Shown: piece by piece, positions 1 to 64,000 of the stretch | Layout of the letters: each line of letters opens with the position of its first letter | Position numbering within the stretch: position 1 is the stretch's first letter | NCBI GenBank assembly: GCA_942490825.1 | Contig: CALNYG010000015.1 | Span: 88,073 to 152,072 of the forward strand | Source: Candidatus Moraniibacteriota bacterium | GTDB lineage: Bacteria; Patescibacteriota; Minisyncoccia; Moranbacterales; GCA-2747515 | Reading direction: 5' to 3' | Length of the DNA stretch: 64,000 nt | Notes under the pieces: model-generated | Told to the model about the DNA's origin: nothing | Databases searched by the model: none | The model's input: only the letters and a program-made list of their open reading frames with translations | Position numbers and translations under genes: made by a program

Positions 1-242
1 CTCTGCTTTTGTTTGAATGTGCTTATCTTTTGGTAAAAATTTTTTATAAACATCCCAATGATCTGAACAGTATTTATCGCAATCAATTTTTTTGATTTTG
101 TCCCATAATTTTCTTCCAGTTTTTTCACCTCTTGTCCCTATCACGAAATCAATTATTATTTTACTAGATCTATCAACTGCAAGCCAAATCCAGGCTTTTT
201 TCTTTTTTTTAACACAAAATGCCACATTTCATCTAATTCCAT
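1..242 (-). pseudogene. IS1-family DDE transposase catalytic part, disrupted and truncated by the window edge
   Basis: An ATG at 240-242 lies in the same frame as InsA, 12 nt after its TAG, and gives MELDEMWHFVLKKRKK. The conserved continuation AWIWLAVDRSSKIIIDFVIGTRGEKTGRKLWDKI... is in the -1 frame after the A8-G-A6 run (plus-strand T runs 196-201 and 203-210). Confidence 0.6.
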
Positions 243-254
243 TTTTTCTATTTT

Positions 255-548
255 CTAATATTTTACTTCTTTTTTACTTTTTAAAATATTCCTTAATTTT
301 TTAGTTGCTTTTTTTACCCATCTTAATATACTAACGTTACTAACTTTCAGTATTCTTCCTATTGATCTAAATCCTAGTCCCTCTAAATACATTTCAATTG
401 CTTTTTTCTTAATTTCTTTAGGTTTTCCTCTTTTTGTAAATCTAGAAAAGTTATAGCTACATTCTTTACATAGATATCTTTGTTTTTTATTTACTTTACC
501 ATTTTTAACATAATTCTTATTATTGCAATGAGGGCATTTAATTTTCAT
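255..548 (-). CDS. IS1 InsA-like protein (zinc finger plus helix-turn-helix)
   Basis: 97 aa. It has CPHC...CKEC zinc-finger pairs, then an HTH-like segment (GLGFRSIGRILKVSNVSILRWVKK), as in IS1 InsA. It ends at a TAG at 255-257. Confidence 0.75.
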   Translation of the reverse strand: MKIKCPHCNNKNYVKNGKVNKKQRYLCKECSYNFSRFTKRGKPKEIKKKAIEMYLEGLGFRSIGRILKVSNVSILRWVKKATKKLRNILKSKKEVKY

Positions 549-628
549 TTTTTTGTTTTTAGGTATTTAATTACCTATTCATTTTACATTATCTATAGTT
601 TGGTAGCAATACCGAATTATTTACTCTT

Positions 629-1828
629 TTGGATAAAGTTCTTTGTGTAAAAATATTAGTTCCATTTTCTATTTTTATGCTTTTACTATTTTCATTTCTT
701 CCTTCTTTGAATTTTTTCGATGATGAAATTAATATTCTTATAATTTCAATTTTTGTTATTTATTTATTTTTTATATCTATTGTTTTTAAAAATATCTGGG
801 AATGGTTCATGAAAGAAAAAGATTATTTCATAGTTAAATTTCTTAAGAGTTTAGATGTTAAAAAAGATAAGCAAAAGATTTTGGATTCTTATGAGTCTTT
901 GTGGTTGAGGAATATTTCAGCGGAAAGAGAAAAAGAATATACAGAAATTTTTTGTGATGAAATAACTAAATTTTTAAATATAAAAGATTATAAAAGTGCA
1001 GTTAGAATAACACGATTTTATCTGAATGATATAGATAAAAGGGTAAATCTTTGGGTAATGGCTAATTTGTTTTTTTCAAATGTTTTAGATTGGATGAGAA
1101 TAGAAAAGGAAATAATAGATGTTGAAGAAAATTGGAATAAACTAGAAATGTATGATACGAAAAATGGATTTCGTTATTTTAGAAGTGATGTATTGACTGA
1201 TATTTTTGAGTTTCTAGTAAAGAAAGATGGATGGAATTTTTATGGTATTTATGATGTTGCTAAAAGAGAAAATGATTTAGATATATTGAAACATTTTTTT
1301 CATTTATTATTTGAAATTATAATTGATGAAAAAAATAATGATAAAGTTCAAATAATATTAAAACATTTTCCAAGTAAATGGAAGATAACAAGAGAAAATT
1401 TTATTCAAAAACATCAAGAAATAATTATAAAAAAATTTTTAGAAATTTTAGAACATCGTATTATAAAAAATATTCCAGAAAAAAAGTATGATCTTGTTTT
1501 AAATGAACTTGTTTCAGAATTATTTCCAGAAGTGGAACATGATGTATTTATTAATTCTATCTATCTTTTTTATTTTAGAAGTAAAGAATTTATAAGTAGA
1601 GATGAGAGATTAGGGATAACTATTGCGATTGATGGAGATATCGATGATATGATTAAAGATACTATTGAATTATTTAAATTATTGAATCCAAATTTTTACG
1701 GAAATAAAAATAAATTGGAAAAATTAAAAGCAGATTTTAAAGAAATGAAAGTATCTAATGAAACAGAAGAGAAAAGAAAGGATGACGCTTTGAAAATAAT
1801 TAATATGTATTTAGAAACTTTTAAATAA
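629..1828 (+). CDS. hypothetical membrane-anchored protein
   Basis: 399-aa ORF with a TTG start in the ORF track. Two N-terminal hydrophobic helices are followed by a K/E/I-rich helical region. No family motif recognised. It is very AT-rich and wedged between the IS end and a hairpin-repeat cluster. Confidence 0.5.
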   Translation: MDKVLCVKILVPFSIFMLLLFSFLPSLNFFDDEINILIISIFVIYLFFISIVFKNIWEWFMKEKDYFIVKFLKSLDVKKDKQKILDSYESLWLRNISAEREKEYTEIFCDEITKFLNIKDYKSAVRITRFYLNDIDKRVNLWVMANLFFSNVLDWMRIEKEIIDVEENWNKLEMYDTKNGFRYFRSDVLTDIFEFLVKKDGWNFYGIYDVAKRENDLDILKHFFHLLFEIIIDEKNNDKVQIILKHFPSKWKITRENFIQKHQEIIIKKFLEILEHRIIKNIPEKKYDLVLNELVSELFPEVEHDVFINSIYLFYFRSKEFISRDERLGITIAIDGDIDDMIKDTIELFKLLNPNFYGNKNKLEKLKADFKEMKVSNETEEKRKDDALKIINMYLETFK

Positions 1829-1846
1829 ATCAAAAACCTCCAAAAT

Positions 1847-2394
1847 GTCATTCCCGTTCGTAGCGAAGCGTAGGGGAGAGGGAATCTAGGATGATTGAAT
1901 TTACAGTTTACAGATGAAATTCAGTTTATAAAATAACTTAAAATTTCACGCACTGGATCCCCGTCTACGCGAGGATGACATGAATTAGAGTTTTTTTAAA
2001 AATTCGCAGGAACCAGTTTTACAACTGGTTCCGAAACGTTTTTGCTACGTTCAATATTATCCCTAAAATTTTTCACAAAACTATTTCAGAAACGTTAGGA
2101 TCGGGTTGTAAAACCCAATCCTGCAAAATCTAGGAGAAATAAATTTACAGTTTACAGATGAAATTCAGTTTATAAAATAACTTAAAGTTTCACGCACCTG
2201 GATCTCCGCCTACGCGGGGATGACACGATCAAGATGGTTTGTTGTATTAAAAATCCAATCTAGGGTCGACCCTAGATTGGATTTTAGTGTTTGGTGAAAG
2301 TAAAATCTTATAAAAAAGTTTAATGATTTTCTTTAGGAGATTCTTCACTGCGTAAATTTTTTTTACAAAAAATTAACTACGTTCAGAATGACAG
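1847..2394. repeat. intergenic hairpin-repeat cluster R1
   Basis: Contents: 1847-1980 is a large imperfect hairpin (arms gtcattcccgttcgtagcgaagcgtaggggagagggaatc and ggatccccgtctacgcgaggatgac). 2009-2040 and 2089-2122 are GC hairpins abutting GAAACGTT. 2127-2225 is a direct repeat of 1883-1980 with a 46-nt identical core. 2250-2285 is a perfect 36-nt palindrome. 2339-2394 is module A (gattcttcac...cgttcagaatgacag). Confidence 0.85.
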
Positions 2395-2477
2395 GCAAAC
2401 CTAGTTTATTTTTAAAAATAAACTTTCAACCTTTTATTTTATTGTTACTTTTTTAGTGATAAATTGCCAAATTATAA

Positions 2478-3188
2478 TTATTTAATTATATAAGAAAATT
2501 CATTATCAGATTCATTGCTTTCTTTAATAATATTAAGAGGATCTAGGATTATAGTAACTTTGTCGCCACTTTTTACACCAAATTTTATGGGCGTCCAAGG
2601 ATAGCCACTTTCACATTTAGCATTTTCACGACTTGGGTCTTTCAGTCCGCCAGCATATTTATCAGAAAAAATTGGTCCTAGGTATTCTTTATCTGTATAA
2701 ATTCTAGAATCTCCAGTGTAAGTCCAATCATAATTAACGGCGAAATCACCTATTGTTTTGCCACTGTTTTTAATTTTAGCAAAAACAAAAATAGTAGAAG
2801 TTTTATCACCACCTTTGTTAGTCATTAAACGAGTTTCTGTTTTTACATCTTCAACAAATAAGTTGGGCGGAAGATCACTGTCTTTTTCATCAACACTAAT
2901 TTTTTCTGGTGAAGGTCCTGTGTAACAAAAACTTTGTATCTCCGTACTTTTAATATATTCTTTTATCATATCTGAAAGACTTTCAGTGGCTTGTTGAGCT
3001 GCTGACTGAGTGGGTTGTTCTTGTACTTCAGGTGTTGGCTGAGTTGTTACAGATTGTTTAGTTGTTGACTGTTGTGTTTCTGGAATAGGTGCTACTGTTT
3101 GAATTTCACTGACTGATTGTTCATTATTACATCCAGTTAAAAAGACTGTTAATAGTAAAACTGAACTTAATATAATTACATTTTTCAT
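2478..3188 (-). CDS. hypothetical lipoprotein
   Basis: Signal peptide with lipobox (MKNVIILSSVLLLTVFLTGC), a Q/T/P-rich linker, and a C-terminal beta-rich domain. No family recognised. Confidence 0.6.
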   Translation of the reverse strand: MKNVIILSSVLLLTVFLTGCNNEQSVSEIQTVAPIPETQQSTTKQSVTTQPTPEVQEQPTQSAAQQATESLSDMIKEYIKSTEIQSFCYTGPSPEKISVDEKDSDLPPNLFVEDVKTETRLMTNKGGDKTSTIFVFAKIKNSGKTIGDFAVNYDWTYTGDSRIYTDKEYLGPIFSDKYAGGLKDPSRENAKCESGYPWTPIKFGVKSGDKVTIILDPLNIIKESNESDNEFSYIIK

Positions 3189-3217
3189 AAAATATTTGGG
3201 TTTAAAATTAAAAATTT

Positions 3218-3544
3218 TTATTTTCTAAAACAAGTCTTCAATTTCTCTTCAATCTCATTAAAAGGTTTATTCAAGATAGATTTATTAGCATAAACAATGG
3301 CATCGCAATTTTCAGGAAAAAGATCAATATTTTTTTTCAAAACCTCTCGTAATTTTCTTTTAATTTTATTTCGTTCAACAGCTTTCAAAGAAACTTTTTT
3401 AGAAACTACAACTGCAAAACGATTAAGTTCAAGATCATTTTTCAAAGCTTTAATCATAAAAAAATCATCATAAAAACTTTTTCCATTTCGAAAAATTTTA
3501 TTGAAATCTTTTATGCTAGTAACTCGATATTTTTTAGCAAACAT
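3218..3544 (-). CDS. rnpA: ribonuclease P protein component
   Basis: 108 aa and basic. FRNGKS... and VVVSKKVSLKAVERNKIKRKLRE match the conserved RnpA RNR-type region. Confidence 0.85.
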   Translation of the reverse strand: MFAKKYRVTSIKDFNKIFRNGKSFYDDFFMIKALKNDLELNRFAVVVSKKVSLKAVERNKIKRKLREVLKKNIDLFPENCDAIVYANKSILNKPFNEIEEKLKTCFRK

Positions 3545-3656
3545 TAAAAAGTATTTTTTTAAATTACCTTTTTATGTTACATAGTAAAACAAATTTGGTC
3601 AATGCGAATAGATTATATTTTTTTAAAAAGTATTCTTTAAACTCAAAGTATAGATT

Positions 3657-3974
3657 CCGGATAAATTATTTTCTATCTATAAAACGCGATAAATCGACGT
3701 TTCTACAAAAGAAAATATATTTTCCGGAATGATATGTCTGATGAATGATCTTTCTGTGGGGAATTTTTCACTTCATAAATTTATCTGAGATAAATTTATT
3801 ACGCCTGTCTGCCGACAAAGGCAGGTTCAGAATGACAGAAAAACTTATTGGGTGGATTGCGGTGTCTCTCCCTACGGTCATTTCTCGCAATTACGGTAAA
3901 TCTTTTGGAGTTTCGGAAAATGTTGAATGGTAAAAAGCCCGTGCGGCAAACCTGTCTTTTTGGCAGATAGGCAC
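3657..3974 (+). repeat. intergenic hairpin-repeat cluster R2
   Basis: 3657-3736 is module C, a long AT hairpin closed by TTCCGGA/TCCGGAA and followed by TGATA. 3761-3838 is module A with an extra nested GC hairpin (cctgtctgccgacaaaggcagg). 3936-3974 is the AGCCCGTGCGGC unit with a nested hairpin. Confidence 0.85.
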
Positions 3975-4283
3975 AGGAAATATTAAAACTTTTAGAATTA
4001 TTTTAGATTATTAAGTTCTCGCTACATTTAAGGAATAATCGCAACACTTAGATTATTTGCGATAGTATTGGCATTCATCATTAAAACACTCAGAATAAGA
4101 CATGTACTGTTTTTATTTATATTTTCATAAAAAATTACGAACAAAAATTTATTTATATTATTTTTTAGTTAAATACTTAACTTTTTAAATATATAGCTGT
4201 TGCAATTAATCATTGAACTCGGGCTCGAAAAATTTGACTAATACGCAATTTTTGAATACAATGTATAATATTGTGATAATATT

Positions 4284-4356
4284 GCACCGTTAGCTCAGTT
4301 GGTAGAGCAGTTGACTCTTAATCAAACGGTCGGGGGTTCAAATCCCTCACGGTGCA
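4284..4356 (+). tRNA. tRNA-Lys (anticodon CUU)
   Basis: 73-nt cloverleaf. Acceptor GCACCGT/ACGGTGC, D arm GCTC-AGTTGGT-AGAGC, anticodon loop CTCTTAA, T arm GGGGG-TTCAAAT-CCCTC. No encoded CCA. G-A mismatch at pair 27:43. Confidence 0.9.
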
Positions 4357-4388
4357 CAGGTTGAGGTCCTTTTTTGAGGATTTCTTTC

Positions 4389-4460
4389 GCTCCCATAGCT
4401 CAACGGATAGAGCAATAGCCTTCTAAGCTGGAGATCTAGGTTCGATTCCTAGTGGGGGTA
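4389..4460 (+). tRNA. tRNA-Arg (anticodon UCU)
   Basis: 72 nt. Acceptor GCTCCCA/TGGGGGT (two G-U pairs), D stem GCTC/GAGC, anticodon loop CTTCTAA, T arm CTAGG-TTCGATT-CCTAG. No encoded CCA. Confidence 0.85.
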
Positions 4461-4470
4461 CAAATATTAA

Positions 4471-4503
4471 AAAAACCACTACATTAATTTGAGTGGTTTT
4501 TTT
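4471..4503 (+). terminator. rho-independent terminator after the tRNA pair
   Basis: Stem AAACCACT/AGTGGTTT followed by a T run. Confidence 0.6.
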
Positions 4504-4541
4504 GTAAATTTTAAAATTGTAATTCTAAAAATGCTTTGAAT

Positions 4542-5762
4542 CTATTCTTCAGCTTTAGGGTAATCATTTGGTGAAGCATAGGAGCTTTTGAATACATCAT
4601 TAATCACAAGTTCTCTATTTTTGTTAAAGACTTTTTGGGTGAAATAAGTTTTCATTGATCCATCATCATTTTTTTCAGTTACAAATGGTCCTTCAACCTC
4701 CACTTTTCTTTTGTCACTTGTTCCATAGAATTTAAAAGCAAGATCATTAGTTTTTTCATCCATTTCAACTTGGACTAAAATATGTCCTGGTGTATTATTT
4801 ACAAATTTCAAATCAGGCTTTGGCAAGTAAATAGCTGCATCCATGCCTTGAGGGTCATAATAGTGAACAGGGTAAGCATGATTTCTTCTGGCAGTAATCG
4901 CTAGCCCACTGTAAATAGCTGCTCGAAATGTTGTTGTGGATACTTGGCAAATTCCACCACCAAATTCTTTTACGGTTTCACCTTTTTTGATAACTAATTC
5001 TTCTTCATAGCCAGTTTCTCCATCAACAGGTCCTAGTGTGTCGACAAAGGAAAATTCTTCTTCTGGTTTTATAACCATTCCATCAAATTTTTCAATTGCG
5101 GTTTTGATATTGTGAATGCGGGTTTTGGTAGATCCGTGAAAATTTGATTTTCCTTCGCCAATCAATTCGTTAATACCCAATTCTTTTAGATTGTCTGATC
5201 TTATCAAAGCTTTTTGTAAATTATAGGATAACTCAACCTGCTCTGGCAGCTTTGAACTGTTAATTATTTTATCAATTATTATTTCGATACTTTCTGGTAT
5301 GTTTAATTCTATTCCATCTAATTCTGCAGAAGTGATTTCTATTTTTTGCAATTTATCATTAAACTTAATTTTGGCATTTTTTGGTTCCTGACCTACTTTT
5401 TGAGATAAAGTTGCTAAATAAAAAGAAATATTTTCTTTGTTAACTACAGAATGGACATTTTTCTTTGTTGTATAACTATCTTGCAGGGAAGAGGTTAAAG
5501 TACAGATATTTTCTTTATTTGGACAGTAGTTTACATTTTCTATTTCTGATTTGTAGAAATTGTTTGTAGTTAAATATGGTTTAAAGTCTATCCATTCAGC
5601 AACGGTTGCATAAGATAGATTTTCCTTAGTATTATTTATTTTCAATATAATATTTGAATTGTTTGCTGAAGAAACTTTTGTATTTGCAAATAAAAAAATT
5701 AGTCCAATAAAAAATATTGAATTTATTTTTGATATGCTATTTTTTTTAAAATTTCTTTCCAT
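4542..5762 (-). CDS. VanW family protein
   Basis: N-terminal membrane anchor. The C-terminal GGGICQVSTTTFRAAIYSGL... motif is typical of the VanW domain. Confidence 0.75.
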   Translation of the reverse strand: MERNFKKNSISKINSIFFIGLIFLFANTKVSSANNSNIILKINNTKENLSYATVAEWIDFKPYLTTNNFYKSEIENVNYCPNKENICTLTSSLQDSYTTKKNVHSVVNKENISFYLATLSQKVGQEPKNAKIKFNDKLQKIEITSAELDGIELNIPESIEIIIDKIINSSKLPEQVELSYNLQKALIRSDNLKELGINELIGEGKSNFHGSTKTRIHNIKTAIEKFDGMVIKPEEEFSFVDTLGPVDGETGYEEELVIKKGETVKEFGGGICQVSTTTFRAAIYSGLAITARRNHAYPVHYYDPQGMDAAIYLPKPDLKFVNNTPGHILVQVEMDEKTNDLAFKFYGTSDKRKVEVEGPFVTEKNDDGSMKTYFTQKVFNKNRELVINDVFKSSYASPNDYPKAEE

Positions 5763-5792
5763 TTAATAAAATACTTGAGATGCTATAAAAAT

Positions 5793-5830
5793 AAACAAAG
5801 AGAGGACTAAAGTCAAGCCTCTCTTTGTTT
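5793..5830 (-). terminator. terminator downstream of hsp20
   Basis: 13-bp stem AAACAAAGAGAGG/CCTCTCTTTGTTT, with a U-rich tract on the minus-strand transcript. Confidence 0.65.
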
Positions 5831-5855
5831 TGATTTTTAAAATTTTGTATATTTT

Positions 5856-6404
5856 TTAGAATCCTCGAACTTGAATTTTTTTAGCAATTAAGGTGTCAGC
5901 TTTTGGTAATTTGATAGTTAAAATTCCATTCTTTAGAGAAGCATCAATTTTGTCAGTAACTACATCCATAGGTAGAACAATTGATCTGGAGAAAGGTCCC
6001 CAATAACACTCCTGATAATAATAACTATCTTCGTCAATGTGCTCTTCTTGCTTTCGCTCACCCTTTATAGTGATCATGTCGTTACTAATTGAAACATCAA
6101 CATCTTCAGGTTTTACTCCGGCGATGGTTGATTTTATAACAATACTAGTAGTTGTTTGGTAAACGTCAATTGTTAATTGTCCATCAGCCTCTCCATTGTC
6201 TTCATAGTCATCAATGTATTCTTCATTATTATTTTCAACAACAATATCAGAACTTTGCTCGGAGAAGTTTAAATCATCCTGAGGATAATTATCATCTGCA
6301 CTATAAACTGGTGTAGACGTAACAGGTTGTGCTGAATTTTCTTCTACTCCCTCTTGTTCAGAGCCAGTTATTCTATTTAAGAATGAAGATTTTTGTTTTT
6401 GCAT
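5856..6404 (-). CDS. Hsp20/alpha-crystallin family small heat-shock protein
   Basis: An acidic N-terminal extension precedes an alpha-crystallin domain (LTIDVYQT..., ITIKGERK..., GILTIKLPK). Confidence 0.85.
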   Translation of the reverse strand: MQKQKSSFLNRITGSEQEGVEENSAQPVTSTPVYSADDNYPQDDLNFSEQSSDIVVENNNEEYIDDYEDNGEADGQLTIDVYQTTTSIVIKSTIAGVKPEDVDVSISNDMITIKGERKQEEHIDEDSYYYQECYWGPFSRSIVLPMDVVTDKIDASLKNGILTIKLPKADTLIAKKIQVRGF

Positions 6405-6426
6405 ATATTTATTTTAATTTTCTTTT

Positions 6427-6455
6427 ATTATAAAACATTTACTTTAAAAACGCAA
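6427..6455 (-). promoter_or_regulatory. sigma70-type promoter for hsp20
   Basis: On the minus strand: TTGCGT (6455-6450), a 17-nt spacer, then TATAAT (6432-6427), about 20 nt upstream of the ATG. Confidence 0.45.
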
Positions 6456-6467
6456 CTTGATTTTATT

Positions 6468-6962
6468 TTATCGCGAAAAGAATAAAATAGCAATGTTGGC
6501 TCCAGTATGTAAAAGTATAATGGAAATAATTAATACAATTATATACTGTTTTTGTATTCTTGCAATACCGTGAATTAATAAAATTCCGAGTATTATGTGA
6601 GTTAGGCTAACGGTAATAATTGACCAAAGGGGAATTAGGGATAAATCATTGGTTTTATAATGGGCAAGGATGATCTCGGTTAATGCAAATCCAGATCCGA
6701 GTAAGGCTCCGTGTAGTGTTAGGCTTTTTTCCGTAGTGTAAAGTAAAATTCTTTTATAAAAAATTATAAATTTTAAACCTTCTTCAATTGTTGCTACCAG
6801 GATAATTATTAGCAATGAAAAAGAAAATATTAATTCTGTGTACTGAAAAGTGAAGCTGGAAAATCCTAAAATATCTTTTATGATTATTTCGCAAAAGACT
6901 TCTAGTATTAATGCGGTGAGGGCTATGATGAAGCCCCAGATTATGGATTCGATATATTTCAT
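6468..6962 (-). CDS. polytopic membrane protein, possible PrsW-like intramembrane protease
   Basis: Five or six TM helices. EEGLKF (EExxK) and HTGAN (HxxxN) motifs resemble the PrsW family. Confidence 0.35.
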   Translation of the reverse strand: MKYIESIIWGFIIALTALILEVFCEIIIKDILGFSSFTFQYTELIFSFSLLIIILVATIEEGLKFIIFYKRILLYTTEKSLTLHGALLGSGFALTEIILAHYKTNDLSLIPLWSIITVSLTHIILGILLIHGIARIQKQYIIVLIISIILLHTGANIAILFFSR

Positions 6963-7119
6963 TTAGTTATTAAATTTATAATTAATAATTTTTAATTTAG
7001 AATGATTTTAAAAAGTTATATTTCAAAATCTCACTTGACTCATTATTCTTTTTATGATATGATAAAAATTCAATCACAATATAAAAATGAAGAAGAGGGG
7101 TTACAAAAGGGGTTACAAA

Positions 7120-7386
7120 ATGAGTAAAGATGAGATGTATTTTTATCAGTGGCTCCTAATAAGGGAGTCCGCCATAATTAAAAAAATGGCTAGTAGCTTA
7201 GCCGAGAGCATGGTAAGAGAAGGAATGGAACCTTTTCTTGAGGTAATTTCAAAAAAGGGAGGTCAAGAAATTGCCGAGGAAATTGTCGGCAACCCAATTT
7301 TCTTGGAACAGATAGATGAAATTTTTTTCAGTAAAGGTGGAGAGGAGACGCCTGATTGGATAAAAGATAAAATGGAGGATGATTGA
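7120..7386 (+). CDS. hypothetical acidic protein
   Basis: The ORF track starts it at 7087. The ATG at 7120 (MSKDEMYFYQ...) is more plausible because 7097-7120 is a tandem 12-mer. Confidence 0.45.
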   Translation: MSKDEMYFYQWLLIRESAIIKKMASSLAESMVREGMEPFLEVISKKGGQEIAEEIVGNPIFLEQIDEIFFSKGGEETPDWIKDKMEDD

Positions 7387-7391
7387 TTTCG

Positions 7392-7428
7392 CTCCGCACC
7401 ATAGTTACATCGATACACAGGTGCGGAG
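7392..7428. terminator. bidirectional terminator between convergent genes
   Basis: 9-bp GC-rich stem CTCCGCACC/GGTGCGGAG, with a T run on the plus strand and an A run before it. Confidence 0.7.
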
Positions 7429-7440
7429 TTTATTTTTTTA

Positions 7441-10098
7441 CTAACTTAAATTCTTCAAATGTTCTTCTAATTTAATAATCTTTTCTTGAGCTTGTTTCAA
7501 GTTTTCTTTTTCTTTTTCAACAACTTCTTGAGGAGCTTTTTTTACAAACTCACTAGCTAATCTTTTTTCTAAACCTTTTTGATAACCAATCGTTTTTTGT
7601 AAATCTTGTTCAATTCTTTGCTTTTCTTTTTCGATATCAATTACATTTTCTAGATGAACGTACAATTTCAAATTGCTGACAATGTCTGAGGCAGATTGTT
7701 TTTGCAATTCATCTTTTTCAATTATTTTAATTTCCGCAACATTGCTTAATTTTTTAATAACGTTTTCATTCTCTACTATTGGATTGTTTTCATTAGAAAT
7801 TACTAAAGTGATATTTACATTTTCATTGGCAGCTACATTGTAAGTTGATCGGATATTTCTAATTTTAACAATTAACTCTTGAATTAAATTAAAATTATTT
7901 TCTAATAAAGTTGTATTTAATTCTGATTTTAAACTTTCAGCAGTAGTCCATTTTTCAATCATCAGTAAATTGTTTTCACTAGTCGCAAACATTTCTTGCC
8001 ATATTTTTTCAGTCACAAAAGGAATGAAAGGATGCCACATTTTTACAATTTGTTTGTAAATATAAGCGAGAACAATATCATTCTTTTCTATTTTGTGAAC
8101 TTCTACATACCAATCAGCAAAGTCGTTCCAAGTGAAATTTCGTAAAACTTCTCCAGCTATTGAAAAATTGTATTGCTTTAGATTTTCAGTTACTTCTGTA
8201 TTTACTTTTGTTAATTTTTCTAAAATCCATTTGTCAGCATTTGATAATTCAACATCCTTTAAATTATTAATTTTTTCTAAATCAAAGTTAGAATTAGCAA
8301 CGTAGCGACCGATGTTCCAAAGTTTGTTAGTAAAGTTTCGGAATTGCTCTACTTTTTCTTCGCTTAGTCGAGCATCATTCCCGGGAGTATTTCCAATTAA
8401 TAATGAAAGACGAGAGGCATCAGTTCCATATTTTTCAGTCATGTCTAATGGATCAATTCCATTTCCTTTAGATTTACTCATTTTCTTTCCATTGTTATCT
8501 AAGATCGTTCCATTTAAATAAACTTTCTCAAAAGGTATTTCATTAATTGCAAAAAGCGTCATCATAATCATTCGAGAAACCCAAAGGGTCAATATTTCAT
8601 TACCTGTTCCTAACATTTGAGTTGGATGAAATTTTTTTAAATCTCCAGATTTTTTTCCGTCTTCGAAAGTATCTGGCCAACCTAGTGTTGAGAATGTCCA
8701 CATCCCTGATGAAAACCAAGTGTCGAGTGAGTCGGGATCTTGTTTCCAATCAGCTCCTTTAGGTTTTTCCTCTCCAACAAAGATTTCTTTTTTTCCATCA
8801 ATTTCTCGATGCCAAGCTGGAATTTCATGACCAAACCAAATTTGACGGGAAATACACCAATCGTGCAAATTTTCCATCCAGTCCAAATATCTTTTTGTAA
8901 AACGATTTGGTAAAAATTCAATTTCTTTTTCTTTGGCAACCTTAATCGCTTTTTCTTTTAGAGATAATCCACCTAAACGTTCTAATTTTTTATTTACAGA
9001 GATAAACCATTGTTGAGAGGGGAGTGGTTCAATTGCAGTGTCGCAACGATAACAAACAGAAAGATTATTTTCAATTTCTTCTTCTTTTTCTATTAAGTTA
9101 TTTGCTTTTAATTTTTCAATAATTTTAGTTTGAACTTCTTTTGTGCTTAATCCAGAAAACTCACCAAAATTATCATGAATTTTGCCATCTTCATTAATTA
9201 CTTTAATTATTTTTAAATTATTATTTTCTGCCATTTTCCAATCGGTCATTGAATGGGCTGGGGTGACGCCAAGTGCACCAGTTCCAAATTTAGGATCAAC
9301 TTCACGATCGGCAATTACTTTTATTTTTAATTTAATTTCACAAAATTCACCTTCAAATTCTTGTCCAATGTAATTTTTGTAACGTTCATCTTTTGGGTTA
9401 ACTGCCACTGCGGTATCGCCTAATTTAGTTTCAGGACGCGTCGTTGAAATAGCGAAAGGAAAATCTTTCCAGTATTTAAAAGTGTAAAGCTTAGCTTTTT
9501 GTTCTTCATGTTCAACTTCATCATCAGCTAAGGTACTCTTACAACGTGGACACCAATTAACGATTCTTTCTCCACGGTAAATTACACCTTCATTGTACAT
9601 GTCAATAAACATTCTTTTCACTGCTTTTTTTCTTTGGTTATCTAATGTAAAGGCTTCACGAGACCAATCTAAAGATGCTCCCATTTTTCTAAATTGATGT
9701 AAGATTGTTGCTTGAGTTTCTTGTAAGAATTCCCAAACCATTTCTAGAAATTTTTCTTTTCCTAAGTCATGTCGAGTTTTTCCAGTTTCTTTATACAATC
9801 TTTTTTCTACGACGTTTTGAGTGGCAATAGCGGCATGATCTGTTCCAGGTAGCCAGAGTGTTCGATAACTATTCATTCTATGAAAACGAATCATTAAATC
9901 TTGAGTTGCTAAAATAGAGGCATGACCTAAGTGAAGTTTGGCAGTGATATTTGGCGGAGGAAGAATGATTGTGTAAGTTTTAGCATCTTCAGGTAAGTCT
10001 AAATTATCTGGATTGAAATATCCGCTTTCTTCCCATTTTTTATAAATATCATCTTCTACTTCTTGAGGATTATATGATTGTGTAAAATCTTTTGACAT
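7441..10098 (-). CDS. valS: valine--tRNA ligase
   Basis: 885 aa. HIGH region PPPNITAKLHLGHA, KMSKSKGN motif, C-terminal coiled coil. Confidence 0.95.
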   Translation of the reverse strand: MSKDFTQSYNPQEVEDDIYKKWEESGYFNPDNLDLPEDAKTYTIILPPPNITAKLHLGHASILATQDLMIRFHRMNSYRTLWLPGTDHAAIATQNVVEKRLYKETGKTRHDLGKEKFLEMVWEFLQETQATILHQFRKMGASLDWSREAFTLDNQRKKAVKRMFIDMYNEGVIYRGERIVNWCPRCKSTLADDEVEHEEQKAKLYTFKYWKDFPFAISTTRPETKLGDTAVAVNPKDERYKNYIGQEFEGEFCEIKLKIKVIADREVDPKFGTGALGVTPAHSMTDWKMAENNNLKIIKVINEDGKIHDNFGEFSGLSTKEVQTKIIEKLKANNLIEKEEEIENNLSVCYRCDTAIEPLPSQQWFISVNKKLERLGGLSLKEKAIKVAKEKEIEFLPNRFTKRYLDWMENLHDWCISRQIWFGHEIPAWHREIDGKKEIFVGEEKPKGADWKQDPDSLDTWFSSGMWTFSTLGWPDTFEDGKKSGDLKKFHPTQMLGTGNEILTLWVSRMIMMTLFAINEIPFEKVYLNGTILDNNGKKMSKSKGNGIDPLDMTEKYGTDASRLSLLIGNTPGNDARLSEEKVEQFRNFTNKLWNIGRYVANSNFDLEKINNLKDVELSNADKWILEKLTKVNTEVTENLKQYNFSIAGEVLRNFTWNDFADWYVEVHKIEKNDIVLAYIYKQIVKMWHPFIPFVTEKIWQEMFATSENNLLMIEKWTTAESLKSELNTTLLENNFNLIQELIVKIRNIRSTYNVAANENVNITLVISNENNPIVENENVIKKLSNVAEIKIIEKDELQKQSASDIVSNLKLYVHLENVIDIEKEKQRIEQDLQKTIGYQKGLEKRLASEFVKKAPQEVVEKEKENLKQAQEKIIKLEEHLKNLS

Positions 10099-10261
10099 AG
10101 TATTTTTATGTTAAATTTAATAGTTTAAATATATCAGTAAAGCAGGGAAGTTTCAAGAAAAATATTAATTTGTAACTAGTAAATCAGTAACTAGTAATTT
10201 TAAAAATTAAGATTCTAGATTCACGAAATTAATAATTTAATGATTAATTTTTAATTTTAAA

Positions 10262-10279
10262 AGCCCGTGCGGCGAGCAC
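10262..10279 (+). repeat. AGCCCGTGCGGCGAGCAC unit (copy 2 of 11)
   Basis: Exact core flanked by an A run and T6. On the minus strand it reads GUGCUCGCCGCACGGGCUUUU downstream of the 10346-11192 gene. Confidence 0.8.
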
Positions 10280-10293
10280 TTTTTTGATAAAAT

Positions 10294-10323
10294 AAAAAGA
10301 CGAGCTTTGAACTCGTCTTTTTT
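10294..10323 (-). terminator. terminator downstream of the secreted repeat protein
   Basis: Stem AGACGAG/CTCGTCT flanked by A and T runs. Confidence 0.6.
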
Positions 10324-10397
10324 AAATTAACTTTTTGTGTAAAAATTATTTCACATCAAGCTTATATTCACCTGGCATCACATTTGGTAAATATAAC

Positions 10398-11192
10398 TTA
10401 CCATCTTTTTGTAGTCATAAATTCACCAACGGGAATTTTCTGGTCATTTATGTAAGTATAAATTTTAACTTTTTTTGATTTTCTTATTTTCTCACCATCT
10501 TCATCACGTAATCTAATATACAGATTAAATCTTTGCATTGGATTTGCAACATCTCCACTTTTATACTCGAATTTATATTTACCAGAAATTACGTCAGTCA
10601 GTTTAAGTGTATTAGTGGTATCTATTCTTTCATAGGCAGCGTAAAACCAATCGCTATCATCAATTTTAGCTTTAACTTTGATACGTGGTTTATTTTTCTT
10701 TTTACTTAAAGAAGCATCTTCATCAACATCTATTTTATATACCATTCCAGGAATAGTATTTTCTAAGGAAAGTTCGCCGTCGCTATCAGTTTCATAAGTT
10801 CCTGCTAAAATTTTATCATCACCAGGAACAATAGTTGGTAGAGATGCTGCATCGATATACGCATAAACCTCTACATCAACTTTTTCATCAAACTTTCGAC
10901 CTTTCTCATCGTACATTTGAGCTCTAATATCTATTATTTGAGGTGTTTGTACGTCATCATTATCAACTTCTAATTTATATTTTCCAGGCAACATTTTTTT
11001 TAATTTCAATGTTCCGTAGGGAGTCGTATGTTTTTTTAAAGCTTTGAACCATTCACCTCCTTGTTTAGCATAAACCTTAACTTCTATTCCATCAGCATTT
11101 ACTGAATCAGCATTCGCAATTTTTGTTAGTAAAAATGTTGGTAAAACACTAATACAAAAAATTATAGCCCCTGCAAAAATTTTCTTTCTCAT
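10398..11192 (-). CDS. secreted protein with four tandem beta-sandwich-like repeats; C-terminus apparently frameshifted
   Basis: Signal peptide. Recurring ...LPGKYKLEVDNDD, IPGMVYKIDVDED and ISGKYKFEYKSGD modules. The end of the fourth module (DGKLYLPNVMPGEYKLDVK*) is read in another frame, down to a stop at 10346-10348. Confidence 0.7.
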   Translation of the reverse strand: MRKKIFAGAIIFCISVLPTFLLTKIANADSVNADGIEVKVYAKQGGEWFKALKKHTTPYGTLKLKKMLPGKYKLEVDNDDVQTPQIIDIRAQMYDEKGRKFDEKVDVEVYAYIDAASLPTIVPGDDKILAGTYETDSDGELSLENTIPGMVYKIDVDEDASLSKKKNKPRIKVKAKIDDSDWFYAAYERIDTTNTLKLTDVISGKYKFEYKSGDVANPMQRFNLYIRLRDEDGEKIRKSKKVKIYTYINDQKIPVGEFMTTKRW

Positions 11193-11308
11193 ATTTTTTT
11201 GTTATTGATTTAGAGAGTGTAAGTTCAAAGTACAAACTTGACTTACTGACTATATTGTACCATATTTTTTTTATTTTAAAAATAGTATAATATGTGGATA
11301 ATTTTTTA

Positions 11309-11317
11309 TGGTATAAT
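11309..11317 (+). promoter_or_regulatory. extended -10 promoter (TGGTATAAT), apparently leaderless
   Basis: TGnTATAAT ends 8 nt before the ATG at 11326, and there is no Shine-Dalgarno sequence. Confidence 0.45.
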
Positions 11318-11325
11318 TATTTTAT

Positions 11326-12405
11326 ATGGATATTGTTTGTAATAAAAAATTATCGACGAATAAAGGTAGAACAACTTTTAAACAAAATCAAAATAAAAAG
11401 TTTAAAAGAAGAAGCGAATTGAAGAAGCCTAAAATGGATGGAATTGGAGGCGGAATTCCTAAGTCTAGTATTCGTCGTAACCAACAACTTCATCTTTTGC
11501 ATAAAGCGAAGGATTCTTTTAGTGGTGCTAGAAATGATTTACTTCAAGAAATAAAAAATAAGAATTGTACAAAAAAGAAAAGAACTGTTGTGCGACAGAA
11601 GGTGATAAGGGATAATTTTAATGATAGTTTCAATCTGAAAAATAAATCTTTATCTAATTATGATTTAAGAGAAATAGGATTTAGTAATTTTAAAGATGGG
11701 CAAATATTTATTAATAGAGAATGTGTTGTTGATAAAAATGATAATTTTGAGAGCGAGGAATTAAAATTTTTTTCTTCAGTAAAATTGTGGAATTTTTCTT
11801 TGGTGGGGGCAATGATTTTAGGTATGTTAGTTATGGGATTTATTCATCAAAGTTTAGGTGGTGATGTTCTTGCCAAAATTAAAGATGGTGAAAAGCAAGG
11901 TGAAGAAAAAGTTGAAGAAGATAATTTGTATTTTAGTCAAGAAGAAAATTTTTATAGTCGCGGTCAGGCAACTGATGGTCAGAAAAAAGAATTAGAGATA
12001 AAAATTAGGGATATGGTCGTTGGTCAGCCAATTGAAAATATGATTCCTTATATTCTCGAACAGGATTATTATGTAGCGGCTTATTTAATTGCTATTGCAA
12101 AAAAGGAGAGTCAATGGGGAAGCCGAGTTCCTATTTTAAATGGTAAAGATTGTTATAATTATTGGGGTTATAGGGGGAATCGAGATTTGATGGGGTCAGC
12201 TGGTCACACCTGTTTCAATAGTCGCAAGGATGCTGTAGAGACAGTTGGAAAAAGATTGGATAATTTAATTTACGAACAAAATAAAAAAACAGCAAGTGAT
12301 CTTATTGTATGGAAATGTGGTTCAACTTGTGAGGATCATAGTCAAGCGGGTGTGGATAGTTGGATTGATGTTGTGGATATGTATTATAGTAAGTTAGTAA
12401 AATAA
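11326..12405 (+). CDS. membrane-anchored protein with a possible GH73-like peptidoglycan hydrolase domain
   Basis: Basic N-terminus and one TM helix. The C-terminal AIAKKESQWGS resembles the glucosaminidase motif A-x-x-E-S/T-G-W-G. Confidence 0.4.
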   Translation: MDIVCNKKLSTNKGRTTFKQNQNKKFKRRSELKKPKMDGIGGGIPKSSIRRNQQLHLLHKAKDSFSGARNDLLQEIKNKNCTKKKRTVVRQKVIRDNFNDSFNLKNKSLSNYDLREIGFSNFKDGQIFINRECVVDKNDNFESEELKFFSSVKLWNFSLVGAMILGMLVMGFIHQSLGGDVLAKIKDGEKQGEEKVEEDNLYFSQEENFYSRGQATDGQKKELEIKIRDMVVGQPIENMIPYILEQDYYVAAYLIAIAKKESQWGSRVPILNGKDCYNYWGYRGNRDLMGSAGHTCFNSRKDAVETVGKRLDNLIYEQNKKTASDLIVWKCGSTCEDHSQAGVDSWIDVVDMYYSKLVK

Positions 12406-12586
12406 TATTATTAAATTTTTTTAAGAAAATATTAGATTGTGAAATTTTAATAAAATGGTCAATATGGTAGAATATAAAAAGGCAATTTATATAGTTTTTC
12501 TAAAAAAAATTTAAATACCAATTTTGTATCTTTTATGGTATAATTTTATTATTGAAAGAAATTGAAATAAAAACAAAATAATTTAT

Positions 12587-13633
12587 ATGTCTTTATTTAG
12601 TAAAAAACCAAAATTTTTTTTGGGGGTTGACTTTGGATCTCGCTCAATTAAAGCGGTAGAGTTAGAATATACAAAAAATAAGTCTAAGCTAGTTAACTAT
12701 GGATGGGTTAATTTGCATAGTTCTCAAGAAGCGATTAATTTAGCTGATAATGCTAATAGTGAAAGATTGGGAGCTGCATTATCAAGTCTCTTACAAAGTA
12801 TTAAGTCAAAAACAAATTCAGTAACAGTATCTATCCCAAGTTTTAACGGACTTGTTCTTATGGTTGATTTTCCTGTTATGGATGAAATGGAATTAGCTCA
12901 GGCAATTAAATTAGAATCCAGAAAATATATTCCAGCTCCAATAGATGACGTTAATATAAGTTGGGAAATTGTTAAAGATGCTCAACCAGTTAACCCAGGT
13001 ATGATGAAAGTTATTTTAGTAGCTGCACCAAAGAGTGAAGTTAATTACTATAATAACTTATTTTTAGGTGTGGGCATGTCTGTTGATGCTTTGGAATTAG
13101 AGCCATTTGCCCTAGTTAGGTCTTTAATTGGAAATGACAAAGGTAGTTTTGTTATTGCTGATATAGGAGCTAAAACTACATCTCTTAGTTTAGTAGAGGG
13201 AGGAGCGGTTTACATTAACCGTAGTTTAAATGTGGGCGGAGTAAATATTACTAATGCTATATCTTCTAATTTAAATATTCCTTTTGATCAAGCAATGCAA
13301 CTTAAAGAATCAGGTGAGAATTTTTTTGTGGGAAATAGACAAATGAAATTTGATTCAATTGAATATATAGCTAATGAAATAAAAAGAATTATTGGATCTC
13401 GAAATGGAAATCCTTTAGGCACAGTTATTGTTTGTGGAGGATCAGCTAGATTAGCTGGTCTTGCAGAAATATTGACTCAGATGATAGGTGTAAATGTAGT
13501 TGTTGGTAATCCTTGGAGTCACATAACTTATGATAGATCTATAGCTCAAAGCTTAGAGCAAAATACAGGACCTGCATTTGCAGTGGCGGTTGGTTTAGCT
13601 GCTCGAGGAATAGAAGAGTTAAAAAGTAAATAA
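12587..13633 (+). CDS. pilM: type IV pilus assembly protein PilM (actin-like ATPase fold)
   Basis: GVDFGSRSIKAVELE..., DIGAKTTSL... and VCGGSARLAGL are typical of PilM. It is the first gene of the pilus block. Confidence 0.85.
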   Translation: MSLFSKKPKFFLGVDFGSRSIKAVELEYTKNKSKLVNYGWVNLHSSQEAINLADNANSERLGAALSSLLQSIKSKTNSVTVSIPSFNGLVLMVDFPVMDEMELAQAIKLESRKYIPAPIDDVNISWEIVKDAQPVNPGMMKVILVAAPKSEVNYYNNLFLGVGMSVDALELEPFALVRSLIGNDKGSFVIADIGAKTTSLSLVEGGAVYINRSLNVGGVNITNAISSNLNIPFDQAMQLKESGENFFVGNRQMKFDSIEYIANEIKRIIGSRNGNPLGTVIVCGGSARLAGLAEILTQMIGVNVVVGNPWSHITYDRSIAQSLEQNTGPAFAVAVGLAARGIEELKSK

Positions 13634-13652
13634 AATTAATTTAATTTAGCTT

Positions 13653-14375
13653 ATGGTAAGTTTTAAAAGTGAATCAATTAAACAAAGAATTGAAAAAAAG
13701 AGAAAGGCACAGTCATTTTCTTTAGGCATTATCATTGTTTTTTTAATATTAATTGTAGTAGCGAGTGTTTTTGGTGTTATGAAATTTTGGCAATCAAAAC
13801 TAGAAGAAGAAATAAAAGGATATGTTGAAACAATAGAAGGGACAGAAAACGGAGGAGAGATCGGATTAAAAGGAGATATGGAAGTTATAATGAATAGCGA
13901 AGAAGCAGATTTTTATAAAAGAATGGATTTAATGAAAAAGAATCTTTATAAAAAACATTCTTCTGTATCAGTATTAAATGAAATTGAGAAAACTGTGATT
14001 CCTGATGTAGTTCTATTATCTTTTTCGCATACGGTTGAGAATGATAGTCTGGAGAATATTGTTATTAAAGCTGATGCTAATACGATTGAACTTATGGCAC
14101 AACAAGTTGAAAGGTTTAAAAGCAATAACTTTTTTGGTAATGTTCGTGTTGGTGATACAAGTAGAGATGCTAATGGTAGGATTGTATTTAATATTACTGC
14201 TAATGTGGTAGATACTAAATATATTTTGTATTCTGAAAAAAGAGAAGTTCAAGATACAATTCAGGATTTAAAGAACGATATAATTGAAACTCAACCGCCA
14301 GTTGAAGAAGTTGTGCCAGAGGAGCCTCAAGATGTTGTTGTGGAGGAAATTGAAACTACGGAAACTCAAGAATAA
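13653..14375 (+). CDS. pilN: PilN-like pilus assembly protein
   Basis: Single N-terminal TM helix, then a coiled coil and a small alpha/beta domain. Called by position after pilM. Confidence 0.5.
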   Translation: MVSFKSESIKQRIEKKRKAQSFSLGIIIVFLILIVVASVFGVMKFWQSKLEEEIKGYVETIEGTENGGEIGLKGDMEVIMNSEEADFYKRMDLMKKNLYKKHSSVSVLNEIEKTVIPDVVLLSFSHTVENDSLENIVIKADANTIELMAQQVERFKSNNFFGNVRVGDTSRDANGRIVFNITANVVDTKYILYSEKREVQDTIQDLKNDIIETQPPVEEVVPEEPQDVVVEEIETTETQE

Positions 14376-14438
14376 TGAAGTTTTATTTTGAAGAATGTTT
14401 GGATTAACGTATTATAATTGATTATTTAAGATAAAAAT

Positions 14439-15152
14439 ATGAATAAAATTGTTTTGATTCCAGTACTTATGGCTTTAGTTATTTACATTGTTATATTTCA
14501 AACAATTCCTTCAGTAAATAAAGTGTTAGATTTAAGAGAACAAAGGGTTGAAAAAATTAAAGATATTAATGATCAGAAGGATAAATTGGCTAAATTGGAA
14601 AAATTTCAAAATGAGGTAGTAAAACATCAAGAGCAATTTGATTTTGTTTCAAAATTCATTCCTGTAGATCCGATCGAGAATGATATTATTAATTTTCTTA
14701 ATCAAAAAGCTAAAGATAATGAAGTTGATTTATTTAACATTAATTCTGCAGATAGAGTTACTAAAAAACGTAAAGATAATAATGGCACAAATATTAATTT
14801 TTCAGAGGTAGAAATTACTTTGACTGGGTCATACGATAATATTAGAAATTTTTTAAGTGAAATTTTTATTATAAACAGACTGTATAGTTTTGATACTATA
14901 ATGATAGAAAAAATTGTTGTAAAAGATGGTGAGATAAGTCCAGATAGTTTGAATGTAAAAATAGTTTTTAATTATTCATATGTACCTGATTTTTTGGTAA
15001 TGAAGACAAGCGATATTGGTCGAGTTAGTAGTGACGAAGGAGTAAAAAAAAGTTATGATTTTGTTGATTTTGTCATGAAATCAACTGCTGAAATAAGAGA
15101 ATTTAAAAAAGTAGATAGTATTGGTCGTAAAAATCCTTTTTTGCCAAAATAA
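14439..15152 (+). CDS. pilO: PilO-like pilus assembly protein
   Basis: Single TM helix plus coiled coil (KIKDINDQKDKLAKLEKFQNE). Called by position between pilN and pilB. Confidence 0.5.
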   Translation: MNKIVLIPVLMALVIYIVIFQTIPSVNKVLDLREQRVEKIKDINDQKDKLAKLEKFQNEVVKHQEQFDFVSKFIPVDPIENDIINFLNQKAKDNEVDLFNINSADRVTKKRKDNNGTNINFSEVEITLTGSYDNIRNFLSEIFIINRLYSFDTIMIEKIVVKDGEISPDSLNVKIVFNYSYVPDFLVMKTSDIGRVSSDEGVKKSYDFVDFVMKSTAEIREFKKVDSIGRKNPFLPK

Positions 15153-15162
15153 TTAAACTTTT

Positions 15163-16965
15163 ATGAATGATGAAATAAACACAAACACAAATACAAATAT
15201 GGAAGATGGTCAGTTTTTAAATATGGAAGACGATTCAGACTTATTAAGTGGACAGCAAGATGATCAAATGCAATCTCTTGGCGCAGATGATGTACTAAGT
15301 AATGAACTTGAAAAGAGGGCTAATGATTTAGGTGTGAAAGCTTTATCAAAATTAACAGATAAAATAAAACCTGAGGCAATGGGGTCAATTTCTGAAGAAA
15401 TTGCTAGAAAAAATAAAATAGGTGTTTTTGAGAGGGATCGTGAAAAATCGATTTTGCGTGTGGCAATGATAAATCCGCAGGATATTAATGCTTTAAATAT
15501 ATTAAGGTTTGTTGCTCAAAAAGATCGGTTAAATGTTGAAATTTATTTAACTACAGAAAATGTTTTAGAAGAAATATTTAGTTACTATGGATCAGCTGGA
15601 GGAGCGGTCGAGGATGTTGTACAATCTTTGTATGAAGAAGAAGTTAATCGAGAAGAGGCAACGACAGATAAAAAAACTCAATCTACTATAACTCAAAATA
15701 CTCCTGTTGCTAAATTAGTACGAGTTATTATTAAGCATGCTCTTGAGGGAAAGGCTTCAGATATTCATATTGAACCGATTGATAAAACGTATAGAGTTCG
15801 TTTTAGACAGGATGGTATTTTGCATGCTTCATTAAGCTTTCCGATAGAAGTGGGTAGAGCAGTTATATCAAGAATTAAAATTTTATCTAAGTTGAAGATT
15901 GATGAAAAAAGAAAACCTCAAGATGGTCGTTTTAGAATTGAAGAGGATGGTAATCAAGTTGACTTTCGTGTTTCGTCGTTGCCTGTAGTTGAAGGCGAAA
16001 AAATTGTTATGCGTATTTTAGAGAAAGATCGTCAATCGTTTAACTTAAAAGAATTGGGCTTGATGGGCAGTCAATATGATATTTTTATGGAACGTATTAA
16101 AGATCCATTCGCTATGATATTGATGACTGGTCCAACTGGGTCTGGTAAATCAACTACTCTTTATGCTTTGATTAAGATTTTAAATGAAGAAGAGCGAAAT
16201 ATTATTACACTAGAGGATCCAGTAGAATATTTTATACCAGGGATTAATCAATCCCAAATTAAACCAGAAATAGGATATACTTTTGCCAGTGGATTAAGGA
16301 GTATTCTAAGGCAGGATCCTAATGTTATAATGGTCGGTGAGATTCGTGATAGTGAGACAGCAGAATTAGCTATTCATGCTGCGTTGACGGGACACTTAGT
16401 ATTTTCTACAGTTCATACTAATAGTGCTGTTGGTGCTATACCACGTTTAATTGATATGAATATTGAGCCATTTTTAATCTCTTCATCAACTAGAGTTTTA
16501 GCAGCACAAAGATTGGTTAGAAAAATATGTCCAAATTGTAAAGAAGAGGTTCAAATAGCAGATAAACTTACACAAAAAATAAGGGAGGAATTGAGTAAAA
16601 TCTCCCCTAGAGAGATTGAAAAGTATGGAATAAATTTGTCACAAGGTTTAAAATTTTATCATGGACGTGGTTGTGAGGAATGTAATAGTCTTGGTTTATC
16701 GGGTCGTTTAGCTTTATATGAAGTTATTGAATTAGATGAAGAGATGCAAAATATCATTACTGAAAATGAAGGAAATGTGATAGAATTAGATAGAGCTGCA
16801 AGAAGAAAGGGATATATCACATTAAAGCAGGATGGAATTTTGAAGGTTCTATTAGGTTTAACTACTTTAGCTGAATTAGAAAGGGTAACAGAAAGTGGCG
16901 ATTTTGTAGGCGGTAAAATTGATGAGGTTGCAGATGAAGAGTATGAAGCAGTAGAAAATGTATAA
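15163..16965 (+). CDS. pilB: type IV pilus extension ATPase PilB (GspE family)
   Basis: Walker A GPTGSGKSTT, Asp and His boxes, tetracysteine motif CPNCKEE...CEECNSLGLSGR. Confidence 0.9.
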   Translation: MNDEINTNTNTNMEDGQFLNMEDDSDLLSGQQDDQMQSLGADDVLSNELEKRANDLGVKALSKLTDKIKPEAMGSISEEIARKNKIGVFERDREKSILRVAMINPQDINALNILRFVAQKDRLNVEIYLTTENVLEEIFSYYGSAGGAVEDVVQSLYEEEVNREEATTDKKTQSTITQNTPVAKLVRVIIKHALEGKASDIHIEPIDKTYRVRFRQDGILHASLSFPIEVGRAVISRIKILSKLKIDEKRKPQDGRFRIEEDGNQVDFRVSSLPVVEGEKIVMRILEKDRQSFNLKELGLMGSQYDIFMERIKDPFAMILMTGPTGSGKSTTLYALIKILNEEERNIITLEDPVEYFIPGINQSQIKPEIGYTFASGLRSILRQDPNVIMVGEIRDSETAELAIHAALTGHLVFSTVHTNSAVGAIPRLIDMNIEPFLISSSTRVLAAQRLVRKICPNCKEEVQIADKLTQKIREELSKISPREIEKYGINLSQGLKFYHGRGCEECNSLGLSGRLALYEVIELDEEMQNIITENEGNVIELDRAARRKGYITLKQDGILKVLLGLTTLAELERVTESGDFVGGKIDEVADEEYEAVENV

Positions 16966-17004
16966 TTTATTTCGTTGATAAGCTAATTGAATAATTTTAA
17001 TTTT

Positions 17005-17394
17005 ATGAATAAAAAACAAGCGAGCGAAAAGAAGATTTTATTAGTTGAAGATGATCCTTTCATTGGTGATATTTTTGAAACTAAGTTAGATGCATCAGGA
17101 TTTGATGTTTTAAAAGCTGATAATGGTCGGATAGCTATTGATAAGTTAAAAGAGGGGTTTGTTCCAAATTTGATTCTTTTAGACTTGAGGATGCCAGAAT
17201 TGGATGGTTTTGGATTTTTAGAAGAAGTTAATAAAAATGAAGAATGGAAAAAATTTCCAATAGTTGTTTTAACTAATTTCTCAGGCGAGGATGATATAGA
17301 GCGTTGTAAGGAAATGGGAGCTAAAGATTACTTGGTTAAATCATTTTTTACTCCAGCAGAAGTTATGGAGAAAATTGAGAAATATATTAGCTAA
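17005..17394 (+). CDS. stand-alone response-regulator receiver domain (CheY/PilH-like)
   Basis: KILLVEDDP..., LDLRMPELDGF and ...VLTNF...K form the receiver signature. The ORF track begins at TTG 16987; ATG 17005 is the more likely start. Confidence 0.8.
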   Translation: MNKKQASEKKILLVEDDPFIGDIFETKLDASGFDVLKADNGRIAIDKLKEGFVPNLILLDLRMPELDGFGFLEEVNKNEEWKKFPIVVLTNFSGEDDIERCKEMGAKDYLVKSFFTPAEVMEKIEKYIS

Positions 17395-17708
17395 TATATT
17401 TTTATAAAGGTGATTAATTAGATTTTCACATTAAGGTTTTTTTATTTATATTTTTCGAGGAACTAGTTGGTTTTGTTGGTGAAGTAAATGATTGTTTAAA
17501 AAATATTCATATAAATAGAGAAAAATATAAACATAATAAAGAAATAGTATAGGGTAGGTTTGCAGATATTTTGTTTATTTTATTAATTTAGCTGAGGTTA
17601 TAAAAGTTGATTTAGAAAGAATGACAAGTGAAAGTATAAAAAAATAAAGGGTTTGATTTGAAATAGATTTTTAGGTTTAAAAAACAAAAAATAAAAGTTA
17701 AAAATAAA

Positions 17709-18863
17709 ATGGAAGAACAATTTCAAAACTTAAATAATAGTACTCAAAACGTTCAGAATGAGGTTAATACAGCTAGAGAAAAGATAGATAATTTATTGCG
17801 TTTTGCAGTTAGTCAGAAAGCTTCCGATTTGCATTTAGCAGTGGGTCGTCACCCAACTGTACGTATTGATGGATCTTTGGTTCTTATGGAACAAGAAAGT
17901 ATATTACGTCCAGAAGATACAGTTGCGATAGGAAATTATTTGATGTCTGAAAGAAATAAAGCAGAATACAAGAAAAATGGTCATTCTGATTTTTCATATA
18001 GCCTTGAAGGCATTGCTCGTTTTAGGGTAAACGTTTTTTCTCAAAAGGGAAATGCGGGAGTTGTCATGCGTGTTATTAATAGTGAAATAAAAAGATTGCA
18101 AGATTTAGGTATTCCAGATATTGTCTATAGTTTTGCTAATTTTTCGCAAGGACTTTTTTTAGTTACAGGTCCAGTTGGTTCAGGTAAATCAACTACATTA
18201 GCAGCTCTTATTGATTTCATTAATCATAATCAAACTCATAATATTATTACTATTGAAGATCCTATTGAATATATCTACACTCCGGATAAGAGTATTGTCA
18301 ATCAGAGAGAGATTGGTCAGGATACATCTAATTTTCAAAGTGCTTTAAGAGCGGCTTTACGTGAAGATACAAACGTTATTCTTATCGGAGAGATGAGAGA
18401 TTTAGAAACGATTAGTACTGCAATTACAGCTGCAGAAACAGGACATTTAATTTTCGCTACTTTACATACAAACGATTCAGCTCAAACAGTGGATCGTATT
18501 ATTGACATGTTTCCTGCTCACCAACAAAATCAGGTTCGTTCTCAGTTGTCTAGTATTCTTTTGGGTGTTATGTCTCAGCGTTTGATTCCAAGATTGGATG
18601 GTGGTCGAGTTCCAGCAGTTGAAATTATGATTAAGAATAATGCGATTGAAAATTTGATTCGCGAAGGAAAAACTTATCAGATTGATACTGTGATTGAGAC
18701 TGGTCAAAATGAAGGTATGATTTCTTTGGATAAGTCATTGTCAGAATTGGTTCAAAATGGAATAATTTCAGAAGAACAAATGATGATTTATGCTAAGAAT
18801 AGGGAGTACGCTCAAATGTTAGCTCGAGGCGGAGTTCAAGAATCAATTTATATAAATGAATAA
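17709..18863 (+). CDS. pilT: twitching-motility retraction ATPase PilT
   Basis: Walker A GPVGSGKSTT, GEMRD and AQTVDRIID motifs. The roughly 380-aa size is typical of PilT. Confidence 0.9.
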   Translation: MEEQFQNLNNSTQNVQNEVNTAREKIDNLLRFAVSQKASDLHLAVGRHPTVRIDGSLVLMEQESILRPEDTVAIGNYLMSERNKAEYKKNGHSDFSYSLEGIARFRVNVFSQKGNAGVVMRVINSEIKRLQDLGIPDIVYSFANFSQGLFLVTGPVGSGKSTTLAALIDFINHNQTHNIITIEDPIEYIYTPDKSIVNQREIGQDTSNFQSALRAALREDTNVILIGEMRDLETISTAITAAETGHLIFATLHTNDSAQTVDRIIDMFPAHQQNQVRSQLSSILLGVMSQRLIPRLDGGRVPAVEIMIKNNAIENLIREGKTYQIDTVIETGQNEGMISLDKSLSELVQNGIISEEQMMIYAKNREYAQMLARGGVQESIYINE

Positions 18864-18865
18864 AT

Positions 18866-20074
18866 ATGAAGTTTAAATTTAAGGCGATAGATCAACAAGG
18901 TCAAAAAAAGAAAGGTGTCTTGGAGGCAGCTAATAGAGAGATGGCAACTGCTTTATTAAAGCGTAATAATTTAAACCCTATTTCTCTTGCTGTAGTTAAG
19001 GGTGTTTCTGAATGGTCTCAAAAAATAGAAGACATGACTACGACTGTTAAACAAAAAGATATATTGGTATTTTTTCGTGAGCTATCTACATTAATTGGAG
19101 CTAAAATTCCAATCTCGACCGCTTTACAAACTATCAAAGATCAAACTGCAAATAAGAAATTAGCTCGAATAATTGGTGAAATTGAATCAGATGTGAGGGA
19201 TGGTATATCTGTTTCTGATGGTTTTGCTAAACATTCTGATATTTTTCCACCTCTTACTGTTAACATGATTAAAGCGGGAGAGCTTTCCGGTAATTTACAG
19301 GGATCAATTGATTATGTTAATAAAAATACAGAGCGTAATTATCAATTGACCAGTCAACTTAAAGGAGCATTGATGTATCCAGCTTTTGTTATTATGGTAG
19401 CCGGTGGAATTGGTTTCTTGACTATTACATGGATTTTGCCAAGATTGACTGAAGTTATTAAAGATTTAGATGTACCAATTCCTTGGTATACTCAGTTTAT
19501 GATTGATTTAGGAACTTTCATGGAGAGTTATTGGTGGGCAGTTTTACTTGCAGCATTATTTTTTGTAGGGGGTATGTATGCATATGTTAAAAGTGATGAT
19601 GGAAAAAAAGAGTGGGACAAATTCCAATTAAAAATTCCAATTCTTGGAAAATTATTGACTTACGTATATATTACTCGCTTTGCGGAAAACTTTTCTGTAC
19701 TTATAAAAGGAGGTATACCTATTATTAAATCGCTAACAATTATTGCAGAAGTTGTTAATAACAGTGTCTATAGAAATATTATTCTTTTAATGGCTAAAGA
19801 TATTGAAGATGGAGGTGAGATTGGTGCGGAGTTTTTTAAACATGAGGAAATTCCTTTAATGGTTTCTCGTATGATAAAGATTGGTCAGGAGACAGGTCGT
19901 TTAAGTCAGATTTTAGAAGATGTAGCAGATTTTTATCAGAAGGAGGTTTCACAAATTACGAAAAATATTTCTTCTGTTATTGAGCCAATAATCATTATTG
20001 TTTTAGGTTTCGGTGTAGGTATTTTGGTATTTTCAGTTTTGCTGCCAATTTATAATGTTGCAGGACAATTATAA
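18866..20074 (+). CDS. pilC: type IV pilus platform protein PilC (GspF family)
   Basis: 402 aa with a duplicated GspF-type domain and three TM segments. Starts 2 nt after pilT. Confidence 0.9.
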   Translation: MKFKFKAIDQQGQKKKGVLEAANREMATALLKRNNLNPISLAVVKGVSEWSQKIEDMTTTVKQKDILVFFRELSTLIGAKIPISTALQTIKDQTANKKLARIIGEIESDVRDGISVSDGFAKHSDIFPPLTVNMIKAGELSGNLQGSIDYVNKNTERNYQLTSQLKGALMYPAFVIMVAGGIGFLTITWILPRLTEVIKDLDVPIPWYTQFMIDLGTFMESYWWAVLLAALFFVGGMYAYVKSDDGKKEWDKFQLKIPILGKLLTYVYITRFAENFSVLIKGGIPIIKSLTIIAEVVNNSVYRNIILLMAKDIEDGGEIGAEFFKHEEIPLMVSRMIKIGQETGRLSQILEDVADFYQKEVSQITKNISSVIEPIIIIVLGFGVGILVFSVLLPIYNVAGQL

Positions 20075-20097
20075 TGTAATTTCTAGAGTGTATGATA

Positions 20098-20124
20098 TTG
20101 ATTATTATATTTGTATGATATAAT
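20098..20124 (+). promoter_or_regulatory. promoter of the pilin gene
   Basis: TTGATT (20098-20103), a 15-nt spacer, then extended -10 TGATATAAT (20116-20124). A strong SD GGAGGTGA lies at 20161-20168. Confidence 0.4.
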
Positions 20125-20175
20125 GAGATAGTGCTAAATAAAAATAAAAATAAAAAGAATGGAGGTGAATAAAAT

Positions 20176-20628
20176 ATGAAAATGAAAAGAGGTTTTACTT
20201 TGATTGAGTTGTTGATTGTTATTGCAATCATTGGTATTTTGGCTGCGGTTATTATGCCAAGTTTGACTGGAGCAAGGAAAAAAGCTAGGGAGGCTAATTT
20301 TATTCAGAGTGTTAAAGGTCTACAAACAGGATTTATTCTTTGTTGTGATCAGTATGATGCTAAAATTAATCCTGCAGAAATGGGCAAAGATATTTGTAGT
20401 CAAGCGATTGATACTTATTGGCCAAGTGGAAATCAGTTTACAGATATGATGGGAGATGGGTCAGGTCCAACAGATATAAATTGTGAATATGGAGAATTTG
20501 CAGTTGATATTTTCCCAAAAACAGGTGCTTTTGGAGACTGTACAGAAGCAAAAATTACCGATGGAGGTGTATTTTTTTCAGGTTGTAAAACTATAGCAAA
20601 TACTATAAATGATCCAGATGCAGAATAA
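20176..20628 (+). CDS. type IV pilin
   Basis: Class III signal and N-methylation motif KRGFTLIELLIVIAIIGILAA. Cys-rich C-terminal globular domain. Confidence 0.9.
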   Translation: MKMKRGFTLIELLIVIAIIGILAAVIMPSLTGARKKAREANFIQSVKGLQTGFILCCDQYDAKINPAEMGKDICSQAIDTYWPSGNQFTDMMGDGSGPTDINCEYGEFAVDIFPKTGAFGDCTEAKITDGGVFFSGCKTIANTINDPDAE

Positions 20629-20646
20629 TAAATAATTTTTTTATTT

Positions 20647-20686
20647 AAAAAAGATCCGATTTTTATTTAATTTCGGATTTTTTTTA
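20647..20686 (+). terminator. terminator after the pilin gene
   Basis: Stem GATCCGA/TCGGATT followed by a T9 run. Confidence 0.6.
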
Positions 20687-20748
20687 TTGTACTTTATTTG
20701 AATTACTATGTATTATTAAAGATGAATATTATAATTTAAATTTCTTTT

Positions 20749-21204
20749 ATGAAATGTCCGTTTTGCAGAAAAAAACAAGAAACAAAAGTAATCGATTCTC
20801 GGGAGGTGAAAAGTGGTCGAGCAGTGCGTCGACGACGGGAATGTTTAAAATGTAGTGAGCGTTTCACGACTTATGAGGATGTTGAAGTTGTGCGTTTAAC
20901 GATAGTTAAGCGAGATGGGAGTAAAGAGGAATATGATAGAAAAAAGATAGAGGAAGGAATTCGACGTGCTTTGAAAAAACGTCCTATTAATGAAGAACGT
21001 ATTGATCGATTATTGAATGAGATTGAATATGATATTCGAGCTAAAGAAAAAAGATCAATGGCTAGTCGTGAAATTGGGCGGATTATTATGGATAAATTGC
21101 GAGAAGTGGATGATGTGGCATTTATTCGTTTTGCTAGTGTTTATAAATCTATTGGTTCAGCGAGTAGTTTCAGTAAGGTTATTCAAGACTTAATGAAAGA
21201 TTAA
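20749..21204 (+). CDS. nrdR: transcriptional repressor NrdR
   Basis: N-terminal Zn ribbon MKCPFC...CLKC followed by an ATP-cone domain. 151 aa. Confidence 0.9.
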   Translation: MKCPFCRKKQETKVIDSREVKSGRAVRRRRECLKCSERFTTYEDVEVVRLTIVKRDGSKEEYDRKKIEEGIRRALKKRPINEERIDRLLNEIEYDIRAKEKRSMASREIGRIIMDKLREVDDVAFIRFASVYKSIGSASSFSKVIQDLMKD

Positions 21205-21208
21205 TTTT

Positions 21209-21427
21209 ATGGAAATTAAGGTGAAAGTTATTACTCGAGCTAGAATGAATAAGGTTGAAAAAGTGGAGGATTATTATGTTGTGAGGACTTCGGCTGTTCC
21301 TGATTCTGGTAAGGCTAATGTTGCAGTACAAAAATTATTAGCTAAATACTTTTCTATTGGAAAAAGTAAAATTAATATTTTGAAAGGTGAAAAATCTAGG
21401 ATGAAGATTGTTTCGATAGAATATTAG
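21209..21427 (+). CDS. DUF167 (YggU-like) family protein
   Basis: 72 aa. ...GKANVAVQKLLAKYFSI...ILKGEKSR.K resembles YggU/DUF167. Confidence 0.55.
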   Translation: MEIKVKVITRARMNKVEKVEDYYVVRTSAVPDSGKANVAVQKLLAKYFSIGKSKINILKGEKSRMKIVSIEY

Positions 21428-21530
21428 TTTTTTATATTTTTTGTGAATTTAAAAAATTATCCGGAATCTAGAAAGCTTTAAGATTGCTAATAAAGTTTTA
21501 AGTTCAATTTTTATCTGAAATTCTGAATAA

Positions 21531-21732
21531 ATTATTTTTTCACTGCGTTACAAAATAATTTTTCAGGATGACATAGTCAGGGAGTTTTGTGAATTTCTGT
21601 AGGGGATTCTTCACTTCTTTATTTTTTCTAACGAAAAAATAAATCCGTTCAGAATGACATGTAAATTAGATGACAGGAATGTTCTATAATTTCGAAAAAT
21701 GATAAATAGTGAAAAGCCCGCGCGGCGAGCGC
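21531..21732 (+). repeat. intergenic hairpin-repeat cluster R3
   Basis: Module B at 21531-21574 (ctgaataaattattt...aaataatttttcaggatgacat). Module A at 21605-21659. AGCCCGCGCGGCGAGCGC unit at 21715-21732, 49 nt upstream of comEC. Confidence 0.85.
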
Positions 21733-21780
21733 TTTTTTTATTTTAGGGAATATTAATTTTTTTAGTAAATTTTTTGAAGT

Positions 21781-23229
21781 ATGAAAAAATTGCACATTTC
21801 TCAGGTTTTTCTTTGGGCGATGATTTCTTTGATTAGTGGAATAGGTTTAGGATTATTCTTTGGTTTGCCAAGGGATTATTTTTTATTTATTTTTTTAATT
21901 TTGATTTTAACTGTAGGTATTTTATTTTATCGGAGTGCTTTTTTTGGTTTTTCGATTTTGATGATTTGTTTTTTGGCTTTGGGTTTTTGGCGGGGTAGTC
22001 AATCGATTGAAAAGGCTAATGATATTTCTTTGATTGATACTGAAATTCAAGGGGAGGTAAAAGTTGTAAAAGCTCCTGTGAGAAAGAGTTATTATTCGTC
22101 TGTTATTGTTCATTTTCGAGATCCAGATTTTAAGGTTTTAATAAAAGCACCTAAACATACGGATATTGTTTATGGTGATAAATTGAATTTAAAATGTAAT
22201 TTGACTGTTCCGGAAAATTTCGATGATTTTGATTATCGGATGTATTTGGCGATGAGGGATATTAAATATATTTGTGATGAATATGAGTTTGAGAAAATTG
22301 ATCATGAAAAAACGATTCTTTCTATTTTGGCGGAATGGCGGATGAAAATGGAGGGTAATATTAATCTTTTGATTCCAGCTCCGCAATCTGCTTTGGCGAA
22401 TGGTTTGATTTTTGGTGGGGATGATCGACTTTCGGAAGATTTGAAAAGTGATTTTTCGCGAACGGGGATGACGCATATTGTTGCGGTTTCGGGTTATAAT
22501 GTTACGGTGATTGCGATGGTTGTAATGTCGGTGGCGATTTTTTTGGGTGCTTGGAGGAAGCAATCGGTTTGGTGGGCGATTGGGGCGGTTTTGTTTTTTG
22601 TGGCGATTATTGGTTTTCCACCGTCGGGTATTCGGGCGGCGATAATGGGATCGTTGGTTTTGGTGGCGGTTATTTATGGTCGGGCGGGAAGTATTGCCGG
22701 AGCAATTTGTTTTTCGGCGGCGGTGATGTTATTTTTTAATCCTTTGTTATTGAGATATGATGTGGGTTTTCAGCTTTCGTTTTTGGCGACGTTGGGAATT
22801 ATTTTGATTTATCCTATTTTTGAGAATTATTTGGTTTCGAGATTTAAGGTTTTTGGTTTGACTGAGATTATTTTTTTGACTATTTCGGCTCAGCTTTTTG
22901 TGTTGCCGATTATTATTTATAATTTTAATGTTTTTTCGAATATTTCTTTGGTGGCGAATATTTTGATTTTGCCTATTGTTCCGTTGACGATGTTTTTTGT
23001 GTTTTTTGCGATGGTGGCGAGTTTGGTGTTTTGGCCGTTGGCGGTTTTATTGGCTTGGTGTGCTTATTTTCTTTTGTTTTATGAGGTTTGGGTGGTGAAT
23101 TTCTTGGCTGATTTGGGTTGGAGTTGTGTGGAGATTGGGGATTTTAATGTTTGGTGGTATGTTTTGTATTATTTGGTTTTGATTGAGGGATTGAGAATTT
23201 GGTATAATAGGAAAGTAGATGATAATTAA
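21781..23229 (+). CDS. comEC: ComEC/Rec2 family DNA-uptake channel, short form without a metallo-beta-lactamase domain
   Basis: N-terminal TM helices plus an OB-like region. The competence domain contains GMTHIVAVSGYNVTVIA. It ends at 482 aa with no HxHxDH motif. Confidence 0.8.
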   Translation: MKKLHISQVFLWAMISLISGIGLGLFFGLPRDYFLFIFLILILTVGILFYRSAFFGFSILMICFLALGFWRGSQSIEKANDISLIDTEIQGEVKVVKAPVRKSYYSSVIVHFRDPDFKVLIKAPKHTDIVYGDKLNLKCNLTVPENFDDFDYRMYLAMRDIKYICDEYEFEKIDHEKTILSILAEWRMKMEGNINLLIPAPQSALANGLIFGGDDRLSEDLKSDFSRTGMTHIVAVSGYNVTVIAMVVMSVAIFLGAWRKQSVWWAIGAVLFFVAIIGFPPSGIRAAIMGSLVLVAVIYGRAGSIAGAICFSAAVMLFFNPLLLRYDVGFQLSFLATLGIILIYPIFENYLVSRFKVFGLTEIIFLTISAQLFVLPIIIYNFNVFSNISLVANILILPIVPLTMFFVFFAMVASLVFWPLAVLLAWCAYFLLFYEVWVVNFLADLGWSCVEIGDFNVWWYVLYYLVLIEGLRIWYNRKVDDN

Positions 23230-23244
23230 TATATTTTTTAAAAT

Positions 23245-23976
23245 ATGAAATGTAAACTTTGCCTACAAGAAAAGAAACTTTGTAAAAAATCTCATATAAT
23301 TCCTAATTTTACCTATAAAAGAGAGTTATTTAGAAATAGTAAAAATAATAGTGCTATTTCTTTCGATATAAAAAGTGGTAAAAAAAGAAATATAAATACT
23401 GGAGAATATGAGTCAAATATATTATGTGAAGAATGTGACAATAAAATCATAGGAAGTCTGGAGGATTATTTCTCAAGGATTCTTTATGGAGGAAAAACAA
23501 AAGACGATATAAGAAATGGTATGATAAGACAACAAGATGGATTGGAATATGCTTTAGTTAAAAATGTTGATTATAAAAAAATAAAGCTATTTTTATTATC
23601 AATTATCTGGAGAGCTAGTATTTCAAGTAGACCATTTTTTAGACATGTTGATTTAGGTCCATATGAAGATAAAATAAGAAAATTTATTTTTGATAATGCA
23701 GAAGTTTCTGCTGATTTTTGTCCCTGTTCTATTTTTTCTTTTAAAAAACATTTTTTATTGGAGAAATCTTTTTTTAATCCTGTAAAAAGTAAGTTGGGTT
23801 TTAGTAGAGTTTATCAGTTTTTTATTGGAGGACTTCAGTATAATTTCGTAATAACAGAAAAAGAAAGTGACCCTTCGGTTTTAGAGTCAGCTTTGAAGGA
23901 GAATGGTGAATTAAAAGTGATTAGTTTTAGAGAAGGTGTAGGCGATACCTTGTTGAAAAGATATTTTAAAAATTAA
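23245..23976 (+). CDS. hypothetical Zn-ribbon protein, possible divergent HNH-like nuclease
   Basis: CKLC...KSHIIPNF...(44 aa)...NILCEECDNKI recalls the CxxC / H-I-I-P / N...LCxxC layout of HNH motifs, but the spacing is atypical. AT-rich. 15 nt separate it from the comEC stop codon. Confidence 0.45.
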   Translation: MKCKLCLQEKKLCKKSHIIPNFTYKRELFRNSKNNSAISFDIKSGKKRNINTGEYESNILCEECDNKIIGSLEDYFSRILYGGKTKDDIRNGMIRQQDGLEYALVKNVDYKKIKLFLLSIIWRASISSRPFFRHVDLGPYEDKIRKFIFDNAEVSADFCPCSIFSFKKHFLLEKSFFNPVKSKLGFSRVYQFFIGGLQYNFVITEKESDPSVLESALKENGELKVISFREGVGDTLLKRYFKN

Positions 23977-24357
23977 AAATACCTTAACAAGTTATTCTTT
24001 GTGTTACGGTGGAGAGAAGTGAATAGTTACGAGGAATTTGGTTGATTATTGAAATTAAATGTGATAGTACTTATAAAAGTACTTATAAAATTTATCTTTT
24101 TTGGCTTGCAAGAGGGTTAACAATTAAAAAATGGTTTATGTTTTTCATAAGATTTATGAAAGTGATAAAATTTTTAATTAAGTCAACATTAATATTTAGT
24201 AATATGGTAGAAAATGAATTGTTAGAGAATGATATAAATATTTTGTTAGCCAAAGAATGTAAATAATCTTTTTAAAAAAATAAAAAACCAGTTGTTGAAA
24301 CTAGTTTGGGTAAGTTTATATTGAATTTTTGCAAAGAAAAAAGCATAAAACTTTTTA

Positions 24358-24446
24358 AGGGAGGGAGAAGGAGGACTGAGGAGATGTGTACATTGTACAC
24401 AGATAGGAAGGGGGGGATGATGGAGTTTAAAAAATTGTTATGCTGA
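24358..24446 (+). other. purine-rich GC island with a candidate 20-codon small ORF
   Basis: AAGGGAGGGAGAAGGAGGACTGAGGAG is followed by ATG 24384 and a TGA at 24444-24446 (MCTLYTDRKGGMMEFKKLLC). The 15-nt palindrome GTGTACATTGTACAC lies at 24386-24400. The flanks gcataa(a)ac and gttatgc can pair. Confidence 0.3.
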
Positions 24447-24560
24447 CTTTTTCTTACTGCGGTAAGATTAAGCTACTTATATTCTATAACATTTAAATTA
24501 TTTGGCAAGGGGGTGGCTGTGGATAACTTTTTTAATTTAGAGTTTGGTGATTGTACGAGA

Positions 24561-24851
24561 TCCTGAATAAATTATTTTTCCATTGCATTACAAAATAATT
24601 TTTCAGGATGACATAGGCGGGGAGATTTGTGATTTTATTTGGGGGATTCTTCACTGCGTAATTTTGTCTGACGACAAAACTACTTCGTTCAGAATGACAG
24701 GTAAATTTAATGTTATCAAAAAAATATAAAAATTATATTGTAGGGGCTGTGCCTTGTGCCTGCCCATGCGATGAACTTTAAATTTTACGCAAAGGGCGAC
24801 CACAAGGGATCGCCCCTACAAATTATGTATCATAGCCCGTGCGGCAGGCAC
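24561..24851 (+). repeat. intergenic hairpin-repeat cluster R4
   Basis: Module B at 24561-24614. Module A at 24645-24700. GTAG/CTAC-bounded long hairpin at 24738-24820 (tgtaggggc...gcccctaca). AGCCCGTGCGGCAGGCAC at 24834-24851. Confidence 0.85.
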
Positions 24852-24871
24852 TTTATTTCTTTAAAAATAAA

Positions 24872-24900
24872 TTAGACAAAACGGTTTTTTATCGTATACT
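24872..24900 (+). promoter_or_regulatory. candidate promoter of pepN
   Basis: TTAGAC, a 17-nt spacer, then TATACT. It lies 21 nt downstream of the AGCCCGTGCGGC unit. Confidence 0.35.
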
Positions 24901-24965
24901 TATAGTTATAGAAAGATTATAAATATTTAAAATTAAAATTATGTCAAAAATGAAAAAAAACTTGT

Positions 24966-27404
24966 TTGAAAGATTATTGTCCGTTGAATTTTGATTTGGA
25001 TTCAGTTTATTTAGAATTTGATTTGGCGAAAGACACAACTCAGGTTTTAAGTAAAATGGATTTTTCTAATTTTAAAGATAAACAATTGAAACTTTATGGA
25101 GAAGATTTGGAGTTGAAAGAAGTTTTATTGAACGATGAAAAAGTTGATTTTGAAAAAGTTGATGGTGCGATTATTTTGAAAGATTTGCCAGAAAAATTTT
25201 CGCTTTCAATAAAAACAATTATTCATCCGGCGAAAAATACAGCGTTATCAGGCTTGTATCAGTCGGGTGATATTTTAGTTACGCAGAATGAACCACAAGG
25301 ATTTCGGCGAATGACTTATTTTACAGATCGTCCAGACGTGATGACAAAATATACCACAAAATTAATTGGAGATAAAAAAGAATTTCCAGTGATGCTTTCA
25401 AATGGAAATGCGATTGGAAGTGGCGAATTGGAAAATGGAAAACATTTTGCGATTTGGGAGGATCCTTTTAAAAAGCCTTCTTATCTTTTTGCGGTGGCGG
25501 CGGGTGAGTTTGATTTGTTGCGAGATAAGTTTGTTACGATGAGTGGTCGGGAAATTGATCTGAGGATTTATACTGATCCGGGAGAATCTCACAAAGCTAA
25601 ATTTGCGATGGAGTCGTTGAAAAATTCTATGAAGTGGGATGAAGAAAAATTTGGTTTGGAATATGATTTGAATATGTATATTATTGTGGCGGTGAGTTCT
25701 TTTAATGCCGCTGGGATGGAAAATAAGGGATTAAATGTTTTTAATAGTCGTTTTGTTTTTGCTGATCCAGAAAAATCTACCGATGTTGATTTTATGAATG
25801 TAGAAAAGGTAATTGCTCATGAATATTGTCATAATTGGACAGGTAATCGTGTTACTTGTCGTGATTGGTTTCAACTTACTTTAAAGGAAGGATTGGTAGT
25901 TTTTCGTGAACAATTATTTAGTGGAGATGTGCGTGATCAAACTATTCAAAGAATTTCTGATGTGGAGTTTTTAAAATCTTATCAATTTTCTGAGGATGCT
26001 TCACCTAATGCTTATCCGATTAAACCGAAAGAGTATTTAGAAATAAGTAATTTTTACACTCCGACGGTTTATGAAAAGGGTGCGGAAGTGATTCGTATGA
26101 TGTACACTTTATTGGGGAAAGAAGGTTTTCGTAAGGGGATGGATTTGTATTTTGAGCGACATGATGGTGATGCGGTTACGACGGAAGATTTTGTTTCGGC
26201 GATGGAGGATGCGAATGATTTTGATTTATCTGATTTTGTTCATTGGTATGATGACGCGGGAACTCCAAAATTAAAAGTTGAGGAAAATTTTGAAAATGGT
26301 AAATATTCTTTGCGAATCAGTAAAGATAAGAAAGCGATGTTACCTTTAAATTATGCTTTATATAATAGAAAAAATGGTGAAGTTTTAAAATCTGAAACTT
26401 TGCATTTAGTTGATGAAATTAAAATTGAAGTTGATGCGGATGAAAAGCCTGTTTTATCTTTGAATCAAAATTTTTCTGCTCCAGTCGTTCATGATTATAA
26501 ACTTTCTTTGAAAGACAGTTTGTTTTTAGTGGAATATGATGAGGATTATTATAATCGTTATGATGCGGTACAAAGTGTTTATTTGGAAGATATTATAAAT
26601 GGAAATGTTGAGAATAGTATTGAAGCTTTTGGTAAAGTTTTGAATTCTGATGTGAATGATTATTTGAAAGCTTACATGTTGAAATTGCCGAATTATCCGA
26701 CAATTTTTGGTCGTTATGAAAAAGATTTGCCAATTGAAAATATTTATCAGCAAATTGATAAAATGAAAAAAGCGATTCGAGATAAATTTAAAAAGGAATT
26801 GCGTGAAATCGTTGATCGGGCGAGCGGGACTGAAGCGACTGATTTATCACAAGAATCAATGGGAAGGCGAGCGATTAAAAATATTGTATTAAGTTATTTA
26901 GATGATAAAGATTTAGCTAAAGAAGATTATGCTAAATCTTTAACAATGACAGAGAAAATAGTTGATTTGCAAATAGCAAAAAATGATGAGTTGTTTGATG
27001 ATTATCTTGAAAAGCATAGAGATGATAAAGATATGGTGGTTAAATATTTTCAGATTATTTCTTTGAATAGTGAAGAGAATCCGATTGGCAAAATTAAAGA
27101 GTTATTGAAATCTGATCTATTTGATTACAAAGTGCCTAATTTAATTCGGGGATTGATCGGTGTTTTTGCGATGAATTATCGATTCTTTTTTACGGAAGAG
27201 GGTGTGGATTTTTTCGTTGAAGAATTGAAAAAGATTGATAAAATGAATCCAGAAATGGGATCACGACTTTGTAGTTCAATTAATCTGTATCCTAAATTGG
27301 AGGAAAAAACTCAGGAAATGGTTTATAATAAACTGAAAGGTTTTTATAAAAGTGATGATATTTCAAAAAATGCTTATGAAATTTTAAATAAGATTTTTGG
27401 ATAA
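24966..27404 (+). CDS. pepN: aminopeptidase N (M1 family)
   Basis: GAMEN-type motif AAGMENKG. Zinc site HEYCHNWTGNRVTCRDWFQLTLKEG. The TTG start comes from the ORF track and the start is uncertain (see findings). Confidence 0.9.
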   Translation: MKDYCPLNFDLDSVYLEFDLAKDTTQVLSKMDFSNFKDKQLKLYGEDLELKEVLLNDEKVDFEKVDGAIILKDLPEKFSLSIKTIIHPAKNTALSGLYQSGDILVTQNEPQGFRRMTYFTDRPDVMTKYTTKLIGDKKEFPVMLSNGNAIGSGELENGKHFAIWEDPFKKPSYLFAVAAGEFDLLRDKFVTMSGREIDLRIYTDPGESHKAKFAMESLKNSMKWDEEKFGLEYDLNMYIIVAVSSFNAAGMENKGLNVFNSRFVFADPEKSTDVDFMNVEKVIAHEYCHNWTGNRVTCRDWFQLTLKEGLVVFREQLFSGDVRDQTIQRISDVEFLKSYQFSEDASPNAYPIKPKEYLEISNFYTPTVYEKGAEVIRMMYTLLGKEGFRKGMDLYFERHDGDAVTTEDFVSAMEDANDFDLSDFVHWYDDAGTPKLKVEENFENGKYSLRISKDKKAMLPLNYALYNRKNGEVLKSETLHLVDEIKIEVDADEKPVLSLNQNFSAPVVHDYKLSLKDSLFLVEYDEDYYNRYDAVQSVYLEDIINGNVENSIEAFGKVLNSDVNDYLKAYMLKLPNYPTIFGRYEKDLPIENIYQQIDKMKKAIRDKFKKELREIVDRASGTEATDLSQESMGRRAIKNIVLSYLDDKDLAKEDYAKSLTMTEKIVDLQIAKNDELFDDYLEKHRDDKDMVVKYFQIISLNSEENPIGKIKELLKSDLFDYKVPNLIRGLIGVFAMNYRFFFTEEGVDFFVEELKKIDKMNPEMGSRLCSSINLYPKLEEKTQEMVYNKLKGFYKSDDISKNAYEILNKIFG

Positions 27405-27415
27405 AAATATTTTTT

Positions 27416-27583
27416 GTGCCTGTCTGCCGAACAGGCAGGCTCGCCGCACGGGCTTTTTGGATTCAAGATTTTGAATCCTTGTAAATATTCGTTGCAATAC
27501 GTTTTTGATTATTTCCTTCCGAGATCCTGAATAAATTATTTAATTTTTTTTACAAAAAATGAAATAATTTTTCAGGATGACAT
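27416..27583. repeat. intergenic hairpin-repeat cluster R5
   Basis: 27416-27454 is an inverted AGCCCGTGCGGCGAGC unit with a nested hairpin, 12 nt after the pepN stop and followed by T5. 27459-27478 is the hairpin GGATTCAA/TTGAATCC. 27525-27583 is module B. Confidence 0.85.
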
Positions 27584-27603
27584 GACGAGAGTTATTAATT
27601 AAT

Positions 27604-27635
27604 AAAAAACTTATTCTTTTTAGAATAAGTTTTTT
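27604..27635 (-). terminator. terminator downstream of the CMD-family gene
   Basis: Stem AACTTATTCT/AGAATAAGTT flanked by A6 and T6. Confidence 0.6.
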
Positions 27636-27656
27636 AATTTTAAATTTTTTTCAAAA

Positions 27657-28183
27657 TTATTTTAGATCAGGTAAAACTCCTAAGGCATCATTGAATCTGT
27701 TGATGTAATTAAAAAGTCCGATGACTGATGTGATTTCTACAATTTCACAATCGGTGAAATTATCCTTCATTTTTTTAATTAATTTCGGATCAATATTGTA
27801 AGCATGCTCAGTTGTGGAAATAGCATATTCAATTGCTATTTGATCTCTTTCATTAGAAACTTCTTCTAATTTTTCAATTTCTTCTTCAGTTATTCCTAAT
27901 CCAATTAATTTTGACTTTGCAACTCCGACACAGAATTCACATTTGTTTTGTTCTGAGACTACATGAGCTACTTTCCATTTTAATAATTGTGGAGCGGGCT
28001 CATTATCCATCAACGATTTAAAAAGTTGGAAAAAACTTATTAACGTATTTTCGCAATTTGCCATTACGCGCATCCATTTTGGTACTTTTCCGATGTTTTC
28101 TGTCATCTGATCAAACAAATGTTTTGTTTGCCGGTTACTTCTTCATCAGTAACAAGGTGGACAATTGGTCGAATTTCACTCAT
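27657..28183 (-). pseudogene. carboxymuconolactone decarboxylase (AhpD-like) family gene with an N-terminal frameshift
   Basis: The ORF 27657-28118 has a CEFCVG motif and CMD-like helices. Upstream, ATG 28183 encodes MSEIRPIVHLVTDEEVTGKQ, which joins ...KHLFDQMTENIGKVPKWM only if the run at 28122-25 had one more base. Confidence 0.6.
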
Positions 28184-28255
28184 ATTTTAAATTTTTTTAA
28201 ACTTATTATAATTTAATTTTAACATATTTTATTTTGCATTTGTCAAGCTTAAAAT

Positions 28256-28286
28256 AAAAAACTACCAAGCTTATTGGTAGTTTTTT
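28256..28286 (-). terminator. terminator downstream of the PEGA-domain gene
   Basis: Stem ACTACCAA/TTGGTAGT flanked by A6 and T6. Confidence 0.6.
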
Positions 28287-28312
28287 AAATTTTAATAATT
28301 CACTTTTTAAAA

Positions 28313-29923
28313 TTAAAATAAAGTATTTTCTTCAGGGAATGCAATTTGAAATAGTGAATTTATATTATCACTATTTTTATCAATAAAGAATAAAATATCA
28401 TTGCGGTGATCGCTAATTATTTTAGTTTTATCAGTGCTTAAGGTAGAGATTGTTTGAGGATTGCTTTTTCCACGATCATCCATTTCAATTATTTTAATCT
28501 CATTTCCAGAAGAGAAAATTACGTGTTCATAATCCTTGGAAAAGTGAATATTTTCTATTTTTTTAGATCGTCTAGTGATTACTTTATTCTCATCTTCTTC
28601 TCGTTGAGGCTGGTCTTTCCATTCTCGAGTGAAATAAACAAATATTTCAGATTTAGAGTAGTAAATTAATTTTTTTCCGTCATTAGAAAAATGAGCTCCA
28701 ACTATTCCAGTAGCTAGTTTTTTAGAATAAATATTTTTATCACCTTTATTGTATAAGTAACAATCACCAGTCTTATCATCTATTGATACAATTCTATTTT
28801 TATCATAAGCGATTAATCGGTATTGTGAATTTTTACCATTATCATTTTCATATGAAGTAATTTCTTTTAATTTCGTAGCTTTGATATTATCATCATAAAG
28901 CAATTCTCTTTCCTTGTTTAAAATATAAATGCCGTCATCAGCAAAATCATATGCTAAGGTTTCAGGATAAATTTCTTCATATTCTAAAGCGGTTTCATCT
29001 TCTAAATTAAAGGATATCGTATATAATTTTTGGTTGCTTAAAAAGTAAAGTGATTCTTTATCTTTTGGATGCCAACGAACATCAGATATTAATTCTCTTT
29101 TTTTATCTTCTGTTAAGGCATCGTTATTTTCTTCAATAAATATTTTATCGGATAGATAAAAATAACTGTCTGTTTTTAGGTTAAAAATAGCATAGTCTTT
29201 AAATTCTTCAGTAACGTTTTGATTTGTAATATTTTCATTTTTTAAGTCAAAATTACGTTCAGTTTCTCCTATGGTTTTATTATCTCTGTTTTCACTTTCG
29301 ATATTTTCATTGTTAACTTGACGAATAACTGGCACAATAATTGATGAGCTTGCAGGAGACCATTCTATATTTTCATATGTATTATCAGTAAATTTTACGT
29401 TTTCTAAAACGATTTGATTTTGGATTTCATTATCATCTGTATTAATTATGTTAACTTCTAGACCAATACTTTTTTGGTTTGTGTATGCAAATACAAATTC
29501 TTCAGGTGCAGGAAAAAAATTATCGATATTAGGTGTATTAATTTTTGTACGTTTGTAATTTTCTCGAACTAATAAAACATTCCATAGTTCGGTGGATAAT
29601 CCGCTATGGATAGAAATGTTTTTGGTCCAAGGTTTAAAACCGTCAGCTGTAATTTCGATATTATAATTTCCGTGACGTAATCCGTTGATCTGATAAGAGT
29701 CATTAATTATATTTAGGTAACGACTTTTTGGTTTTTTACCATTAACTTTTATTGTTACATTTTGAGGGTTGGCTTTAACTGTTAATGATCCAGAATGAAG
29801 CCAGATATCTCTGATAAAATCACGTCGATATCCAAAAACTAATCCAATAACAATGGTTGTAGTTAAGATGCAAGAAAAGGCTAATGTGAAAAAAAATACT
29901 TTTCTAGGTAATGGAGTTTTCAT
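28313..29923 (-). CDS. membrane-anchored PEGA-domain protein with a probable beta-propeller
   Basis: N-terminal TM helix. A PEGA-like segment (SLTVKANPQNVTIKVNGK...GNYNIEITADGFKPW). A long beta-rich C-terminal region resembling TolB/WD40-like repeats. Confidence 0.5.
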   Translation of the reverse strand: MKTPLPRKVFFFTLAFSCILTTTIVIGLVFGYRRDFIRDIWLHSGSLTVKANPQNVTIKVNGKKPKSRYLNIINDSYQINGLRHGNYNIEITADGFKPWTKNISIHSGLSTELWNVLLVRENYKRTKINTPNIDNFFPAPEEFVFAYTNQKSIGLEVNIINTDDNEIQNQIVLENVKFTDNTYENIEWSPASSSIIVPVIRQVNNENIESENRDNKTIGETERNFDLKNENITNQNVTEEFKDYAIFNLKTDSYFYLSDKIFIEENNDALTEDKKRELISDVRWHPKDKESLYFLSNQKLYTISFNLEDETALEYEEIYPETLAYDFADDGIYILNKERELLYDDNIKATKLKEITSYENDNGKNSQYRLIAYDKNRIVSIDDKTGDCYLYNKGDKNIYSKKLATGIVGAHFSNDGKKLIYYSKSEIFVYFTREWKDQPQREEDENKVITRRSKKIENIHFSKDYEHVIFSSGNEIKIIEMDDRGKSNPQTISTLSTDKTKIISDHRNDILFFIDKNSDNINSLFQIAFPEENTLF

Positions 29924-30075
29924 AAAAATATATTAAATTATTCTTTTAAATGCTATAATTAATATACCTTTATTATTTGTTAAATACAAGAGAAGAATGG
30001 ATTGGTAGAGTGTAAAATTGTGGTAATGTAAATTCATATTTTTTAAAAGATTGGAAATTAATAAAAAATAAAATT

Positions 30076-30549
30076 ATGGAGTTTTTATCTAATCTGGGTG
30101 TTTCTTTTGCTGACTTTGTTTTAATTATTATTGCTTTGGGCTTGGCTATTTTTGTAGTGGCAATAAGTCAAGTTTATTGGATAAGAAGGACTGTGATCTC
30201 TTCCTTTATTTCTTTGGCTTTAGTGAATATTATGCCAGATAAATTTGTAGATCTTAAGCCTGAAATGGGTTTGATTTATTTTTTAATTTTCACTGTTTTG
30301 ATTATGATTTTTTGTAATAATAAATTGTTTGAAGCTGCTTATTGGGAAGGTGATCGACTTGATTTTGGAATGATTATTTTTGCGTTTTCAGTGCTGATAT
30401 TTTTTGTTGCGATCGCGTTTCATTTTTTAGATTATGATTATTTTGCTAAAGTTTTTACAGAAGAGTTTTATGATTTTTTTAGAAAAAACTTCTTTGTTAT
30501 TGCTCTAATTCCAGTTATTTTGGGAATGATTTTTGGCGAGAGAGAATAA
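30076..30549 (+). CDS. hypothetical polytopic membrane protein
   Basis: 157 aa with four or five hydrophobic helices. No motif recognised. Confidence 0.5.
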   Translation: MEFLSNLGVSFADFVLIIIALGLAIFVVAISQVYWIRRTVISSFISLALVNIMPDKFVDLKPEMGLIYFLIFTVLIMIFCNNKLFEAAYWEGDRLDFGMIIFAFSVLIFFVAIAFHFLDYDYFAKVFTEEFYDFFRKNFFVIALIPVILGMIFGERE

Positions 30550-30773
30550 TTTTTAAAGCTTTTATAAAATGAGTAAAAAAGAATTAATTGAACAATATAA
30601 TAATGAAAAATTAAATTTTTTGGTTAGTAATTTTATAGGATTACATAAAGTTTAGTTATCTAATTTTATTATTAATTTTTTTTATATAGTATAAAGATTC
30701 TAAAAAACTAAAATCTAATCTAAATTAAACTGAAAATATTTTATTATTCAGTTTTTTTAATTTCATGTATCAC

Positions 30774-30791
30774 AGCCCGTGCGGCGAGCAC
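30774..30791 (+). repeat. AGCCCGTGCGGCGAGCAC unit (copy 6)
   Basis: Exact core preceded by tgtatcac. It lies 18 nt upstream of the -35 of the A2M promoter. Confidence 0.8.
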
Positions 30792-30808
30792 AGAAATTCA
30801 GAAGACTT

Positions 30809-30838
30809 TTGTTTTAAATACTTGTTCAATGCTATAAT
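30809..30838 (+). promoter_or_regulatory. promoter of the alpha-2-macroglobulin gene
   Basis: TTGTTT (30809-30814), an 18-nt spacer, then extended -10 TGCTATAAT (30830-30838). Confidence 0.45.
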
Positions 30839-30867
30839 AAAAATATTAATAATTTAAAAATAAAACT

Positions 30868-33800
30868 ATGAAAAAAGCCTTTTTGCTTTTGGGAATGATT
30901 ACTTTATTTTCTTGTTTTCCAATGTTTCGATCAGTGTTTCAACAAGAGGCTAAAGCAGAAGATAAGCCAGAGCCAAGTTTATACTTGACTGGTAAAAATA
31001 TATATCAGCGAAATGGTTTGATTTCCTTTACATCACAAGAATCTGCAGTAGTTGAAGTTGAAGGTAGAGATCTTGAGGAAAGTGAGATTACGATAGATGT
31101 TTATGATGCAGATATGCAGGATGTTTTAAGATTTTTAACTTATGATGATGAGGATAAGCAAATTAATAGTGAGGTTTCTTTGGAGGGTAGAGATGAAATT
31201 GCTACTTTTGTAACGAAATGGAAAGATAGCTTTGAATTGCCTTTTGGAGATAAGAATGGCGTTTTGCTAATACATGCTAAAGCTGGTGAATTGGAAATCT
31301 ATTCATTTGCAATCCGTTCTAATGTTGGGGCTGTTGTTACAGAAGTTCAAGATGAACTCTTAATTTGGTCTCAAAATTTTGATACTAAAAGAAAAGAGAA
31401 TAATCAAAATGTTGTTTTTTATAGTTTAAAAAATAATGTCTTAAAGCAAAAAAGTGTTACTACAAACAGTGAGGGAATTGCAACAACTCCAATTTCTAGT
31501 CAGTATGATATAGCAATTGTTGGTGATGGGGATGACTTAGCTTTTGTCCCAATTGGTATGCGACAATTAGGTTATGGAGGTAATTATTCATTTGCAAATC
31601 AAAGTCCAAATAGTAAATTTTTTATTTTTACTGATAGATCTTTATATAAACCAGGAGATAAAATTTATTTTAAATCAATTTTACGTGATGATAATGATGT
31701 AAATTTTGTTATTCCATCAGGAAATTGGCGAGCGAAAATTGTTTATGGCTGGGGTGATAGTGAAGAGATTATTAGAGAGCAAAATTTTACTGTTAATGAA
31801 TATGGAACTTTTGATGGAGAATTTAAATTACCTGAAAATGTAAATACAGGTGAATATAGATTTGTTGTTGAAAAAATAGATGAGGAGCAGAAGAGTAGTG
31901 ATTATTGGTGGGATGAGGGTTATGGTGAGGTTTATTTTCAAGTAGAACATTACCGTAAGCCAGAATACACATTGGACATGGAGGTAGATCAAACCCAACT
32001 TATAAATGGTAAGAATATTACTTTTAATATTGAGGGTGAATATTTTTCAGGACAGCCTTTAAATGGAGTGGAAGTTGAGTACACTGTTAGAGAAAGTGAT
32101 TTTTACAATAGTACTTTTTATTATCCACAACAAATAGATAATTTTAATTACAGACGTTATTATGGTAAAGAAATTGAAAAAGGAAAGGCAGTTTTAGATG
32201 CTGATGGTTCAGCTCAAGTTTCTGTTAATACAGATATTAAAGATGGGGAAAATAAAATTTATTCTATTGAATTAAGTTATGCATCGGAAGCTGGTGGTGA
32301 AAATGTGAGGGAACAAAAAAATGTTTTAGTTTTTGCCGGAGAATATAATATTTATCGAGAAAGTCATAAATATAGTTTTCATGTGGATGAGGAAATTAAA
32401 TTAGATTTAATTTTAAAAGAAAACAAAGAAAAAGCAGATTTAGCAGGTAAAAAGTTAACAGTTGCTCCAAAGCGAATTTGGTGGGAAAAAGAGTTGGTTG
32501 ATGATTTGAGAGACAAGTCACGCTATAATTACAAACGTAAAGAAGAGATTCTTGAAAATTTTGAAATTATTACAGATTCTCAAGATAGGGCGGTATTACG
32601 TTTTAATCCACAAAAATCTGGATCGTATGAGTTTAAAGTTAAGAGTATGGATTCGCAAGATAATAGTATTGAGAAGACTTTTAGTGTCTGGGTTTCTGAT
32701 AAGTATTATTCTTATAGTGGACAGGGTTCAAAAGAATTAAATGTGATTCTTGATAAAAATAGTTATGAACCAGGAGAAAATGTTACAGCTAGTATCTCTT
32801 CAGAAATGCCAGACAGAGATATTTTATTTTCAGTGGGAAGAAATTTTATTCACGAATATAAAGTTGTTTCTATGAATGGAAATTCTGTTAATGTTGATTT
32901 TCAGGTATCGGATGATTATATGCCAAGTGCTAAAGTGGAAGCAGTTAGTTTCTCAAGTGACAAAATTAATACAAGCTCTACAAGTCTTCAGGTTTCAGCC
33001 CAGAAGAAAAGATTGGATATTTCAATAGAAACTGATAAAGATATTTATAGTGCTGGTGAGGAAGTGAAGGCAACAGTTAAAGTTACAGATCAAAATGGAG
33101 AACCGCAAAAATCTGAAGTGGCTTTATGGGCTGTGGATAAAGCTTTATTTGAATTATCGGATCCTTCTGGACAAAAGTCTTTTGATTCTTTTTGGAATTA
33201 TCGATATGGAAATGTTAGTTTCACACATTCATTGCGAGGTCTGTCAATTAATGCTGCTGAGAAGGGAGGTTGTTTTAAAGCAGGGTCTCAAATATTAATG
33301 TCAGATAGTTCGACTAAAAATATTGAAGAGGTTAAAGTTGGAGATTTTGTTTTGACCAGAGAAAATGAAAATAGTGAAAACTTAGTTAAGGAAAAAGTTA
33401 TAAAAACTCATAATGTCGAAGTTGATGGATATTTTGTTATTAATAATAATTTAAATGTTACAGAAAATCACGTTGTTCGAGTAAATGATGAATGGAGACG
33501 TGCTGATCAAATTAAGATTGGAAATTATTTAATTGATCGAGATGGTAAAAATGTGACAGTTGAATCGATTGAATGGAGAAAAGAAAAAACGATGGTCTAT
33601 AATTTAGAGATTGAAGATAAACATTCCTATTTTGTGAATGGTGTATGGGTTCATAATGGAAAAAGTGGAGGTGCTGGACGGTCTGTTTTTAAAGATGTAG
33701 CTTATTGGAATCCGAAGATTGTAACTGATAAAAATGGTGAAGCAGAAGTTTCTTTTAAATTATCTGATGATTTAACAACCTGGGCATTTTCTGCAGTTGG

Positions 33801-35856
33801 TGTTACTAAAGATACAAAGGTTGGAAATGCTAATCATGAAATTAAAGTTTCGCAACCTGTTATTTTACGTCCGTATTTGCCAAATATTTTTTACACAGAA
33901 GATGAGGTGAATGTTTCAGTGGAGGCTCAAAATTTTTCTGGAAAGAAAAGGAATTTTCAAGCGAAAATCGAATTTGACGGTGGAGAAGTAAAAAATAATT
34001 TGCAGGAAATTGAAATTGAAGATGGAGAAACGAAAGAAATTATTTTTACAATTTATCCCAAAGAAGAAAAAGATGCTCAATTAACTTTTTCTTTAAATTC
34101 AAAAGATGAGGAATCTGTTGGTGATAAAATTACGAAAAAAGTTTCAATTGAGAAGTTTGGATTTTTAGAAAAAAGTTCTTCAGTGCATAAAGCTAATGAA
34201 AATATAAATTTGCAAATTAATGAAGATGCTTTTAATGATAAAACTGAAGTGAATTTAGAAGTTTCAGCGACTTTATTAGGTTCTTTGCCGAGTGCAATTG
34301 ATTATTTGATAGATTATCCTTATGGTTGTATTGAACAAACAACTAGTCGTTTTAGAGCGGTTTTGGCGGTGAAGCAAAATCCAGAAATTTTTTACAAAGC
34401 TAATCAAGAAAAGGATATTGATGCGATTTTAAATGAAGGAATAAAACGATTGAGTAAAATGCAAAATTCTGATGGTGGCTGGAGCTGGTGGAGCAGTAAA
34501 AAATCATCACCGTTTATTTCTATTTATGTGGCGGAAAGTTTACTAGAGGCAAAAGAGGTTGGGGTTGAGGTTGATGAAGAAATGATTAATTCTGCTGAAA
34601 AATATTTTTCTGAGTATTACTATTCTGAATTTAAACGACTTGAATCAGATGTAGACAAAAAAGAAAGATTAATTGTTGTAAGATATGGAAATTCACTTTT
34701 TGGAAAAAATAATGGAATGGTGCAGCTTTATTCTAATTTAGATCCAGATATGATCGCTTTGGGTGTGATGGCAAATATTCGAAATGGTTTCACTAATCCG
34801 AATGAAAATGGTTTAAATATTTTAAAAAATAAACTTCAACAGGAGGGTAATTACAAATATTGGTTAAGTGCTGATTATAATCGCTTTGGTTCAGCAGATG
34901 CTTCAACGGCATTGGGATTGAGGGCTTTTTTGATGGCTGATGTTGAAAAAGATGAGATTGATAGTATTGTTAAATATTTGACGAATTCGAGGAAAAGACA
35001 ATATTGGAATAGCACTTTTGCAACCTCGAAAGTTATTGGTGCTTTGATGGATTATGCTGATAAGCATGAATATAATTTAAAAGTTAATAAAAATATTCAG
35101 ATTTACAATGATGGAGAGAACATTTTAAATGAAACTTTAAGTTTGAAAAATCATTCTGTAAATATTCCTGTTTCTGTTAATGATATTAAAAAAGAAGGTT
35201 CTAATTTGAAAGTTCAGAGCAATGATGACGTATATATTACTTTGATCAAGAAAGAATTTAGAACAGATAGAAATGCTCAGGTTGTAAGTAATGGCATTTC
35301 AATTGAGAGAAATTATATAAATAAAAATGAAACAGGTGAGATTGGTAAGGGAGATATTGTAGATGTTGAGGTGAAAGTGAGTGGTTTAAATAAAGATAAC
35401 GCATATTTAGTAGTGGAAGATAAGTTGCCAGCCGGTTTAATTCCTGTAAATGAAAATTTGAAAAATGTTTCTTCTGAAAGTGACGCTTATATAAATTATG
35501 ACTATGCCCAGCGGGAATATACTAAAAATGGTGTTATTCTTCATAGAGAGAATATTAACTCAGGTTCATTAATTTTCAATTATAAAGCTAAAGCGATTGC
35601 TAGCGGAGTTTTTATTGATCCGCCAACGGTGGCTGAGATGATGTACAATCCTGATATTTATGCTCGAACTGGTGTACAGACTTTAGAAATTAGTTTGGAA
35701 TCCCAGAAAGAAAGTTTGGAAGATTTCAATGCTGAAATGAAATCTTGGTTTAAAAAAATATTTGGATATAGTCGAGAGATTTTGGTTATCTTTGTTTCGT
35801 TTGTTGTGATTACTTACGGAATTATTGTGTTGGTTAGAGATAAATTTAAGGTTTAA
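30868..35856 (+). CDS. bacterial alpha-2-macroglobulin family protein with a thioester motif and an inserted Hint domain
   Basis: 1662 aa. Signal peptide with lipobox-like LFSC. MG-domain body. Post-bait signature FKDVAYWNPKIVTDKNGEAEVSFKLSDDLTTW. Thioester GCIEQ (CIEQ at 34327-34338). C-terminal TM helix. Confidence 0.85.
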   Translation: MKKAFLLLGMITLFSCFPMFRSVFQQEAKAEDKPEPSLYLTGKNIYQRNGLISFTSQESAVVEVEGRDLEESEITIDVYDADMQDVLRFLTYDDEDKQINSEVSLEGRDEIATFVTKWKDSFELPFGDKNGVLLIHAKAGELEIYSFAIRSNVGAVVTEVQDELLIWSQNFDTKRKENNQNVVFYSLKNNVLKQKSVTTNSEGIATTPISSQYDIAIVGDGDDLAFVPIGMRQLGYGGNYSFANQSPNSKFFIFTDRSLYKPGDKIYFKSILRDDNDVNFVIPSGNWRAKIVYGWGDSEEIIREQNFTVNEYGTFDGEFKLPENVNTGEYRFVVEKIDEEQKSSDYWWDEGYGEVYFQVEHYRKPEYTLDMEVDQTQLINGKNITFNIEGEYFSGQPLNGVEVEYTVRESDFYNSTFYYPQQIDNFNYRRYYGKEIEKGKAVLDADGSAQVSVNTDIKDGENKIYSIELSYASEAGGENVREQKNVLVFAGEYNIYRESHKYSFHVDEEIKLDLILKENKEKADLAGKKLTVAPKRIWWEKELVDDLRDKSRYNYKRKEEILENFEIITDSQDRAVLRFNPQKSGSYEFKVKSMDSQDNSIEKTFSVWVSDKYYSYSGQGSKELNVILDKNSYEPGENVTASISSEMPDRDILFSVGRNFIHEYKVVSMNGNSVNVDFQVSDDYMPSAKVEAVSFSSDKINTSSTSLQVSAQKKRLDISIETDKDIYSAGEEVKATVKVTDQNGEPQKSEVALWAVDKALFELSDPSGQKSFDSFWNYRYGNVSFTHSLRGLSINAAEKGGCFKAGSQILMSDSSTKNIEEVKVGDFVLTRENENSENLVKEKVIKTHNVEVDGYFVINNNLNVTENHVVRVNDEWRRADQIKIGNYLIDRDGKNVTVESIEWRKEKTMVYNLEIEDKHSYFVNGVWVHNGKSGGAGRSVFKDVAYWNPKIVTDKNGEAEVSFKLSDDLTTWAFSAVGVTKDTKVGNANHEIKVSQPVILRPYLPNIFYTEDEVNVSVEAQNFSGKKRNFQAKIEFDGGEVKNNLQEIEIEDGETKEIIFTIYPKEEKDAQLTFSLNSKDEESVGDKITKKVSIEKFGFLEKSSSVHKANENINLQINEDAFNDKTEVNLEVSATLLGSLPSAIDYLIDYPYGCIEQTTSRFRAVLAVKQNPEIFYKANQEKDIDAILNEGIKRLSKMQNSDGGWSWWSSKKSSPFISIYVAESLLEAKEVGVEVDEEMINSAEKYFSEYYYSEFKRLESDVDKKERLIVVRYGNSLFGKNNGMVQLYSNLDPDMIALGVMANIRNGFTNPNENGLNILKNKLQQEGNYKYWLSADYNRFGSADASTALGLRAFLMADVEKDEIDSIVKYLTNSRKRQYWNSTFATSKVIGALMDYADKHEYNLKVNKNIQIYNDGENILNETLSLKNHSVNIPVSVNDIKKEGSNLKVQSNDDVYITLIKKEFRTDRNAQVVSNGISIERNYINKNETGEIGKGDIVDVEVKVSGLNKDNAYLVVEDKLPAGLIPVNENLKNVSSESDAYINYDYAQREYTKNGVILHRENINSGSLIFNYKAKAIASGVFIDPPTVAEMMYNPDIYARTGVQTLEISLESQKESLEDFNAEMKSWFKKIFGYSREILVIFVSFVVITYGIIVLVRDKFKV
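33271..33657 (+). other. Hint / bacterial intein-like (BIL) domain, 129 aa, in-frame inside the A2M gene
   Basis: Block A CFKAGSQILMSD...VGDFVL, block B VTENH (TxxH), block F VYNLEIEDKHSYFVNG, block G VWVHN. The residue after HN is Gly. Confidence 0.75.
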
Positions 35857-35973
35857 TATAAAAAATAAATTAAGATTTTATAATTTTGAAATGTAGTAGA
35901 TGGTTTTAAACCATTTGTTATTTATATTTTTAAGCTATTGTTATTATAGATACAAAATTATATTTTAAAAAAA

Positions 35974-36876
35974 ATGTTGAAAAATTATTGGAAAATTTCT
36001 ATAGCTTTAGGTTGTTTGATGGTAGTAGTTTTAATTATTTTTTTACAAACTGGAGTTGAAGAAATTGATTCTAAGGTTAATTTAAATGATCAAGTGATTA
36101 GTTCTAATAATGATTTATTTTTTGATCAGCAACTTTTTGATTATGGAATTAGAAGTGTTAAAAATGATCGAAATATTCAAGAAGAGATTAAAGGCGTGAT
36201 CGTTCCGCATCACTTATTAGCAAGTCATATTATTGCTGATACACTTCATGAGATTTTACGACCAGAAATTAAAAAAGTGATTATTATTGGTCCAGACCAT
36301 TGGGAAAAAAATTCTGGATCTATTTCGACCAGTGATTATGATTGGGAAACGCCTTTTGGAAATATTATTTCTAATAATGATATAATTAATTCTCTAAATA
36401 ATGCTGATTATATAAATATCGAATCAAATGTTTTAAAAAATGAACATTCGATTGGCGGATTAATTCCTTTTATTTCTTATTATTCTTCGGATATTGAAAT
36501 AGTTCCTTTGGTAATAAGTCAGAAAATAACTGAAGAAGAAATTGATGATATTGTTGAGAGGTTGTATGAATTATCTCAAGATGAATCGGTAGCGATTGTA
36601 GTTTCAGTAGATTTTTCACATTATTTAACAAGTACAGAAGCAGAAAGGAATGATAAAATTTCTCTTCAGGTGATCGAAAATAAAGATTATGATGAGTTAC
36701 TCGGTTTTAATAATGACTATGTTGATTCTCCGCAATCTTTGGTGATTTTTTTGAAAACTCTAGACCATTTAGAGATGGATAATTTAAAAGTTTTACATAA
36801 TACAACTTCAGGTAAGATGATGAATGATGAGTCTATAAAAGAAGTAACTAGTTATTTTGGAATTATTTTTTGGTAA
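35974..36876 (+). CDS. Memo-like / AmmeMemoRadiSam system protein B family, membrane-anchored
   Basis: GVIVPHHLLAS, IIIGPDHW and NEHSIGGLIPF resemble Memo/LigB-superfamily motifs. It has an N-terminal TM helix. Confidence 0.55.
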   Translation: MLKNYWKISIALGCLMVVVLIIFLQTGVEEIDSKVNLNDQVISSNNDLFFDQQLFDYGIRSVKNDRNIQEEIKGVIVPHHLLASHIIADTLHEILRPEIKKVIIIGPDHWEKNSGSISTSDYDWETPFGNIISNNDIINSLNNADYINIESNVLKNEHSIGGLIPFISYYSSDIEIVPLVISQKITEEEIDDIVERLYELSQDESVAIVVSVDFSHYLTSTEAERNDKISLQVIENKDYDELLGFNNDYVDSPQSLVIFLKTLDHLEMDNLKVLHNTTSGKMMNDESIKEVTSYFGIIFW

Positions 36877-36949
36877 ATTTATTTTACAAATCTAGTTTAT
36901 TTATGTATTATTGGAAAATATTTTATTAATTTTTTAAAATAATTATAAT

Positions 36950-37855
36950 ATGGTTTGTGGAAAATGTGGAATAAGTATTTCAGATAATGAAAATCTTTGT
37001 GAGAATTGTAAGTCTGTTAATGATCCAAATGTAAATTTAGACAAGAAGTCTCAATTGAGAAAATGGTTTAGTGTTATTTTTTTAATTTCGTTGATAATTC
37101 CTATTTTTGGCGGAAGAATTTTAGGAATTGTTAATAACAAATCAGTCAATCAAGGCGATCAGGCTTTAGAAAAGTTAAATGAGGGAGATTCAGAAGAGGC
37201 TATTCAAGAAATAGATAAAGCATTGAAGATAACTGTAGACAAGGATAATAAAGTAATTTTGCTTGTAAATAAAGCTTATGCTTATATATATGAAGGAAAT
37301 AATGAGATGGCTTTAAATTCTCTTAAAGAAGCTCTTGCTTTAACTAAAGAAGGAGAGTCAGATTATTATTTAATTTCTGGTGAAATTGCTATTTTAGAGA
37401 ATAATGCTGGAATTGCTTTAGAAAATCTTAATAAAGCTCATGAATTAAAACCTGATGATTTTCAAATTAATAGTTCGTTATTTAATTTCTATATCGATGA
37501 AAATATGAATTCGGTTGATGTTGCTAAAGCTTTGGAATATGCTAAAAAGGCAGATGAAGTTGCTGAAGTTATAAATAAAGATGTTGCCAAAGAAAATCTA
37601 GCCGTTGCTTATTATCACAATTATATGACTGACGAAGCTTTGGAAATATTTTTGTCTTTCGATTTAAATAAAAAACCTTATACAGCAAGTTGGATTGCGT
37701 ATAGTTATCTCGATAAGGAGGATGAACAAAATGCAAAAGTTTATTTTCAAAAGGCTAAGGATTTAGGTATTGAATTAAATCCAGAAATAGAAGCGTTTCT
37801 TTCTGGGACAGAAACAGAGACTCTTAATGAGGTTACTGAAGATGTTGATAACTAG
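36950..37855 (+). CDS. zinc-ribbon, TM and TPR-repeat protein
   Basis: N-terminal CGKC...CENC, one TM helix, then TPR-like helical repeats (EAIQEIDKALKI..., ALNSLKEALAL...). Confidence 0.55.
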   Translation: MVCGKCGISISDNENLCENCKSVNDPNVNLDKKSQLRKWFSVIFLISLIIPIFGGRILGIVNNKSVNQGDQALEKLNEGDSEEAIQEIDKALKITVDKDNKVILLVNKAYAYIYEGNNEMALNSLKEALALTKEGESDYYLISGEIAILENNAGIALENLNKAHELKPDDFQINSSLFNFYIDENMNSVDVAKALEYAKKADEVAEVINKDVAKENLAVAYYHNYMTDEALEIFLSFDLNKKPYTASWIAYSYLDKEDEQNAKVYFQKAKDLGIELNPEIEAFLSGTETETLNEVTEDVDN

Positions 37856-37911
37856 TAATTTTGTTAATTTTATTCTATAATAAGAATAGTTAATCATTAA
37901 AATATAAAAAT

Positions 37912-38676
37912 ATGGCGTTATTACTTCCAATAATTGTGATAGGAGGATTTATCATACTGATTTCAATTAGACAGATTAATCAATATGAAAAAGGTTTAAA
38001 ATTTACGTTAGGAAAATTTTCAAGTGAGATGATGCCGGGGTGGAGACTTGTCATTCCTGTTTTTCAGAGTTATCGAAAAGTAGATATGCGTGTGAAGGCA
38101 GTAGATGTTCCAGATCAAGAAGCTATTACTAAAGACAATATTTCTGTGCGAGTAAATGCAGTAATTTATTATCGAGTAAGTAGTGCAACCAGAGCAATTT
38201 TAGAAGTGGAAAATTACTACTTTGCAATTTCTCAATTAGCACAAACAACAATGCGTAATATTGTAGGTGAAGTTGAATTAGATGGATTACTTTCTAAACG
38301 ACAAGAGGTAGCGGAAAAAATTAGAATGATTATTGACAAAGCGTCAGATAATTGGGGAATTGAGGTTCAAACAGTAGAACTTAAAGATGCTGTTTTACCT
38401 GAAAATATGAAACGTACTATTGCTAAACAAGCAGAAGCTGAACGAGAAAAGCGAGCTGTGATTATTAAAGCTGAAGGTGAGGTTCTTGCAGCGGAAAATA
38501 TGTCTAGAGCTGCTTCATTGCTTAATAAAGAGCCTGGAGCTTTGCATTTACGAACTTTGCAAACATTAAATGATCTTTCTTCTGATCAATCTAATACTGT
38601 TGTTTTTGCTGTTCCATTAGAGATTTTGAGAGGTTTTGAAAAGGTTGCAAGTAATCTTGGAGGTATTAATAAATAA
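37912..38676 (+). CDS. SPFH/band-7 (stomatin-like) protein
   Basis: N-terminal TM helix. An SPFH domain followed by AEAEREKRAVIIKAEGE, typical of slipins. Confidence 0.85.
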   Translation: MALLLPIIVIGGFIILISIRQINQYEKGLKFTLGKFSSEMMPGWRLVIPVFQSYRKVDMRVKAVDVPDQEAITKDNISVRVNAVIYYRVSSATRAILEVENYYFAISQLAQTTMRNIVGEVELDGLLSKRQEVAEKIRMIIDKASDNWGIEVQTVELKDAVLPENMKRTIAKQAEAEREKRAVIIKAEGEVLAAENMSRAASLLNKEPGALHLRTLQTLNDLSSDQSNTVVFAVPLEILRGFEKVASNLGGINK

Positions 38677-38700
38677 GAGATTATTTTAAAATATATTTTT

Positions 38701-38733
38701 AAAGGAATTGGTCTTGTACTAATTCCTTTTTTT
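38701..38733 (+). terminator. terminator after the SPFH gene
   Basis: Stem AAAGGAATT/AATTCCTTT followed by a T run. Confidence 0.6.
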
Positions 38734-38745
38734 CGTTTGGTATTC

Positions 38746-38870
38746 CGTAGGGAACGCACATGTGCGTTCCCTACGATGGAATGGTGAATGTGATAAAATT
38801 GAAGTTTTATGTGGAGGTTTGTCAGTGGCAAACGCTTACTATTATGTATCATAGCCCGTGCGGCGAGCAC
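38746..38870 (+). repeat. intergenic hairpin-repeat cluster R6
   Basis: 38746-38775 is the perfect 30-nt palindrome CGTAGGGAACGCACATGTGCGTTCCCTACG. attatgtatcat plus AGCCCGTGCGGCGAGCAC lies at 38853-38870. Confidence 0.85.
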
Positions 38871-38893
38871 TGTTATTTTTCTTAAAAATCGTC

Positions 38894-38922
38894 TCGACAA
38901 TAAGGTTTTCGCATGGTATTAT
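38894..38922 (+). promoter_or_regulatory. candidate promoter of the 39007 gene
   Basis: TCGACA, a 17-nt spacer, then TGGTATTAT. It starts 24 nt after the AGCCCGTGCGGC unit. Confidence 0.4.
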
Positions 38923-39006
38923 AGTAGTGTAGATTACTATAAAATCAGAGGTTTTTTCGGTTGATTTACAGTGTTTTCGGTAAAGTAATTAAATTAAAAT
39001 ATTTTT

Positions 39007-39672
39007 ATGCATATTAATTATTATGGTTTGTCTTGTTTCAAAATAGTAGCTAAAACTGAAGGGCGTGGCAGTGAAGATGTGACTATATTTTTTTCTCCGT
39101 ATAGTAAAAGTGTTGGTTTGCGACCACCTCAATCGAATGCGGATATTGTACTTTTGTCTCATGATGGTGAAATGTTTAATGAATCGGATAGTTTTCGTGG
39201 AGAGCCATTGGTTTTTAATGCTCCGGGAGAGTATGCGGCTAAGGGTGTGAGTATTATTGGCATGGATTCTTCTGCTGATCCTAAAGGTGGAGAAATCAGG
39301 GGGAATACGGTTGTTTTTTCTTTGGATGTTGAAGGGATTAAAGTTGTTCATTTGGGAGCAATTGGGTCTGAACCGAGTGAGAAGGTTTATGATTCGATTT
39401 CTGGTGCGGATATTTTGTTTTTGCCGATTGGTGATATGGCGGGTATTGATGGTAAGACTGCAGAGACGATTGCTCGAAAGGTTGAGCCGAAAATTATTAT
39501 TCCGATGCAATATAATTTGAAAGGTTTGAAGAAATTTAAGGAATTACATGATGAGAGTGATTTTTGTTCAAATATTGGGAATTGTCCGAAGAAAGGTGAG
39601 GATAAATTAGTGATTAAAAAAAGTGATATTGGAGAAGGTGTGATGGAAGTTAGGAAGTTGAATGTTTCGTAA
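39007..39672 (+). CDS. MBL-fold (UPF0173-like) protein with a degenerate metal-binding motif
   Basis: MHINYYGLSCFKI... resembles UPF0173 metal-dependent hydrolases. The HxHxDH position reads LLSHDGEM. The gene is rich in G-ending codons. Confidence 0.4.
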   Translation: MHINYYGLSCFKIVAKTEGRGSEDVTIFFSPYSKSVGLRPPQSNADIVLLSHDGEMFNESDSFRGEPLVFNAPGEYAAKGVSIIGMDSSADPKGGEIRGNTVVFSLDVEGIKVVHLGAIGSEPSEKVYDSISGADILFLPIGDMAGIDGKTAETIARKVEPKIIIPMQYNLKGLKKFKELHDESDFCSNIGNCPKKGEDKLVIKKSDIGEGVMEVRKLNVS

Positions 39673-39699
39673 ATTATACTTGAAAATTAATTTTGTTTT

Positions 39700-40080
39700 A
39701 TGAAAAAAGTTTTAGATTGGTTTAGAAATTTGTCTTTGAAATGGAAATTAACTTTTTTGTTATTTGGAATCTCGAGTATATTTTTTATATTTGAATACTT
39801 ACTTTTAGAATCATCTTCCTATTACAAAATATTTATTGGTGGACTTTGGGTTATTTTTGAAGTTGTTATCAGCTTGTTTGGGAATGTCTCAGAAGAATTA
39901 TTTTTTTTGATTTGGCTTTCTATTTTTTTCTTATACTGTCTATGTTTTGGTTATTTTTTTGAAATTTTATTTAAAAAATTTAATTTTAAAGTTACCTTTA
40001 AAAATGTATGTTTAGTACTGATATTCTTTATTATTTTAGATTTTATTTTATCTAAAATTATTTTTAATATTTATAGTTAA
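39700..40080 (+). CDS. hypothetical membrane protein
   Basis: 126 aa with four hydrophobic helices. No motif recognised. Confidence 0.45.
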   Translation: MKKVLDWFRNLSLKWKLTFLLFGISSIFFIFEYLLLESSSYYKIFIGGLWVIFEVVISLFGNVSEELFFLIWLSIFFLYCLCFGYFFEILFKKFNFKVTFKNVCLVLIFFIILDFILSKIIFNIYS

Positions 40081-40116
40081 TTTTTAATTAAAATATACAT
40101 AATTAAAAACAAAAAT

Positions 40117-40452
40117 ATGTTTAATATCGAACAAAAAATTGAAGAAATTCGACAGAAGCCAGAACATATTCGGTTGCGGTATACTTGGGGGGCAGTTTCA
40201 GTTTGTATGGTGGCGGTGTTGATGATTTGGTTTATTTCGATTAAAGTTAATTTTTCGAGTTTTGATGATAATGTTGGCGGTACGGTTAGTGATGCGAAAA
40301 ATCAGTTTGATATTTTGGAAAGTGGTCAGGACCCAGAGGCTGGTTTTGTTGGTGATGATTTGGATAGTAGTGAGTCGAGTTCAATTGATAAATTATTGGA
40401 AGAAGCGAGACAGAGTGAGGAATTACAGGGTGGTGAAGGGGTTGTGCAGTAG
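40117..40452 (+). CDS. hypothetical single-pass membrane protein
   Basis: 111 aa with one TM helix and an acidic C-terminus. Rich in G-ending codons. Confidence 0.45.
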   Translation: MFNIEQKIEEIRQKPEHIRLRYTWGAVSVCMVAVLMIWFISIKVNFSSFDDNVGGTVSDAKNQFDILESGQDPEAGFVGDDLDSSESSSIDKLLEEARQSEELQGGEGVVQ

Positions 40453-40472
40453 GTTTTAAAAAACCTAATTGT

Positions 40473-40951
40473 GTCATTTCGACTGAAGCGTAGCGGAATG
40501 GAGAAATCTCAAAGTTTACAGACAATCATAAAGTTTTGAGATTTCTCGACTTCGCTATCGCTACACTCGAGATGACAATATAAAGGTTTTTTAAGAGGTC
40601 TGATAAATAAAGTTTTTTGAAAAACTCATCATTATGTTATTTTTGAAATTTAAAATAATGATGTGTTTTGTTTTTATATTTTAAAATTAGTTTTCTTGTC
40701 ATTCTGAACGAAATAATTTTTATAAAATTCTTAATGTTTTTGGTAAAAATTATGTAGTGAAGAATCTTAGTAAGTTTTTCTGACACTTTAGTTTTAAAGT
40801 TTCATGATTCTCTGTGGGGGATTCTTCACTTCATAAATTTATCTGCGATAAATTTATTACGTTCAGAATGACAGGAAGTTTATAGAGTTTCGAAAAATGT
40901 TGAATGGTGAAAAGCCCGTGCGGCGAGCCTGCCTGTTCGGCAGACAGGCAC
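40473..40951. repeat. intergenic hairpin-repeat cluster R7
   Basis: 40473-40577 is a large imperfect hairpin (gtcatttcgactgaagcgtagcggaatggagaaatctc ... gagatttctcgacttcgctatcgctacactcgagatgac). Module A occurs inverted at 40697-40766 and forward at 40820-40874. The AGCCCGTGCGGCGAGC unit with nested hairpin is at 40913-40951, upstream of gyrA. Confidence 0.85.
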
Positions 40952-41013
40952 TGTTATTTTTTTAAAGTGAAGATTTTTTTATTAGAGTAAATTTAAAGTT
41001 AATAAATTACAAT

Positions 41014-43479
41014 ATGAGTAAGAAAAAAGAAGTTGAAAAACCAGAAATAAAGTTAGCAGCTGTGACCAGCAGATCAATCACAACTGAGATGGAAAAGTCA
41101 TATTTAGAATATGCGATGAGTGTTATTATTTCTCGTGCGTTACCAGATGTTCGTGATGGATTAAAACCAGTACATCGACGTATTCTTTATTCAATGTGGA
41201 AAACAGGACTACGACCGAGTGCTAAATTTAGGAAAAGTGCGACGGTAGTTGGTGAAGTGCTTGGTAAGTATCATCCGCATGGTGATATAGCCGTTTACTA
41301 TTCTATGGTTCGTATGGCTCAGGATTTTTCTTTGCGTTACCCATTGATTTGGGGTCAGGGAAACTTTGGTTCTATGGATGGAGATAATCCAGCTGCATAT
41401 CGTTATACTGAGTCAAAATTGCAAAGAATTGCTGAGGAGATGCTTTTTGATATTGAGAAAAATACAGTAGATTTTAAACCAAACTTTGATGGTGTACATA
41501 AAGAGCCGACTGTTTTGCCAGCAAAATTGCCACAATTACTTTTGAATGGAACGATGGGTATTGCGGTTGGTATGGCGACTAATATTCCTCCACATAACCT
41601 TAATGAACTTTCAGGTGCTATCGCTCATCTTATTGATAATCCAAAAGCGGATGTTGATGATTTAATGAAGTTTGTAAAAGGTCCAGATTTTCCAACAGGT
41701 GGAGTTATTTATAATAAAAAAGATATTCGTGAAGCATATGCAACAGGAAAAGGAAAAATTGCGATGCGAGCGAAAGCGGAAATACTTGAATCTAAAGCAG
41801 GACAATTTTCAATTATTGTTACAGAAGTTACTTATCAAACTAACAAAGCAACTTTAATTGAAAAGATCGCAAATTTAGTTAAAGATAAAAAAATTCAAGG
41901 TATTAAAGCTTTACGTGACGAATCAAATAAAGATGGTGTACGAATTGTAATTGAATTGAAAAAAGAAGCTTATCCACAAAAACTTTTAAACAAATTGTAT
42001 TCTTTAACAGATTTACAGAAGAATTTTAATGTTAATATGTTGGCGTTAGTGGATGGAATTGAACCACGGATTTTAAATTTGAAAGAAATTTTTGAACATT
42101 ATATTATTCATCGAAAAGAGGTCGTTAGACGTTATACTCAGTTTGATTTAGATAAAGCAATAGAGCGAGCACATATCTTAGAAGGTTTGAAAAAGGCTTT
42201 GGATCATATTGATGAGGTAATTAAGACAATTCGAGCTTCAAAAACTCGTGAACTAGCTCATCAGAATTTGATGAAGAAATTTAAGTTTACCGACATTCAA
42301 ACGACGGCAATTTTAGAAATGCGTTTGCAGACTTTAGCTGGTTTAGAGAGAGAAAAAATTGAAGATGAATTGAAAGAGAAATTAGCTTTAATTAAAAAAT
42401 TAGAAGCAATTTTGAAGAGTGAAAAAAAGATTTTAAGTATAGTTAAAAATGATCTTTTAGAATTGACTGAAAAATATGGTGATCCTCGAAAAACCCGAGT
42501 GATTGCAGGTGGTATTCAGGATTTCAAACAAGAAGATTTAGTGCCGAACGAAGAGGCAATTATTACTATTACAAATGATGGTTATATTAAACGAATGGCA
42601 CCAGATGCTTACAAAGTTCAAAAGCGAGGTGGAAAAGGTGTTGTTGGTGCGAAGTCTCGAGATAATATTAGTGTTGATTATATGTTGAGTGTTACGACTC
42701 ATGATAATTTGTTGTTCTTCACAAATTTAGGAAAAGTTTATCAAATTAAGGCTTACGAAATTCCAGAAAGTGCTCGAACTGCGAAAGGTAATGCAGTAGT
42801 TAACTTCTTACAACTCGCTCAAAATGAGTCTGTTACTGAAGTTGTACCTTTCAATAAAGAAGATGATGTTAAATTTTTGTTAATGACTACGGAACAAGGT
42901 GTGGTTAAAAAGACAAAGATTGAGGATTTTGAAAATGTTCGTCGTTCTGGTTTGATTGCAATTAATCTTCACAAAGATGATAAGTTAAAATGGGTAAAGC
43001 CGACGACTAGCACAGACGAGGTTGTTTTGGTTACTTTGAATGGTCAGGCGATTCATTTTAAGGAAGTTAATGTTCGGGCGATGGGACGATCTGCAGCTGG
43101 TGTGCGAGCGATTAAACTTAAAAATAATGATAAGGTTGTGGGAATGGATGTTGTGTTCAAGAATCAAAAAGGTGCTCAACTTTTGATTATTACGGAAAAT
43201 GGTTTAGGTAAGCGGACTGATTTGAAATATTACAAGATCCAAAATCGTGGTGGTAGTGGTATTAAGACTGCGAATATTACGGATAAGACTGGGAAGATTG
43301 TGAGTGGTTATATTGTGAATGAGGCGGATAAGGAGAGTGATATTATTATTACGAGTGTGAAGGGTCAGATTATTAGGATTTCGCTTGGGGATATTTCTGT
43401 TTTGAGTCGGGCTACGCAGGGGGTTAGGGTTATGAGACCGAAGAGTGGGGATTTTATTAGTGCTACTACTATTTTGTAA
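41014..43479 (+). CDS. gyrA: DNA gyrase subunit A
   Basis: [12 protein letters not shown], the active-site region [10 protein letters not shown], and C-terminal beta-pinwheel repeats. 821 aa. Confidence 0.95.
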
Positions 43480-43507
43480 GTCATTCTTGTAGTTTTCTGA
43501 TATAATA

Positions 43508-43535
43508 AAAGCAATGATTTATTTCATTGCTTTTT
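43508..43535 (+). terminator. terminator after gyrA
   Basis: Stem AAAGCAATGA/TCATTGCTTT followed by T residues. Confidence 0.6.
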
Positions 43536-43555
43536 AAATTGTAATCAAAATATTT

Positions 43556-44698
43556 ATGAGAAATTTTTATAAATTTGTTTTTATTGTATTTTTAATTTTT
43601 GTAGTCATTTCTTCTTCCGTGTTACTTTTTAGTTTTGACTATGAAAATTTATTAAATTCTTTAAATTTTAATTCATTGTTTTTTAAAAAATTAAACGGTA
43701 TAATGTTATTTTTTGCTGGATTTTTAAGTATTGCATTAGGTGAATATTTTTTAAAGAAAAAAGCTGGAGATAATTTTAAAAATAAATTTTTTATTCTTGT
43801 TTTACCATTATCTTTTTTAGTTGTTCTGACTATTGATTTCACGGAGTGGGTCTTTATTTCTTTTCTTGTTGGATGTTCAGATTGGTGTGGTATTCAGCTT
43901 ATATACTATCCAATTTATATTTTTCCTATTTGTATTATTTATTGGCTGATGAGAATTAATAATTTAAAATTTTCAGAATCTAATTTATATAATTATTTGG
44001 TTGGGAATGTTTCAAAGATATTTAAAATAATTTTATTTATTTTGTTTATTATCTATTCTTTGATGTCTTTTGATTATTTTACTAGAGGTAAATATTTAAA
44101 AATTTCAAACGAAACAAATATAAGTTATTGGTTGGAAGAGGCTATTAAAGCTGATGATGTGGTTTTGTGTGACTTTATAGAAAGTAATAAATTTAAGGGG
44201 GATGCTGATTTTTGTTATAAACAATTTTTTGTGGAATATAAAGTAAATGATTTTAAAAAATATAATTTTTATAATAATACAGAAAATATACAAATTATTT
44301 ATAATAATTTAATTAAAGATCAATGTGGATTTTTAGCGGATAAATATTATTTTTATTGCGAAGAATCAGTGTTGGTTTCTATTAAGGAAGAATTTAAGCA
44401 AGAATTATTAAAAAATACAGATAGTAAATTTTTAAAGTATGCTCCAGATATAGGTGTTGCTAAAAGGAATGGTAATAGCGGTATAATTATGAGTTTTGAT
44501 GGTAGTAAATTTAAAAATCAAGAAGATAAATATATAGCTATAAAAAGTAATCTTAGTATTTCGAAGAAAAAAAATATTAAAGTTGATAATAACTTAAGAG
44601 GAGATATTTATATTACATTTACAGGGAAAAATAAAAACTTTAAAGATATTTATAAAGTTTTAAATGAAAGTGTTTATCCAGTTCTTGATAAGGAATAG
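43556..44698 (+). CDS. hypothetical polytopic membrane protein
   Basis: 380 aa. About six N-terminal TM helices, then a K/N/Y-rich soluble region. Extremely AT-rich. Confidence 0.5.
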   Translation: MRNFYKFVFIVFLIFVVISSSVLLFSFDYENLLNSLNFNSLFFKKLNGIMLFFAGFLSIALGEYFLKKKAGDNFKNKFFILVLPLSFLVVLTIDFTEWVFISFLVGCSDWCGIQLIYYPIYIFPICIIYWLMRINNLKFSESNLYNYLVGNVSKIFKIILFILFIIYSLMSFDYFTRGKYLKISNETNISYWLEEAIKADDVVLCDFIESNKFKGDADFCYKQFFVEYKVNDFKKYNFYNNTENIQIIYNNLIKDQCGFLADKYYFYCEESVLVSIKEEFKQELLKNTDSKFLKYAPDIGVAKRNGNSGIIMSFDGSKFKNQEDKYIAIKSNLSISKKKNIKVDNNLRGDIYITFTGKNKNFKDIYKVLNESVYPVLDKE

Positions 44699-44730
44699 TT
44701 CTTAAAAAATCAAATTTAAAGATAATTAAA

Positions 44731-45696
44731 ATGAATTTTTGGAAAAAACTAAAAAAACCGATATTTGCATTGGCACCAATGTATGACGTAACCGATTCAG
44801 TCTTTCGAAAAATAATCGCCGAAAGAAGTAATTTAGACGTGGTTTATTTTACAGAATTCGTAAGTGTAGACGGAATAATACATCCTGAAGGTGGAAAAAA
44901 ACTAAAACATCTACTTTGGCATTCTAAAAAAGATCGACCAATCGTCGCACAACTTTTTGGAAATAATCCAGAAAGTTTTAAAAAAGCGGCACAACTTTGC
45001 GTAGAATTAGGTTTTGATGGAATTGACATAAATACAGGTTGTCCCGAAAAAAATATCGTTAAACAAGGTGCAGGATCAGCTTTAATTAAAAATCCAGAAT
45101 TAACTAAGGAAATTGCATTGGCGACAATCGAGGGTGCAGGAGAAATTCCAGTTAGTTTAAAAACACGGATTGGCTTTAACGAAAATGAAATTGAAACTTG
45201 GATTCCATACTTACTTAAAATTGAAAATTTAGCGGCTTTGACTGTTCATTTACGAACAAGAAAAGAAATGTCTTTAGTTGATGCACATTGGGAATTGATG
45301 TCTGAAATTGTTGAAATGAAAAATGAATTAAATCCTGAAATTATTTTACTAGGAAATGGTGATGTGAAAACGGTTGCGGAAACTCGACAGAAAGTTGAAG
45401 ATACCGGATGTGACGGAGTGATGATTGGGAGGGGTATTTTTGGTAATCCGTGGTTATTTAGTGATCCTGTTTTAGAAATTAGTTTAGAGGAAAAATTGAA
45501 AACGATGATTGAGCATACTGATCTTTACGAAAAAACTTTCAAAGGAATTAAAAATTTTTATATAATGAAAAAACATTACAAGGCTTATGTTACGGGATTT
45601 GATGGTGCGGTGGATTTACGGGCGAAGTTGATGGAGACTGATAGTGCGGATGAGGTTAGGGAGATTGTGGAGGAATTTTTAGTTAATAGAAAGTAG
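44731..45696 (+). CDS. tRNA-dihydrouridine synthase
   Basis: LAPMYDVTDSVFR, the DINTGCP active-site region, and a TIM-barrel pattern typical of the Dus family. Confidence 0.85.
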   Translation: MNFWKKLKKPIFALAPMYDVTDSVFRKIIAERSNLDVVYFTEFVSVDGIIHPEGGKKLKHLLWHSKKDRPIVAQLFGNNPESFKKAAQLCVELGFDGIDINTGCPEKNIVKQGAGSALIKNPELTKEIALATIEGAGEIPVSLKTRIGFNENEIETWIPYLLKIENLAALTVHLRTRKEMSLVDAHWELMSEIVEMKNELNPEIILLGNGDVKTVAETRQKVEDTGCDGVMIGRGIFGNPWLFSDPVLEISLEEKLKTMIEHTDLYEKTFKGIKNFYIMKKHYKAYVTGFDGAVDLRAKLMETDSADEVREIVEEFLVNRK

Positions 45697-45760
45697 TCGG
45701 TAGATTGTAAAGATATTGCATTATGATATCTTTAGGATAGGTTTTTGATTCTATAGTTTA

Positions 45761-46115
45761 GAAACGTTTCGGAATCAGTGGTCTTCGACACACTAATTCC
45801 GGTAGGATATTTAAAGACATGACATTTCGGAAAATATATTTTCTTTTGTAAAAACGTCGATTTATCGCGTTTTATAGATAGAAAATTATTTATCCGGAAA
45901 CTATGCTTAAAGTTTTCTTTAATTTTAAAGTATAGATACTAGAAAGGTCGCTACGCTCTTGAACAAATTATATCTTCCAGCATGACAGGTCTGGAAGGAT
46001 TATGAATTTTGTAGGGGCAGTGCCTTTTGCCTGCTCATGTGATGAACGAAAAGTCAGTAGAAATGAATTGCAATTCATTTCTACAATTATGTATCATAGC
46101 CCGTGCGGCGAGCAC
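45761..46115. repeat. intergenic hairpin-repeat cluster R8
   Basis: 45761-45801 is GAAACGTT plus a GC hairpin. 45818-45897 is module C in inverted orientation. 45976-46000 is the hairpin CTTCCAG/CTGGAAG. The tgtaggggcag arm starts at 46010. 46057-46084 is the perfect 28-nt palindrome GTAGAAATGAATTGCAATTCATTTCTAC. AGCCCGTGCGGCGAGCAC lies at 46098-46115. Confidence 0.85.
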
Positions 46116-46144
46116 TTTTTTGATCATGATTAATTTTAGGTTTC

Positions 46145-46172
46145 TTGATTTGTTTGGTGAGCGTGTTAGAAT
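46145..46172 (+). promoter_or_regulatory. candidate promoter of the small ORF and mnmA
   Basis: TTGATT, a 16-nt spacer, then TGTTAGAAT. It starts 30 nt after the AGCCCGTGCGGC unit. Confidence 0.4.
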
Positions 46173-46202
46173 AAAAATATTATAAATTAACTATTTTTTG
46201 CG

Positions 46203-46364
46203 ATGAATAAAATATCAAATTGGTTTAGAAAATTTTTTACGAGCAGAACTTTAAAAGTTATTATTATTAAATTTTGTATTTATACTGTAATTTATTTTGT
46301 TATCTTATATTTTTTATTTGATATATTTTGGGATGAATCTTTATTTGATGTAATTTCTAAATAG
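46203..46364 (+). CDS. candidate 53-aa small membrane protein
   Basis: MNKISNWFRKFFTSRTLKVIIIKFCIYTVIYFVILYFLFDIFW... contains one TM helix. Its stop is 2 nt before the mnmA ATG, suggesting translational coupling. It is below the ORF-track size cutoff. Confidence 0.4.
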   Translation: MNKISNWFRKFFTSRTLKVIIIKFCIYTVIYFVILYFLFDIFWDESLFDVISK

Positions 46365-46366
46365 TC

Positions 46367-47422
46367 ATGAAAATAGCAGTTTTACTTAGTGGGGGTGTGG
46401 ATAGCTCGGTGGCTTTGAATATTTTGAAAAAAGAAGGTCATGACGTTCATGCTTTTTATTTGAAGATTTGGTTGGAAGACGAGATGTCTTATTTAGGTTC
46501 TTGTCCTTGGGAAGAGGATTTGGAATATGCTCAGGCGGTTTGTGATCAATTGGAAGTTCAATTGTCCGTGGTGCCATTTCAGAAAGAGTACCATGAAAAG
46601 GTTGTTGGTTACACAATTGATGCGGTACGAAAAGGTTTGACGCCAAATCCTGATGTTTTGTGTAATTCTCAAATTAAATTTGGGGCTTTTTTGGAAAAAT
46701 ATGGCGATGATTTTGATTTGGTAGCAACAGGTCATTATGCTTTTGTGGAACGTGGTGAAAGTGATGAATTGGCTAGATTGAAAAGAGCACCTGATCTTAT
46801 TAAGGATCAGACTTATTTTTTGGCGATGATAAATCAAAAGCAATTGCAAAAAGCGATTTTTCCGATTGGTAAATTGCAAAAAAGTGAGGTTCGAGCATTG
46901 GCGGAGGAATGGAATTTACCAACTGCTAAACGAAAGGATTCTCAAGGAATTTGTTTTTTGGGAAAGATTTCTTTTCGAGATTTTCTTTTACATCATCTAG
47001 GTAAAAAGAAAGGTGAAATTATTGAGAAAGAATCTGGTGACATTATTGGTGAGCATGACGGTGCGTATTTGCATACGATTGGTCAGCGACGGGGGATAGA
47101 ATTATCGGGTGGTCCTTGGTATGTTTGTGATAAGGATATTGAGAAAAATATTGTTTATGTTTCTCATGGTTTTGGTGGTGATGATCAGAGGCGGGATGAA
47201 TTTGATGTTAGTAATTTAAACTGGATCAGCGGTAAATTTAAAAAGAGAGATCTTCAAGTTAAATTACGTCACGGAGAAAAGTTTTATAATTGTGAAGTTG
47301 AATTTATTGAAGAGGATTTATTGAAAGTTAAATTAGGTGAATTGGATCAGGCTATTACTCCGGGTCAGTTTGCAGTTTTTTATGATGATGAATATTGTTT
47401 AGGTGGTGGAGTGATTAAATAG
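46367..47422 (+). CDS. mnmA: tRNA 2-thiouridine(34) synthase MnmA
   Basis: PP-loop KIAVLLSGGVDSSVA, a catalytic Cys region, and a C-terminal beta-barrel. 351 aa. Confidence 0.9.
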   Translation: MKIAVLLSGGVDSSVALNILKKEGHDVHAFYLKIWLEDEMSYLGSCPWEEDLEYAQAVCDQLEVQLSVVPFQKEYHEKVVGYTIDAVRKGLTPNPDVLCNSQIKFGAFLEKYGDDFDLVATGHYAFVERGESDELARLKRAPDLIKDQTYFLAMINQKQLQKAIFPIGKLQKSEVRALAEEWNLPTAKRKDSQGICFLGKISFRDFLLHHLGKKKGEIIEKESGDIIGEHDGAYLHTIGQRRGIELSGGPWYVCDKDIEKNIVYVSHGFGGDDQRRDEFDVSNLNWISGKFKKRDLQVKLRHGEKFYNCEVEFIEEDLLKVKLGELDQAITPGQFAVFYDDEYCLGGGVIK

Positions 47423-47495
47423 AAAGTTAGACTTTTGGATTTGTAGATAGATTTGAATTGATAGATCCTATAGAATAAAAAAATTTATAATAAAA

Positions 47496-47526
47496 TAAAA
47501 AACAGGATATAAAGTCCTGTTTTTTA
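47496..47526. terminator. bidirectional terminator between mnmA and the BI-1 gene
   Basis: Stem AACAGGA/TCCTGTT flanked by A6 and T6. Confidence 0.6.
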
Positions 47527-47545
47527 AATTTAAAGTTTTTTAAAG

Positions 47546-48244
47546 CTAATCTTTATTTCCTAAAAATTTTAAAAGATTAACGAAGATCATGATGAAGTTA
47601 ATGTACATGTGTAAAGCTCCAAGGGTTGTAAACTTTTTTTCGCTGTCTTTGTCTACAACGTTATATTGATAAATTGCTTTATAAGCCTGATTATCATAAA
47701 CAGTCAATCCACAAAAAACTAAAATTGCTATTCCACTAACAATCATGTCCATCATTGTGTTTTGCAAAAACATATTTACTATACTTGATAAAAATACTCC
47801 CCACATTCCAGCAAATAAAACTGTTTTCCAAGAGGAAAGATCTTTATCAGTTCTAAATCCAATCACTGCTAGAGTTCCAAAAATAGCTGCTGAAATTATG
47901 AATGTTTGAACAATTGAACTTAGATCATATCTTAAAAAGTAAATTGATAAAAACATTCCATTTATCGCAGCATAAACTAAAAATAAAGCTCGTGATAATT
48001 CGGCTGGTAATTTTTTAATAAATATTTGGACGCCAAATAAAATAGCTAATTCAATTGCATTGATTCCATAAAATATTATGGGATTTCCAAAAATTATACT
48101 TTGCAGAGGAGTGTTAAGTGTTGCATAAGCGAAAGCTGCACTTAAAAGTAAACCAACTGTCATCCATGTGTAGATTCCTGCAAAGAACTGATTTAATGAT
48201 GTTGTTTGTCCATCGCTCATCGTGCGATTCATTGTATTTTCCAT
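47546..48244 (-). CDS. Bax inhibitor-1/YccA family membrane protein
   Basis: Seven TM helices. The C-terminal ...GALHMYINFIMIFVNLLKFLG is typical of the BI-1 family. Confidence 0.8.
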   Translation of the reverse strand: MENTMNRTMSDGQTTSLNQFFAGIYTWMTVGLLLSAAFAYATLNTPLQSIIFGNPIIFYGINAIELAILFGVQIFIKKLPAELSRALFLVYAAINGMFLSIYFLRYDLSSIVQTFIISAAIFGTLAVIGFRTDKDLSSWKTVLFAGMWGVFLSSIVNMFLQNTMMDMIVSGIAILVFCGLTVYDNQAYKAIYQYNVVDKDSEKKFTTLGALHMYINFIMIFVNLLKFLGNKD

Positions 48245-48362
48245 AATTTATAATTAATTTTTTATTGGAGTAATTGTAACAAAAAACGGCTGATTTGTCA
48301 AAATTTTTTGTTTTTCAAAAGGTTATGTTAAAATTATAACATAATAAATTTAAAAATATTTT

Positions 48363-48920
48363 ATGGAAGTAAAAAAAACCAAAATAGATGGTTTATTAAT
48401 AATTACCCCACAGGTATTTGGAGATGATCGAGGATTTTTTGTAGAAACTTATAATGCCGAACGATATAAAGAAATGGGAGTTGATGTTAATTTTGTTCAA
48501 GATAATTTAAGTAAATCTCAAAAAGGAGTTTTACGAGGTTTACATTTTCAGAATGAGCCTTTTGCACAAGGCAAATTAGTGCAAGTTGTTACAGGTAAAG
48601 TTTTAGACGTAGCAGTAGATATTAGAAAAGATTCGCCAACTTTTGGTGAATATGTTTCTGTTGAACTTTCAGCTGAAAATAAAAAACAATTTTGGGTTCC
48701 TGCGGGATTTGCTCATGGTTTTGTGGCTTTGGAAGATGATACGATTTTTTCTTACAAATGTACTAATGTTTATAATCCTGAGTCTGAAGGTGGTCTTTTG
48801 TGGGATGATGAAGAAGTTGCTATCGATTGGAAATTAAAAGAAAATGGTATTAATAAACCGATTCTAGCGGAGAAAGATTTAATTAATCCTAAATTGAAAG
48901 ATATTGAAAGTGGATTTTAG
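48363..48920 (+). CDS. rfbC: dTDP-4-dehydrorhamnose 3,5-epimerase
   Basis: GDDRGFFVE, VLRGLHFQ, QGKLVQVV.GKVLDVAVDIRK.SPTFG and GFAHGF are the RmlC signature. Confidence 0.9.
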   Translation: MEVKKTKIDGLLIITPQVFGDDRGFFVETYNAERYKEMGVDVNFVQDNLSKSQKGVLRGLHFQNEPFAQGKLVQVVTGKVLDVAVDIRKDSPTFGEYVSVELSAENKKQFWVPAGFAHGFVALEDDTIFSYKCTNVYNPESEGGLLWDDEEVAIDWKLKENGINKPILAEKDLINPKLKDIESGF

Positions 48921-49140
48921 TTATTAATATTCTTTATTTCGTTAAGCAAAAAATTACCCACTTTCTCATTTAAAAGTCTTATCCAATCTACTGTCCCAGA
49001 TTCTTTGCAAAAGTTTTGAAATCTTTTATCATTATAATTTTTTTATTTTTTATTATTTTAATAATAACATGAAAGAATTTTGTAAAAAAATAAAATTTAA
49101 AGTAGAATAAAAGAGAATCAATAAATTAAATTAAAAATAT

Positions 49141-50148
49141 ATGAAAATATTAGTAACAGGTGGAGCAGGATTTATCGGAGCAAATTTTGTACATCATATT
49201 TTAGAAAAATATCCAAAATATAAAATAGTAAATTTAGACGCTTTAACTTATGCAGGGAATTTAGCAAATTTAACAGAAATAGAAAATAATCCTAATTACG
49301 AATTTGTAAAAGGAGATATTTTAGATAAAAAATTAATGAATGAATTAGTTGCTCGAGTTGACGCAGTTGTTCATTTTGCGGCAGAGTCACATGTTGATCG
49401 TTCAATTTTAGATAGTGATGCCTTTGTAAAAACAAATGTTAACGGAACTTTAAATCTTCTTGAAGCAGCTAAAAATAATGGGAATAAAAGATTTCATCAT
49501 GTTTCAACAGATGAGGTTTATGGTTCACTTGAGAAAGATGATCCAGCTTTCTCTGAAGAGACCTCTTATGATCCACGAAGTCCTTATAGTGCTTCAAAAG
49601 CATCTTCAGATCATTTAGTTCGAGCTTATTATCATACTCATGATTTACCGATTACAATTTCAAATTGTTCTAATAATTATGGACCTTATCAATTTCCAGA
49701 AAAACTGATTCCACTTTTTGTGACTAATTTAATGGAAGGAAAGAAAATTCCAATCTATGGAACTGGAGAAAATATTCGTGATTGGCTACATGTTAAAGAT
49801 CACTGTATTGCAATTGATCGAATTTTACATGATGGAAAAATTGGTGAAACTTATTGTGTTGGAGGGGATGCGGAGAAAACTAATTTAGAAATTACAAATT
49901 TAATTTTAGAATTAATGGGTGAGGGTCAAGATAAGATTGAGTATGTTGAAGATAGAAAGGGTCACGATAAGCGTTATGCGATTAATTTTTCTAAAATTAA
50001 AAATGAATTAGGTTGGGAGCCGAGCGTTAGTTTTGAGGAGGGAATTAGAGAAACTGTGGAGTGGTACAAAAATAATCAGGATTGGTGGAAGAATATTAAA
50101 TCTGGAGAATATCAGAAATATTGTAAAAGACAATATGGAAATAAATAA
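49141..50148 (+). CDS. rfbB: dTDP-glucose 4,6-dehydratase
   Basis: Rossmann motif TGGAGFIG and catalytic YSASKASSDHLVRAY. 335 aa. Confidence 0.9.
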   Translation: MKILVTGGAGFIGANFVHHILEKYPKYKIVNLDALTYAGNLANLTEIENNPNYEFVKGDILDKKLMNELVARVDAVVHFAAESHVDRSILDSDAFVKTNVNGTLNLLEAAKNNGNKRFHHVSTDEVYGSLEKDDPAFSEETSYDPRSPYSASKASSDHLVRAYYHTHDLPITISNCSNNYGPYQFPEKLIPLFVTNLMEGKKIPIYGTGENIRDWLHVKDHCIAIDRILHDGKIGETYCVGGDAEKTNLEITNLILELMGEGQDKIEYVEDRKGHDKRYAINFSKIKNELGWEPSVSFEEGIRETVEWYKNNQDWWKNIKSGEYQKYCKRQYGNK

Positions 50149-50209
50149 GCTTTCTAAGTGTAAAAAGTAATTTTATTAACGAAGGTTTTAAATTAGGATT
50201 TTTGTAAAC

Positions 50210-50713
50210 CTAAAAGAAAAACATAGAGTTTCCTAAAAATATATGAAGTATAAATATTCCAAGAGAAATAATTAAGGCGATGGGAAATATTCCAGGCTTA
50301 AATTTTACCAAAGTAAAGCCAAGGACTAATGATATTTGATCGGCGATTAATCTATTTAGAAGAGTTTCTTCACCAGCAAACCATTTGGCAATTTCAGTAG
50401 GTCCGCCTATTTCTAAATAATGTTCAATTATTTCCCAAGTGGAGGATATCAATAAAAGAAAAATAACAGGATTGTGAATATTATTTTTTCTGAGATTTAT
50501 TATAAAAAAACCCAAAACGGAACCAGTTGCAATATGTACAATTGTCCAAGTGTCAAAGATGGATTTTGACTTATGTCCGAAAAGTCTAAGTTCAGGTATG
50601 GTCAACCAGGCTGTAATGCAAATTATGAATCCAAAAAATAAAATTAATATTTCTGGTTTGAAATTATAATTTTGTTTTTCTTTTGTGATAGATTGGATAA
50701 AATTTTTAATCAT
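50210..50713 (-). CDS. hypothetical membrane protein
   Basis: 167 aa with five hydrophobic helices. No motif recognised. Confidence 0.45.
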   Translation of the reverse strand: MIKNFIQSITKEKQNYNFKPEILILFFGFIICITAWLTIPELRLFGHKSKSIFDTWTIVHIATGSVLGFFIINLRKNNIHNPVIFLLLISSTWEIIEHYLEIGGPTEIAKWFAGEETLLNRLIADQISLVLGFTLVKFKPGIFPIALIISLGIFILHIFLGNSMFFF

Positions 50714-50766
50714 TTCTTTAATATAACATATTAGTTAAGTTTTTTAAATAAAAATATTACCAAAAC

Positions 50767-50796
50767 AAAAAACATCTCATTATTGAGATGTTTTTT
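50767..50796 (-). terminator. terminator downstream of rpmA
   Basis: Stem AACATCTCA/TGAGATGTT flanked by A6 and T6. Confidence 0.65.
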
Positions 50797-50819
50797 AAGT
50801 TCTAAATTTTTTGCAAGAA

Positions 50820-51098
50820 TTATTTTGTAACAACGTGTACAAATTTTCTCTTTTGAAGTTTTCCAGTGAAATCCTTAACTTTTTTATGAGTAAATTCAAC
50901 AATTCCATCAGCTACTGCAAAAAGAGTATCATCAGCTCCTTTTTGAACATTTTTGCCGGGGTGAAATTTAGTTCCTCGCTGTCTAACAATGATATTTCCA
51001 GTTTCAACAGTCTGTGAACCATAAATTTTTACTCCAAGACGTTTTGATATGGAATCACGACCCAGGTGAGTGGATCCGCCAGCTTTTCTATGTGCCAT
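50820..51098 (-). CDS. rpmA: 50S ribosomal protein L27
   Basis: [24 protein letters not shown]...[15 protein letters not shown] matches L27. Confidence 0.95.
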
Positions 51099-51152
51099 AG
51101 TTTAATATTTTAAGTAATTATCAGCTTCTTTCCTTTAAGCATTCATTATGAT

Positions 51153-51180
51153 ATTATAGCAAGGAAATTAATATTGTCAA
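51153..51180 (-). promoter_or_regulatory. near-consensus promoter of rpmA
   Basis: On the minus strand: TTGACA (51180-51175), a 16-nt spacer, then extended -10 TGCTATAAT (51161-51153). Confidence 0.55.
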
Positions 51181-51195
51181 CATTTTTCAAAATTT

Positions 51196-51585
51196 ATGAA
51201 AGATTATTTAAAAAATTTAGTAAATTTTTTTATTAAAAATGAGAAAAAAATAGTTCTGGGAATGGGAATTGTTTTGATAATTGTGATAAGTTTTACTTTT
51301 GGAATTATGAAAGGGAAAGGTATTACCCAAGATCCATTGATTATCTCAATAGCAGAAGTTCCGCCGGTTGTTATCAATTCTAATGACTCTGTAAGTATTG
51401 AGGAAAAAGCTGAAATTGGAGAAGGTCTGACAACATGTGTTTATGTGGGAAGTAAAAATGGGAGTAAATATTATCCTCCGACTTGCTCATATGCCAAAAA
51501 GATTAATCCAGAAAATTTACGATGTTTTTCTTCGGATGAAGATGCAATCGAAAAAGGATATTCTAAAACAACTTCATGTGATTGA
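51196..51585 (+). CDS. hypothetical membrane-anchored protein with a Cys-containing C-terminal motif
   Basis: One TM helix. The C-terminal YYPPTCSYAKKINPENLRCFSSDEDAIEKGYSKTTSC is a small Cys motif. Confidence 0.5.
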   Translation: MKDYLKNLVNFFIKNEKKIVLGMGIVLIIVISFTFGIMKGKGITQDPLIISIAEVPPVVINSNDSVSIEEKAEIGEGLTTCVYVGSKNGSKYYPPTCSYAKKINPENLRCFSSDEDAIEKGYSKTTSCD

Positions 51586-51620
51586 TTTTAAAATATTTTC
51601 AAAAATATAAAAATAAGATG

Positions 51621-51680
51621 GTGCCTGTCTGCCCTGTCTGTCGACAGGCAGGCAACATAGGCAGTCTAGTCGCACGGGCT
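51621..51680 (-). repeat. inverted AGCCCGTGCG unit with two nested GC hairpins (copy 10)
   Basis: gtgcctgtctgccctgtctgtcgacaggcaggcaacataggcagtctagtcgcacgggct followed by tttt, 36 nt after the stop of the 51196-51585 gene. This is a terminator position. Confidence 0.75.
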
Positions 51681-51747
51681 TTTAAATTTTAAAGTTATTC
51701 CAAGAATAATTTTTACTGTGTATAGACTATTTGATTTTTTTTAAATT

Positions 51748-51777
51748 TTGGACTACTATCAATGATAGTAATATAAT
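51748..51777 (+). promoter_or_regulatory. promoter with a tetO-like palindromic operator in the spacer
   Basis: TTGGAC (51748-51753), an 18-nt spacer, then TATAAT (51772-51777). The spacer holds the perfect 17-bp palindrome TACTATCAATGATAGTA (51754-51770). Confidence 0.5.
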
Positions 51778-51794
51778 ATTTTAAACATCTTGAT

Positions 51795-52502
51795 ATGCAA
51801 AAAGAAAATACCTTCGTTGTTAATTTAGGGGGGTCTATAGTTGTTCCTGATAAGATTGATGTTGAATTTTTAAAGAAATTTAAAGATTTAATTATTGAAC
51901 AAATTGAGGAAAAAGATCAAAAGTTTGTTTTTATTATAGGAGGCGGTAAGACAGCTCGTCGATACGCAGAGGCAGCGGGGGAAATTTCTGAACATGTTAC
52001 TGATGAAGATAAAGATTGGTTAGGGATTCATACGACACGTTTAAATGCTCATTTAGTAAGAACAATTTTTCGTGATTATGCTTATCCGCGTATTAATACT
52101 AATCCCCATGATTTGGAGGATTTTTATAAATGCAAAGAGCCAATTATGATTGCGGCGGGATGGCGACCTGGATTTTCGACTGATTATGATTCAGCACTTT
52201 TAGCAAAATATTTAGATATTAAACGAATGATTAATTTGTCTAATATAGATTATATTTACGACAAAGATCCGAATAAATTTACAGATGCTAAAAAATTAGA
52301 TGAATTATCTTGGGATGATTTACAGGGGATGATTGATACTAAATGGACGCCTGGCATGAATGCTCCTTTTGATCCTGTGGCAATTAAATTTTCTAATGAA
52401 GAGAATTTGGAATTAGTTACTATGAATGGTAAAAATTTAGAAAATATCAAGAATTATTTGAATGGTAAGGAATTTGAAGGAAGTGTTGTTAAAAATAATT
52501 AA
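51795..52502 (+). CDS. amino-acid-kinase family protein, probable archaeal-type UMP kinase
   Basis: FVVNLGGSIV..., FIIGGGKTARRY and a size of 235 aa resemble archaeal-type PyrH. Confidence 0.55.
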   Translation: MQKENTFVVNLGGSIVVPDKIDVEFLKKFKDLIIEQIEEKDQKFVFIIGGGKTARRYAEAAGEISEHVTDEDKDWLGIHTTRLNAHLVRTIFRDYAYPRINTNPHDLEDFYKCKEPIMIAAGWRPGFSTDYDSALLAKYLDIKRMINLSNIDYIYDKDPNKFTDAKKLDELSWDDLQGMIDTKWTPGMNAPFDPVAIKFSNEENLELVTMNGKNLENIKNYLNGKEFEGSVVKNN

Positions 52503-52525
52503 TGTTATAGTATTTTTTAGACTTT

Positions 52526-52554
52526 TAAAAAACTAGCGTAAAGCTAGTTTTTTT
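52526..52554 (+). terminator. terminator after the UMP-kinase-like gene
   Basis: Stem AACTAGC/GCTAGTT flanked by A and T runs. Confidence 0.6.
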
Positions 52555-52619
52555 ATTTTTAAATATTTTTTTATGGTGTTATAATTAAAATAGATAAAAT
52601 AATTATTAAAAACAAAAAT

Positions 52620-52808
52620 ATGGGAATTGTAGATTTTTTGAGGAAGATTGGTATTTTAAAATCAGGTTCAGGTTCTTGGAGTGGAAATATTAAAGATCAA
52701 TCGGCTAGTGATGTATTAGGGGATTATTATTCAAATGATAAAAAAGAAAAATCAGCAGGAAAAAATACTGAGGAAAATAAAGAAAATAAAGATGCAAACG
52801 CACGATAG
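52620..52808 (+). CDS. hypothetical small hydrophilic protein
   Basis: 62-aa ORF between two terminators. No motif recognised. Confidence 0.3.
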   Translation: MGIVDFLRKIGILKSGSGSWSGNIKDQSASDVLGDYYSNDKKEKSAGKNTEENKENKDANAR

Positions 52809-52833
52809 TTTATTTTCCTAAATTATATTATCA

Positions 52834-52866
52834 AAAAAAGATTCACTTTTGAAGTGAATCTTTTTT
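52834..52866. terminator. bidirectional terminator
   Basis: Stem GATTCAC/GTGAATC flanked by A7 and T6. The T run overlaps the M23 stop codon. Confidence 0.6.
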
Positions 52867-54133
52867 AATTTATGTAACTAGCCGGATTAACAGTTGCTCC
52901 AGTTGGAATGTAAATGCCACTTACTGAACTAGATTTAACAATGGCAAAAGTTTTTGCAACAAATACAGTAAAATGAAGATGAGCTCCAGTAGAGAATCCA
53001 GTGCTACCCATAACACCTATTTTATCACCTTTATCAACCTTATCACCTTTACTAACTTTAACTGAACTCATATGTCCATAAAGAGTAATTAATCCATTTT
53101 CATGATCTATAGCTACCCATCTCCCATAACCGTAGTAACCCATGTTTCCTGTACCTGCAACTCTTCCATCAGCAGCAGCCATAATTTTTTTATCTCCCTT
53201 CGCTACATAATCAACGCCATTGTGCTTACCGCCTTTGTAATTGTGTGAAAAACTAGTTCTTCCATAACCTTGAGTTATTACATAAGGATTAACAACTGGC
53301 CTAGAAAGATCAGCTTTAGATTTTGATGGTAAATCAGAATTTGAGTAATCTCCAGCGTGATCATAATCAATTTCATTAATCTCGTCTTGAATAGATAATT
53401 GCTCTTGCTCTAATTTAGATAATTTAGTTTCATACTTCTTTTTTTCATTTTCAGCTTGAATTATCAAACCTTCTTTATGATTTCGGGTGCTTTCTAAGTA
53501 TTCATTTCTTTTTTCTAATTCATATTTAGTATCTTTAATTTCAGTTGTTTTTTTACCAAGACCATTTTTTTCTTCAACTAATTCAGCTTGCTCTTGTATA
53601 ATGGAATTCATCACATTACTCAAATTTTCAGCAGTTTGATCGATTCTATTACTATCAGTAAATAGACTGGGATCAGCTGTATTTTTTGTTGTAATAAAAA
53701 AATTATTTGTATCAGAATTACCTTGATAATGTTCTCTAATAATTTTACTTAAGATTTGCTTTTGAATATTAATGCGACTTTCTTTTTGTTTTATTGTTTT
53801 TTCAATTCTATCTATTTCACTACTAATTTTATCAATCTCTTTTTTATTTGTTTGTATGTCACCTTCAATACGACGACTTTCATTCTCTAATTTATTTACT
53901 TGAGATCCGATGATGTTAGTTTCTTTTTCTTTCAAATCAATAAGTTTTTTAGTTTTTTCTTTCTCTTTCTCAATCTCTTTATATTTATCGTATAATTCTT
54001 CTTTTTCTTCTCCGTCTTCTTCATTATCAGTAGCTGCGTTTACTAGATCGAAAGTGAAAAGACTAAATGTAGACAAGTACATTAATAATATAAGAAAAGC
54101 AAATACATTAAATTTTGATCCAGTATTTTTCAT
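52865..54133 (-). CDS. M23 family metallopeptidase with a long coiled coil (EnvC-like)
   Basis: Signal or anchor sequence, about 230 aa of coiled coil, then HNGVDY...GHMSSV...GSTGFSTGAHLHF. Confidence 0.85.
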   Translation of the reverse strand: MKNTGSKFNVFAFLILLMYLSTFSLFTFDLVNAATDNEEDGEEKEELYDKYKEIEKEKEKTKKLIDLKEKETNIIGSQVNKLENESRRIEGDIQTNKKEIDKISSEIDRIEKTIKQKESRINIQKQILSKIIREHYQGNSDTNNFFITTKNTADPSLFTDSNRIDQTAENLSNVMNSIIQEQAELVEEKNGLGKKTTEIKDTKYELEKRNEYLESTRNHKEGLIIQAENEKKKYETKLSKLEQEQLSIQDEINEIDYDHAGDYSNSDLPSKSKADLSRPVVNPYVITQGYGRTSFSHNYKGGKHNGVDYVAKGDKKIMAAADGRVAGTGNMGYYGYGRWVAIDHENGLITLYGHMSSVKVSKGDKVDKGDKIGVMGSTGFSTGAHLHFTVFVAKTFAIVKSSSVSGIYIPTGATVNPASYIN

Positions 54134-54139
54134 ACCTTT

Positions 54140-54148
54140 ATTATAGCA
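54140..54148 (-). promoter_or_regulatory. extended -10 promoter (TGCTATAAT) of the M23 gene, apparently leaderless
   Basis: On the minus strand TGCTATAAT ends 6 nt before the ATG (54133-54131). Confidence 0.45.
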
Positions 54149-54283
54149 AATTTAGTTTTTATAGCTAGTTTGAATCATTTTAAATATTTTAACATTTTAT
54201 AAAATAGATGACAATTTTAGGAAAGCGATTTATAATAAGAATATGTTAATATTTATTTAACTTAGGTAATTTAAACTCTCTTA

Positions 54284-55081
54284 ATGTTTATTTTTTTCAC
54301 TATAATAGTATTCTTTATTTTTGGTCTTTTGATCGGTAGTTTTTGTAATGTTCTTATTTTTCGAATGAGAAAATCAATGAGTTTTGTCATGCCATCTTCA
54401 CATTGTTTTTCATGTAAAAAGAAATTGGCTTGGAAGGACAATATTCCGTTGGTTAGTTTTTTTATTTTGAAAGGTGAGTGTAGAAATTGTAAAGCAAAAA
54501 TTTCTTGGCAATATCCATTAGTGGAGTTTTCAACTGGAATTTTTTGGGGTTTGATTGGATATTTGTATATTTTTAATTTTATAGATAGTTTATATTTAGC
54601 AATTTTATGGAGCTTAATTTTTTCGGCTTTGATGGTGATTTTTATTTATGACTGGAAATATATGGAGATCCCGATGGGTCTAATTTGGTTTTCATTAGTT
54701 TTAGTTTTGATAATCAATTTTTCAGTGGACGAATTTTATTTGTCAGATTTTTTAGAAAGTATCTTATTTAAAAATGGGTTAAGTGGAATGGTAGCCTTTT
54801 TATTTTTCTTTGGATTAAGTTTTGTTTCTGATGAACAGTGGATGGGTTATGGGGATTCCTTTTTAGCTTTGTTGGTTGGTTTTGCACTAGGGGGAACGGC
54901 AAGTTTTTTAGCAATTTTAATATCTTTTTGCGTGGGTGCAATTTTTAGTATTTTTCTTATAGTCTTGGATAAAGCAAAATTAAAATCTCAAGTGCCATTT
55001 GGACCGTTTTTAATTTTTGGTTTTGCATTTGTATTTTTTGTTCAATTTTTTTGTCCGAGTTTAATACGGTTATTTGGATAG
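54284..55081 (+). CDS. pilD: prepilin peptidase (A24 family)
   Basis: GSFCNVLIFRM, the Zn-finger region CFSCKKKL...CRNCKAKISWQYPLVE, and multiple TM helices. Confidence 0.85.
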   Translation: MFIFFTIIVFFIFGLLIGSFCNVLIFRMRKSMSFVMPSSHCFSCKKKLAWKDNIPLVSFFILKGECRNCKAKISWQYPLVEFSTGIFWGLIGYLYIFNFIDSLYLAILWSLIFSALMVIFIYDWKYMEIPMGLIWFSLVLVLIINFSVDEFYLSDFLESILFKNGLSGMVAFLFFFGLSFVSDEQWMGYGDSFLALLVGFALGGTASFLAILISFCVGAIFSIFLIVLDKAKLKSQVPFGPFLIFGFAFVFFVQFFCPSLIRLFG

Positions 55082-55347
55082 AATTTTTTAAATTTTTGAA
55101 AAAATATTAATGATAATAAGTCTTTAACCTTCTGGAAGTTTAAAGTGCAATTAATTTATTAGACAAATTTTTGAATAAATTATATCTTTCAATATCATAT
55201 ATTAAGGGGATTTATGTGAAAAAATATAATTTTAAAATTTTTGATCTAAAAACTCATGCGAGGAGGGCATTTTTCTTGTGAGATAAAGATAAATGCGGTA
55301 CTATTGGATTAAGGGATAAATTTAAATTTCTGTTGAATTTCATTGGA

Positions 55348-56529
55348 ATGAAAATCTTAATGATCGCACCAACGCCATTTTTTTCGCATAGAGGTACACA
55401 TATGCGGATTTATGAGGAGGCGCGAGCTTTAGAAAAACTAGGTCATAAAATTGTTATTGTTACTTATCATAATGGTGATGATATTAATAAATATGTAGAA
55501 ACTAATATTGACGTCAGAAGAATTCGACGTTGGCTTTTTTGGTATAAAAAAACTGAGGCTGGTCCAGATTGGCAGAAAATATTATTAAATCTTTTTTTGA
55601 TTCGAAAAACTTTTTACATGACAAGAAAATGGAAACCAGATGTTATTCATGGTCATTTACACGAAGGTGCATTAATTGGTAAAATGATGCAGTTATTTTT
55701 ATTTTGGCGAAAGTTTTTACTTGTTGTGGATTTTCATGGAAGTTTAGTTAATGAAATGAAATCGCATGGATATTTGAAATTTAATTGGTTGCAATCTACT
55801 TTTGATTTTTTTGAAAAGTTAATTAATCGAATTGGAGATGTGGCAGTGGTTAGTGATAAGGATAATGTAAAAATTATTAAAAAGGCACGAGATGATGAAA
55901 AGGCTTTTCATTTGTCTGATGGGGTTAATGTTGAACATTATATTGATTTAGGTAGCAAGAAAAATTTACGAAAGAAATTTAATATTCCAATTGATAAATT
56001 TGTAGTGGTTTATACAGGAGCTTTAATTGAAAATAAGGGTGTAAAACATTTGATTTATTCTATAAAAAAGACAGTACAAGAAGTCCCAGATGTTCATTTT
56101 GTAATAGGTGGTTTTCCGGCTGAATGGGTGAGAAAATATGTTCTTAAAAATAATTTAGAAAATAATGTAACGATAATTTCGCCTTTGAATTATTTTTCTT
56201 TGGCGGAAGTCAATTCTTTGGCTGATGTTGCGGTGGATCCTAAAGATGATTCTGTCCAACAGGCTAGTGGAAAAATATTGCATTACATGGCGGCTAAGGT
56301 GGCGATTATTTGTTGTGATCGTGCGATTAATAGAAATTATTTAGGTAACAATGGTGGAGAATATTTATCTGAAGTGAATGCGGAGAATATTTATCAAGCT
56401 GTAAAAAAGTTGTATAATGACAGGGGATTAGTTGAAAAATATTCTGAAGAGGCTTTTCGAAGAGCGGATGATTTTAGTTGGAAGAGAGTTGGGGAACAGT
56501 TGGAGGGGATTTATGAAGGTGATTTGTAA
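55348..56529 (+). CDS. glycosyltransferase, GT4-like (GT-B fold)
   Basis: MKILMIAPTPFFSHRGTH... at the N-terminus, with a C-terminal E-x7-E-like region. The ORF track starts at TTG 55333; ATG 55348 is preferred. Confidence 0.7.
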   Translation: MKILMIAPTPFFSHRGTHMRIYEEARALEKLGHKIVIVTYHNGDDINKYVETNIDVRRIRRWLFWYKKTEAGPDWQKILLNLFLIRKTFYMTRKWKPDVIHGHLHEGALIGKMMQLFLFWRKFLLVVDFHGSLVNEMKSHGYLKFNWLQSTFDFFEKLINRIGDVAVVSDKDNVKIIKKARDDEKAFHLSDGVNVEHYIDLGSKKNLRKKFNIPIDKFVVVYTGALIENKGVKHLIYSIKKTVQEVPDVHFVIGGFPAEWVRKYVLKNNLENNVTIISPLNYFSLAEVNSLADVAVDPKDDSVQQASGKILHYMAAKVAIICCDRAINRNYLGNNGGEYLSEVNAENIYQAVKKLYNDRGLVEKYSEEAFRRADDFSWKRVGEQLEGIYEGDL

Positions 56530-56556
56530 TTTTTGTAAATAATTTTATGTTAAAGG

Positions 56557-56976
56557 GTGAATGAAGTAATTATTAAAAATAATTTTATGAAAGAAAATAG
56601 AATTAAGGTTGTTATAAATAAGCCTATTAAGGAGGTTTTTGATTTTACAGTTAATCCGAAGAATACTCATTTGTGGATTCCTTCAGTAGAGGAGGAATTA
56701 TCAGATAAGTTCCCTCCAGAAGTTGGTGATTGTTATAAAAATAGAGGAAAGAATTCAGATTGGAACTTTTATAATGTGACAGAATTTAAAGATAATGAAA
56801 TTTTTGAATTGAATATGTTAGATGAAAATTATTCAGTACGATATACTTACAAAAAAATTAGTGATAATGAAACGGAAATGGAGTATTTTGAGTGGGTTAA
56901 GAATGGGGAGATAGATGATCCATTTACTGAAGATATTTTAATTAAATTAAAGTCAGTTATTGAGGATAATATTTAA
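56557..56976 (+). CDS. hypothetical protein, possibly SRPBCC/START-like
   Basis: 139 aa. The INKPIKEVFDFTVNPKNTHLWIP pattern resembles the N-terminus of SRPBCC-family proteins. GTG start. Confidence 0.35.
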   Translation: MNEVIIKNNFMKENRIKVVINKPIKEVFDFTVNPKNTHLWIPSVEEELSDKFPPEVGDCYKNRGKNSDWNFYNVTEFKDNEIFELNMLDENYSVRYTYKKISDNETEMEYFEWVKNGEIDDPFTEDILIKLKSVIEDNI

Positions 56977-56987
56977 GGCTGATTTTA

Positions 56988-57016
56988 TTGACAAGACTAT
57001 TTTTTTGTGGTTAAAT
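56988..57016 (+). promoter_or_regulatory. candidate promoter of the PBP gene
   Basis: TTGACA (56988-56993), a 17-nt spacer, then TGGTTAAAT. Confidence 0.4.
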
Positions 57017-57094
57017 TATAGCATCAAAGCCTTTAACCATTTTATTCAGAATAAAGGTTTGTTTTCTGTTTATTAAAATGAATTAAAAGTTCTA

Positions 57095-59428
57095 ATGAAA
57101 TCAAAATTGAACAATTTAAAAGATAAGGTTAATAACTTATTAAAAAAGGAAAAACCTCTTATGTTAGGCACAATCAAACCAAATAAAGAAGATGGAAATA
57201 AATCTAATGATTTAGATAAAAAAAATAAGTCAGTGAAAAATAATAACAAATCCACAAAGAATCAGAAAAATAAATGGAAAATTTTTTTGAAATTTTTTGG
57301 TTTTATAATTAGTACAGCGATTGACTTAGGTTTAGTTATGTCCTTGGCAGTAGCGACAATATTTTTGTATGCTTATTACAATACAGTTGATGCAGAAGAG
57401 TTAGTGAAGATGGATATTTATGAAACTACGATTATTTATGATAAAACAGGAGATCATATTTTATATGAATTACATGGTGAAGAGGATAGAAAAATAGTAG
57501 ATCATAATGGTATATCTGATTACATGCGTTATGCAACGATTGCAGCGGAAGATGATGCTTTTTATCATCACGTAGGAATTGATATCTATGGAATTTTGCG
57601 AGCAGCTCAAAAAAACTTTATTCAAGGTGAAAGTTCACAGGGAGGTAGTACTATTACTCAACAGTTAGTGCGTAATACTTTTCTTACTCGAGAAAAAACT
57701 TATAAACGTAAATTTAAGGAAATCGTTTTATCTATAAAAATAGAGCGATATTATGAAAAAGAACAGATTCTAGATCTTTATTTGAATGAAGTGCCTTATG
57801 GATCTAATGCTTATGGTGTGCAGTCAGCTTCAGAAGTTTTCTTTGGCAAAAATGCTAGTGACTTAACTTTAGATGAGGCGGCTTTATTAGCTTCTTTGCC
57901 AAAAGCTACTTCTGATTTTTCTCCATATAGTAAAAACACTGATAGATTAATTGCTCGTCAGAAAAGTATCTTGAATCGAATGGCTGATTTAGACTTGTAT
58001 GATAGGGAAATAATTGACCAAGCTTTGGCGATTAATACTTTAGATAAACTTAAAGAATATAAAACAACTATTGAGGCTCCTCATTTTGTTTTTTATGTTG
58101 AGGATCAATTAAAAAAAATATTTGGAGAAGAAAGAATGCGTCAAGGAGGATTTAAAGTTTATACAACTTTAGATTATGATATGCAGAAAAGAGCAGAACA
58201 AGATGTTACAGACTATGCGGTTGAATTGCCAAAACATGGAGCAAGTAATGCGGCTATGGTGGTAGTTGATCCTAAAACTGGAGGTGTTTTGGCGATGGTA
58301 GGAAGCGTTGATTATTTTGATGCTGAGAGTGACGGAGAAGTAAATGTTACTTTGAGTTTGCGTCAGCCAGGATCATCTTTTAAGCCAATTGTTTATGCTG
58401 CAGCTTTTGAAAAAGGTTATCAGCCAGAAACTCTTCTTTATGATGTTCCAACTAGTTTTGGAGAGGATGGATCAGGAAAAGAATATAGACCAAATAATTA
58501 TGATGGAAAAAATCATGGTCTAGTCTCTATGAAAAAGGCTTTAGCTGGATCATTGAATATTCCTGCTGTTAAGACCTTATATTTAGTAGGCGTAGATGAA
58601 GCAATTGATTTTGCTGAAGAATTAGGGATTACTACTTTAAAAGATCGAAATCGTTTTGGGTTGTCTTTGGTTTTAGGTAGTGGTGAGGTTAAACTTTTAG
58701 AAGAAGTTGGAGCTTTTGCTGTTTTTGCTAATGATGGTGAGAGAACGCCAGTTCATGGGATTAATCGTGTAATAGATTCTAGTGGTGAAGAAATTATTCC
58801 ACCACCAGAATCAGAGCGAGTTATTAATGCGGATGTTGCTCGAAAAATTAATAGTGTGTTGAGTGATAATGAAGCGAGAACTTATGTATTTGGTAAAAAG
58901 AATAATTTATATTTTGAAGGTAGGAAAGTGGCTGCGAAGACAGGAACCACTCAAGAGGCTCGAGATGTTTTGACTTTGGGTTATACTCCAGATATAGCGG
59001 TTGGTGTTTGGGTTGGAAATAATGAAAATACTCCTTTGAGAGAAAATAGTTTAGGAAGTTTAGTAGCGGCACCGTTGTGGAGAAAATTCATGGAACGGGA
59101 ATTAGAATTTTTACCAGATACGCAATTTGAAGAATATGAGCCGAATACTTCTGTTGAGTCTATGGTTACAGGTAAATCAGGTGGAGGTGCTTCTGAAGGT
59201 GGTGTAGTGTATTATAATAAAAAGACGGGAGAAAAAATTTCTGCAGAAAAAGCTAATAGGACTTCCGCTGAAAAATTAGAAAAAAAGTATAAAAAATCTT
59301 CTGGACATAGTATTTTGTATTATGTAAATAAAGATAATCCTTTGGATCCAACGGCTAAACCTGATTTGAATGATGAGATGTTATGGAGGTGGGAAAAGGC
59401 TTTAGGACATTCTAAAAAGAAAGATTAA
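57095..59428 (+). CDS. class A penicillin-binding protein (glycosyltransferase plus transpeptidase)
   Basis: GT51 motifs AAEDDAFYHH and GGSTITQQLVRN. Transpeptidase motifs SSFKP and KTGTT. Confidence 0.9.
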   Translation: MKSKLNNLKDKVNNLLKKEKPLMLGTIKPNKEDGNKSNDLDKKNKSVKNNNKSTKNQKNKWKIFLKFFGFIISTAIDLGLVMSLAVATIFLYAYYNTVDAEELVKMDIYETTIIYDKTGDHILYELHGEEDRKIVDHNGISDYMRYATIAAEDDAFYHHVGIDIYGILRAAQKNFIQGESSQGGSTITQQLVRNTFLTREKTYKRKFKEIVLSIKIERYYEKEQILDLYLNEVPYGSNAYGVQSASEVFFGKNASDLTLDEAALLASLPKATSDFSPYSKNTDRLIARQKSILNRMADLDLYDREIIDQALAINTLDKLKEYKTTIEAPHFVFYVEDQLKKIFGEERMRQGGFKVYTTLDYDMQKRAEQDVTDYAVELPKHGASNAAMVVVDPKTGGVLAMVGSVDYFDAESDGEVNVTLSLRQPGSSFKPIVYAAAFEKGYQPETLLYDVPTSFGEDGSGKEYRPNNYDGKNHGLVSMKKALAGSLNIPAVKTLYLVGVDEAIDFAEELGITTLKDRNRFGLSLVLGSGEVKLLEEVGAFAVFANDGERTPVHGINRVIDSSGEEIIPPPESERVINADVARKINSVLSDNEARTYVFGKKNNLYFEGRKVAAKTGTTQEARDVLTLGYTPDIAVGVWVGNNENTPLRENSLGSLVAAPLWRKFMERELEFLPDTQFEEYEPNTSVESMVTGKSGGGASEGGVVYYNKKTGEKISAEKANRTSAEKLEKKYKKSSGHSILYYVNKDNPLDPTAKPDLNDEMLWRWEKALGHSKKKD

Positions 59429-59443
59429 GTAAATTTTTAGTTT

Positions 59444-59560
59444 ATGGAAAAAATATTGAAGGTAAAATCTTTTCAGGAAACTTTAAATGCTAGTATGTGT
59501 GGTCCAGCTTCTTTGAAAATAGTTTTAAAATATTATGGAATTGACAAACTTGAGTCTTGA
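59444..59560 (+). pseudogene. remnant of a C39-like cysteine peptidase (N-terminal 38 codons only)
   Basis: MEKILKVKSFQETLNASMCGPASLKIVLKYYGIDKLES* carries the Q...CGPA.L..VL.YYG catalytic-Cys region and then stops. No continuation in any frame. Confidence 0.5.
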
Positions 59561-59648
59561 CCTTTGGGGTTAAATTTGTTATACTGCTTAGAATTAATTT
59601 AGATAATTAATCTTTATTATTTTTAATGCTTAATTTTGTTAACTTTTT

Positions 59649-60314
59649 ATGAAAAAGATATTATTGACCACAATGGTTGTTGTAATGGGGACTTTTATGA
59701 TCTCTGAAAATGTATTGGCTGATGCTTGGTGGGGAGAGGGTTATCGATCACCAACTTGGGTAAGAGAACATGGTGGAACAACAATTACTTATAATATTGT
59801 TGGTGACAGTGCTAAGAAATACAAGGGGTTCATGTATCAAGACGGAAAATATGTGGAAGTTGAGTTTGGAAATAACGCAGTTTTTGATGATGCAAAAAAT
59901 GGAGTGTACACAGTTACTTTTTATAAGTGCGATGGTAGTTGTATGCCTCATAAGACTAATAATAAGACCAAACTTAGAGGTAGTGATAAAAAATTGGCGA
60001 CTACTACAATTATTGCTAGACCAGGTGAGGATGTGAGACTTGTGTTTAATGCTAATACCAAACAAATTTCTTTTACTTCAGGAACCGCTGGTAAAAAAAT
60101 TGATCCTTTTCTTGCAAAAAAGAATTTAGCTAGAAGATACGCTGGACAACAATGTAGCATTGTTGATACTGATAAGAAGAAGCAAATTCTTATTGGTGCA
60201 GCTTTGAAACAGGAGAATGTTGATATGAGTAAAATTGATAAATATGTTGAATTAGGTTTGTTACCAGAATCTTTTAAAGAAAAAACTGAGAAAATTGAAG
60301 ATCCTGTGAAATAA
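59649..60314 (+). CDS. hypothetical secreted protein
   Basis: Signal peptide MKKILLTTMVVVMGTFMISENVLA. No motif recognised. Confidence 0.55.
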   Translation: MKKILLTTMVVVMGTFMISENVLADAWWGEGYRSPTWVREHGGTTITYNIVGDSAKKYKGFMYQDGKYVEVEFGNNAVFDDAKNGVYTVTFYKCDGSCMPHKTNNKTKLRGSDKKLATTTIIARPGEDVRLVFNANTKQISFTSGTAGKKIDPFLAKKNLARRYAGQQCSIVDTDKKKQILIGAALKQENVDMSKIDKYVELGLLPESFKEKTEKIEDPVK

Positions 60315-60335
60315 AATATTTATATTTTGACTTTT

Positions 60336-60367
60336 AAAAAAGCGATGATTTTAATCATCGTTTTTTT
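60336..60367 (+). terminator. terminator after the secreted-protein gene
   Basis: Stem CGATGA/TCATCG flanked by A5 and T7. Confidence 0.55.
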
Positions 60368-60451
60368 GTTTTGTACTTTAGGGGTGTTGTATTGTGATAT
60401 TTTATACTAAAATTAATTAGTCTTTTTGCATTCTTGCGTCATATCATTCTT

Positions 60452-60592
60452 GGCGGAACCTGCCTGTTCGGCAAATAAATGTATCGAAAAGTGAAGGTAT
60501 TTAGGAAAATTAAATTTGAAGCTTGTTAATAAACTTTCATAATATAACTTAAAGTTTTATGTTTCTAGATCCCTGCCTACGCGAGGATGACA
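60452..60592 (+). repeat. intergenic hairpin-repeat cluster R10 (degenerate)
   Basis: 60452-60476 (ggcggaacctgcctgttcggcaaat) is a fragment of the nested AGCCCG unit. 60546-60592 (aacttaaagttttatgtttctagatccctgcctacgcgaggatgaca) matches the right half of the 1883-1980 and 2127-2225 repeat. Confidence 0.7.
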
Positions 60593-60719
60593 TAATTTGT
60601 GGTAGTAATAATATTGTATTTGTGAAATGGTGTTTTACTGTGTTATTTTTGTTTGTTATTATGGAAAGGTAAAGTATTGGTTTTTGAAAATTTTGTATAT
60701 TGTAAATAAGAATAAAATC

Positions 60720-61697
60720 ATGAAAAATAGTATTAAAGAATTGGCAGTGTATCAGACTAAGGGTGGAGAAATTAAGCTTCGGGGTGATTTTGATAATGAA
60801 ACGTTGTGGGCAAGTCAAAAGCAATTAGCTGCACTTTTTGATGTTGATGTGCGAACGGTTAATGAACATATTAAAAATATTATAAAGAGTAAAGAATTGG
60901 TTGAGAGGTCAACTATCCGGAAATTCCAGATAGTTCAAAAAGAAGGGAAACGGGAAGTTAATCGTAAGGTAGAACATTATAATCTTGATATGATGGTTTC
61001 AGTTGGCTATCGTGTAAATTCTAAAGTTGCGACAAATTTTAGAAAGTGGGCGACGAAAATTTTGCGGGGACATATTACTAAAGGTTTTACTATTAATAAG
61101 TATCAACTGAAGAAAAATCATGAAGAATTTTTACGGGCTGTTGATGACATAAAATTATTAGCGAAGAATAATTCTAAAATTAAGACTAATGATGTTTTGG
61201 AATTGGTGAAGACTTTTTCGGGAACTTGGTTTTCTTTGGATAGTTATGATAAACAGATTTTGCCAAAGAAGGGGGCAAGTAAGAAAAAGGTGAAAGTTGG
61301 AGTTGTGGAATTGTATGATGGTGTTGATGTTTTTAAGGGTGACTTGATTGGGGCTGATGGAGCGACGGAGCTTTTTGCACGAGAAAAAGATGTTGGTAGT
61401 TTGGGGGGTATTTTAGGGAATGTGCTGCAGTCTGTTTTTGGGAAAGATGCTTATCCGACGATTGAGGGGAAGGCGGCTCATTTGTTGTATTTTGTGGTGA
61501 AGAATCATCCGTTTACTGATGGGAATAAGCGGACGGGGGCTTTTGTTTTTATTTGGTTTTTGCAGAGGGCTGGTTTTGATTTTGGGGATAGGGTTTCGCC
61601 AGGGGGTTTGACTACGCTTACACTTTTGATTGCGGAGAGTAATCCTAGGGAGATGAGTAAGATGATTGGATTAGTATTGTTGATTTTGCGGGGGTGA
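60720..61697 (+). CDS. RhuM-family protein with a Doc-type Fic domain
   Basis: The N-terminal half has ...LDMMVSVGYRVNSKVATNFRKWATKIL..., a RhuM-like motif. The C-terminal half has the Fic/Doc core HPFTDGNKRTG (61506-61532). ATG 60720 is preferred over the ORF-track start at 60627. Confidence 0.8.
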   Translation: MKNSIKELAVYQTKGGEIKLRGDFDNETLWASQKQLAALFDVDVRTVNEHIKNIIKSKELVERSTIRKFQIVQKEGKREVNRKVEHYNLDMMVSVGYRVNSKVATNFRKWATKILRGHITKGFTINKYQLKKNHEEFLRAVDDIKLLAKNNSKIKTNDVLELVKTFSGTWFSLDSYDKQILPKKGASKKKVKVGVVELYDGVDVFKGDLIGADGATELFAREKDVGSLGGILGNVLQSVFGKDAYPTIEGKAAHLLYFVVKNHPFTDGNKRTGAFVFIWFLQRAGFDFGDRVSPGGLTTLTLLIAESNPREMSKMIGLVLLILRG

Positions 61698-61739
61698 CAC
61701 TTGATGAATTTTTATAAGATTATTTTTTAAAAAAATATT

Positions 61740-63845
61740 ATGAAGGTTATTATAAAAAATTGTAATAATATAGATAATGGGGAAATTAAAATTATCAAAG
61801 AACAACTTAATATACGATTTGGGATTAATGGCACAGGCAAAAGTACTGTTTCAAAAGCAATAGAATATAATAGAGATGTTGAAAAGTTGCAAGATCTTAT
61901 GCCGTTTAAATTGCATGAAAAAAATGAAGAATGTTTAAAGTCAAGTGTTGAATTAAGCGAAAGTATTAAAAGTGTTTTTGTTTTTAATGAAGAATATGTA
62001 GGGCAATTTGTTTTCCAAAAAGATGAGCTTGTTGAAAATAGTTTTGATATTTTTATAAACACACCAGCTTATAAAAAGAAAGTAGAAGAAATTGAATTAA
62101 TTATTTTTGGTATTAAAAAGGTATTTGAAGATCATGAAGATTTAAATATAGTAATAAATGACTTGGAAGAACTTTCTAGTAATTTTAAAATATCTAGAGG
62201 CGGAATATCTAAAAGTTCAAAGGGATATAAGAGCTTAGTGAATGGAAATAAAATAGAAAATATTCCAAAAGAACTGGAAGAATATAAAGTTTTTTTACAA
62301 AGTGATCTAAATGTTGAGTGGTTAAATTGGCAAAATGGAGGTGCTAAGTTTTTAGATATATCAGATAAGTGTCCGTATTGCATCGCTTCTATAAAAACTA
62401 AAAAGGATAAAATAATAAAAGTATCAACTGAATATGATAAAAATCATATAAAAAATTTAAAATTACTTATTGATGTGATTAATAAGCTAGGAGGGTATTT
62501 TTCAGATGATACATTGAAAGTATTAAAAGAACTTGTAACTCAAAAAGATGGTTTAAATGAAGATCAAGAAAAATTTTTATGTAAAGTAAAAGAGGATATT
62601 GATGATTTGATTGAAAAATTTAAAAATCTTCGCAATCTATCTTCTTTTGATTTTGGAGAGATTGATAATATTGAAATAAAACTTAAAAGTTTGCAGATGG
62701 ATATTGATCTTTATGAAAAATTAAATTCAAAGAAAACAAATGAAATTATAAATAATTTAAATGATTCTTTAGAGATCGTAATAGGAGATGTTAGTAATTT
62801 AAAAACAAAAATAGCTATATATCAAGCAGAAACAACAAGACTAATTCAAAAAAATCAAAAAAATATAGATCAATTTCTTAAAAATGCGGGATATAAATAT
62901 AAAGTTTTAATTATCAATGAAAAAAATAATTATAAATTGAAGCTTAAACATATTGATTTAAAGAATGCATTAATTCATGGAGATCAACATTTGAGCTTTG
63001 GTGAAAAAAATGCTTTTGCATTAATTTTATTTATGTATGAGGCACTATCTAAGAATCCAGATTTAATAATTCTTGATGACCCAATCTCATCTTTTGATAA
63101 AAATAAAAAATATGCAATTATGCATGCATTATTTAGAGGTGATGAATGCTTTAGAGGGAAAACTGTTTTAATGTTGACTCATGATATTGAACCTATAATT
63201 GATACAGTAAAAATTCTTCATCGAAATTTTAATGAATTTTCGAATGCTGGATTTTTACAAGCAAAAGATTATCAGTTAAGTGAAATTAATATTCTACGCG
63301 ATGACATTTTAACTTTTTCTCAAATCTGTAATAAAATTGTTTTTTCTGAGGAAATAGATGAAATTATTAGATTGATTTATTTACGTAGAAAATTTGAGAT
63401 AGTAGATGACAAAGGGAATGAATATCAAATACTTTGTGATTTAATACACGGAAGAGATAAAGAGACTTCAAAAAAATACAGACAAGATCAGGATGATAAT
63501 TTAAGTGATGAAAAGTTTGATGAGGATTTTATTGATGGATTTGAAAGAGTAAAAAAAGTCATGGACACTTTTGATTTTGATAAAATTCTTGGGAGAATTT
63601 TAAATTTAGAAGAGTTGAAGAATGTATATAAATCATGTAAAAATGGTTTTGAAAAACTTCAATTATTTAGAATTATTAATAAAAATTTTGAAATTGCTGA
63701 GGGTTTAGATGATGTGATGAATAAATTTATTAATGAGACTTATCATATAGAAAATGAATTAGTCGCACAACTAGATCCAGTTAAATTTGATTTAGTGCCA
63801 GAATTTATTATTGAAGAATGTGATAAATACATTTTAAATTTTTAG
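61740..63845 (+). CDS. AAA_13/ABC-type ATPase (PrrC/RloA-like architecture) with an unassigned C-terminal domain
   Basis: P-loop GINGTGKST (61821-61847), a CPYC motif, signature-like LSFGEKNAF, Walker B LIILDDPISSFD and H-loop LTHD. About 230 C-terminal residues have no recognised motif. Very AT-rich. Confidence 0.7.
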   Translation: MKVIIKNCNNIDNGEIKIIKEQLNIRFGINGTGKSTVSKAIEYNRDVEKLQDLMPFKLHEKNEECLKSSVELSESIKSVFVFNEEYVGQFVFQKDELVENSFDIFINTPAYKKKVEEIELIIFGIKKVFEDHEDLNIVINDLEELSSNFKISRGGISKSSKGYKSLVNGNKIENIPKELEEYKVFLQSDLNVEWLNWQNGGAKFLDISDKCPYCIASIKTKKDKIIKVSTEYDKNHIKNLKLLIDVINKLGGYFSDDTLKVLKELVTQKDGLNEDQEKFLCKVKEDIDDLIEKFKNLRNLSSFDFGEIDNIEIKLKSLQMDIDLYEKLNSKKTNEIINNLNDSLEIVIGDVSNLKTKIAIYQAETTRLIQKNQKNIDQFLKNAGYKYKVLIINEKNNYKLKLKHIDLKNALIHGDQHLSFGEKNAFALILFMYEALSKNPDLIILDDPISSFDKNKKYAIMHALFRGDECFRGKTVLMLTHDIEPIIDTVKILHRNFNEFSNAGFLQAKDYQLSEINILRDDILTFSQICNKIVFSEEIDEIIRLIYLRRKFEIVDDKGNEYQILCDLIHGRDKETSKKYRQDQDDNLSDEKFDEDFIDGFERVKKVMDTFDFDKILGRILNLEELKNVYKSCKNGFEKLQLFRIINKNFEIAEGLDDVMNKFINETYHIENELVAQLDPVKFDLVPEFIIEECDKYILNF

Positions 63846-63856
63846 CAAAAAAATAC

Positions 63857-63892
63857 AAGGTCCAACCTTCGGATATCCGAAGGTTGGACCTT
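63857..63892 (+). terminator. perfect 36-nt palindrome / hairpin after the ATPase gene
   Basis: AAGGTCCAACCTTCGGATATCCGAAGGTTGGACCTT starts 12 nt after the stop codon. Only a weak T tract follows. Confidence 0.5.
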
Positions 63893-64000
63893 GGTTTAGA
63901 TCTAGCCTTTAAAACAGTCATTTTCACCCTGTGGATAACTTCATTACACCAATCCAAAAAAATGCTACAATTCAGTCGCATCAAAAAGACCATTCAAAAA

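Follow-up and report, generated by a model that had tools for sequence, protein, structure and literature searches.

A 17-base GC-rich motif, GCCCGTGCGGCGAGCAC (hereafter U), occurs in ten copies and one fragment in a 64,000-nt stretch of a Candidatus Moraniibacteriota genome (the window, 30 % GC), where the chance expectation is zero. Our leading, though tentative, reading is that U marks the boundary of a REP/BIME-like intergenic mosaic as its constant, sequence-specific module, and that it probably serves as a recognition or target site for a protein. The analysis covered these 64 kb and about 100 kb of syntenic contigs from related genomes. The nearest relatives of the GyrA, PepN and ValRS proteins encoded in the window belong to Candidatus Moranbacteria / Moraniibacteriota, within the CPR (Patescibacteria). 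CPR bacteria have tiny genomes and are mostly uncultivated, and to our knowledge almost nothing is known of their non-coding DNA; our search of the full-text literature for such repeats or uptake sequences in this group returned nothing relevant.

Copies of U and their setting

The core GCCCGTGCGGC, searched with at most one mismatch, gave ten sites in the window, eight forward and two reverse (Table 1), and the 18-mer with up to three mismatches gave eight sites, compared with none in 100 shuffles. The top repeated GC-rich 10-, 12- and 14-mers of the window are all words derived from U. An initial annotation of this DNA had placed the copies correctly to within a leading A, and the fragment that it reported at 60452 is a truncated U carrying the hairpin H described below. 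The genes of the window are housekeeping and cell-surface genes, among them rnpA, two tRNAs, valS, a type IV pilus cluster, nrdR, comEC, pepN, the gene of an A2M-like giant protein, gyrA, dus, mnmA and rml genes. By GC skew the plus strand is the leading strand over the entire window. A link of U to a replication origin or to parS was considered and rejected, as the window contains neither a GC-skew switch nor a parS-like site and its DnaA boxes are not in excess.

All ten copies are intergenic, in a window of which only 17.8 % is intergenic; by our own arithmetic, chance would give this placement with a probability of about 3e-8. The regions that host U are 209-989 nt long, one of them convergent, one divergent and eight co-directional, which is also the make-up of the window's intergenic regions as a whole. 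Copies are dispersed, 2-15 kb apart, at a density of about one per 6 kb with none in coding DNA, and U is never doubled: each region has one copy and neither a second U nor a partner end. The annotation had described the unit as always promoter-proximal or stop-proximal. Its copies are indeed intergenic, but they lie no closer to promoters or stops than any intergenic element, and promoter-like matches in a consensus scan of the window are as frequent as in shuffles. The regularity that goes beyond mere intergenic placement is polarity. The GCAC side of U points toward the nearer gene in ten of ten copies (binomial p = 0.002), and the GCCCG side points, again in all ten, toward the longer, repeat-filled part of the region. 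This rule spans the forward copies on the promoter side of genes, the two inverted copies that follow stop codons and the copy beside the terminator of gene 10398-11192.

Every repeat module that we recognised is on the GCCCG (5') side of U, which forms the gene-proximal end of every repeat mosaic in the window. An A run stands directly 5' of U in nine of the ten distinct classes of 5' partner (background 0.11, p = 2e-8). Two prefixes, both already distinguished in the initial annotation and recovered here on the window copies, precede U, for example prefix 1 at 30775, 38854 and 46099 and prefix 2 at the copy next to tRNA-Lys. Palindromes tagged with GTAG are found near U, for example at 38743-38770 and 46057-46084 and in the pepN cassettes described below.

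Table 1. Copies of U and of the hairpin H in the window (positions in the 64,000-nt stretch; L numbers denote contigs of related genomes)
Feature	Position	Strand	Sequence and setting
H copy	3804..3825	-	inserted in module A between ..ATTACG and TTCAGAATGACA
U+H	3937..3974	+	GCCCGTGCGGCAAA (3937-3950), diverged H CCTGTCTTTTTGGCAGATAGG (3951-3971), then CAC; between rnpA (-) and tRNA-Lys (+), behind module A and prefix 2
Canonical U	10263..10279	+	14 nt from the ordinary terminator 10294-10322 of minus-strand gene 10398-11192; inverted relative to downstream valS; orthologous copy in L139
U variant GCCCGCGCGGCGAGCGC	21716..21732	+	T6C and A16G, GTGC/GCAC pairing kept; 48 nt upstream of comEC; orthologous canonical copy in L138
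U variant GCCCGTGCGGCAGGCAC	24835..24851	+	upstream of pepN promoter TAGACA-16-TATACT (24873-24900); orthologues in L137 and L156; 5'-side cassette different in all three genomes
Inverted U+H	27416..27453	-	H at 27419-27439; 12 nt past the pepN stop; terminator-like on the + strand; orthologous U+H with an extra nested piece in L156, absent from L137 and L138
Canonical U, prefix 1	30775..30791	+	76 nt upstream of the A2M-like gene; orthologues in L122, L125 and L137
Canonical U, prefix 1	38854..38870	+	upstream of Lactamase_B_3 promoter TCGACA-17-TATTAT (38894-38922); orthologue in L122, absent from L125; ordinary terminator of the upstream gene at 38701-38729
U+H	40914..40951	+	upstream of gyrA; H at 40928-40948; orthologous U without H in L121, L122 and L125
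Canonical U, prefix 1	46099..46115	+	upstream of promoter TTGATT-16-TAGAAT (46145-46172), a small ORF and mnmA; orthologues in L121 and L125, whose 5' flanks are unrelated
Inverted, diverged U (GCCCGTGCGACTAGA..CAC)	51621..51679	-	outer H 51624-51664, second H 51633-51652 in its loop; 36 nt past the stop of gene 51196-51585
Truncated U+H relic	60452..60473	+	GGCGGAA followed by CCTGCCTGTTCGGCA

Stability of U and exact changes beside and within it

The syntenic contigs represent three related lineages: L121 with L137 (GyrA 96 % and PepN 88 % identical to those of the window), L122-L124 with L138 (GyrA 94 %, PepN 83 %), and L125 with L139 and L156 (GyrA 92 %, PepN 83 %, ValRS 85 %). In these close relatives (GyrA at least 92 %), 20 of the 20 copies of U that were found sit at sites orthologous to window copies. 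The shared sites number eight and lie upstream of gyrA, mnmA, A2M, Lactamase_B_3, pepN, comEC and valS and downstream of pepN. Orientation is shared too: the valS copy has the inverted orientation seen in the window, and L156 has, downstream of pepN, an inverted copy that carries H. With the exception of this H-bearing copy, the relatives' copies show no difference or a single difference from the canonical 17-mer.

At two more distant relatives (GyrA 85 % and 78 %), U was found neither upstream of gyrA nor elsewhere in the sampled loci. A scan of genome contigs with the 15-mer GCCCGTGCGGCGAGC returned 120 loci, all of them in GC-rich genomes, the lowest at 48 % GC. The only match in that scan that was itself repeated is a different GC-rich repeat. 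In the JGI metagenome collection, AT-flanked U gave eight chance matches on contigs of 51-62 % GC, which suggests that the clade is rare in that collection or absent from it. In viral collections the U 17-mer occurred only within coding sequence, in Cys-Pro-Cys-Gly-Glu-His motifs of unrelated, mostly GC-rich contigs, and H had no match. As U is missing from the more distant relatives and its database matches are those expected by chance, the motif is restricted to a narrow clade of Candidatus Moranbacteria, within which it is stable in position.

Orthologous copies of U are identical at 181 of 187 bases (96.8 %), compared with 83.9 % in the 60 nt on the 3' side and 51 % in the 60 nt on the 5' side, the latter being about random for AT-rich DNA. 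The excess over the 3' flank has a p of 6e-7 in Fisher's test on orthologous pairs that are not phylogenetically independent. Loop and tail bases of U are conserved to the same degree as stem bases. At several sites homology is lost at the very first base of U, its GCCCG edge, and different small palindromes fill the same slot. At the mnmA site, 59 of the 60 positions 3' of U agree between the window and L121, the two 5' sides show no relation, and L125 has a third, unrelated 5' flank. The pepN slot is bounded by a conserved module A on its left and by U on its right. The window has a GTAG...CTAC cassette of about 100 nt there, L137 a GTAG palindrome of 30 nt, and L156 a sequence different from both. 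The 5' partner of U likewise varies among lineages at the comEC and Lactamase_B_3 sites. Gain or loss of U itself is rare, and a role as a target site therefore rests on the events beside it. We also looked at the Lactamase_B_3 site of L125, which is without U, as possible proof that U is mobile, and rejected it, since the site is not a clean 17-nt gap.

The second kind of exact change takes place within U. H (CCTGCCTGTTCGGCAGACAGG) is a 21-nt imperfect palindrome located in U between G14 and C15. At the gyrA site, the window differs from L121 by a 21-nt insertion in U, with flanks identical at 58 of 60 positions on each side, and H is missing there from L122 and L125 as well; H is a precise insertion that occurred in the lineage of the window. 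Four of the ten window copies of U carry H, always at the same position of U, which is also its position in L156. Nested hairpin insertions, one of them within module A, had been proposed in the initial annotation, and both proposals hold at the positions listed in Table 1, with clean presence and absence at gyrA. The paralogous module A at 40811-40873 is without H, and downstream of gene 51196-51585 one H lies in the loop of another. Most H copies have one non-Watson-Crick stem position, C.A on one strand and G.T on the other. At its junctions H shows at most an ambiguous overlap of 1 nt. In the copies of U with an older, diverged H (3937 and 51679), the loop region of U has decayed too.

Folding, termination and competing readings

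Bare U can form a 4-bp stem (GUGC/GCAC) or a 5-bp stem with one G.U pair, at -5.7 to -6 kcal/mol, and folds no differently from shuffled sequence (z = -0.2 and -0.4 as RNA, about 0 as DNA). The U+H composites reach -16 to -21 kcal/mol and the 21716 variant -8.8 to -9.4 kcal/mol, and only these look like workable terminators. A consensus terminator scan flagged 21730-21716 (-), 27437-27455 (+) and 40930-40950 (+), that is, three sites among the ten copies, two of which depend on H or on a G.U pair. Ordinary terminators of this genome have AT-rich stems of 11-15 bp, each of unique sequence and set between an A run and a T run, and two of them, with stems of 12-13 bp, stand beside U at 38701-38729 and 10294-10322. 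Counting substitutions over two alternative stems of U gave one compensatory change (T6-A16 to C-G, at 21716) and one wobble (in L156), a covariation that is not significant, rests on few variants and is equalled in 154 of 500 shuffles. In a search of Rfam, only the two tRNAs passed the curated score and nothing credible overlapped U even at E values up to 5. One sub-threshold overlap, to an unrelated sRNA family at 27389-27454, scored far below the cut-off.

The initial annotation had offered three ideas for the function of U, namely a terminator or insulator, a protein-binding site centred near -60 to -70 and the terminal module of a composite mobile element; each is partly supported and none is established. 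Termination is best supported at the two inverted copies, which lie 12 and 36 nt past the stops at 27404 and 51585, as had been noted. There, U+H is the first hairpin past the stops of pepN and gene 51196-51585 and is followed by a run of uridines, and in L137 an ordinary terminator takes its place after pepN; from this we infer that U+H probably terminates both genes. Extended to all copies, the idea would have U fold into an RNA hairpin and serve as a bidirectional intrinsic terminator or insulator, keeping transcription from the mosaic or from a neighbour out of the gene unit and ending outgoing transcripts. Most copies do present an A run, a GC-rich element and a T-rich run in succession, the polarity would suit a directional block, the C.A mismatches of U and H become G.U pairs on the reverse strand, and the flagged sites and the two substitutions in the GTGC/GCAC stem point the same way. 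Bare U, however, has stems of only 4-5 bp that are no better than those of shuffles, has ordinary terminators as neighbours and is as well conserved in loop and tail as in its stem. There is no T run at 30775 and 3937 and no A run in the prefix-1 copies, and the T-rich tracts past U may simply be UP-like parts of promoters. We regard termination as a serious rival, above all for U+H, and as an account of U in general we hold it to be doubtful, both in the proposed hairpin action and in the proposed insulation of gene units. A protein site upstream of promoters would fit conservation at the level of sequence. In its most explicit form, U would be an upstream promoter element, bound at about -55 to -75 by a global transcription factor of housekeeping operons. 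Seven of the ten copies are turned toward a gene downstream, U and its promoter have been inherited together as a conserved block, the -35/-10 pairs at 24873, 38894 and 46145 are kept in orthologues, and the half-sites GTGC-N5-GCAC are symmetric. The geometry nevertheless varies: the distance from the end of U to four readable -35 boxes is 17, 21, 23 and 29 nt. The units at valS and 51795 are inverted, at distances of 70 to more than 100 nt (more than 100 nt at valS). Two copies are at gene 3' ends, one of these in a convergent region that lacks a promoter. The genes that would be served share no function. U thus has neither the fixed position and orientation of an operator nor the linked genes of a regulon, and we consider the promoter-element reading very unlikely.

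The position of U at the gene-proximal end of every mosaic, next to GTAG-tagged palindromes, would also be expected if it were the terminal module of selfish composite mobile elements of REP, MITE or IS200/IS605 derivation that lack a host function, with copies alike because of recent or repeated transposition. Consistent with this, U is multi-copy and confined to one clade, being absent from the relatives sampled at 85 % and 78 % GyrA identity, its presence varies at Lactamase_B_3 (L125) and downstream of pepN (L137, L138), and the H that it carries is demonstrably insertional. On the other hand, eight sites are common to the lineages even where the 5' partners differ, and a dead element end would be expected to decay like its flanks (84 %), whereas U stands at 97 %. 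No second U or partner end occurs in any region, no target duplication was seen, and the Lactamase_B_3 site of L125 does not have the clean gap of an empty site. U has neither the terminal inverted repeats nor the target-site duplication of a MITE, and neither the window ORFs scanned with Pfam nor the Pfam tags of the close relatives' sampled loci revealed a transposase, RAYT or recombinase gene. We judge such an origin unlikely, as well as the recent or repeated transposition that it calls on to explain the identity of the copies. The fixed-geometry activator site and the selfish terminal module each conflict with part of the data. Finally, U might be a DNA uptake sequence for natural transformation that is kept uniform by uptake bias. 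Such sequences are over-represented throughout the genome in both orientations, also within coding DNA, and bias uptake. The uptake sequences of Neisseria and Haemophilus often lie in terminators; U is the most over-represented GC-rich word of the window, resembles a clade-specific 'dialect' conserved above its flanks, and shares the window with a type IV pilus set and ComEC. Its density is nonetheless low and coding DNA is free of it, strict polarity toward genes and rearrangements at an exact edge are not expected of uptake signals, 17 invariant bases far exceed what known uptake signals need, and no link was found in the literature. Uptake is possible but unsupported, and in our view highly improbable.

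A proposed boundary module among known repeat systems

As a whole, the arrangement is by analogy most like the REP/BIME mosaics of Proteobacteria and the NIMEs of Neisseria, although U does not fit the definition of a REP. Like REPs and BIMEs, U is a short, GC-rich, extragenic, multi-copy motif that stands in mosaics with other motifs and near GTAG-tagged palindromes and behaves as an insertion target (PMC3733652, PMC3116915). REPs have been proposed to act as terminators, mRNA stabilisers or protein-binding sites, and are associated with REPINs and RAYT transposases (PMC3733652, PMC3116915); they carry an unpaired GTAG or CGTC tetranucleotide at one end (PMC3733652). The many grouped extragenic copies of a REP have their counterpart in the ten copies of U in 64 kb, each at the end of a mosaic. 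A palindrome of 20-40 bp with a stable stem-loop describes H (21 nt), which folds better than its shuffles, most clearly on the reverse strand (z = -3.4), and does not describe U. The GTAG or CGTC tag is absent from both U and H and present on the neighbouring palindromes. Unlike REPs and BIMEs, U is 17 nt long without a convincing palindrome, is single and never a doublet, is strictly polar, has no RAYT in the window and the sampled loci, and resides in a CPR bacterium of 30 % GC.

In Neisseria, the RS blocks of NIMEs are bounded by 20-bp dRS3 repeats. Both systems have variable short blocks edged by a constant repeat, which is a target of recombination or insertion between genes and specific to a group of species; dRS3, however, is an inverted repeat on both sides of the block, while U occurs once per region and on the gene-proximal side only. 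H invites another comparison, with the small dispersed repeats of heterocystous cyanobacteria that Elhai et al. reportedly described in 2008 as palindromes of about 21-27 nt nested in other repeats. H resembles them in size, in inserting into other repeats and into its own kind, and in presence or absence among related genomes, and a mobilising enzyme is known for neither. It differs in its unrelated sequence, in phylum and in its marked preference for G14/C15 of U. By the definition of that family, H alone, and not U, has the properties of a very small mobile palindrome. Rho-independent terminators share with U the order of A run, GC-rich element and T run, and with U+H the place directly past stops; they conserve structure rather than sequence, unlike U, whose stem has 4-5 bp. 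IS200/IS605 ends and integron attC sites are hairpins read as single strands, and the one non-Watson-Crick stem position of H and the cassettes that abut a fixed flank without visible duplication are reminiscent of them. In contrast to those systems, no Y1/HUH transposase or integrase gene was found in the DNA examined, the cassettes contain no ORF, and the size of the element is smaller by a factor of ten to a hundred. TIGR arrays, which occur in CPR bacteria, consist of tandem, regularly spaced units beside a Nop-domain Tas gene (PMC12045711). A TIGR-Tas array was rejected for U, the copies of which are dispersed at 2-15 kb, and Pfam scans detected no Nop-domain/Tas gene.

In the boundary-module reading that we favour, U, as a rule behind an A run, would work through its sequence and not as a self-sufficient hairpin. 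Most likely, it would be recognised or targeted by a protein that binds or cuts DNA and whose gene lies elsewhere in the genome. U keeps its orthologous positions at the borders of gene units, with its GCAC side turned to the gene unit, be it the promoter or the stop side, and its GCCCG side to repeat-filled, fast-changing DNA. Rearrangement occurs at two exact points. Small palindromes, several of which carry the GTAG...CTAC tag, are swapped as cassettes flush with the GCCCG edge, and the 21-nt H is inserted between G14 and C15. Any effect on transcription would be secondary and would arise where U+H, or U flanked by A/T runs, forms a terminator-like hairpin. An oriented module kept by selection, together with the exchange of palindromes at exact positions, implies recognition by a putative protein, for which neither the window nor the sampled loci of close relatives supplied a candidate. 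Two observations sit uneasily with the boundary-module reading: U has no GTAG or CGTC tag and is a poor palindrome, so that it is no textbook REP, and the compensatory change and the wobble hint at a hairpin that a pure double-stranded site would not need. Going one step further, U could be a polar 'landing pad' on which a dedicated putative protein channels ultra-small mobile hairpins to the outer side of gene units, a speculation that we consider quite unlikely. If it were true, GTAG palindromes would be directed to the GCCCG edge and H to G14^C15, the promoters and terminators of a streamlined CPR genome would be kept intact, and H would be among the smallest site-specific mobile DNAs known.

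For the biology of these bacteria, the finding means that a REP/BIME-like mosaic, including one 17-bp module of strict conservation and strict orientation, can exist in the DNA between CPR genes, and that palindromes of 21-30 nt are inserted or swapped there at points defined to the single nucleotide. Should a protein read U, the system would offer a simple case for the movement of very small DNA elements and for the shielding of a minimal genome's gene units. Should U be only a weak terminator within a repeat family, it would still provide a useful rule for annotation in this clade, as it marks where the adjacent promoter or terminator region ends on the outer side.

Repeat families of the intergenic mosaics

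Module A, a repeat module on the 5' side of the 17-bp motif U, is conserved at its ends (GGGGATTCTTCAC ... CGTTCAGAATGACAGG) and carries a central stem-loop in the window copies. Because the stem sequences differ among copies yet pair in every one, conservation looks to act at the level of structure. Upstream of gyrA, in one case, an inverted pair of modules resembles a REPIN-like doublet (paired repetitive extragenic palindromes, REPs). The hairpin repeat families beyond module A all share the 3' terminus ..(G)ATGACA and jointly take up most of the long intergenic regions of the window. Some of these repeats start with TGTCAT..., and these ends are possible terminal inverted repeats.

At several sites the immediate 5' neighbour of U is a perfect or near-perfect palindrome starting with GTAG and ending with CTAC, and such palindromes also occur in the related contigs L125 and L137. 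GTAG is the defining tag of the REPs associated with RAYT transposases.

Repeat elements and A2M-like genes by locus
Feature	Locus	Positions	Remark
Module A	window	2330-2393, 3753-3837, 21596-21659, 24640-24699, 40811-40873	forward
Module A	window	40697-40770	inverted
Hairpin repeat family	window	21517-21573, 24557-24613, 27521-27582	
Hairpin repeat family	window	40475-40578	
Hairpin repeat family	window	1924-1980, 2169-2225, 60536-60592	
Hairpin repeat family	window	3660-3735 and 45830-45900 (inverted)	
GTAG...CTAC palindrome	window	38743-38770, 46057-46084, 24740-24819	
GTAG...CTAC palindrome	L125		intergenic, upstream of Lactamase_B_3 gene
GTAG...CTAC palindrome	L137	about 78-107	
Alpha-2-macroglobulin (A2M)-like gene	window	30868-35856	1662 aa
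A2M-like orthologue	L122	2012-7054	
A2M-like orthologue	L125	307-5313	

Genes next to U and their relatives

The block formed by U and the A2M-like gene has a different upstream neighbour in each of four lineages. The stretches compared are 30550-30867 of the window, L137 5874-10321 and L156 6020-7529. In L137, two genes (DUF2079 and an AAA_21 ATPase, about 4 kb) lie between the 157-aa gene and the block; this pair is absent from the window, and in L156 DUF2079 is present before the contig ends. Since Pfam tags of the L122 and L125 orthologues show Hint/intein-type domains, the A2M-like protein may hold an intein.

A conserved small ORF separates the U-linked promoter from mnmA (window 46190-46366; L121 7329-7496, 55 aa). 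Protein P0192 (L140 2674-6201) is a ValRS relative of 1175 aa with a Ser_hydrolase domain inside or fused; L139 encodes this domain in a gene of its own, immediately downstream of valS.

Type IV pilus and competence genes

Positions 12587-23229 of the window hold a set of type IV pilus genes, with nrdR and comEC next in line. PilM and PilO belong to the set, and synteny with L138 adds two T2SSE ATPases, T2SSF and a pilin. Together with comEC, the set constitutes the apparatus for DNA uptake that is frequently noted among CPR genomes.

Follow-up and report, generated by a model that had tools for sequence, protein, structure and literature searches.

A probable long form of TGTC/CGTC-tagged REPs in a small AT-rich CPR-like genome and a candidate GIY-YIG enzyme for the family

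Introduction

Module A is a hairpin repeat that occurs six times in the window, the whole 64-kb stretch of DNA that was analysed. It is very probably a lineage-specific long form of the TGTC/CGTC-tagged REPs, an assignment made at the level of the superfamily, above CGTC-1 to CGTC-4. The members of this superfamily are small DNA hairpin elements without a gene of their own. In other genomes, the unit on which module A is built is linked to a gene for a small GIY-YIG nuclease, and this linkage is the part of the results worth following up. The explanation that best covers all the observations, which we consider moderately probable, is that the copies of the window are an orphan long form of a TGTC-REP, multiplied in trans by a structure-specific enzyme, for which the GIY-YIG nuclease is the likeliest choice.

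Module A copies in the window

The initial annotation of this DNA listed six copies of module A, and all six are present (Table 1). Searched with the filters off by a covariance model derived from the copies, the window gives exactly six matches to module A, with scores of 62.7–87.7 bits and E-values of 1e-12 to 1e-18. The next matches are the copies of module B, at 34, 21 and 19 bits. The list of six is thus complete for the window, and the model-based extraction that the annotation had proposed for the genome, applied to the window, recovers the same copies.

Table 1. Tagged hairpin repeats of the window. Scores are those of the module A covariance model.
Feature	Position	Strand	Score (bits)	Remarks
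Module A, copy 1	2339-2394	+	85.8	Core AATTTTTT/AAAAAATT; GACA-3′ form on the + strand, TGTC tag on the – strand
Module A, copy 2	3761-3838	+	70.5	Variant 5′ flank GAATTTTTCACT; extra GC hairpin GCCTGTCTGCCGACAAAGGCAGG
Module A, copy 3	21605-21659	+	87.7	Perfect 11-bp AT stem
Module A, copy 4	24645-24700	+	86.4	
Module A, copy 5	40820-40874	+	83.2	Core as in copy 2; right member of a tags-outward pair
Module A, copy 6	40697-40766	–	62.7	Inverted; 21-nt apical loop; left member of the tags-outward pair
Module B	21520-21573	+	19	AT(T/C)CTGAA basal stem, AT-rich extension, then GGATGACA
Module B	24560-24613	+	21	Precedes module A copy 4 by 31 nt
Module B, solitary	27524-27582	+	34.3	
TGTC-tagged pair, another subfamily	40472-40577			Tags outward: TGTCATTTCGAC... 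and ...CTCGAGATGACA
Three TGTC-tagged units, GC-rich subfamilies	1846-1885, 1957-1980, 2202-2225			
Fourth TGTC-tagged unit of a GC-rich subfamily	about 60570-60592			
GTAG-tagged REP doublet	24740-24819			

Five of the six copies have the exact 5′ flank GATTCTTCACT, copy 2 having the variant given in Table 1, and the 3′ flank (C/G)GTTCAGAATGACA is found in all six. When two mismatches are allowed, the 14-nt 3′ flank has seven matches in the window against 0.40 expected, and none of 100 shuffles reaches seven; the seventh match, at 17750, is weak and genic. The shared flanks that had been described are indeed near-identical. However, they are not the local scaffold for which they had been taken, but a motif conserved across phyla, as described below.

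All six copies are intergenic. The adjoining genes are rnpA, two tRNAs, nrdR/yggU-comEC, pepN and gyrA; the gene content of the window, with a type IV pilus, comEC and few metabolic genes, fits a CPR-like genome. Five of the six copies have the same orientation, but this cannot be separated from the direction of the genes, and six copies are too few to speak of a replication-strand bias. Copies 6 and 5 (40697-40874) form the one A–A pair of the window, with tags outward and a spacer of only about 55 bp; this is the layout that brackets GIY-YIG genes in other genomes.

A plan common to module A and the other modules, a hairpin followed at once by TGA(C/T)A, had also been proposed. It is borne out, as a hairpin followed by (A/G)ATGACA: the module A model matches module B, and a generic scan for a tag plus a stem matches the others. 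The loop TCACTGCGTTAC of the module B copy at 21520-21573 is similar to the middle of the basal A unit, and module B belongs to the same superfamily as module A. This B copy precedes module A copy 3 by 31 nt, and over 177 nt the B+A pair that includes copy 4 shares 80% identity with the one at 21496-21672. Three or four sites of the window have the modules in the order B – A – F.

Structure of the hairpin and compensatory variation

The flanks of module A pair with each other (ATTCT/AGAAT, a 2 × 2 internal loop, then AC/GT), so that each copy is one long hairpin. Above AC/GT lie a small asymmetric loop and an AT-rich apical stem of 8–11 bp, closed by a loop of 3–4 nt (21 nt in the inverted copy). 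On the + strand the 2 × 2 loop reads TC/TC; the opposite strand, which has GA/GA there, folds slightly better. Each of the six copies finishes with ...AGAATGACA, corresponding to TGTC-ATTCT on the opposite strand, where the whole element reads TGTC-ATTCT-GA-AC-[apex]-GT-GA-AGAAT-CCCC. Along this tagged strand, the order is an unpaired TGTC tag, a 5-bp AT-first stem, a tandem G·A/A·G mismatch, two pairs, a short asymmetric internal loop, an apical stem-loop whose sequence is free and a C-rich tail. The – strand of copy 4, for example, reads TGTC-ATTCT-GA-AC-G[29-nt AT palindrome]GCA-GT-GA-AGAAT-CCCC. The ATTCT/AGAAT stem is present in five copies, and the copy at 3761 has ATTTT (a C-to-T change that leaves a G-T wobble). 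A 5′ extension of about 25 nt is also conserved in module A.

Every core of the window folds into a hairpin, as the initial annotation had said. The cores of the six copies were aligned with those of two copies from locus L014, a Ca. Moraniibacteriota MAG. In this alignment 96.5% of the cells are paired, versus 85.8% in shuffles (none of 500 shuffles reaches the observed value), and controls in which the register is slid have at most 52% of cells paired. Both sides have changed (AU/UA/GC) at five of the 11 apical pairs, in 15 cells. The compensatory variation that had been claimed therefore stands. The cores are nevertheless not five different stems, as was also claimed: the stems do vary, but they are one homologous stem of 11 bp, which can be aligned and in which five of the 11 pairs vary, rather than unrelated sequences.

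The second GC hairpin reported to be nested in the copy at 3761-3838 is real, but it stands beside the AT stem, between it and the 3′ flank, and not inside it. Its sequence is that of the module-F hairpin in inverted orientation (compare 27412-27436 and 40925-40950), which means that one module landed within another. Module A is the basal 26-nt unit described below, its apical loop carrying an AT-rich palindrome. In the copies at 2339 and 24645, this insert is flanked on both sides by the unbroken basal sequence GAACG...GCAGTGAAG.

Insertion history

Related genomes were compared by means of a metagenome scan with GyrA, which gave 80 loci (1.1 Mb) whose GyrA is 68–78% identical. Module A has no copy in these loci, and the other local repeats are absent from them or about five times rarer than in the window. 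Gene order upstream of gyrA is kept between the window and its relatives. The spacer upstream of gyrA is about 150–200 bp long in the relatives, free of repeats and with one terminator-like hairpin, while in the window it measures 560 bp and is packed with repeats. The lack of copies in the relatives, together with their short repeat-free gyrA spacer, indicates that the module A copies are lineage-specific insertions. The comparison of orthologous sites that the initial annotation had suggested thus gives a spacer without the repeat.

The MAG of locus L014 carries a copy that is 96% identical over 75 nt to positions 21594-21668 (copy 3), and it also has a tags-outward pair, as the window does.

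The unit across bacterial phyla

An exact scan for TTCTTCACT-N(20-50)-GTTCAGAATGACA, with one genome per species, found at least 119 loci, and the 26-nt unit without a core, with exact flanks, occurs in at least 17 phyla. Among the matches listed, the hosts belong to Bacteroidota, Chlorobiota/Ignavibacteria, Chloroflexota, Planctomycetota, Nitrospinota, KSB1, Patescibacteria, Bacillota, Pseudomonadota, Desulfobacterota, Acidobacteriota, Verrucomicrobiota, Deinococcota, Caldisericota, Cyanobacteria and others. Isolates are among these matches (Chryseobacterium, Chlorobaculum, Pelolinea, Xanthomarina), including complete genomes of cultured isolates.

Two nucleotides separate the flanks in 82 of the 190 copies among the matches listed. 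This commonest form is the basal 26-nt unit, GATTCTTCACTGCGTTCAGAATGACA, which has nine stem positions including the GA/GA mismatch and a 3-nt loop, and which often stands in tandem arrays. A 12-nt mini-hairpin core is found in 11 of the same 190 copies, and the remaining ones have cores of 20–50 nt whose base composition follows that of the host. Among the 73 distinct long cores of the matches listed, 40 contain a perfect stem of at least 6 bp, 35 have stems that are significant against shuffles, and about 20 have no stem (e.g., the C-rich cores of a KSB1 MAG). The core was said to be always self-complementary; this is true of the six copies of the window and does not extend to the other phyla. 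As about a quarter of the long cores in other phyla are not hairpins, the apex is not universally constrained to fold. Across phyla, the rule is a conserved handle and a free apex, which is usually, and not always, a hairpin.

The generic pattern TGTC-AT-NNN-GA-..-GA-NNN-AT has 335 matches. The two NNN are fully complementary in 316 of them, with eight types of stem: TGTC, AT and GA..GA stay fixed, while the basal NNN covaries across families. An invariant mismatch within a covarying stem points to the recognition of one folded strand. The TGTC-AT-NNN-GA pattern has no match in the 1.1 Mb of relatives of the window.

The unit is also present in 20 viral contigs. None of these has a GIY-YIG gene near the unit, and they provide no evidence for a phage vector.

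Comparison with known repeat families

Di Nocera, De Gregorio and Rocco defined the CGTC/TGTC-tagged REPs in 2013 (PMC3733652) and included among them the dRS3 elements of Neisseria and RPE-4 and RPE-6 of Rickettsia. According to that paper, these REPs have an unpaired terminal CGTC tag, "changed to TGTC" in many repeats (TGTC or CCTC variants are allowed), a stem of 8–9 bp that almost always has complementary A-T at positions 1–2, a loop of 4–5 nt and a short unpaired tail with the consensus CCA. They are extragenic and multi-copy, with several subfamilies per genome and a predominance of tags-outward ("HH") pairs. The paper reports them without a dedicated transposase and gives a host range of five phyla, mostly Alphaproteobacteria.

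Module A shares with them the unpaired TGTC tag, in all six copies, and the AT-first stem. Tags likewise face outward in the A–A pair at 40697-40874, in the pair at 40472-40577 and in the pair of L014. Module A differs from the published definition in the apical hairpin of 25–50 nt that occupies its loop and in the conserved 5′ extension; because of the departure in loop size, it is filed as a variant. Its tails are CCCC(C/T), CTCC and CTTA, thus C-rich and not CCA, and the GIY-linked units of other genomes end in CTA. The unit is found in at least 17 phyla, Patescibacteria included, as against the five phyla of that paper, whose accessible text mentions neither the invariant tandem GA/GA nor a link with GIY-YIG. 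No sequence in the supplementary files of PMC3733652 matches the unit; their species lists include Chlorobaculum and Chlorobium. Literature searches with 12-mer strings of the unit returned only irrelevant primer matches.

The likeness to the REP/REPIN-RAYT system (REPtron) lies in the hairpin with an unpaired tetranucleotide tag, in the solitary copies and inverted pairs scattered between genes, and in the enzyme gene bracketed by two inverted units, which for TGTC units is a GIY-YIG gene, seen in other genomes. In contrast, the tag of module A is TGTC and not GTAG or GTGG, its stem is AT-first (the first four bases are ATTC) and not GC-rich, and the gene bracketed by TGTC units encodes a GIY-YIG nuclease and not an HUH Y1 enzyme; among the matches listed, no RAYT gene was seen beside the units.

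Some other systems offer partial parallels. Integron attC sites also have conserved outer arms around a centre that is self-complementary and varies in length, with conserved mismatches marking one strand; module A is not an attC site, since GTTCAGA has C where GTTRRRY requires R, there is neither an integrase nor a cassette array, and the neighbours are housekeeping genes. The NIMEs of Neisseria are intergenic mosaics in which CGTC-type units are interspersed among several repeat families, as here, but the partner repeats differ, and the host of module A is a small AT-rich CPR-like genome. The ends of IS200/IS605 elements have imperfect subterminal hairpins beside a short fixed motif and are handled as single strands. 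Identity with them was rejected: the window has no tnpA or tnpB, and the two ends of IS200/IS605 differ from each other, while the module A units are all alike. At the gathering score, only two tRNAs of the window match Rfam, and at E-values up to 1 no Rfam family matches the units of eight unit-rich loci.

A GIY-YIG nuclease gene linked to the unit

A Pfam analysis of all ORFs of at least 100 aa identified no transposase, RAYT, Y1 or TnpB gene in the window, in agreement with the initial annotation, which had seen no transposase gene there. The window has no GIY-YIG gene either, and its module A copies are orphans in this respect.

Among the at least 119 loci, one gene family alone turns up repeatedly beside the unit, and it encodes a Slx1/UPF0213-like GIY-YIG nuclease of about 95 aa. 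By clustering, it is a neighbour at six of the loci among the matches listed, from Bacteroidota, Nitrospinota, Bacillota and Pseudomonadota. It is also the top Pfam family among the 116 neighbouring ORFs of these matches, and no transposase comes as high. The gene is directly adjoined by the units, which bracket it in L034, L050, L084, L211, L212, L215, L217 and others; long-form units also bracket it, in L034, L044, L087 and L201. For most copies of the unit at the at least 119 loci, no GIY-YIG gene lies within 8 kb.

An independent sample was obtained with a homologue search that used one unit-linked GIY-YIG protein, and the surroundings of eight different proteins were inspected. TGTC-type units lie within 200 nt of all eight genes: there are 20 units in these 5.7 kb, versus four in the other 20.8 kb. 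At five loci, the unit on the strand of the gene starts at –34, –34, –34, –39 and –48 from the ATG, and three of these five have an inverted unit after the stop, at +1, +1 and +13. With one unit before the ATG and an inverted one past the stop, the tags face outward. The orientation of the flanking units is not uniform: the tags face inward in L044 and L087, and the units are in direct orientation in L100 and L213.

The catalytic motifs (GIY/YIG/Arg/Glu) are invariant in 14 members of the subfamily, and the nearest solved structure is 1zg2, the UPF0213 protein BH0048. We are not aware of any biochemical activity on hairpins in this subfamily. In two relatives there is a distant GIY-YIG gene (about 35% identity) unaccompanied by such units, which indicates that any link is specific to one subfamily. 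A phylogenomic survey of 2006 treats the bacterial Slx1-like "minimal" GIY-YIG group as a repair nuclease and does not mention repeats. In the literature searched, we found no paper that contains both GIY-YIG and repetitive extragenic palindromic, which is not proof of novelty, and nothing relevant that connects YhbQ, COG2827, UPF0213 or GIY-YIG with hairpins, repeats or mobility.

Discussion

The copies of the window are probably orphans, multiplied by an enzyme that acts in trans and recognises the folded TGTC strand through the tag, the basal stem and the G·A mismatch. Propagation would succeed only with an intact handle, which would keep the flanks near-identical. Only the flanks would be constrained in sequence; the apex would be constrained just to fold and would otherwise drift, giving the compensatory pattern. 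The likeliest enzyme would be the bracketed GIY-YIG nuclease, encoded elsewhere in the genome or since lost. Its role as the enzyme of the units is put forward tentatively, as that of a candidate. It is likewise possible, though we would not go further, that the TGTC/CGTC REPs and the minimal Slx1/UPF0213-like GIY-YIG subfamily make up a class of mobile elements of which no description was found in the literature searched. This class would consist of an autonomous unit of about 370 bp (hairpin – nuclease gene – inverted hairpin) and of swarms of orphan hairpins. It would span most bacterial phyla, CPR included, and module A would be a long-form, non-autonomous derivative.

The initial annotation had read the hairpins as substrates recognised as single-stranded DNA by the TnpA of IS200/IS605 or by a RAYT. 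In broad terms this agrees with the results: the tag, the basal stem and the strand-marking GA/GA fit the recognition of a folded single strand. The enzymes it proposed do not fare so well. That an HUH Y1 enzyme encoded elsewhere (RAYT/TnpA-REP or IS200/IS605 TnpA) binds the subterminal hairpin and cuts the single strand at the adjacent tetranucleotide is unlikely in our judgement. A hairpin with an adjacent tag is the layout established for REP/RAYT and for IS608, and module A has the same combination of hairpin, unpaired tetranucleotide tag and strand-marking mismatch; moreover, the GTAG-tagged REP doublet of Table 1 means that a RAYT may exist in the genome. But the tag and the AT-first basal stem of module A are not those of REPs served by RAYT, the window holds no Y1 or TnpB gene, and the recurrent neighbour at the at least 119 loci is a GIY-YIG gene and not a transposase. 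According to the survey of 2013 (PMC3733652), RAYT and IS200 genes do occur in species with CGTC repeats, and none is flanked by CGTC units.

The GIY-YIG nuclease might instead be a passenger that homes into the hairpins, the units being multiplied by some other enzyme or by host replication and repair (template switching at quasi-palindromes). GIY-YIG proteins are classically homing endonucleases, which cleave target sites that are still empty and not their own ends, and homing would yield the very association that is observed. The varying orientation of the flanking units, the distance of most units from any GIY-YIG gene and the hairpin module lodged within another at 3761-3838 are all in keeping with it, and host template switching would regenerate perfect stems without selection on structure. 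The exact conservation of tag, stem and GA/GA across phyla, however, requires a sequence-specific reader and not generic repair, and the fixed spacing of 8–16 nt between unit and ATG, with an inverted partner right past the stop, looks like the ends of an element rather than a random landing. We rate this passenger role as improbable, to much the same degree as an HUH Y1 enzyme. Less probable again is a main function as RNA or as regulatory DNA (mRNA stabilisers, RNase sites, terminators or insulators) kept by selection on the host. Such roles have been proposed for REPs in general. All copies of the window are intergenic and, across phyla, convergent-gene sites outnumber divergent ones (39 versus 15 among the matches listed). 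Yet the hairpin is followed by GACAGG(N)AA and not by a T-tract, no copy was called as an intrinsic terminator in 21150-41100, which holds four of the six, and the stronger-folding strand, with its tandem G·A, is the non-transcribed one for five of the six copies. Orthologous sites in the relatives lack the copies, which are therefore dispensable for the flanking genes. Both orientations relative to the flanking genes are common (39 versus 57 copies among the matches listed), which, with the lack of a T-tract and of any Rfam match, argues for a role at the level of DNA rather than RNA. Finally, chance similarity in AT-rich intergenic DNA of low complexity, or an artefact of assembly or adapters, is hardly credible. 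The cores are AT-rich, short palindromes are common in such DNA, and a crude scan for ATGA(C/T)A after a 7-mer stem, too noisy in AT-rich DNA, found no excess (41 versus 44.5 in shuffles). Against chance stand the number of matches to the 14-nt flank, the E-values of the covariance model and the controls of the covariation. Identical 26-mers in many MAGs could have suggested contamination or adapters, but the unit is internal, has many copies and occurs in complete genomes of isolates.

As regards their significance, the results extend the CGTC/TGTC family of REPs to small AT-rich CPR-like genomes. They show that the apex of the family tolerates large, covarying insertions, while the invariant part, made of the tag, the stem and the tandem G·A mismatch, is common across phyla almost letter for letter. 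REPs of the CGTC type, some of which are located within genes, have been on record since 2013, and it was stated explicitly that no dedicated enzyme is known for them. The consistent bracketing of an intact minimal GIY-YIG gene offers a concrete candidate for this enzyme and makes mobilisation directly testable. If the proposal is true, the "missing" enzyme of the CGTC REPs would be supplied, a class of nucleases other than HUH would join the biology of hairpin elements, and a function would be assigned to the widespread Slx1-like/UPF0213 proteins of bacteria.

Repeat arrays and hairpin-less cores in other genomes

Among the matches listed, the KSB1 MAG BS750m-G10 departs most clearly from the rule of a hairpin core: here the conserved flanks enclose a C-rich core of 26–27 nt without a hairpin (e.g., CCCAACATCACCATTCCCCTCCCTC). 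The TGTC strand of these cores is G-rich and has several G-runs.

Head-to-tail arrays of the basal unit (the 26-nt form of the TGTC-type unit), with a period of 34 nt, occur around the GIY-YIG nuclease gene at two loci, where two further TGTC/CGTC subfamilies are interleaved with the basal unit. In Xanthomarina, the reiteration is limited to the 3' arm (GTGAAGAATCTA). Two of the window organism's relatives carry a distant GIY-YIG gene; it is surrounded by tRNA-like sequences, TGTC units are absent, and its context differs from that of the unit-bracketed subfamily.

Coordinates of repeats and genes (in the window unless a locus, L, is named)
Feature	Location	Genome
Module F	3937-3951, 10263-10277, 21716-21730, 24835-24849, 27439-27453(-), 30775-30789, 38854-38868, 40914-40928, 46099-46113	
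GTAG-tagged REP-like units	24740-24819, 46011-46050	
Basal-unit arrays	L050 400-2100	Nitrospina sp. LS_NOB
	L100 800-2000	Xanthomarina
Distant GIY-YIG gene	L130 9590-10080; L172 7050-7640	two relatives
Hairpin-less C-rich cores	L015, L017, L028, L037, L045, L054, L105	KSB1 MAG BS750m-G10
Duplicated composite block	1846-2225	
71-nt direct repeat	1883-1953, 2127-2197	
Alpha-2-macroglobulin-like gene	30868-35856	
126-aa ORF	39700-40080	
TGTC-type unit	about 60570-60592	
RhuM-plus-Fic/DOC and AAA_13/AbiEii-like genes	60627-63845	

Other genes and repeats of the window

The 71-nt direct repeat, whose copies are 93% identical and 244 nt apart, adjoins two TGTC-type units and belongs to a composite block that is duplicated. 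The alpha-2-macroglobulin-like protein (1662 aa) contains a HINT/intein-type domain (residues about 800-930; matches to PT-HINT, Intein_splicing and Hint), with the bait-region on one side and A2M domains on the other. The very hydrophobic, AT-rich 126-aa ORF, between an MBL-fold gene and a 111-aa gene, has no Pfam match; it is missing from relatives with conserved synteny, and is thus possibly a lineage-specific insertion or a spurious ORF. At the window's end, the genes for a RhuM-plus-Fic/DOC protein and, after it, an AAA_13/AbiEii-like ATPase seem to make up a small island related to defence or toxins; a TGTC-type unit lies just before this gene pair.

Module F is a GC-rich motif, GCCCGTGCGGCGAGC, present in nine copies in the window, versus none expected by chance, and in none in 1.1 Mb of relatives. 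It is often preceded by TATGTATCATA or TTTCGAAAAATG..GTGAAAA, and a second hairpin (CCTGCCTGTTCGGCAGACAGG) and a T-run often come after it; the site 3' of pepN (27412-27458) resembles a terminator.

The window also contains GTAG-tagged REP-like units (GTAGGGGC...), one pair of which forms an inverted doublet, GTAGGGGCTGTGCC...GGGATCGCCCCTAC (24740-24819). The genome of the window organism thus has both GTAG-type and TGTC-type repeats, and a gene for RAYT, the transposase of GTAG-tagged REPs, may be present elsewhere in it.

Follow-up and report, generated by a model that had tools for sequence, protein, structure and literature searches.

A type-A BIL-like Hint domain in the bait loop of a patescibacterial alpha-2-macroglobulin, predicted to remove itself

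In a 64,000-nucleotide window (the whole stretch of DNA analysed) from a Candidatus Moraniibacteriota bacterium, a gene for a thioester alpha-2-macroglobulin (A2M) carries in frame a Hint domain of the type-A bacterial intein-like (BIL) kind. The domain takes the Hint fold, sits in the bait loop, keeps its catalytic and junction residues throughout the family and has diverged together with its host. We favour, with slightly more confidence than doubt, the reading that it is a catalytically intact type-A BIL, housed in the disordered loop that forms the bait of an exported A2M, which would be anchored by a C-terminal membrane helix, and that it removes itself without an external protease. The arrangement is not unique to the source genome: many CPR bacteria have it, as a trait of the family.

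The host protein and its genomic neighbourhood

Translation bears out the 1662-residue open reading frame, with an in-frame block of 129 residues, that had been described in an earlier note on this DNA (Table 1). Profile searches gave significant matches to both the A2M and the Hint families. The Pfam domains are MG2 (residues 250-343), A2M_BRD (624-763), A2M (945-1029), TED (1140-1248) and bMG10 (1476-1596), and the best sequence relatives in the PDB are E. coli ECAM/YfhM and Salmonella A2M. Cys1154 of the GCIEQ motif aligns with the CLEQ thioester of ECAM, whose thioester cysteine is Cys1187 (PMC4498604), and the motif is kept as GCxEQ in 24 of 25 aligned homologues. The combination of MG domains, BRD, TED with CxEQ and C-terminal MG10 points to a bacterial type-I (thioester) A2M. 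A Moraniibacteriota locus (L001) is 70% identical to the A2M locus of the window.

The MG body, the thioester motif and the C-terminal hydrophobic helix listed in the earlier note all hold, and hydrophobic stretches like ILVIFVSFVVITYGIIVLV are present at the C-termini of most family members. The lipobox-like LFSC does not hold: its cysteine is not conserved among close homologues (P0003 has LFSS), which makes a lipoprotein anchor doubtful. Several Hint-bearing members have no CxEQ thioester, so that two thioester chemistries in one protein, as the note had envisaged, would not be universal.

Table 1. Features of the host gene, the embedded Hint domain and the downstream partner gene (positions in the window)
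Feature	Position	Strand	Basis
Host gene, 1662-aa bacterial alpha-2-macroglobulin with embedded Hint	30868..35856	+	Open reading frame; Pfam MG2, BRD, A2M, TED, bMG10
Putative N-terminal signal peptide or signal anchor, MKKAFLLLGMITLFSCFPMFRSVFQQEAKA	30868..30957 (extent approximate)	+	Hydrophobic N-termini in most relatives
A2M bait-region domain (BRD), aa 624-763	32737..33156	+	Pfam PF07703, E 1.7e-17
N-side bait linker, aa 780-801, YGNVSFTHSLRGLSINAAEKGG, ending Gly-Gly	33205..33270	+	pLDDT < 50 at model residues 166-186
Type-A BIL-like Hint domain, aa 802-930	33271..33657	+	Pfam/NCBIfam, PDB profile, AlphaFold and Foldseek, residue conservation
C-side bait linker, aa 931-942, GKSGGAGRSVFK; +1 Gly931 (non-nucleophile), Lys932 (33661-33663)	33658..33693	+	pLDDT < 50 at model residues 319-328
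Post-bait motif RSVFKDVAYWNP...LSDDLTTW and next MG (Pfam A2M) domain	33679..33954	+	PF00207 at 945-1029
Thioester motif GCIEQ (Cys1154, Gln1157), within TED domain aa 1140-1248	34324..34338	+	Alignment to ECAM, Pfam
Putative C-terminal transmembrane helix, ILVIFVSFVVITYGIIVLV, then basic residues	35779..35835	+	Hydrophobic stretch
Memo-like gene (PF01875), N-terminal TM helix	35974..36876	+	Pfam E 3.8e-31

The Memo-like gene is a conserved downstream partner of this A2M clade. It is encoded at 37 of the 49 Hint-bearing loci, in most of these directly downstream of the A2M gene on the same strand, and it takes the same place and orientation in two close Hint-less loci; beside distant A2M clades it was not found. 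Synteny of eight other neighbouring genes is not conserved, and a scan of 10 flanking open reading frames between 21.8 and 43.5 kb returned no PBP. The context is not ECAM-like, the lipobox cysteine being unconserved and the neighbour Memo-like.

The inserted block is a Hint domain nearest to type-A BILs

The block reads CFKAGSQILM...VYNLEIEDKHSYFVNGVWVHN and is flanked by ...NAAEKGG on its N-terminal side and by GKSGGAGRSVFKDVAYWNP on its C-terminal side. Its key residues are Cys802 (33271-33273), Thr865 and His868 (33460-33471), Asn912 in block F, and the terminal His929-Asn930 (33652-33657). Pfam PT-HINT matches it with 54.5 bits (E 1.9e-14, cut-off 27.7), Intein_splicing with 38.6 bits (cut-off 35.8) and Vint with 27.3 (cut-off 27), while Hint and Hom_end_hint match below their own cut-offs; intein_Cterm of NCBIfam (TIGR01443) matches residues 910-930 with 17.3 against a cut-off of 15.6. 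AlphaFold models the domain alone as an all-beta structure (pLDDT 96.8), and in a BRD-Hint-MG model its pLDDT is 77-95 over most of its length, with both linkers below 50. The profile HMMs, the beta-fold, the Cys nucleophile and the T-x-x-H motif confirm that the block belongs to the Hint/HINT superfamily, as the earlier note had read from its motifs. The window contains no other Hint domain that we could find.

The nearest solved structures to this confident fold are BILs. A PDB profile search placed the Clostridium thermocellum BIL 2LWY first (E 1.8e-18; best intein 2e-10). The top Foldseek neighbours of the Hint model were Tetrahymena BUBL BIL2 (6Y75/6TMM) and 2LWY, with TM about 0.9, and canonical inteins and Hedgehog ranked below the BILs; over all three groups the probability was 1.00 and TM 0.73-0.90. 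Block F carries an Asn (VYNL), as it does in 2LWY (VYNF). Three features place the domain with the type-A BILs: its terminal His-Asn, a +1 position without Cys, Ser or Thr, and matches to characterised BILs that outrank those to inteins and Hedgehog. Autocleavage or splicing is predicted for such a domain.

Two other Hint classes were rejected. A Hedgehog/Hog domain does not fit, since the Hint domain ends in His-Asn with the bait linker directly after it and the PF01079 match, which is below the cut-off, spans only profile positions 7-97 of 213. A pretoxin-HINT role does not fit either, as the domains downstream are A2M, TED and bMG10, without a toxin.

The Hint domain lies in the bait loop

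Against the Hint-less homologues P0006, P0009, P0022 and P0023, the domain is a clean, gap-free insertion of about 129 residues between a Gly run and the conserved R-x-x-F-K-D-x-A-Y-W-N-P motif, with about 20 and about 10 residues of the short, Gly-rich loop remaining as linkers on its two sides. Residues 781 and 953 align to about 925 and 977 of ECAM, on either side of the ECAM bait. That bait is disordered at 923-942, residues 956-963 bind the C-terminal MG domain once it is cleaved, and activation of ECAM is driven by the untethering of the bait.

The post-bait segment of P0006 aligns to 'RSYFPESWLW...LPDSLTTWEI' of complement C5, and the P0006 segment and the host RSVFKDVAYWNP segment align to each other; the segment is equivalent to the alpha'NT/MG6 segment of C3/C4/C5. 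In the alignment the Hint domain adjoins the C5/C4 alpha'NT motif on its N-terminal side. Judged from these alignments, the site is the position of both the ECAM bait and the ANA domain of C3/C4/C5. The distance between Asn930 and Cys1154 is 224 residues. The bait position given in the earlier note stands as a site, just ahead of the alpha'NT segment, but the domain has been inserted into a Gly-rich loop and does not replace the bait. The profile, alignment and structure checks that the note had proposed all favoured its reading.

Conservation of catalytic and junction residues

Searches that included an exhaustive one of representatives found 75 distinct A2M-embedded Hint copies in 49 species genomes, almost all of Patescibacteria (a word-indexed search with the Hint profile gave only eight short proteins); the number of related proteins is thus at least 75. 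Numbered from the start of the domain, C1, T64, H67, H128 and N129 are each present in all 75 copies. Gly occupies position -1 in 75/75 and -2 in 74/75, and Lys occupies +2 in 75/75, so that the junction pattern GG/C...HN/x-K-G (slashes mark the ends of the domain) is invariant apart from -2. The +1 residue is Q in 38 copies, D in 17, E in nine, G in six, N in three, and L and S in one each, and never Cys or Thr; the lack of a +1 nucleophile that the note had seen in one protein therefore extends to 74 of the 75.

This pattern bears on whether the domain is a canonical class-1 intein or, alternatively, an inactive Hint fold kept as a structured decoy or bait. Each of the four canonical intein motif blocks can be made out; Intein_splicing scores above its Pfam cut-off, and Hom_end_hint gives a match below its own. 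We nevertheless consider both variants barely credible. The class-1 nucleophile is absent from 74/75 copies; the 129-residue domain has no endonuclease region and is inserted in a secreted A2M at a variable, disordered loop, where an intein would be expected at a conserved position in a housekeeping enzyme; and BIL structures outrank inteins in sequence and fold searches. As for inactivity, the C1, T, H and HN residues would not stay at 100% across proteins of 23-75% identity.

The junctions call for a more cautious reading. The Gly run ahead of the site is also present in Hint-less A2Ms, so the conservation of G-2 and G-1 is not specific to Hint chemistry. Lys+2 is missing from Hint-less relatives and could be catalytic or structural. 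A far-reaching alternative would have the Gly801 thioester transferred to a lysine on a different protein (a protease or a host-cell surface protein) or to a cell-wall amine, giving the A2M two independent acyl-transfer sites, by analogy with BUBL BIL2, which passes a ubiquitin-like domain to substrates. BUBL BIL2 is the nearest fold and, in the account given by PMC8616854, attaches its N-extein, without ATP, to lysine residues in several substrates; the host has Gly-Gly directly ahead of Cys1, and Hint-bearing members without the TED thioester would retain one covalent chemistry. Such intermolecular transfer seems to us very improbable, given that the Gly run is a host feature found without the Hint domain, that the invariant Lys two residues past the domain favours an intramolecular acceptor, and that the N-extein is not ubiquitin-like, the flanks being BRD and MG domains.

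Distribution and inheritance

The Hint domain is present in 49 of the best 80 GTDB loci. Pairwise identities of Hint and host co-vary (r = 0.81), and in an NJ tree without support values the Hint-less proteins nest at two places within the Hint-bearing clade. The GC content of the Hint block (0.30, against 0.28-0.35 in the rest of the gene) gives no sign of recent insertion, which we reject on this uniformity and on the co-divergence with the host. An apparent truncated Hint remnant in L048 proved to be an artefact of a masked N run in the contig and was dropped as evidence of decay.

At least three further A2M architectures have a Hint domain of the same type at this site. In members of other A2M classes (P0278-80, P0292 and P0295) it is also 129 residues long and shares 43-55% identity with the present domain, at a host identity of 23-28%; the high Hint identity between such distant classes may be due to lateral transfer instead of constraint. 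Self-removal and inheritance make up one joint proposition, which we hold by a little over even; on the side of inheritance, the sequence comparisons suggest an old domain that has passed down a whole A2M clade mostly by vertical descent.

The losses, being sporadic and precise and leaving the rest of the protein visibly unchanged, would also be expected of a neutral or selfish passenger. Such a mini-intein-like element without a homing endonuclease would splice out efficiently by the chemistry proposed below, do nothing for A2M function and persist for the sole reason that an inactive copy left in place would obstruct the bait loop. The nearest non-A2M relatives of the domain are multi-copy Hints scattered in surface proteins, as is typical of BIL spread, and conserved catalytic residues are expected of any intein-like passenger whose failure cripples its host. 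We still judge a passenger improbable. A flexible Gly-rich loop with similar Gly codons should tolerate imprecise in-frame deletion, yet of the 53 closest loci about 49 still carry the domain; its conservation exceeds that of the host (45% versus 37% identity), the domain recurs at one site across architectures, and its GG and x-K-G junctions are conserved.

A model of self-removal

We return to the preferred reading, in which a BIL excises itself from the bait loop. As described in PMC4031507, type-A BIL chemistry consists of an N-terminal thioester, Asn cyclisation and then aminolysis or hydrolysis. In the A2M, after export and folding, Cys802, aided by Thr865 and His868, would turn the Gly801-Cys802 peptide bond into a thioester, and Asn930, aided by His929, would cyclise and so cut the Asn930-Gly931 bond. 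With no Cys, Ser or Thr at +1, no branched ester intermediate would be possible. The Gly801 thioester would then be resolved by a candidate amine: the alpha-amine newly freed on residue 931, as on the route published for type-A BILs, or the epsilon-amine of Lys932, the route reported for BUBL BIL2, whose Lys isopeptide is made from a thioester that ends the ubiquitin-like N-extein (as summarised in PMC8616854). Either amine would yield a religated A2M with a short Gly-rich bait like that of Hint-less relatives; water would yield a two-chain A2M. In both outcomes the activation loop would be processed without an external protease. It is the conservation of the residues concerned that leads us to infer autoprocessing, and the thioester-resolving nucleophile and the effect on A2M activation are proposed with it.

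An argument for religation comes from the Hint-less relatives, which retain a short continuous loop of the same kind together with the thioester and the Memo partner; Hint-bearing and Hint-less genes therefore plausibly give similar mature proteins. Type-A BILs give mainly cleavage products in vitro, according to PMC4031507, and religation may therefore be a minor route.

That predominance of cleavage is also what would be expected if the domain acted as a protease in cis. Thioester hydrolysis, Asn930 cyclisation or both would then cut the bait loop without religation and free an alpha'NT-like N-terminus, GKSGGAGRSVFKD..., triggering the A2M conformational change and exposure of the TED thioester, in analogy to the release of C3a by convertase and possibly only upon an environmental cue. 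The position at the ANA/bait site, a C-terminal cut seven residues upstream of the R-x-x-F-K-D-x-A-Y-W motif that aligns with C5 alpha'NT, and the activation of ECAM by bait untethering are all consistent with a trap that fires itself. We regard this as unlikely, though worth serious attention: constitutive self-activation would waste the TED thioester on water, the nested Hint-less relatives with uncut loop, thioester and Memo fit poorly with an obligatory two-chain, pre-fired ancestor, and several Hint-bearing members have no thioester to fire.

In its widest form, which we hold to be rather doubtful, the Hint domain would be the trigger of the trap. The CPR A2Ms would be protease-independent and self-arming or self-firing, excision would replace the convertase or protease cleavage of C3/A2M, and the GG/C...HN/x-K junction would perform Lys-directed acyl transfer, the product of which could be an intramolecular isopeptide 'splice' or an N-terminal half of ~800 residues conjugated to a target lysine. 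Episymbionts with such a trigger could covalently fix themselves, or the trap, to the surface of a host or prey.

Significance

The literature that we searched on macroglobulin or thioester proteins with Hint or intein domains, and on inteins in CPR, contained no description of this architecture; most subscription journals lay outside the search, absence from which is not proof, and the Hint-in-A2M arrangement is apparently undescribed. BIL domains were described in 2003, and to our knowledge their natural role is still unclear. Here a BIL sits in the activation loop of the A2M/complement fold, a site at which the consequence of cleavage is well understood. Natural variants with conserved junctions, at least 75 of them, and natural Hint-less controls offer a handle on native BIL function, and the same system addresses whether the arming or firing of a thioester protein can do without external proteolysis. 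Furthermore, the poorly understood cell envelope of CPR/Patescibacteria gains a surface-protein feature of wide occurrence and, in A2M-Memo, a conserved gene pair. If ligation is efficient, a compact 129-residue domain with Gly at -1 and no need of Cys, Ser or Thr at +1 could serve protein engineering.

Comparison with known systems

Type-A BILs such as C. thermocellum BIL4 (2LWY; Amitai 2003, Dassa 2004 and Aranko 2013, as cited in PMC4031507) share with the A2M Hint the fold, the N-terminal Cys, the block-B T-x-x-H, the His-Asn end, the absence of a +1 nucleophile and a place in secreted, non-housekeeping proteins. They differ in that the host here is an A2M with the domain inserted at a functional trigger loop, and in that the A2M Hint has a conserved GG/C...HN/x-K-G junction and has diverged together with its host throughout a deep clade, where known BILs are scattered in hypervariable proteins. 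The top Foldseek neighbour, BUBL1 BIL2 of Tetrahymena thermophila (6Y75/6TMM; E 1.9e-10, TM 0.89, identity about 25%; Chiarini 2021, as summarised in PMC8616854), directly follows a ubiquitin-like domain as the A2M Hint directly follows Gly-Gly, and in both a Lys amine is a candidate acceptor. For BIL2 the isopeptide is reported in that summary, whereas for the A2M Hint a Lys acceptor is suggested by the invariance of Lys+2; BIL2 is, moreover, eukaryotic and flanked by ubiquitin-like domains. The pretoxin-HINT of polymorphic toxins (PF07591) is the best-scoring Pfam model, and the A2M Hint, a BIL-like subtype, likewise lies in a secreted protein, but it is followed by an MG/CUB/TED/MG10 body and a TM helix, not by a toxin domain.

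On the side of the host, ECAM/YfhM and Salmonella SaA2M have the same MG ring, BRD, CUB/TED with CxEQ and C-terminal MG10, are likewise membrane-tethered and extracytoplasmic, and carry the bait loop about 225-260 residues ahead of the thioester, at low sequence identity between ECAM and the host. Unlike theirs, the host bait is a short Gly-rich loop with a folded, putatively autoprocessing domain, a putative C-terminal TM helix takes the place of a conserved N-terminal lipid anchor, and the conserved neighbour is a Memo-like protein, where bacterial type-I A2Ms have PBP1C (PMC4498604). Complement C3/C4/C5, in turn, have a removable folded domain between the halves of MG6, just N-terminal of alpha'NT (R-S-x-F-P-E-S-W-L-W in C5, R-S-V-F-K-D-V-A-Y-W in the host), and removal of the domain frees the alpha'NT N-terminus, as is predicted for the host. 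ANA and Hint are not homologous: the complement domain is helical and cut off by an external convertase, whereas the host domain has a Hint fold that could cut itself out.

A BIL-type Hint domain within a bacterial A2M

The alpha-2-macroglobulin (A2M) gene contains an in-frame block between the bait-region domain (BRD) and the A2M domain that matches the Pfam PT-HINT model with an E-value of 1.9e-14 (score 54.5 bits, cut-off 27.7). The Intein_splicing and Vint models exceed their own cut-offs for the same block, the Hint and Hom_end_hint models match it below theirs, and residues 910–930 match the intein C-terminal model of NCBIfam. GCIEQ (Cys1154) pairs in the alignment with the CLEQ thioester of the E. 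coli A2M (ECAM), the cysteine of which is Cys1187 (PMC4498604). Considering (i) the Pfam and NCBIfam matches, (ii) the full set of A2M domains around them, (iii) the thioester alignment with ECAM, and (iv) a GC content of the block equal to that of the whole A2M gene, the Hint block is real and far above chance level, and both the Hint domain and the thioester read from the sequence in the earlier note are borne out. Across the A2M gene (window 30800–35900, a region of 30% GC), the coding-strand GC skew is strong, uniform and positive (0.27–0.52).

Features of the A2M protein and its surroundings
Feature	Window (nt)	Strand	A2M residues	Remarks
A2M ORF	30868–35856	+		1662 aa
Lipobox-like motif	30868–30957			LFSC
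MG2			250–343	Pfam
A2M_BRD			624–763	Pfam
Hint block	33271–33657	+	802–930	in-frame 129 aa, CFKAGSQILM to VWVHN
A2M domain			945–1029	Pfam
Thioester domain (TED)			1140–1248	Pfam
bMG10			1476–1596	Pfam
Memo-like protein (PF01875)	35974–36876	+		membrane-anchored; directly downstream of A2M, same strand
M1-family aminopeptidase with DUF3458 C-terminal domains	24966–27404	+		upstream of A2M
Protein with weak, sub-threshold PEGA/CarboxypepD_reg-like matches	28313–29923	−		upstream of A2M

Type-A bacterial intein-like (BIL) domains are defined by Cys1, T-x-x-H and a terminal His-Asn without a +1 nucleophile (PMC4031507). The A2M Hint has all three elements and Gly at +1. In a family-profile search its closest relative of solved structure is the Clostridium thermocellum BIL 2LWY (E-value 1.8e-18), followed by the BIL2 domain of Tetrahymena BUBL and a polymorphic-toxin Hint, with canonical inteins eight orders of magnitude weaker than 2LWY. 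An AlphaFold model of the Hint alone (pLDDT 96.8) places BIL2 (6Y75/6TMM) and 2LWY at the top of the Foldseek ranking, with TM-scores of about 0.9. In sequence and structure the domain is thus a type-A BIL, as its BIL-like pattern had led the earlier note to propose. It does not qualify as a canonical intein or a Hedgehog domain, nor is its context that of a pretoxin-HINT.

The closest relatives outside A2Ms are surface proteins with tandem arrays of 2–9 Hint copies (P0129–P0275, e.g. P0129, P0133, P0139, P0137 and P0170), which carry Laminin_G_3, PKD, CARDB or Big_9 domains or pilin-like N-termini. Their junctions typically read G/C...HN/K-G (slashes mark the domain boundaries), and 174 of the 263 domains have Lys at +1; to carry a Lys beside the C-terminal Asn seems to be characteristic of this BIL subfamily.

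Position of the Hint in the bait loop

In a phmmer alignment with the ECAM numbering offset anchored on Cys1187, A2M residues 781 and 953 correspond to ECAM residues ~925 and ~977, respectively. ECAM residues 923–942 are the disordered bait, and residues 956–963 are bound to the C-terminal MG domain once the bait is cleaved (PMC4498604). As the aligned residues bracket the ECAM bait, the Hint lies within it. Hint-less homologues read AEMGGG/GNEDLR at this site (slash, point of insertion), so that the insertion is clean, and an AlphaFold model of residues 615–1035 shows a confident Hint (pLDDT 77–95 over most of its length) between low-confidence linkers (residues 780–800 and 933–942). The Hint therefore does sit at the bait position, but it is inserted into the bait and does not, as had been supposed, replace it. 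The segment after the insertion, R-x-x-F-K-D-x-A-Y-W...L-x-D-D-L-T-T-W, matches the alpha'NT/MG6 segment of complement C5/C4 when aligned through the Hint-less homologue P0006. Judged from this match, the slot filled by the Hint is topologically that of the bait or of the ANA domain, which complement C3, C4 and C5 lose on activation.

Distribution and conservation

A whole-protein search returned about 20 A2Ms with a Hint at the same site (31–75% identity) and four close Hint-less relatives. Many more copies came from an exhaustive profile search, with 50,702 matches at E < 1e-3, and from scanning the species genomes of GTDB, where the Hint is present in 49 of the 80 top-ranked loci. The carriers are mostly Patescibacteria (CPR), namely Moraniibacteriota, Daviesbacteria, Woesebacteria, WWE3, Microgenomates, Paceibacterota, Saccharibacteria and Peribacteria; the architecture is accordingly not peculiar to the source genome. 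Some CPR-type Hint-A2M contigs (TPA MAGs; loci L002, L005–L007, L009, L013, L016, L018, L019, L022, L024, L025, L027, L031, L032 and L034–L037) bear the labels Micavibrio, Nevskiaceae, or uncultured Gammaproteobacteria, Pseudomonadales or Bdellovibrionales in the database, often with the Memo-like partner present; either these contigs are mislabelled or the gene has moved outside Patescibacteria. An apparently truncated Hint (L048, CAZERT010000003.1) is an artefact: masked bases interrupt the Hint part of this A2M gene, so that HMM searches report a shortened domain.

Among 75 distinct A2M-embedded copies, C1, T64, H67, H128, N129, G−1 and K+2 are each present in 100% and G−2 in 99%. The +1 residue is Q, D, E, G, N or L in 74 copies and Ser in one. 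The +2 Lys is missing from the aligned Hint-less relatives. Such invariant junctions argue against a purely selfish passenger, as does the retention of the Hint in a Gly-rich loop that tolerates its deletion. Furthermore, the same 129-aa Hint type occurs at this site in other A2M architectures (a Shapirobacteria type of roughly 2230 aa and a Peregrinibacteria type of roughly 1850 aa), where the Hints are 43–55% identical and the hosts only 23–28%, and a more divergent Hint of 145 aa is found there in the homologue P0028. Given this recurrence in several A2M classes, we regard the passenger explanation as the less likely one.

Hint and host co-diverge: their pairwise identities are correlated (r = 0.81), with the Hint the more conserved (45% versus 37% identity). 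In a neighbour-joining tree of host columns, built without support values, Hint-less proteins fall at two places within the Hint-bearing clade and the outgroup is likewise Hint-bearing, which suggests that the Hint is ancestral and was lost at least twice. Several A2Ms with a bait-site Hint (L041–L045, P0292, P0295, P0279 and P0028) lack the CxEQ motif. Hint retention is therefore independent of the TED thioester, and the two thioester chemistries envisaged for this architecture do not apply to these members.

Gene neighbourhood and anchoring

The Memo-like gene accompanies 37 of 49 Hint-bearing loci and two close Hint-less ones (L049 and L051), and the 3' end of A2M is often adjoined or overlapped by its stop-to-stop reading frame (loci L001–L052). 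It was not found beside distant A2M clades; A2M and Memo are a conserved gene pair in this patescibacterial clade. The two upstream genes show no synteny in related loci, the PEGA/CarboxypepD_reg-like protein recurring only in L001, a Moraniibacteriota locus 70% identical. The lipobox-like motif noted earlier is present in the source protein, but its Cys is not conserved: homologue P0002 still has it, in ICSC, whereas P0003 has LFSS, and more distant members lack the motif. Most members have a C-terminal TM helix, and it is probably the C-terminus, not a lipid, that anchors these proteins.

Proposed processing

We infer the following chemistry from the conserved residues. Cys802 would form a thioester with Gly801, and cyclisation of Asn930 would cut the chain ahead of Gly931; removal of the Hint would take about 14.7 kDa from the protein. 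Without a +1 nucleophile, the Gly801 thioester would be resolved by water or by an amine. Two amines are candidates, the alpha-amine of residue 931, a route proposed for type-A BILs (PMC4031507), and the epsilon-amine of Lys932, which is invariant; BUBL BIL2 is reported to use a Lys in this way and to be activated by Zn2+ (PMC8616854). We favour religation as the main outcome, because the loop of the nested Hint-less relatives is continuous and equally long, and these proteins also retain the thioester and the Memo-like partner; the mature products of Hint-bearing and Hint-less genes would then be alike and loss of the Hint tolerable. Its main rival is cleavage without religation, which would free an alpha'NT-like N-terminus that begins seven residues ahead of the conserved motif. 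The trap could thereby activate itself, much as ECAM is activated by a protease; cleavage also predominates in in-vitro data on BILs (PMC4031507). A self-firing or Lys-directed acyl-transfer mechanism seems to us unlikely overall.

Within incomplete coverage of the literature, we found no work that connects macroglobulins with Hint, intein or BIL domains. Here, a known autoprocessing module is built into the site that triggers a known trap, an arrangement widespread among CPR bacteria. The host protein is a type-I bacterial A2M that differs from ECAM in how it is anchored and in the gene next to it.
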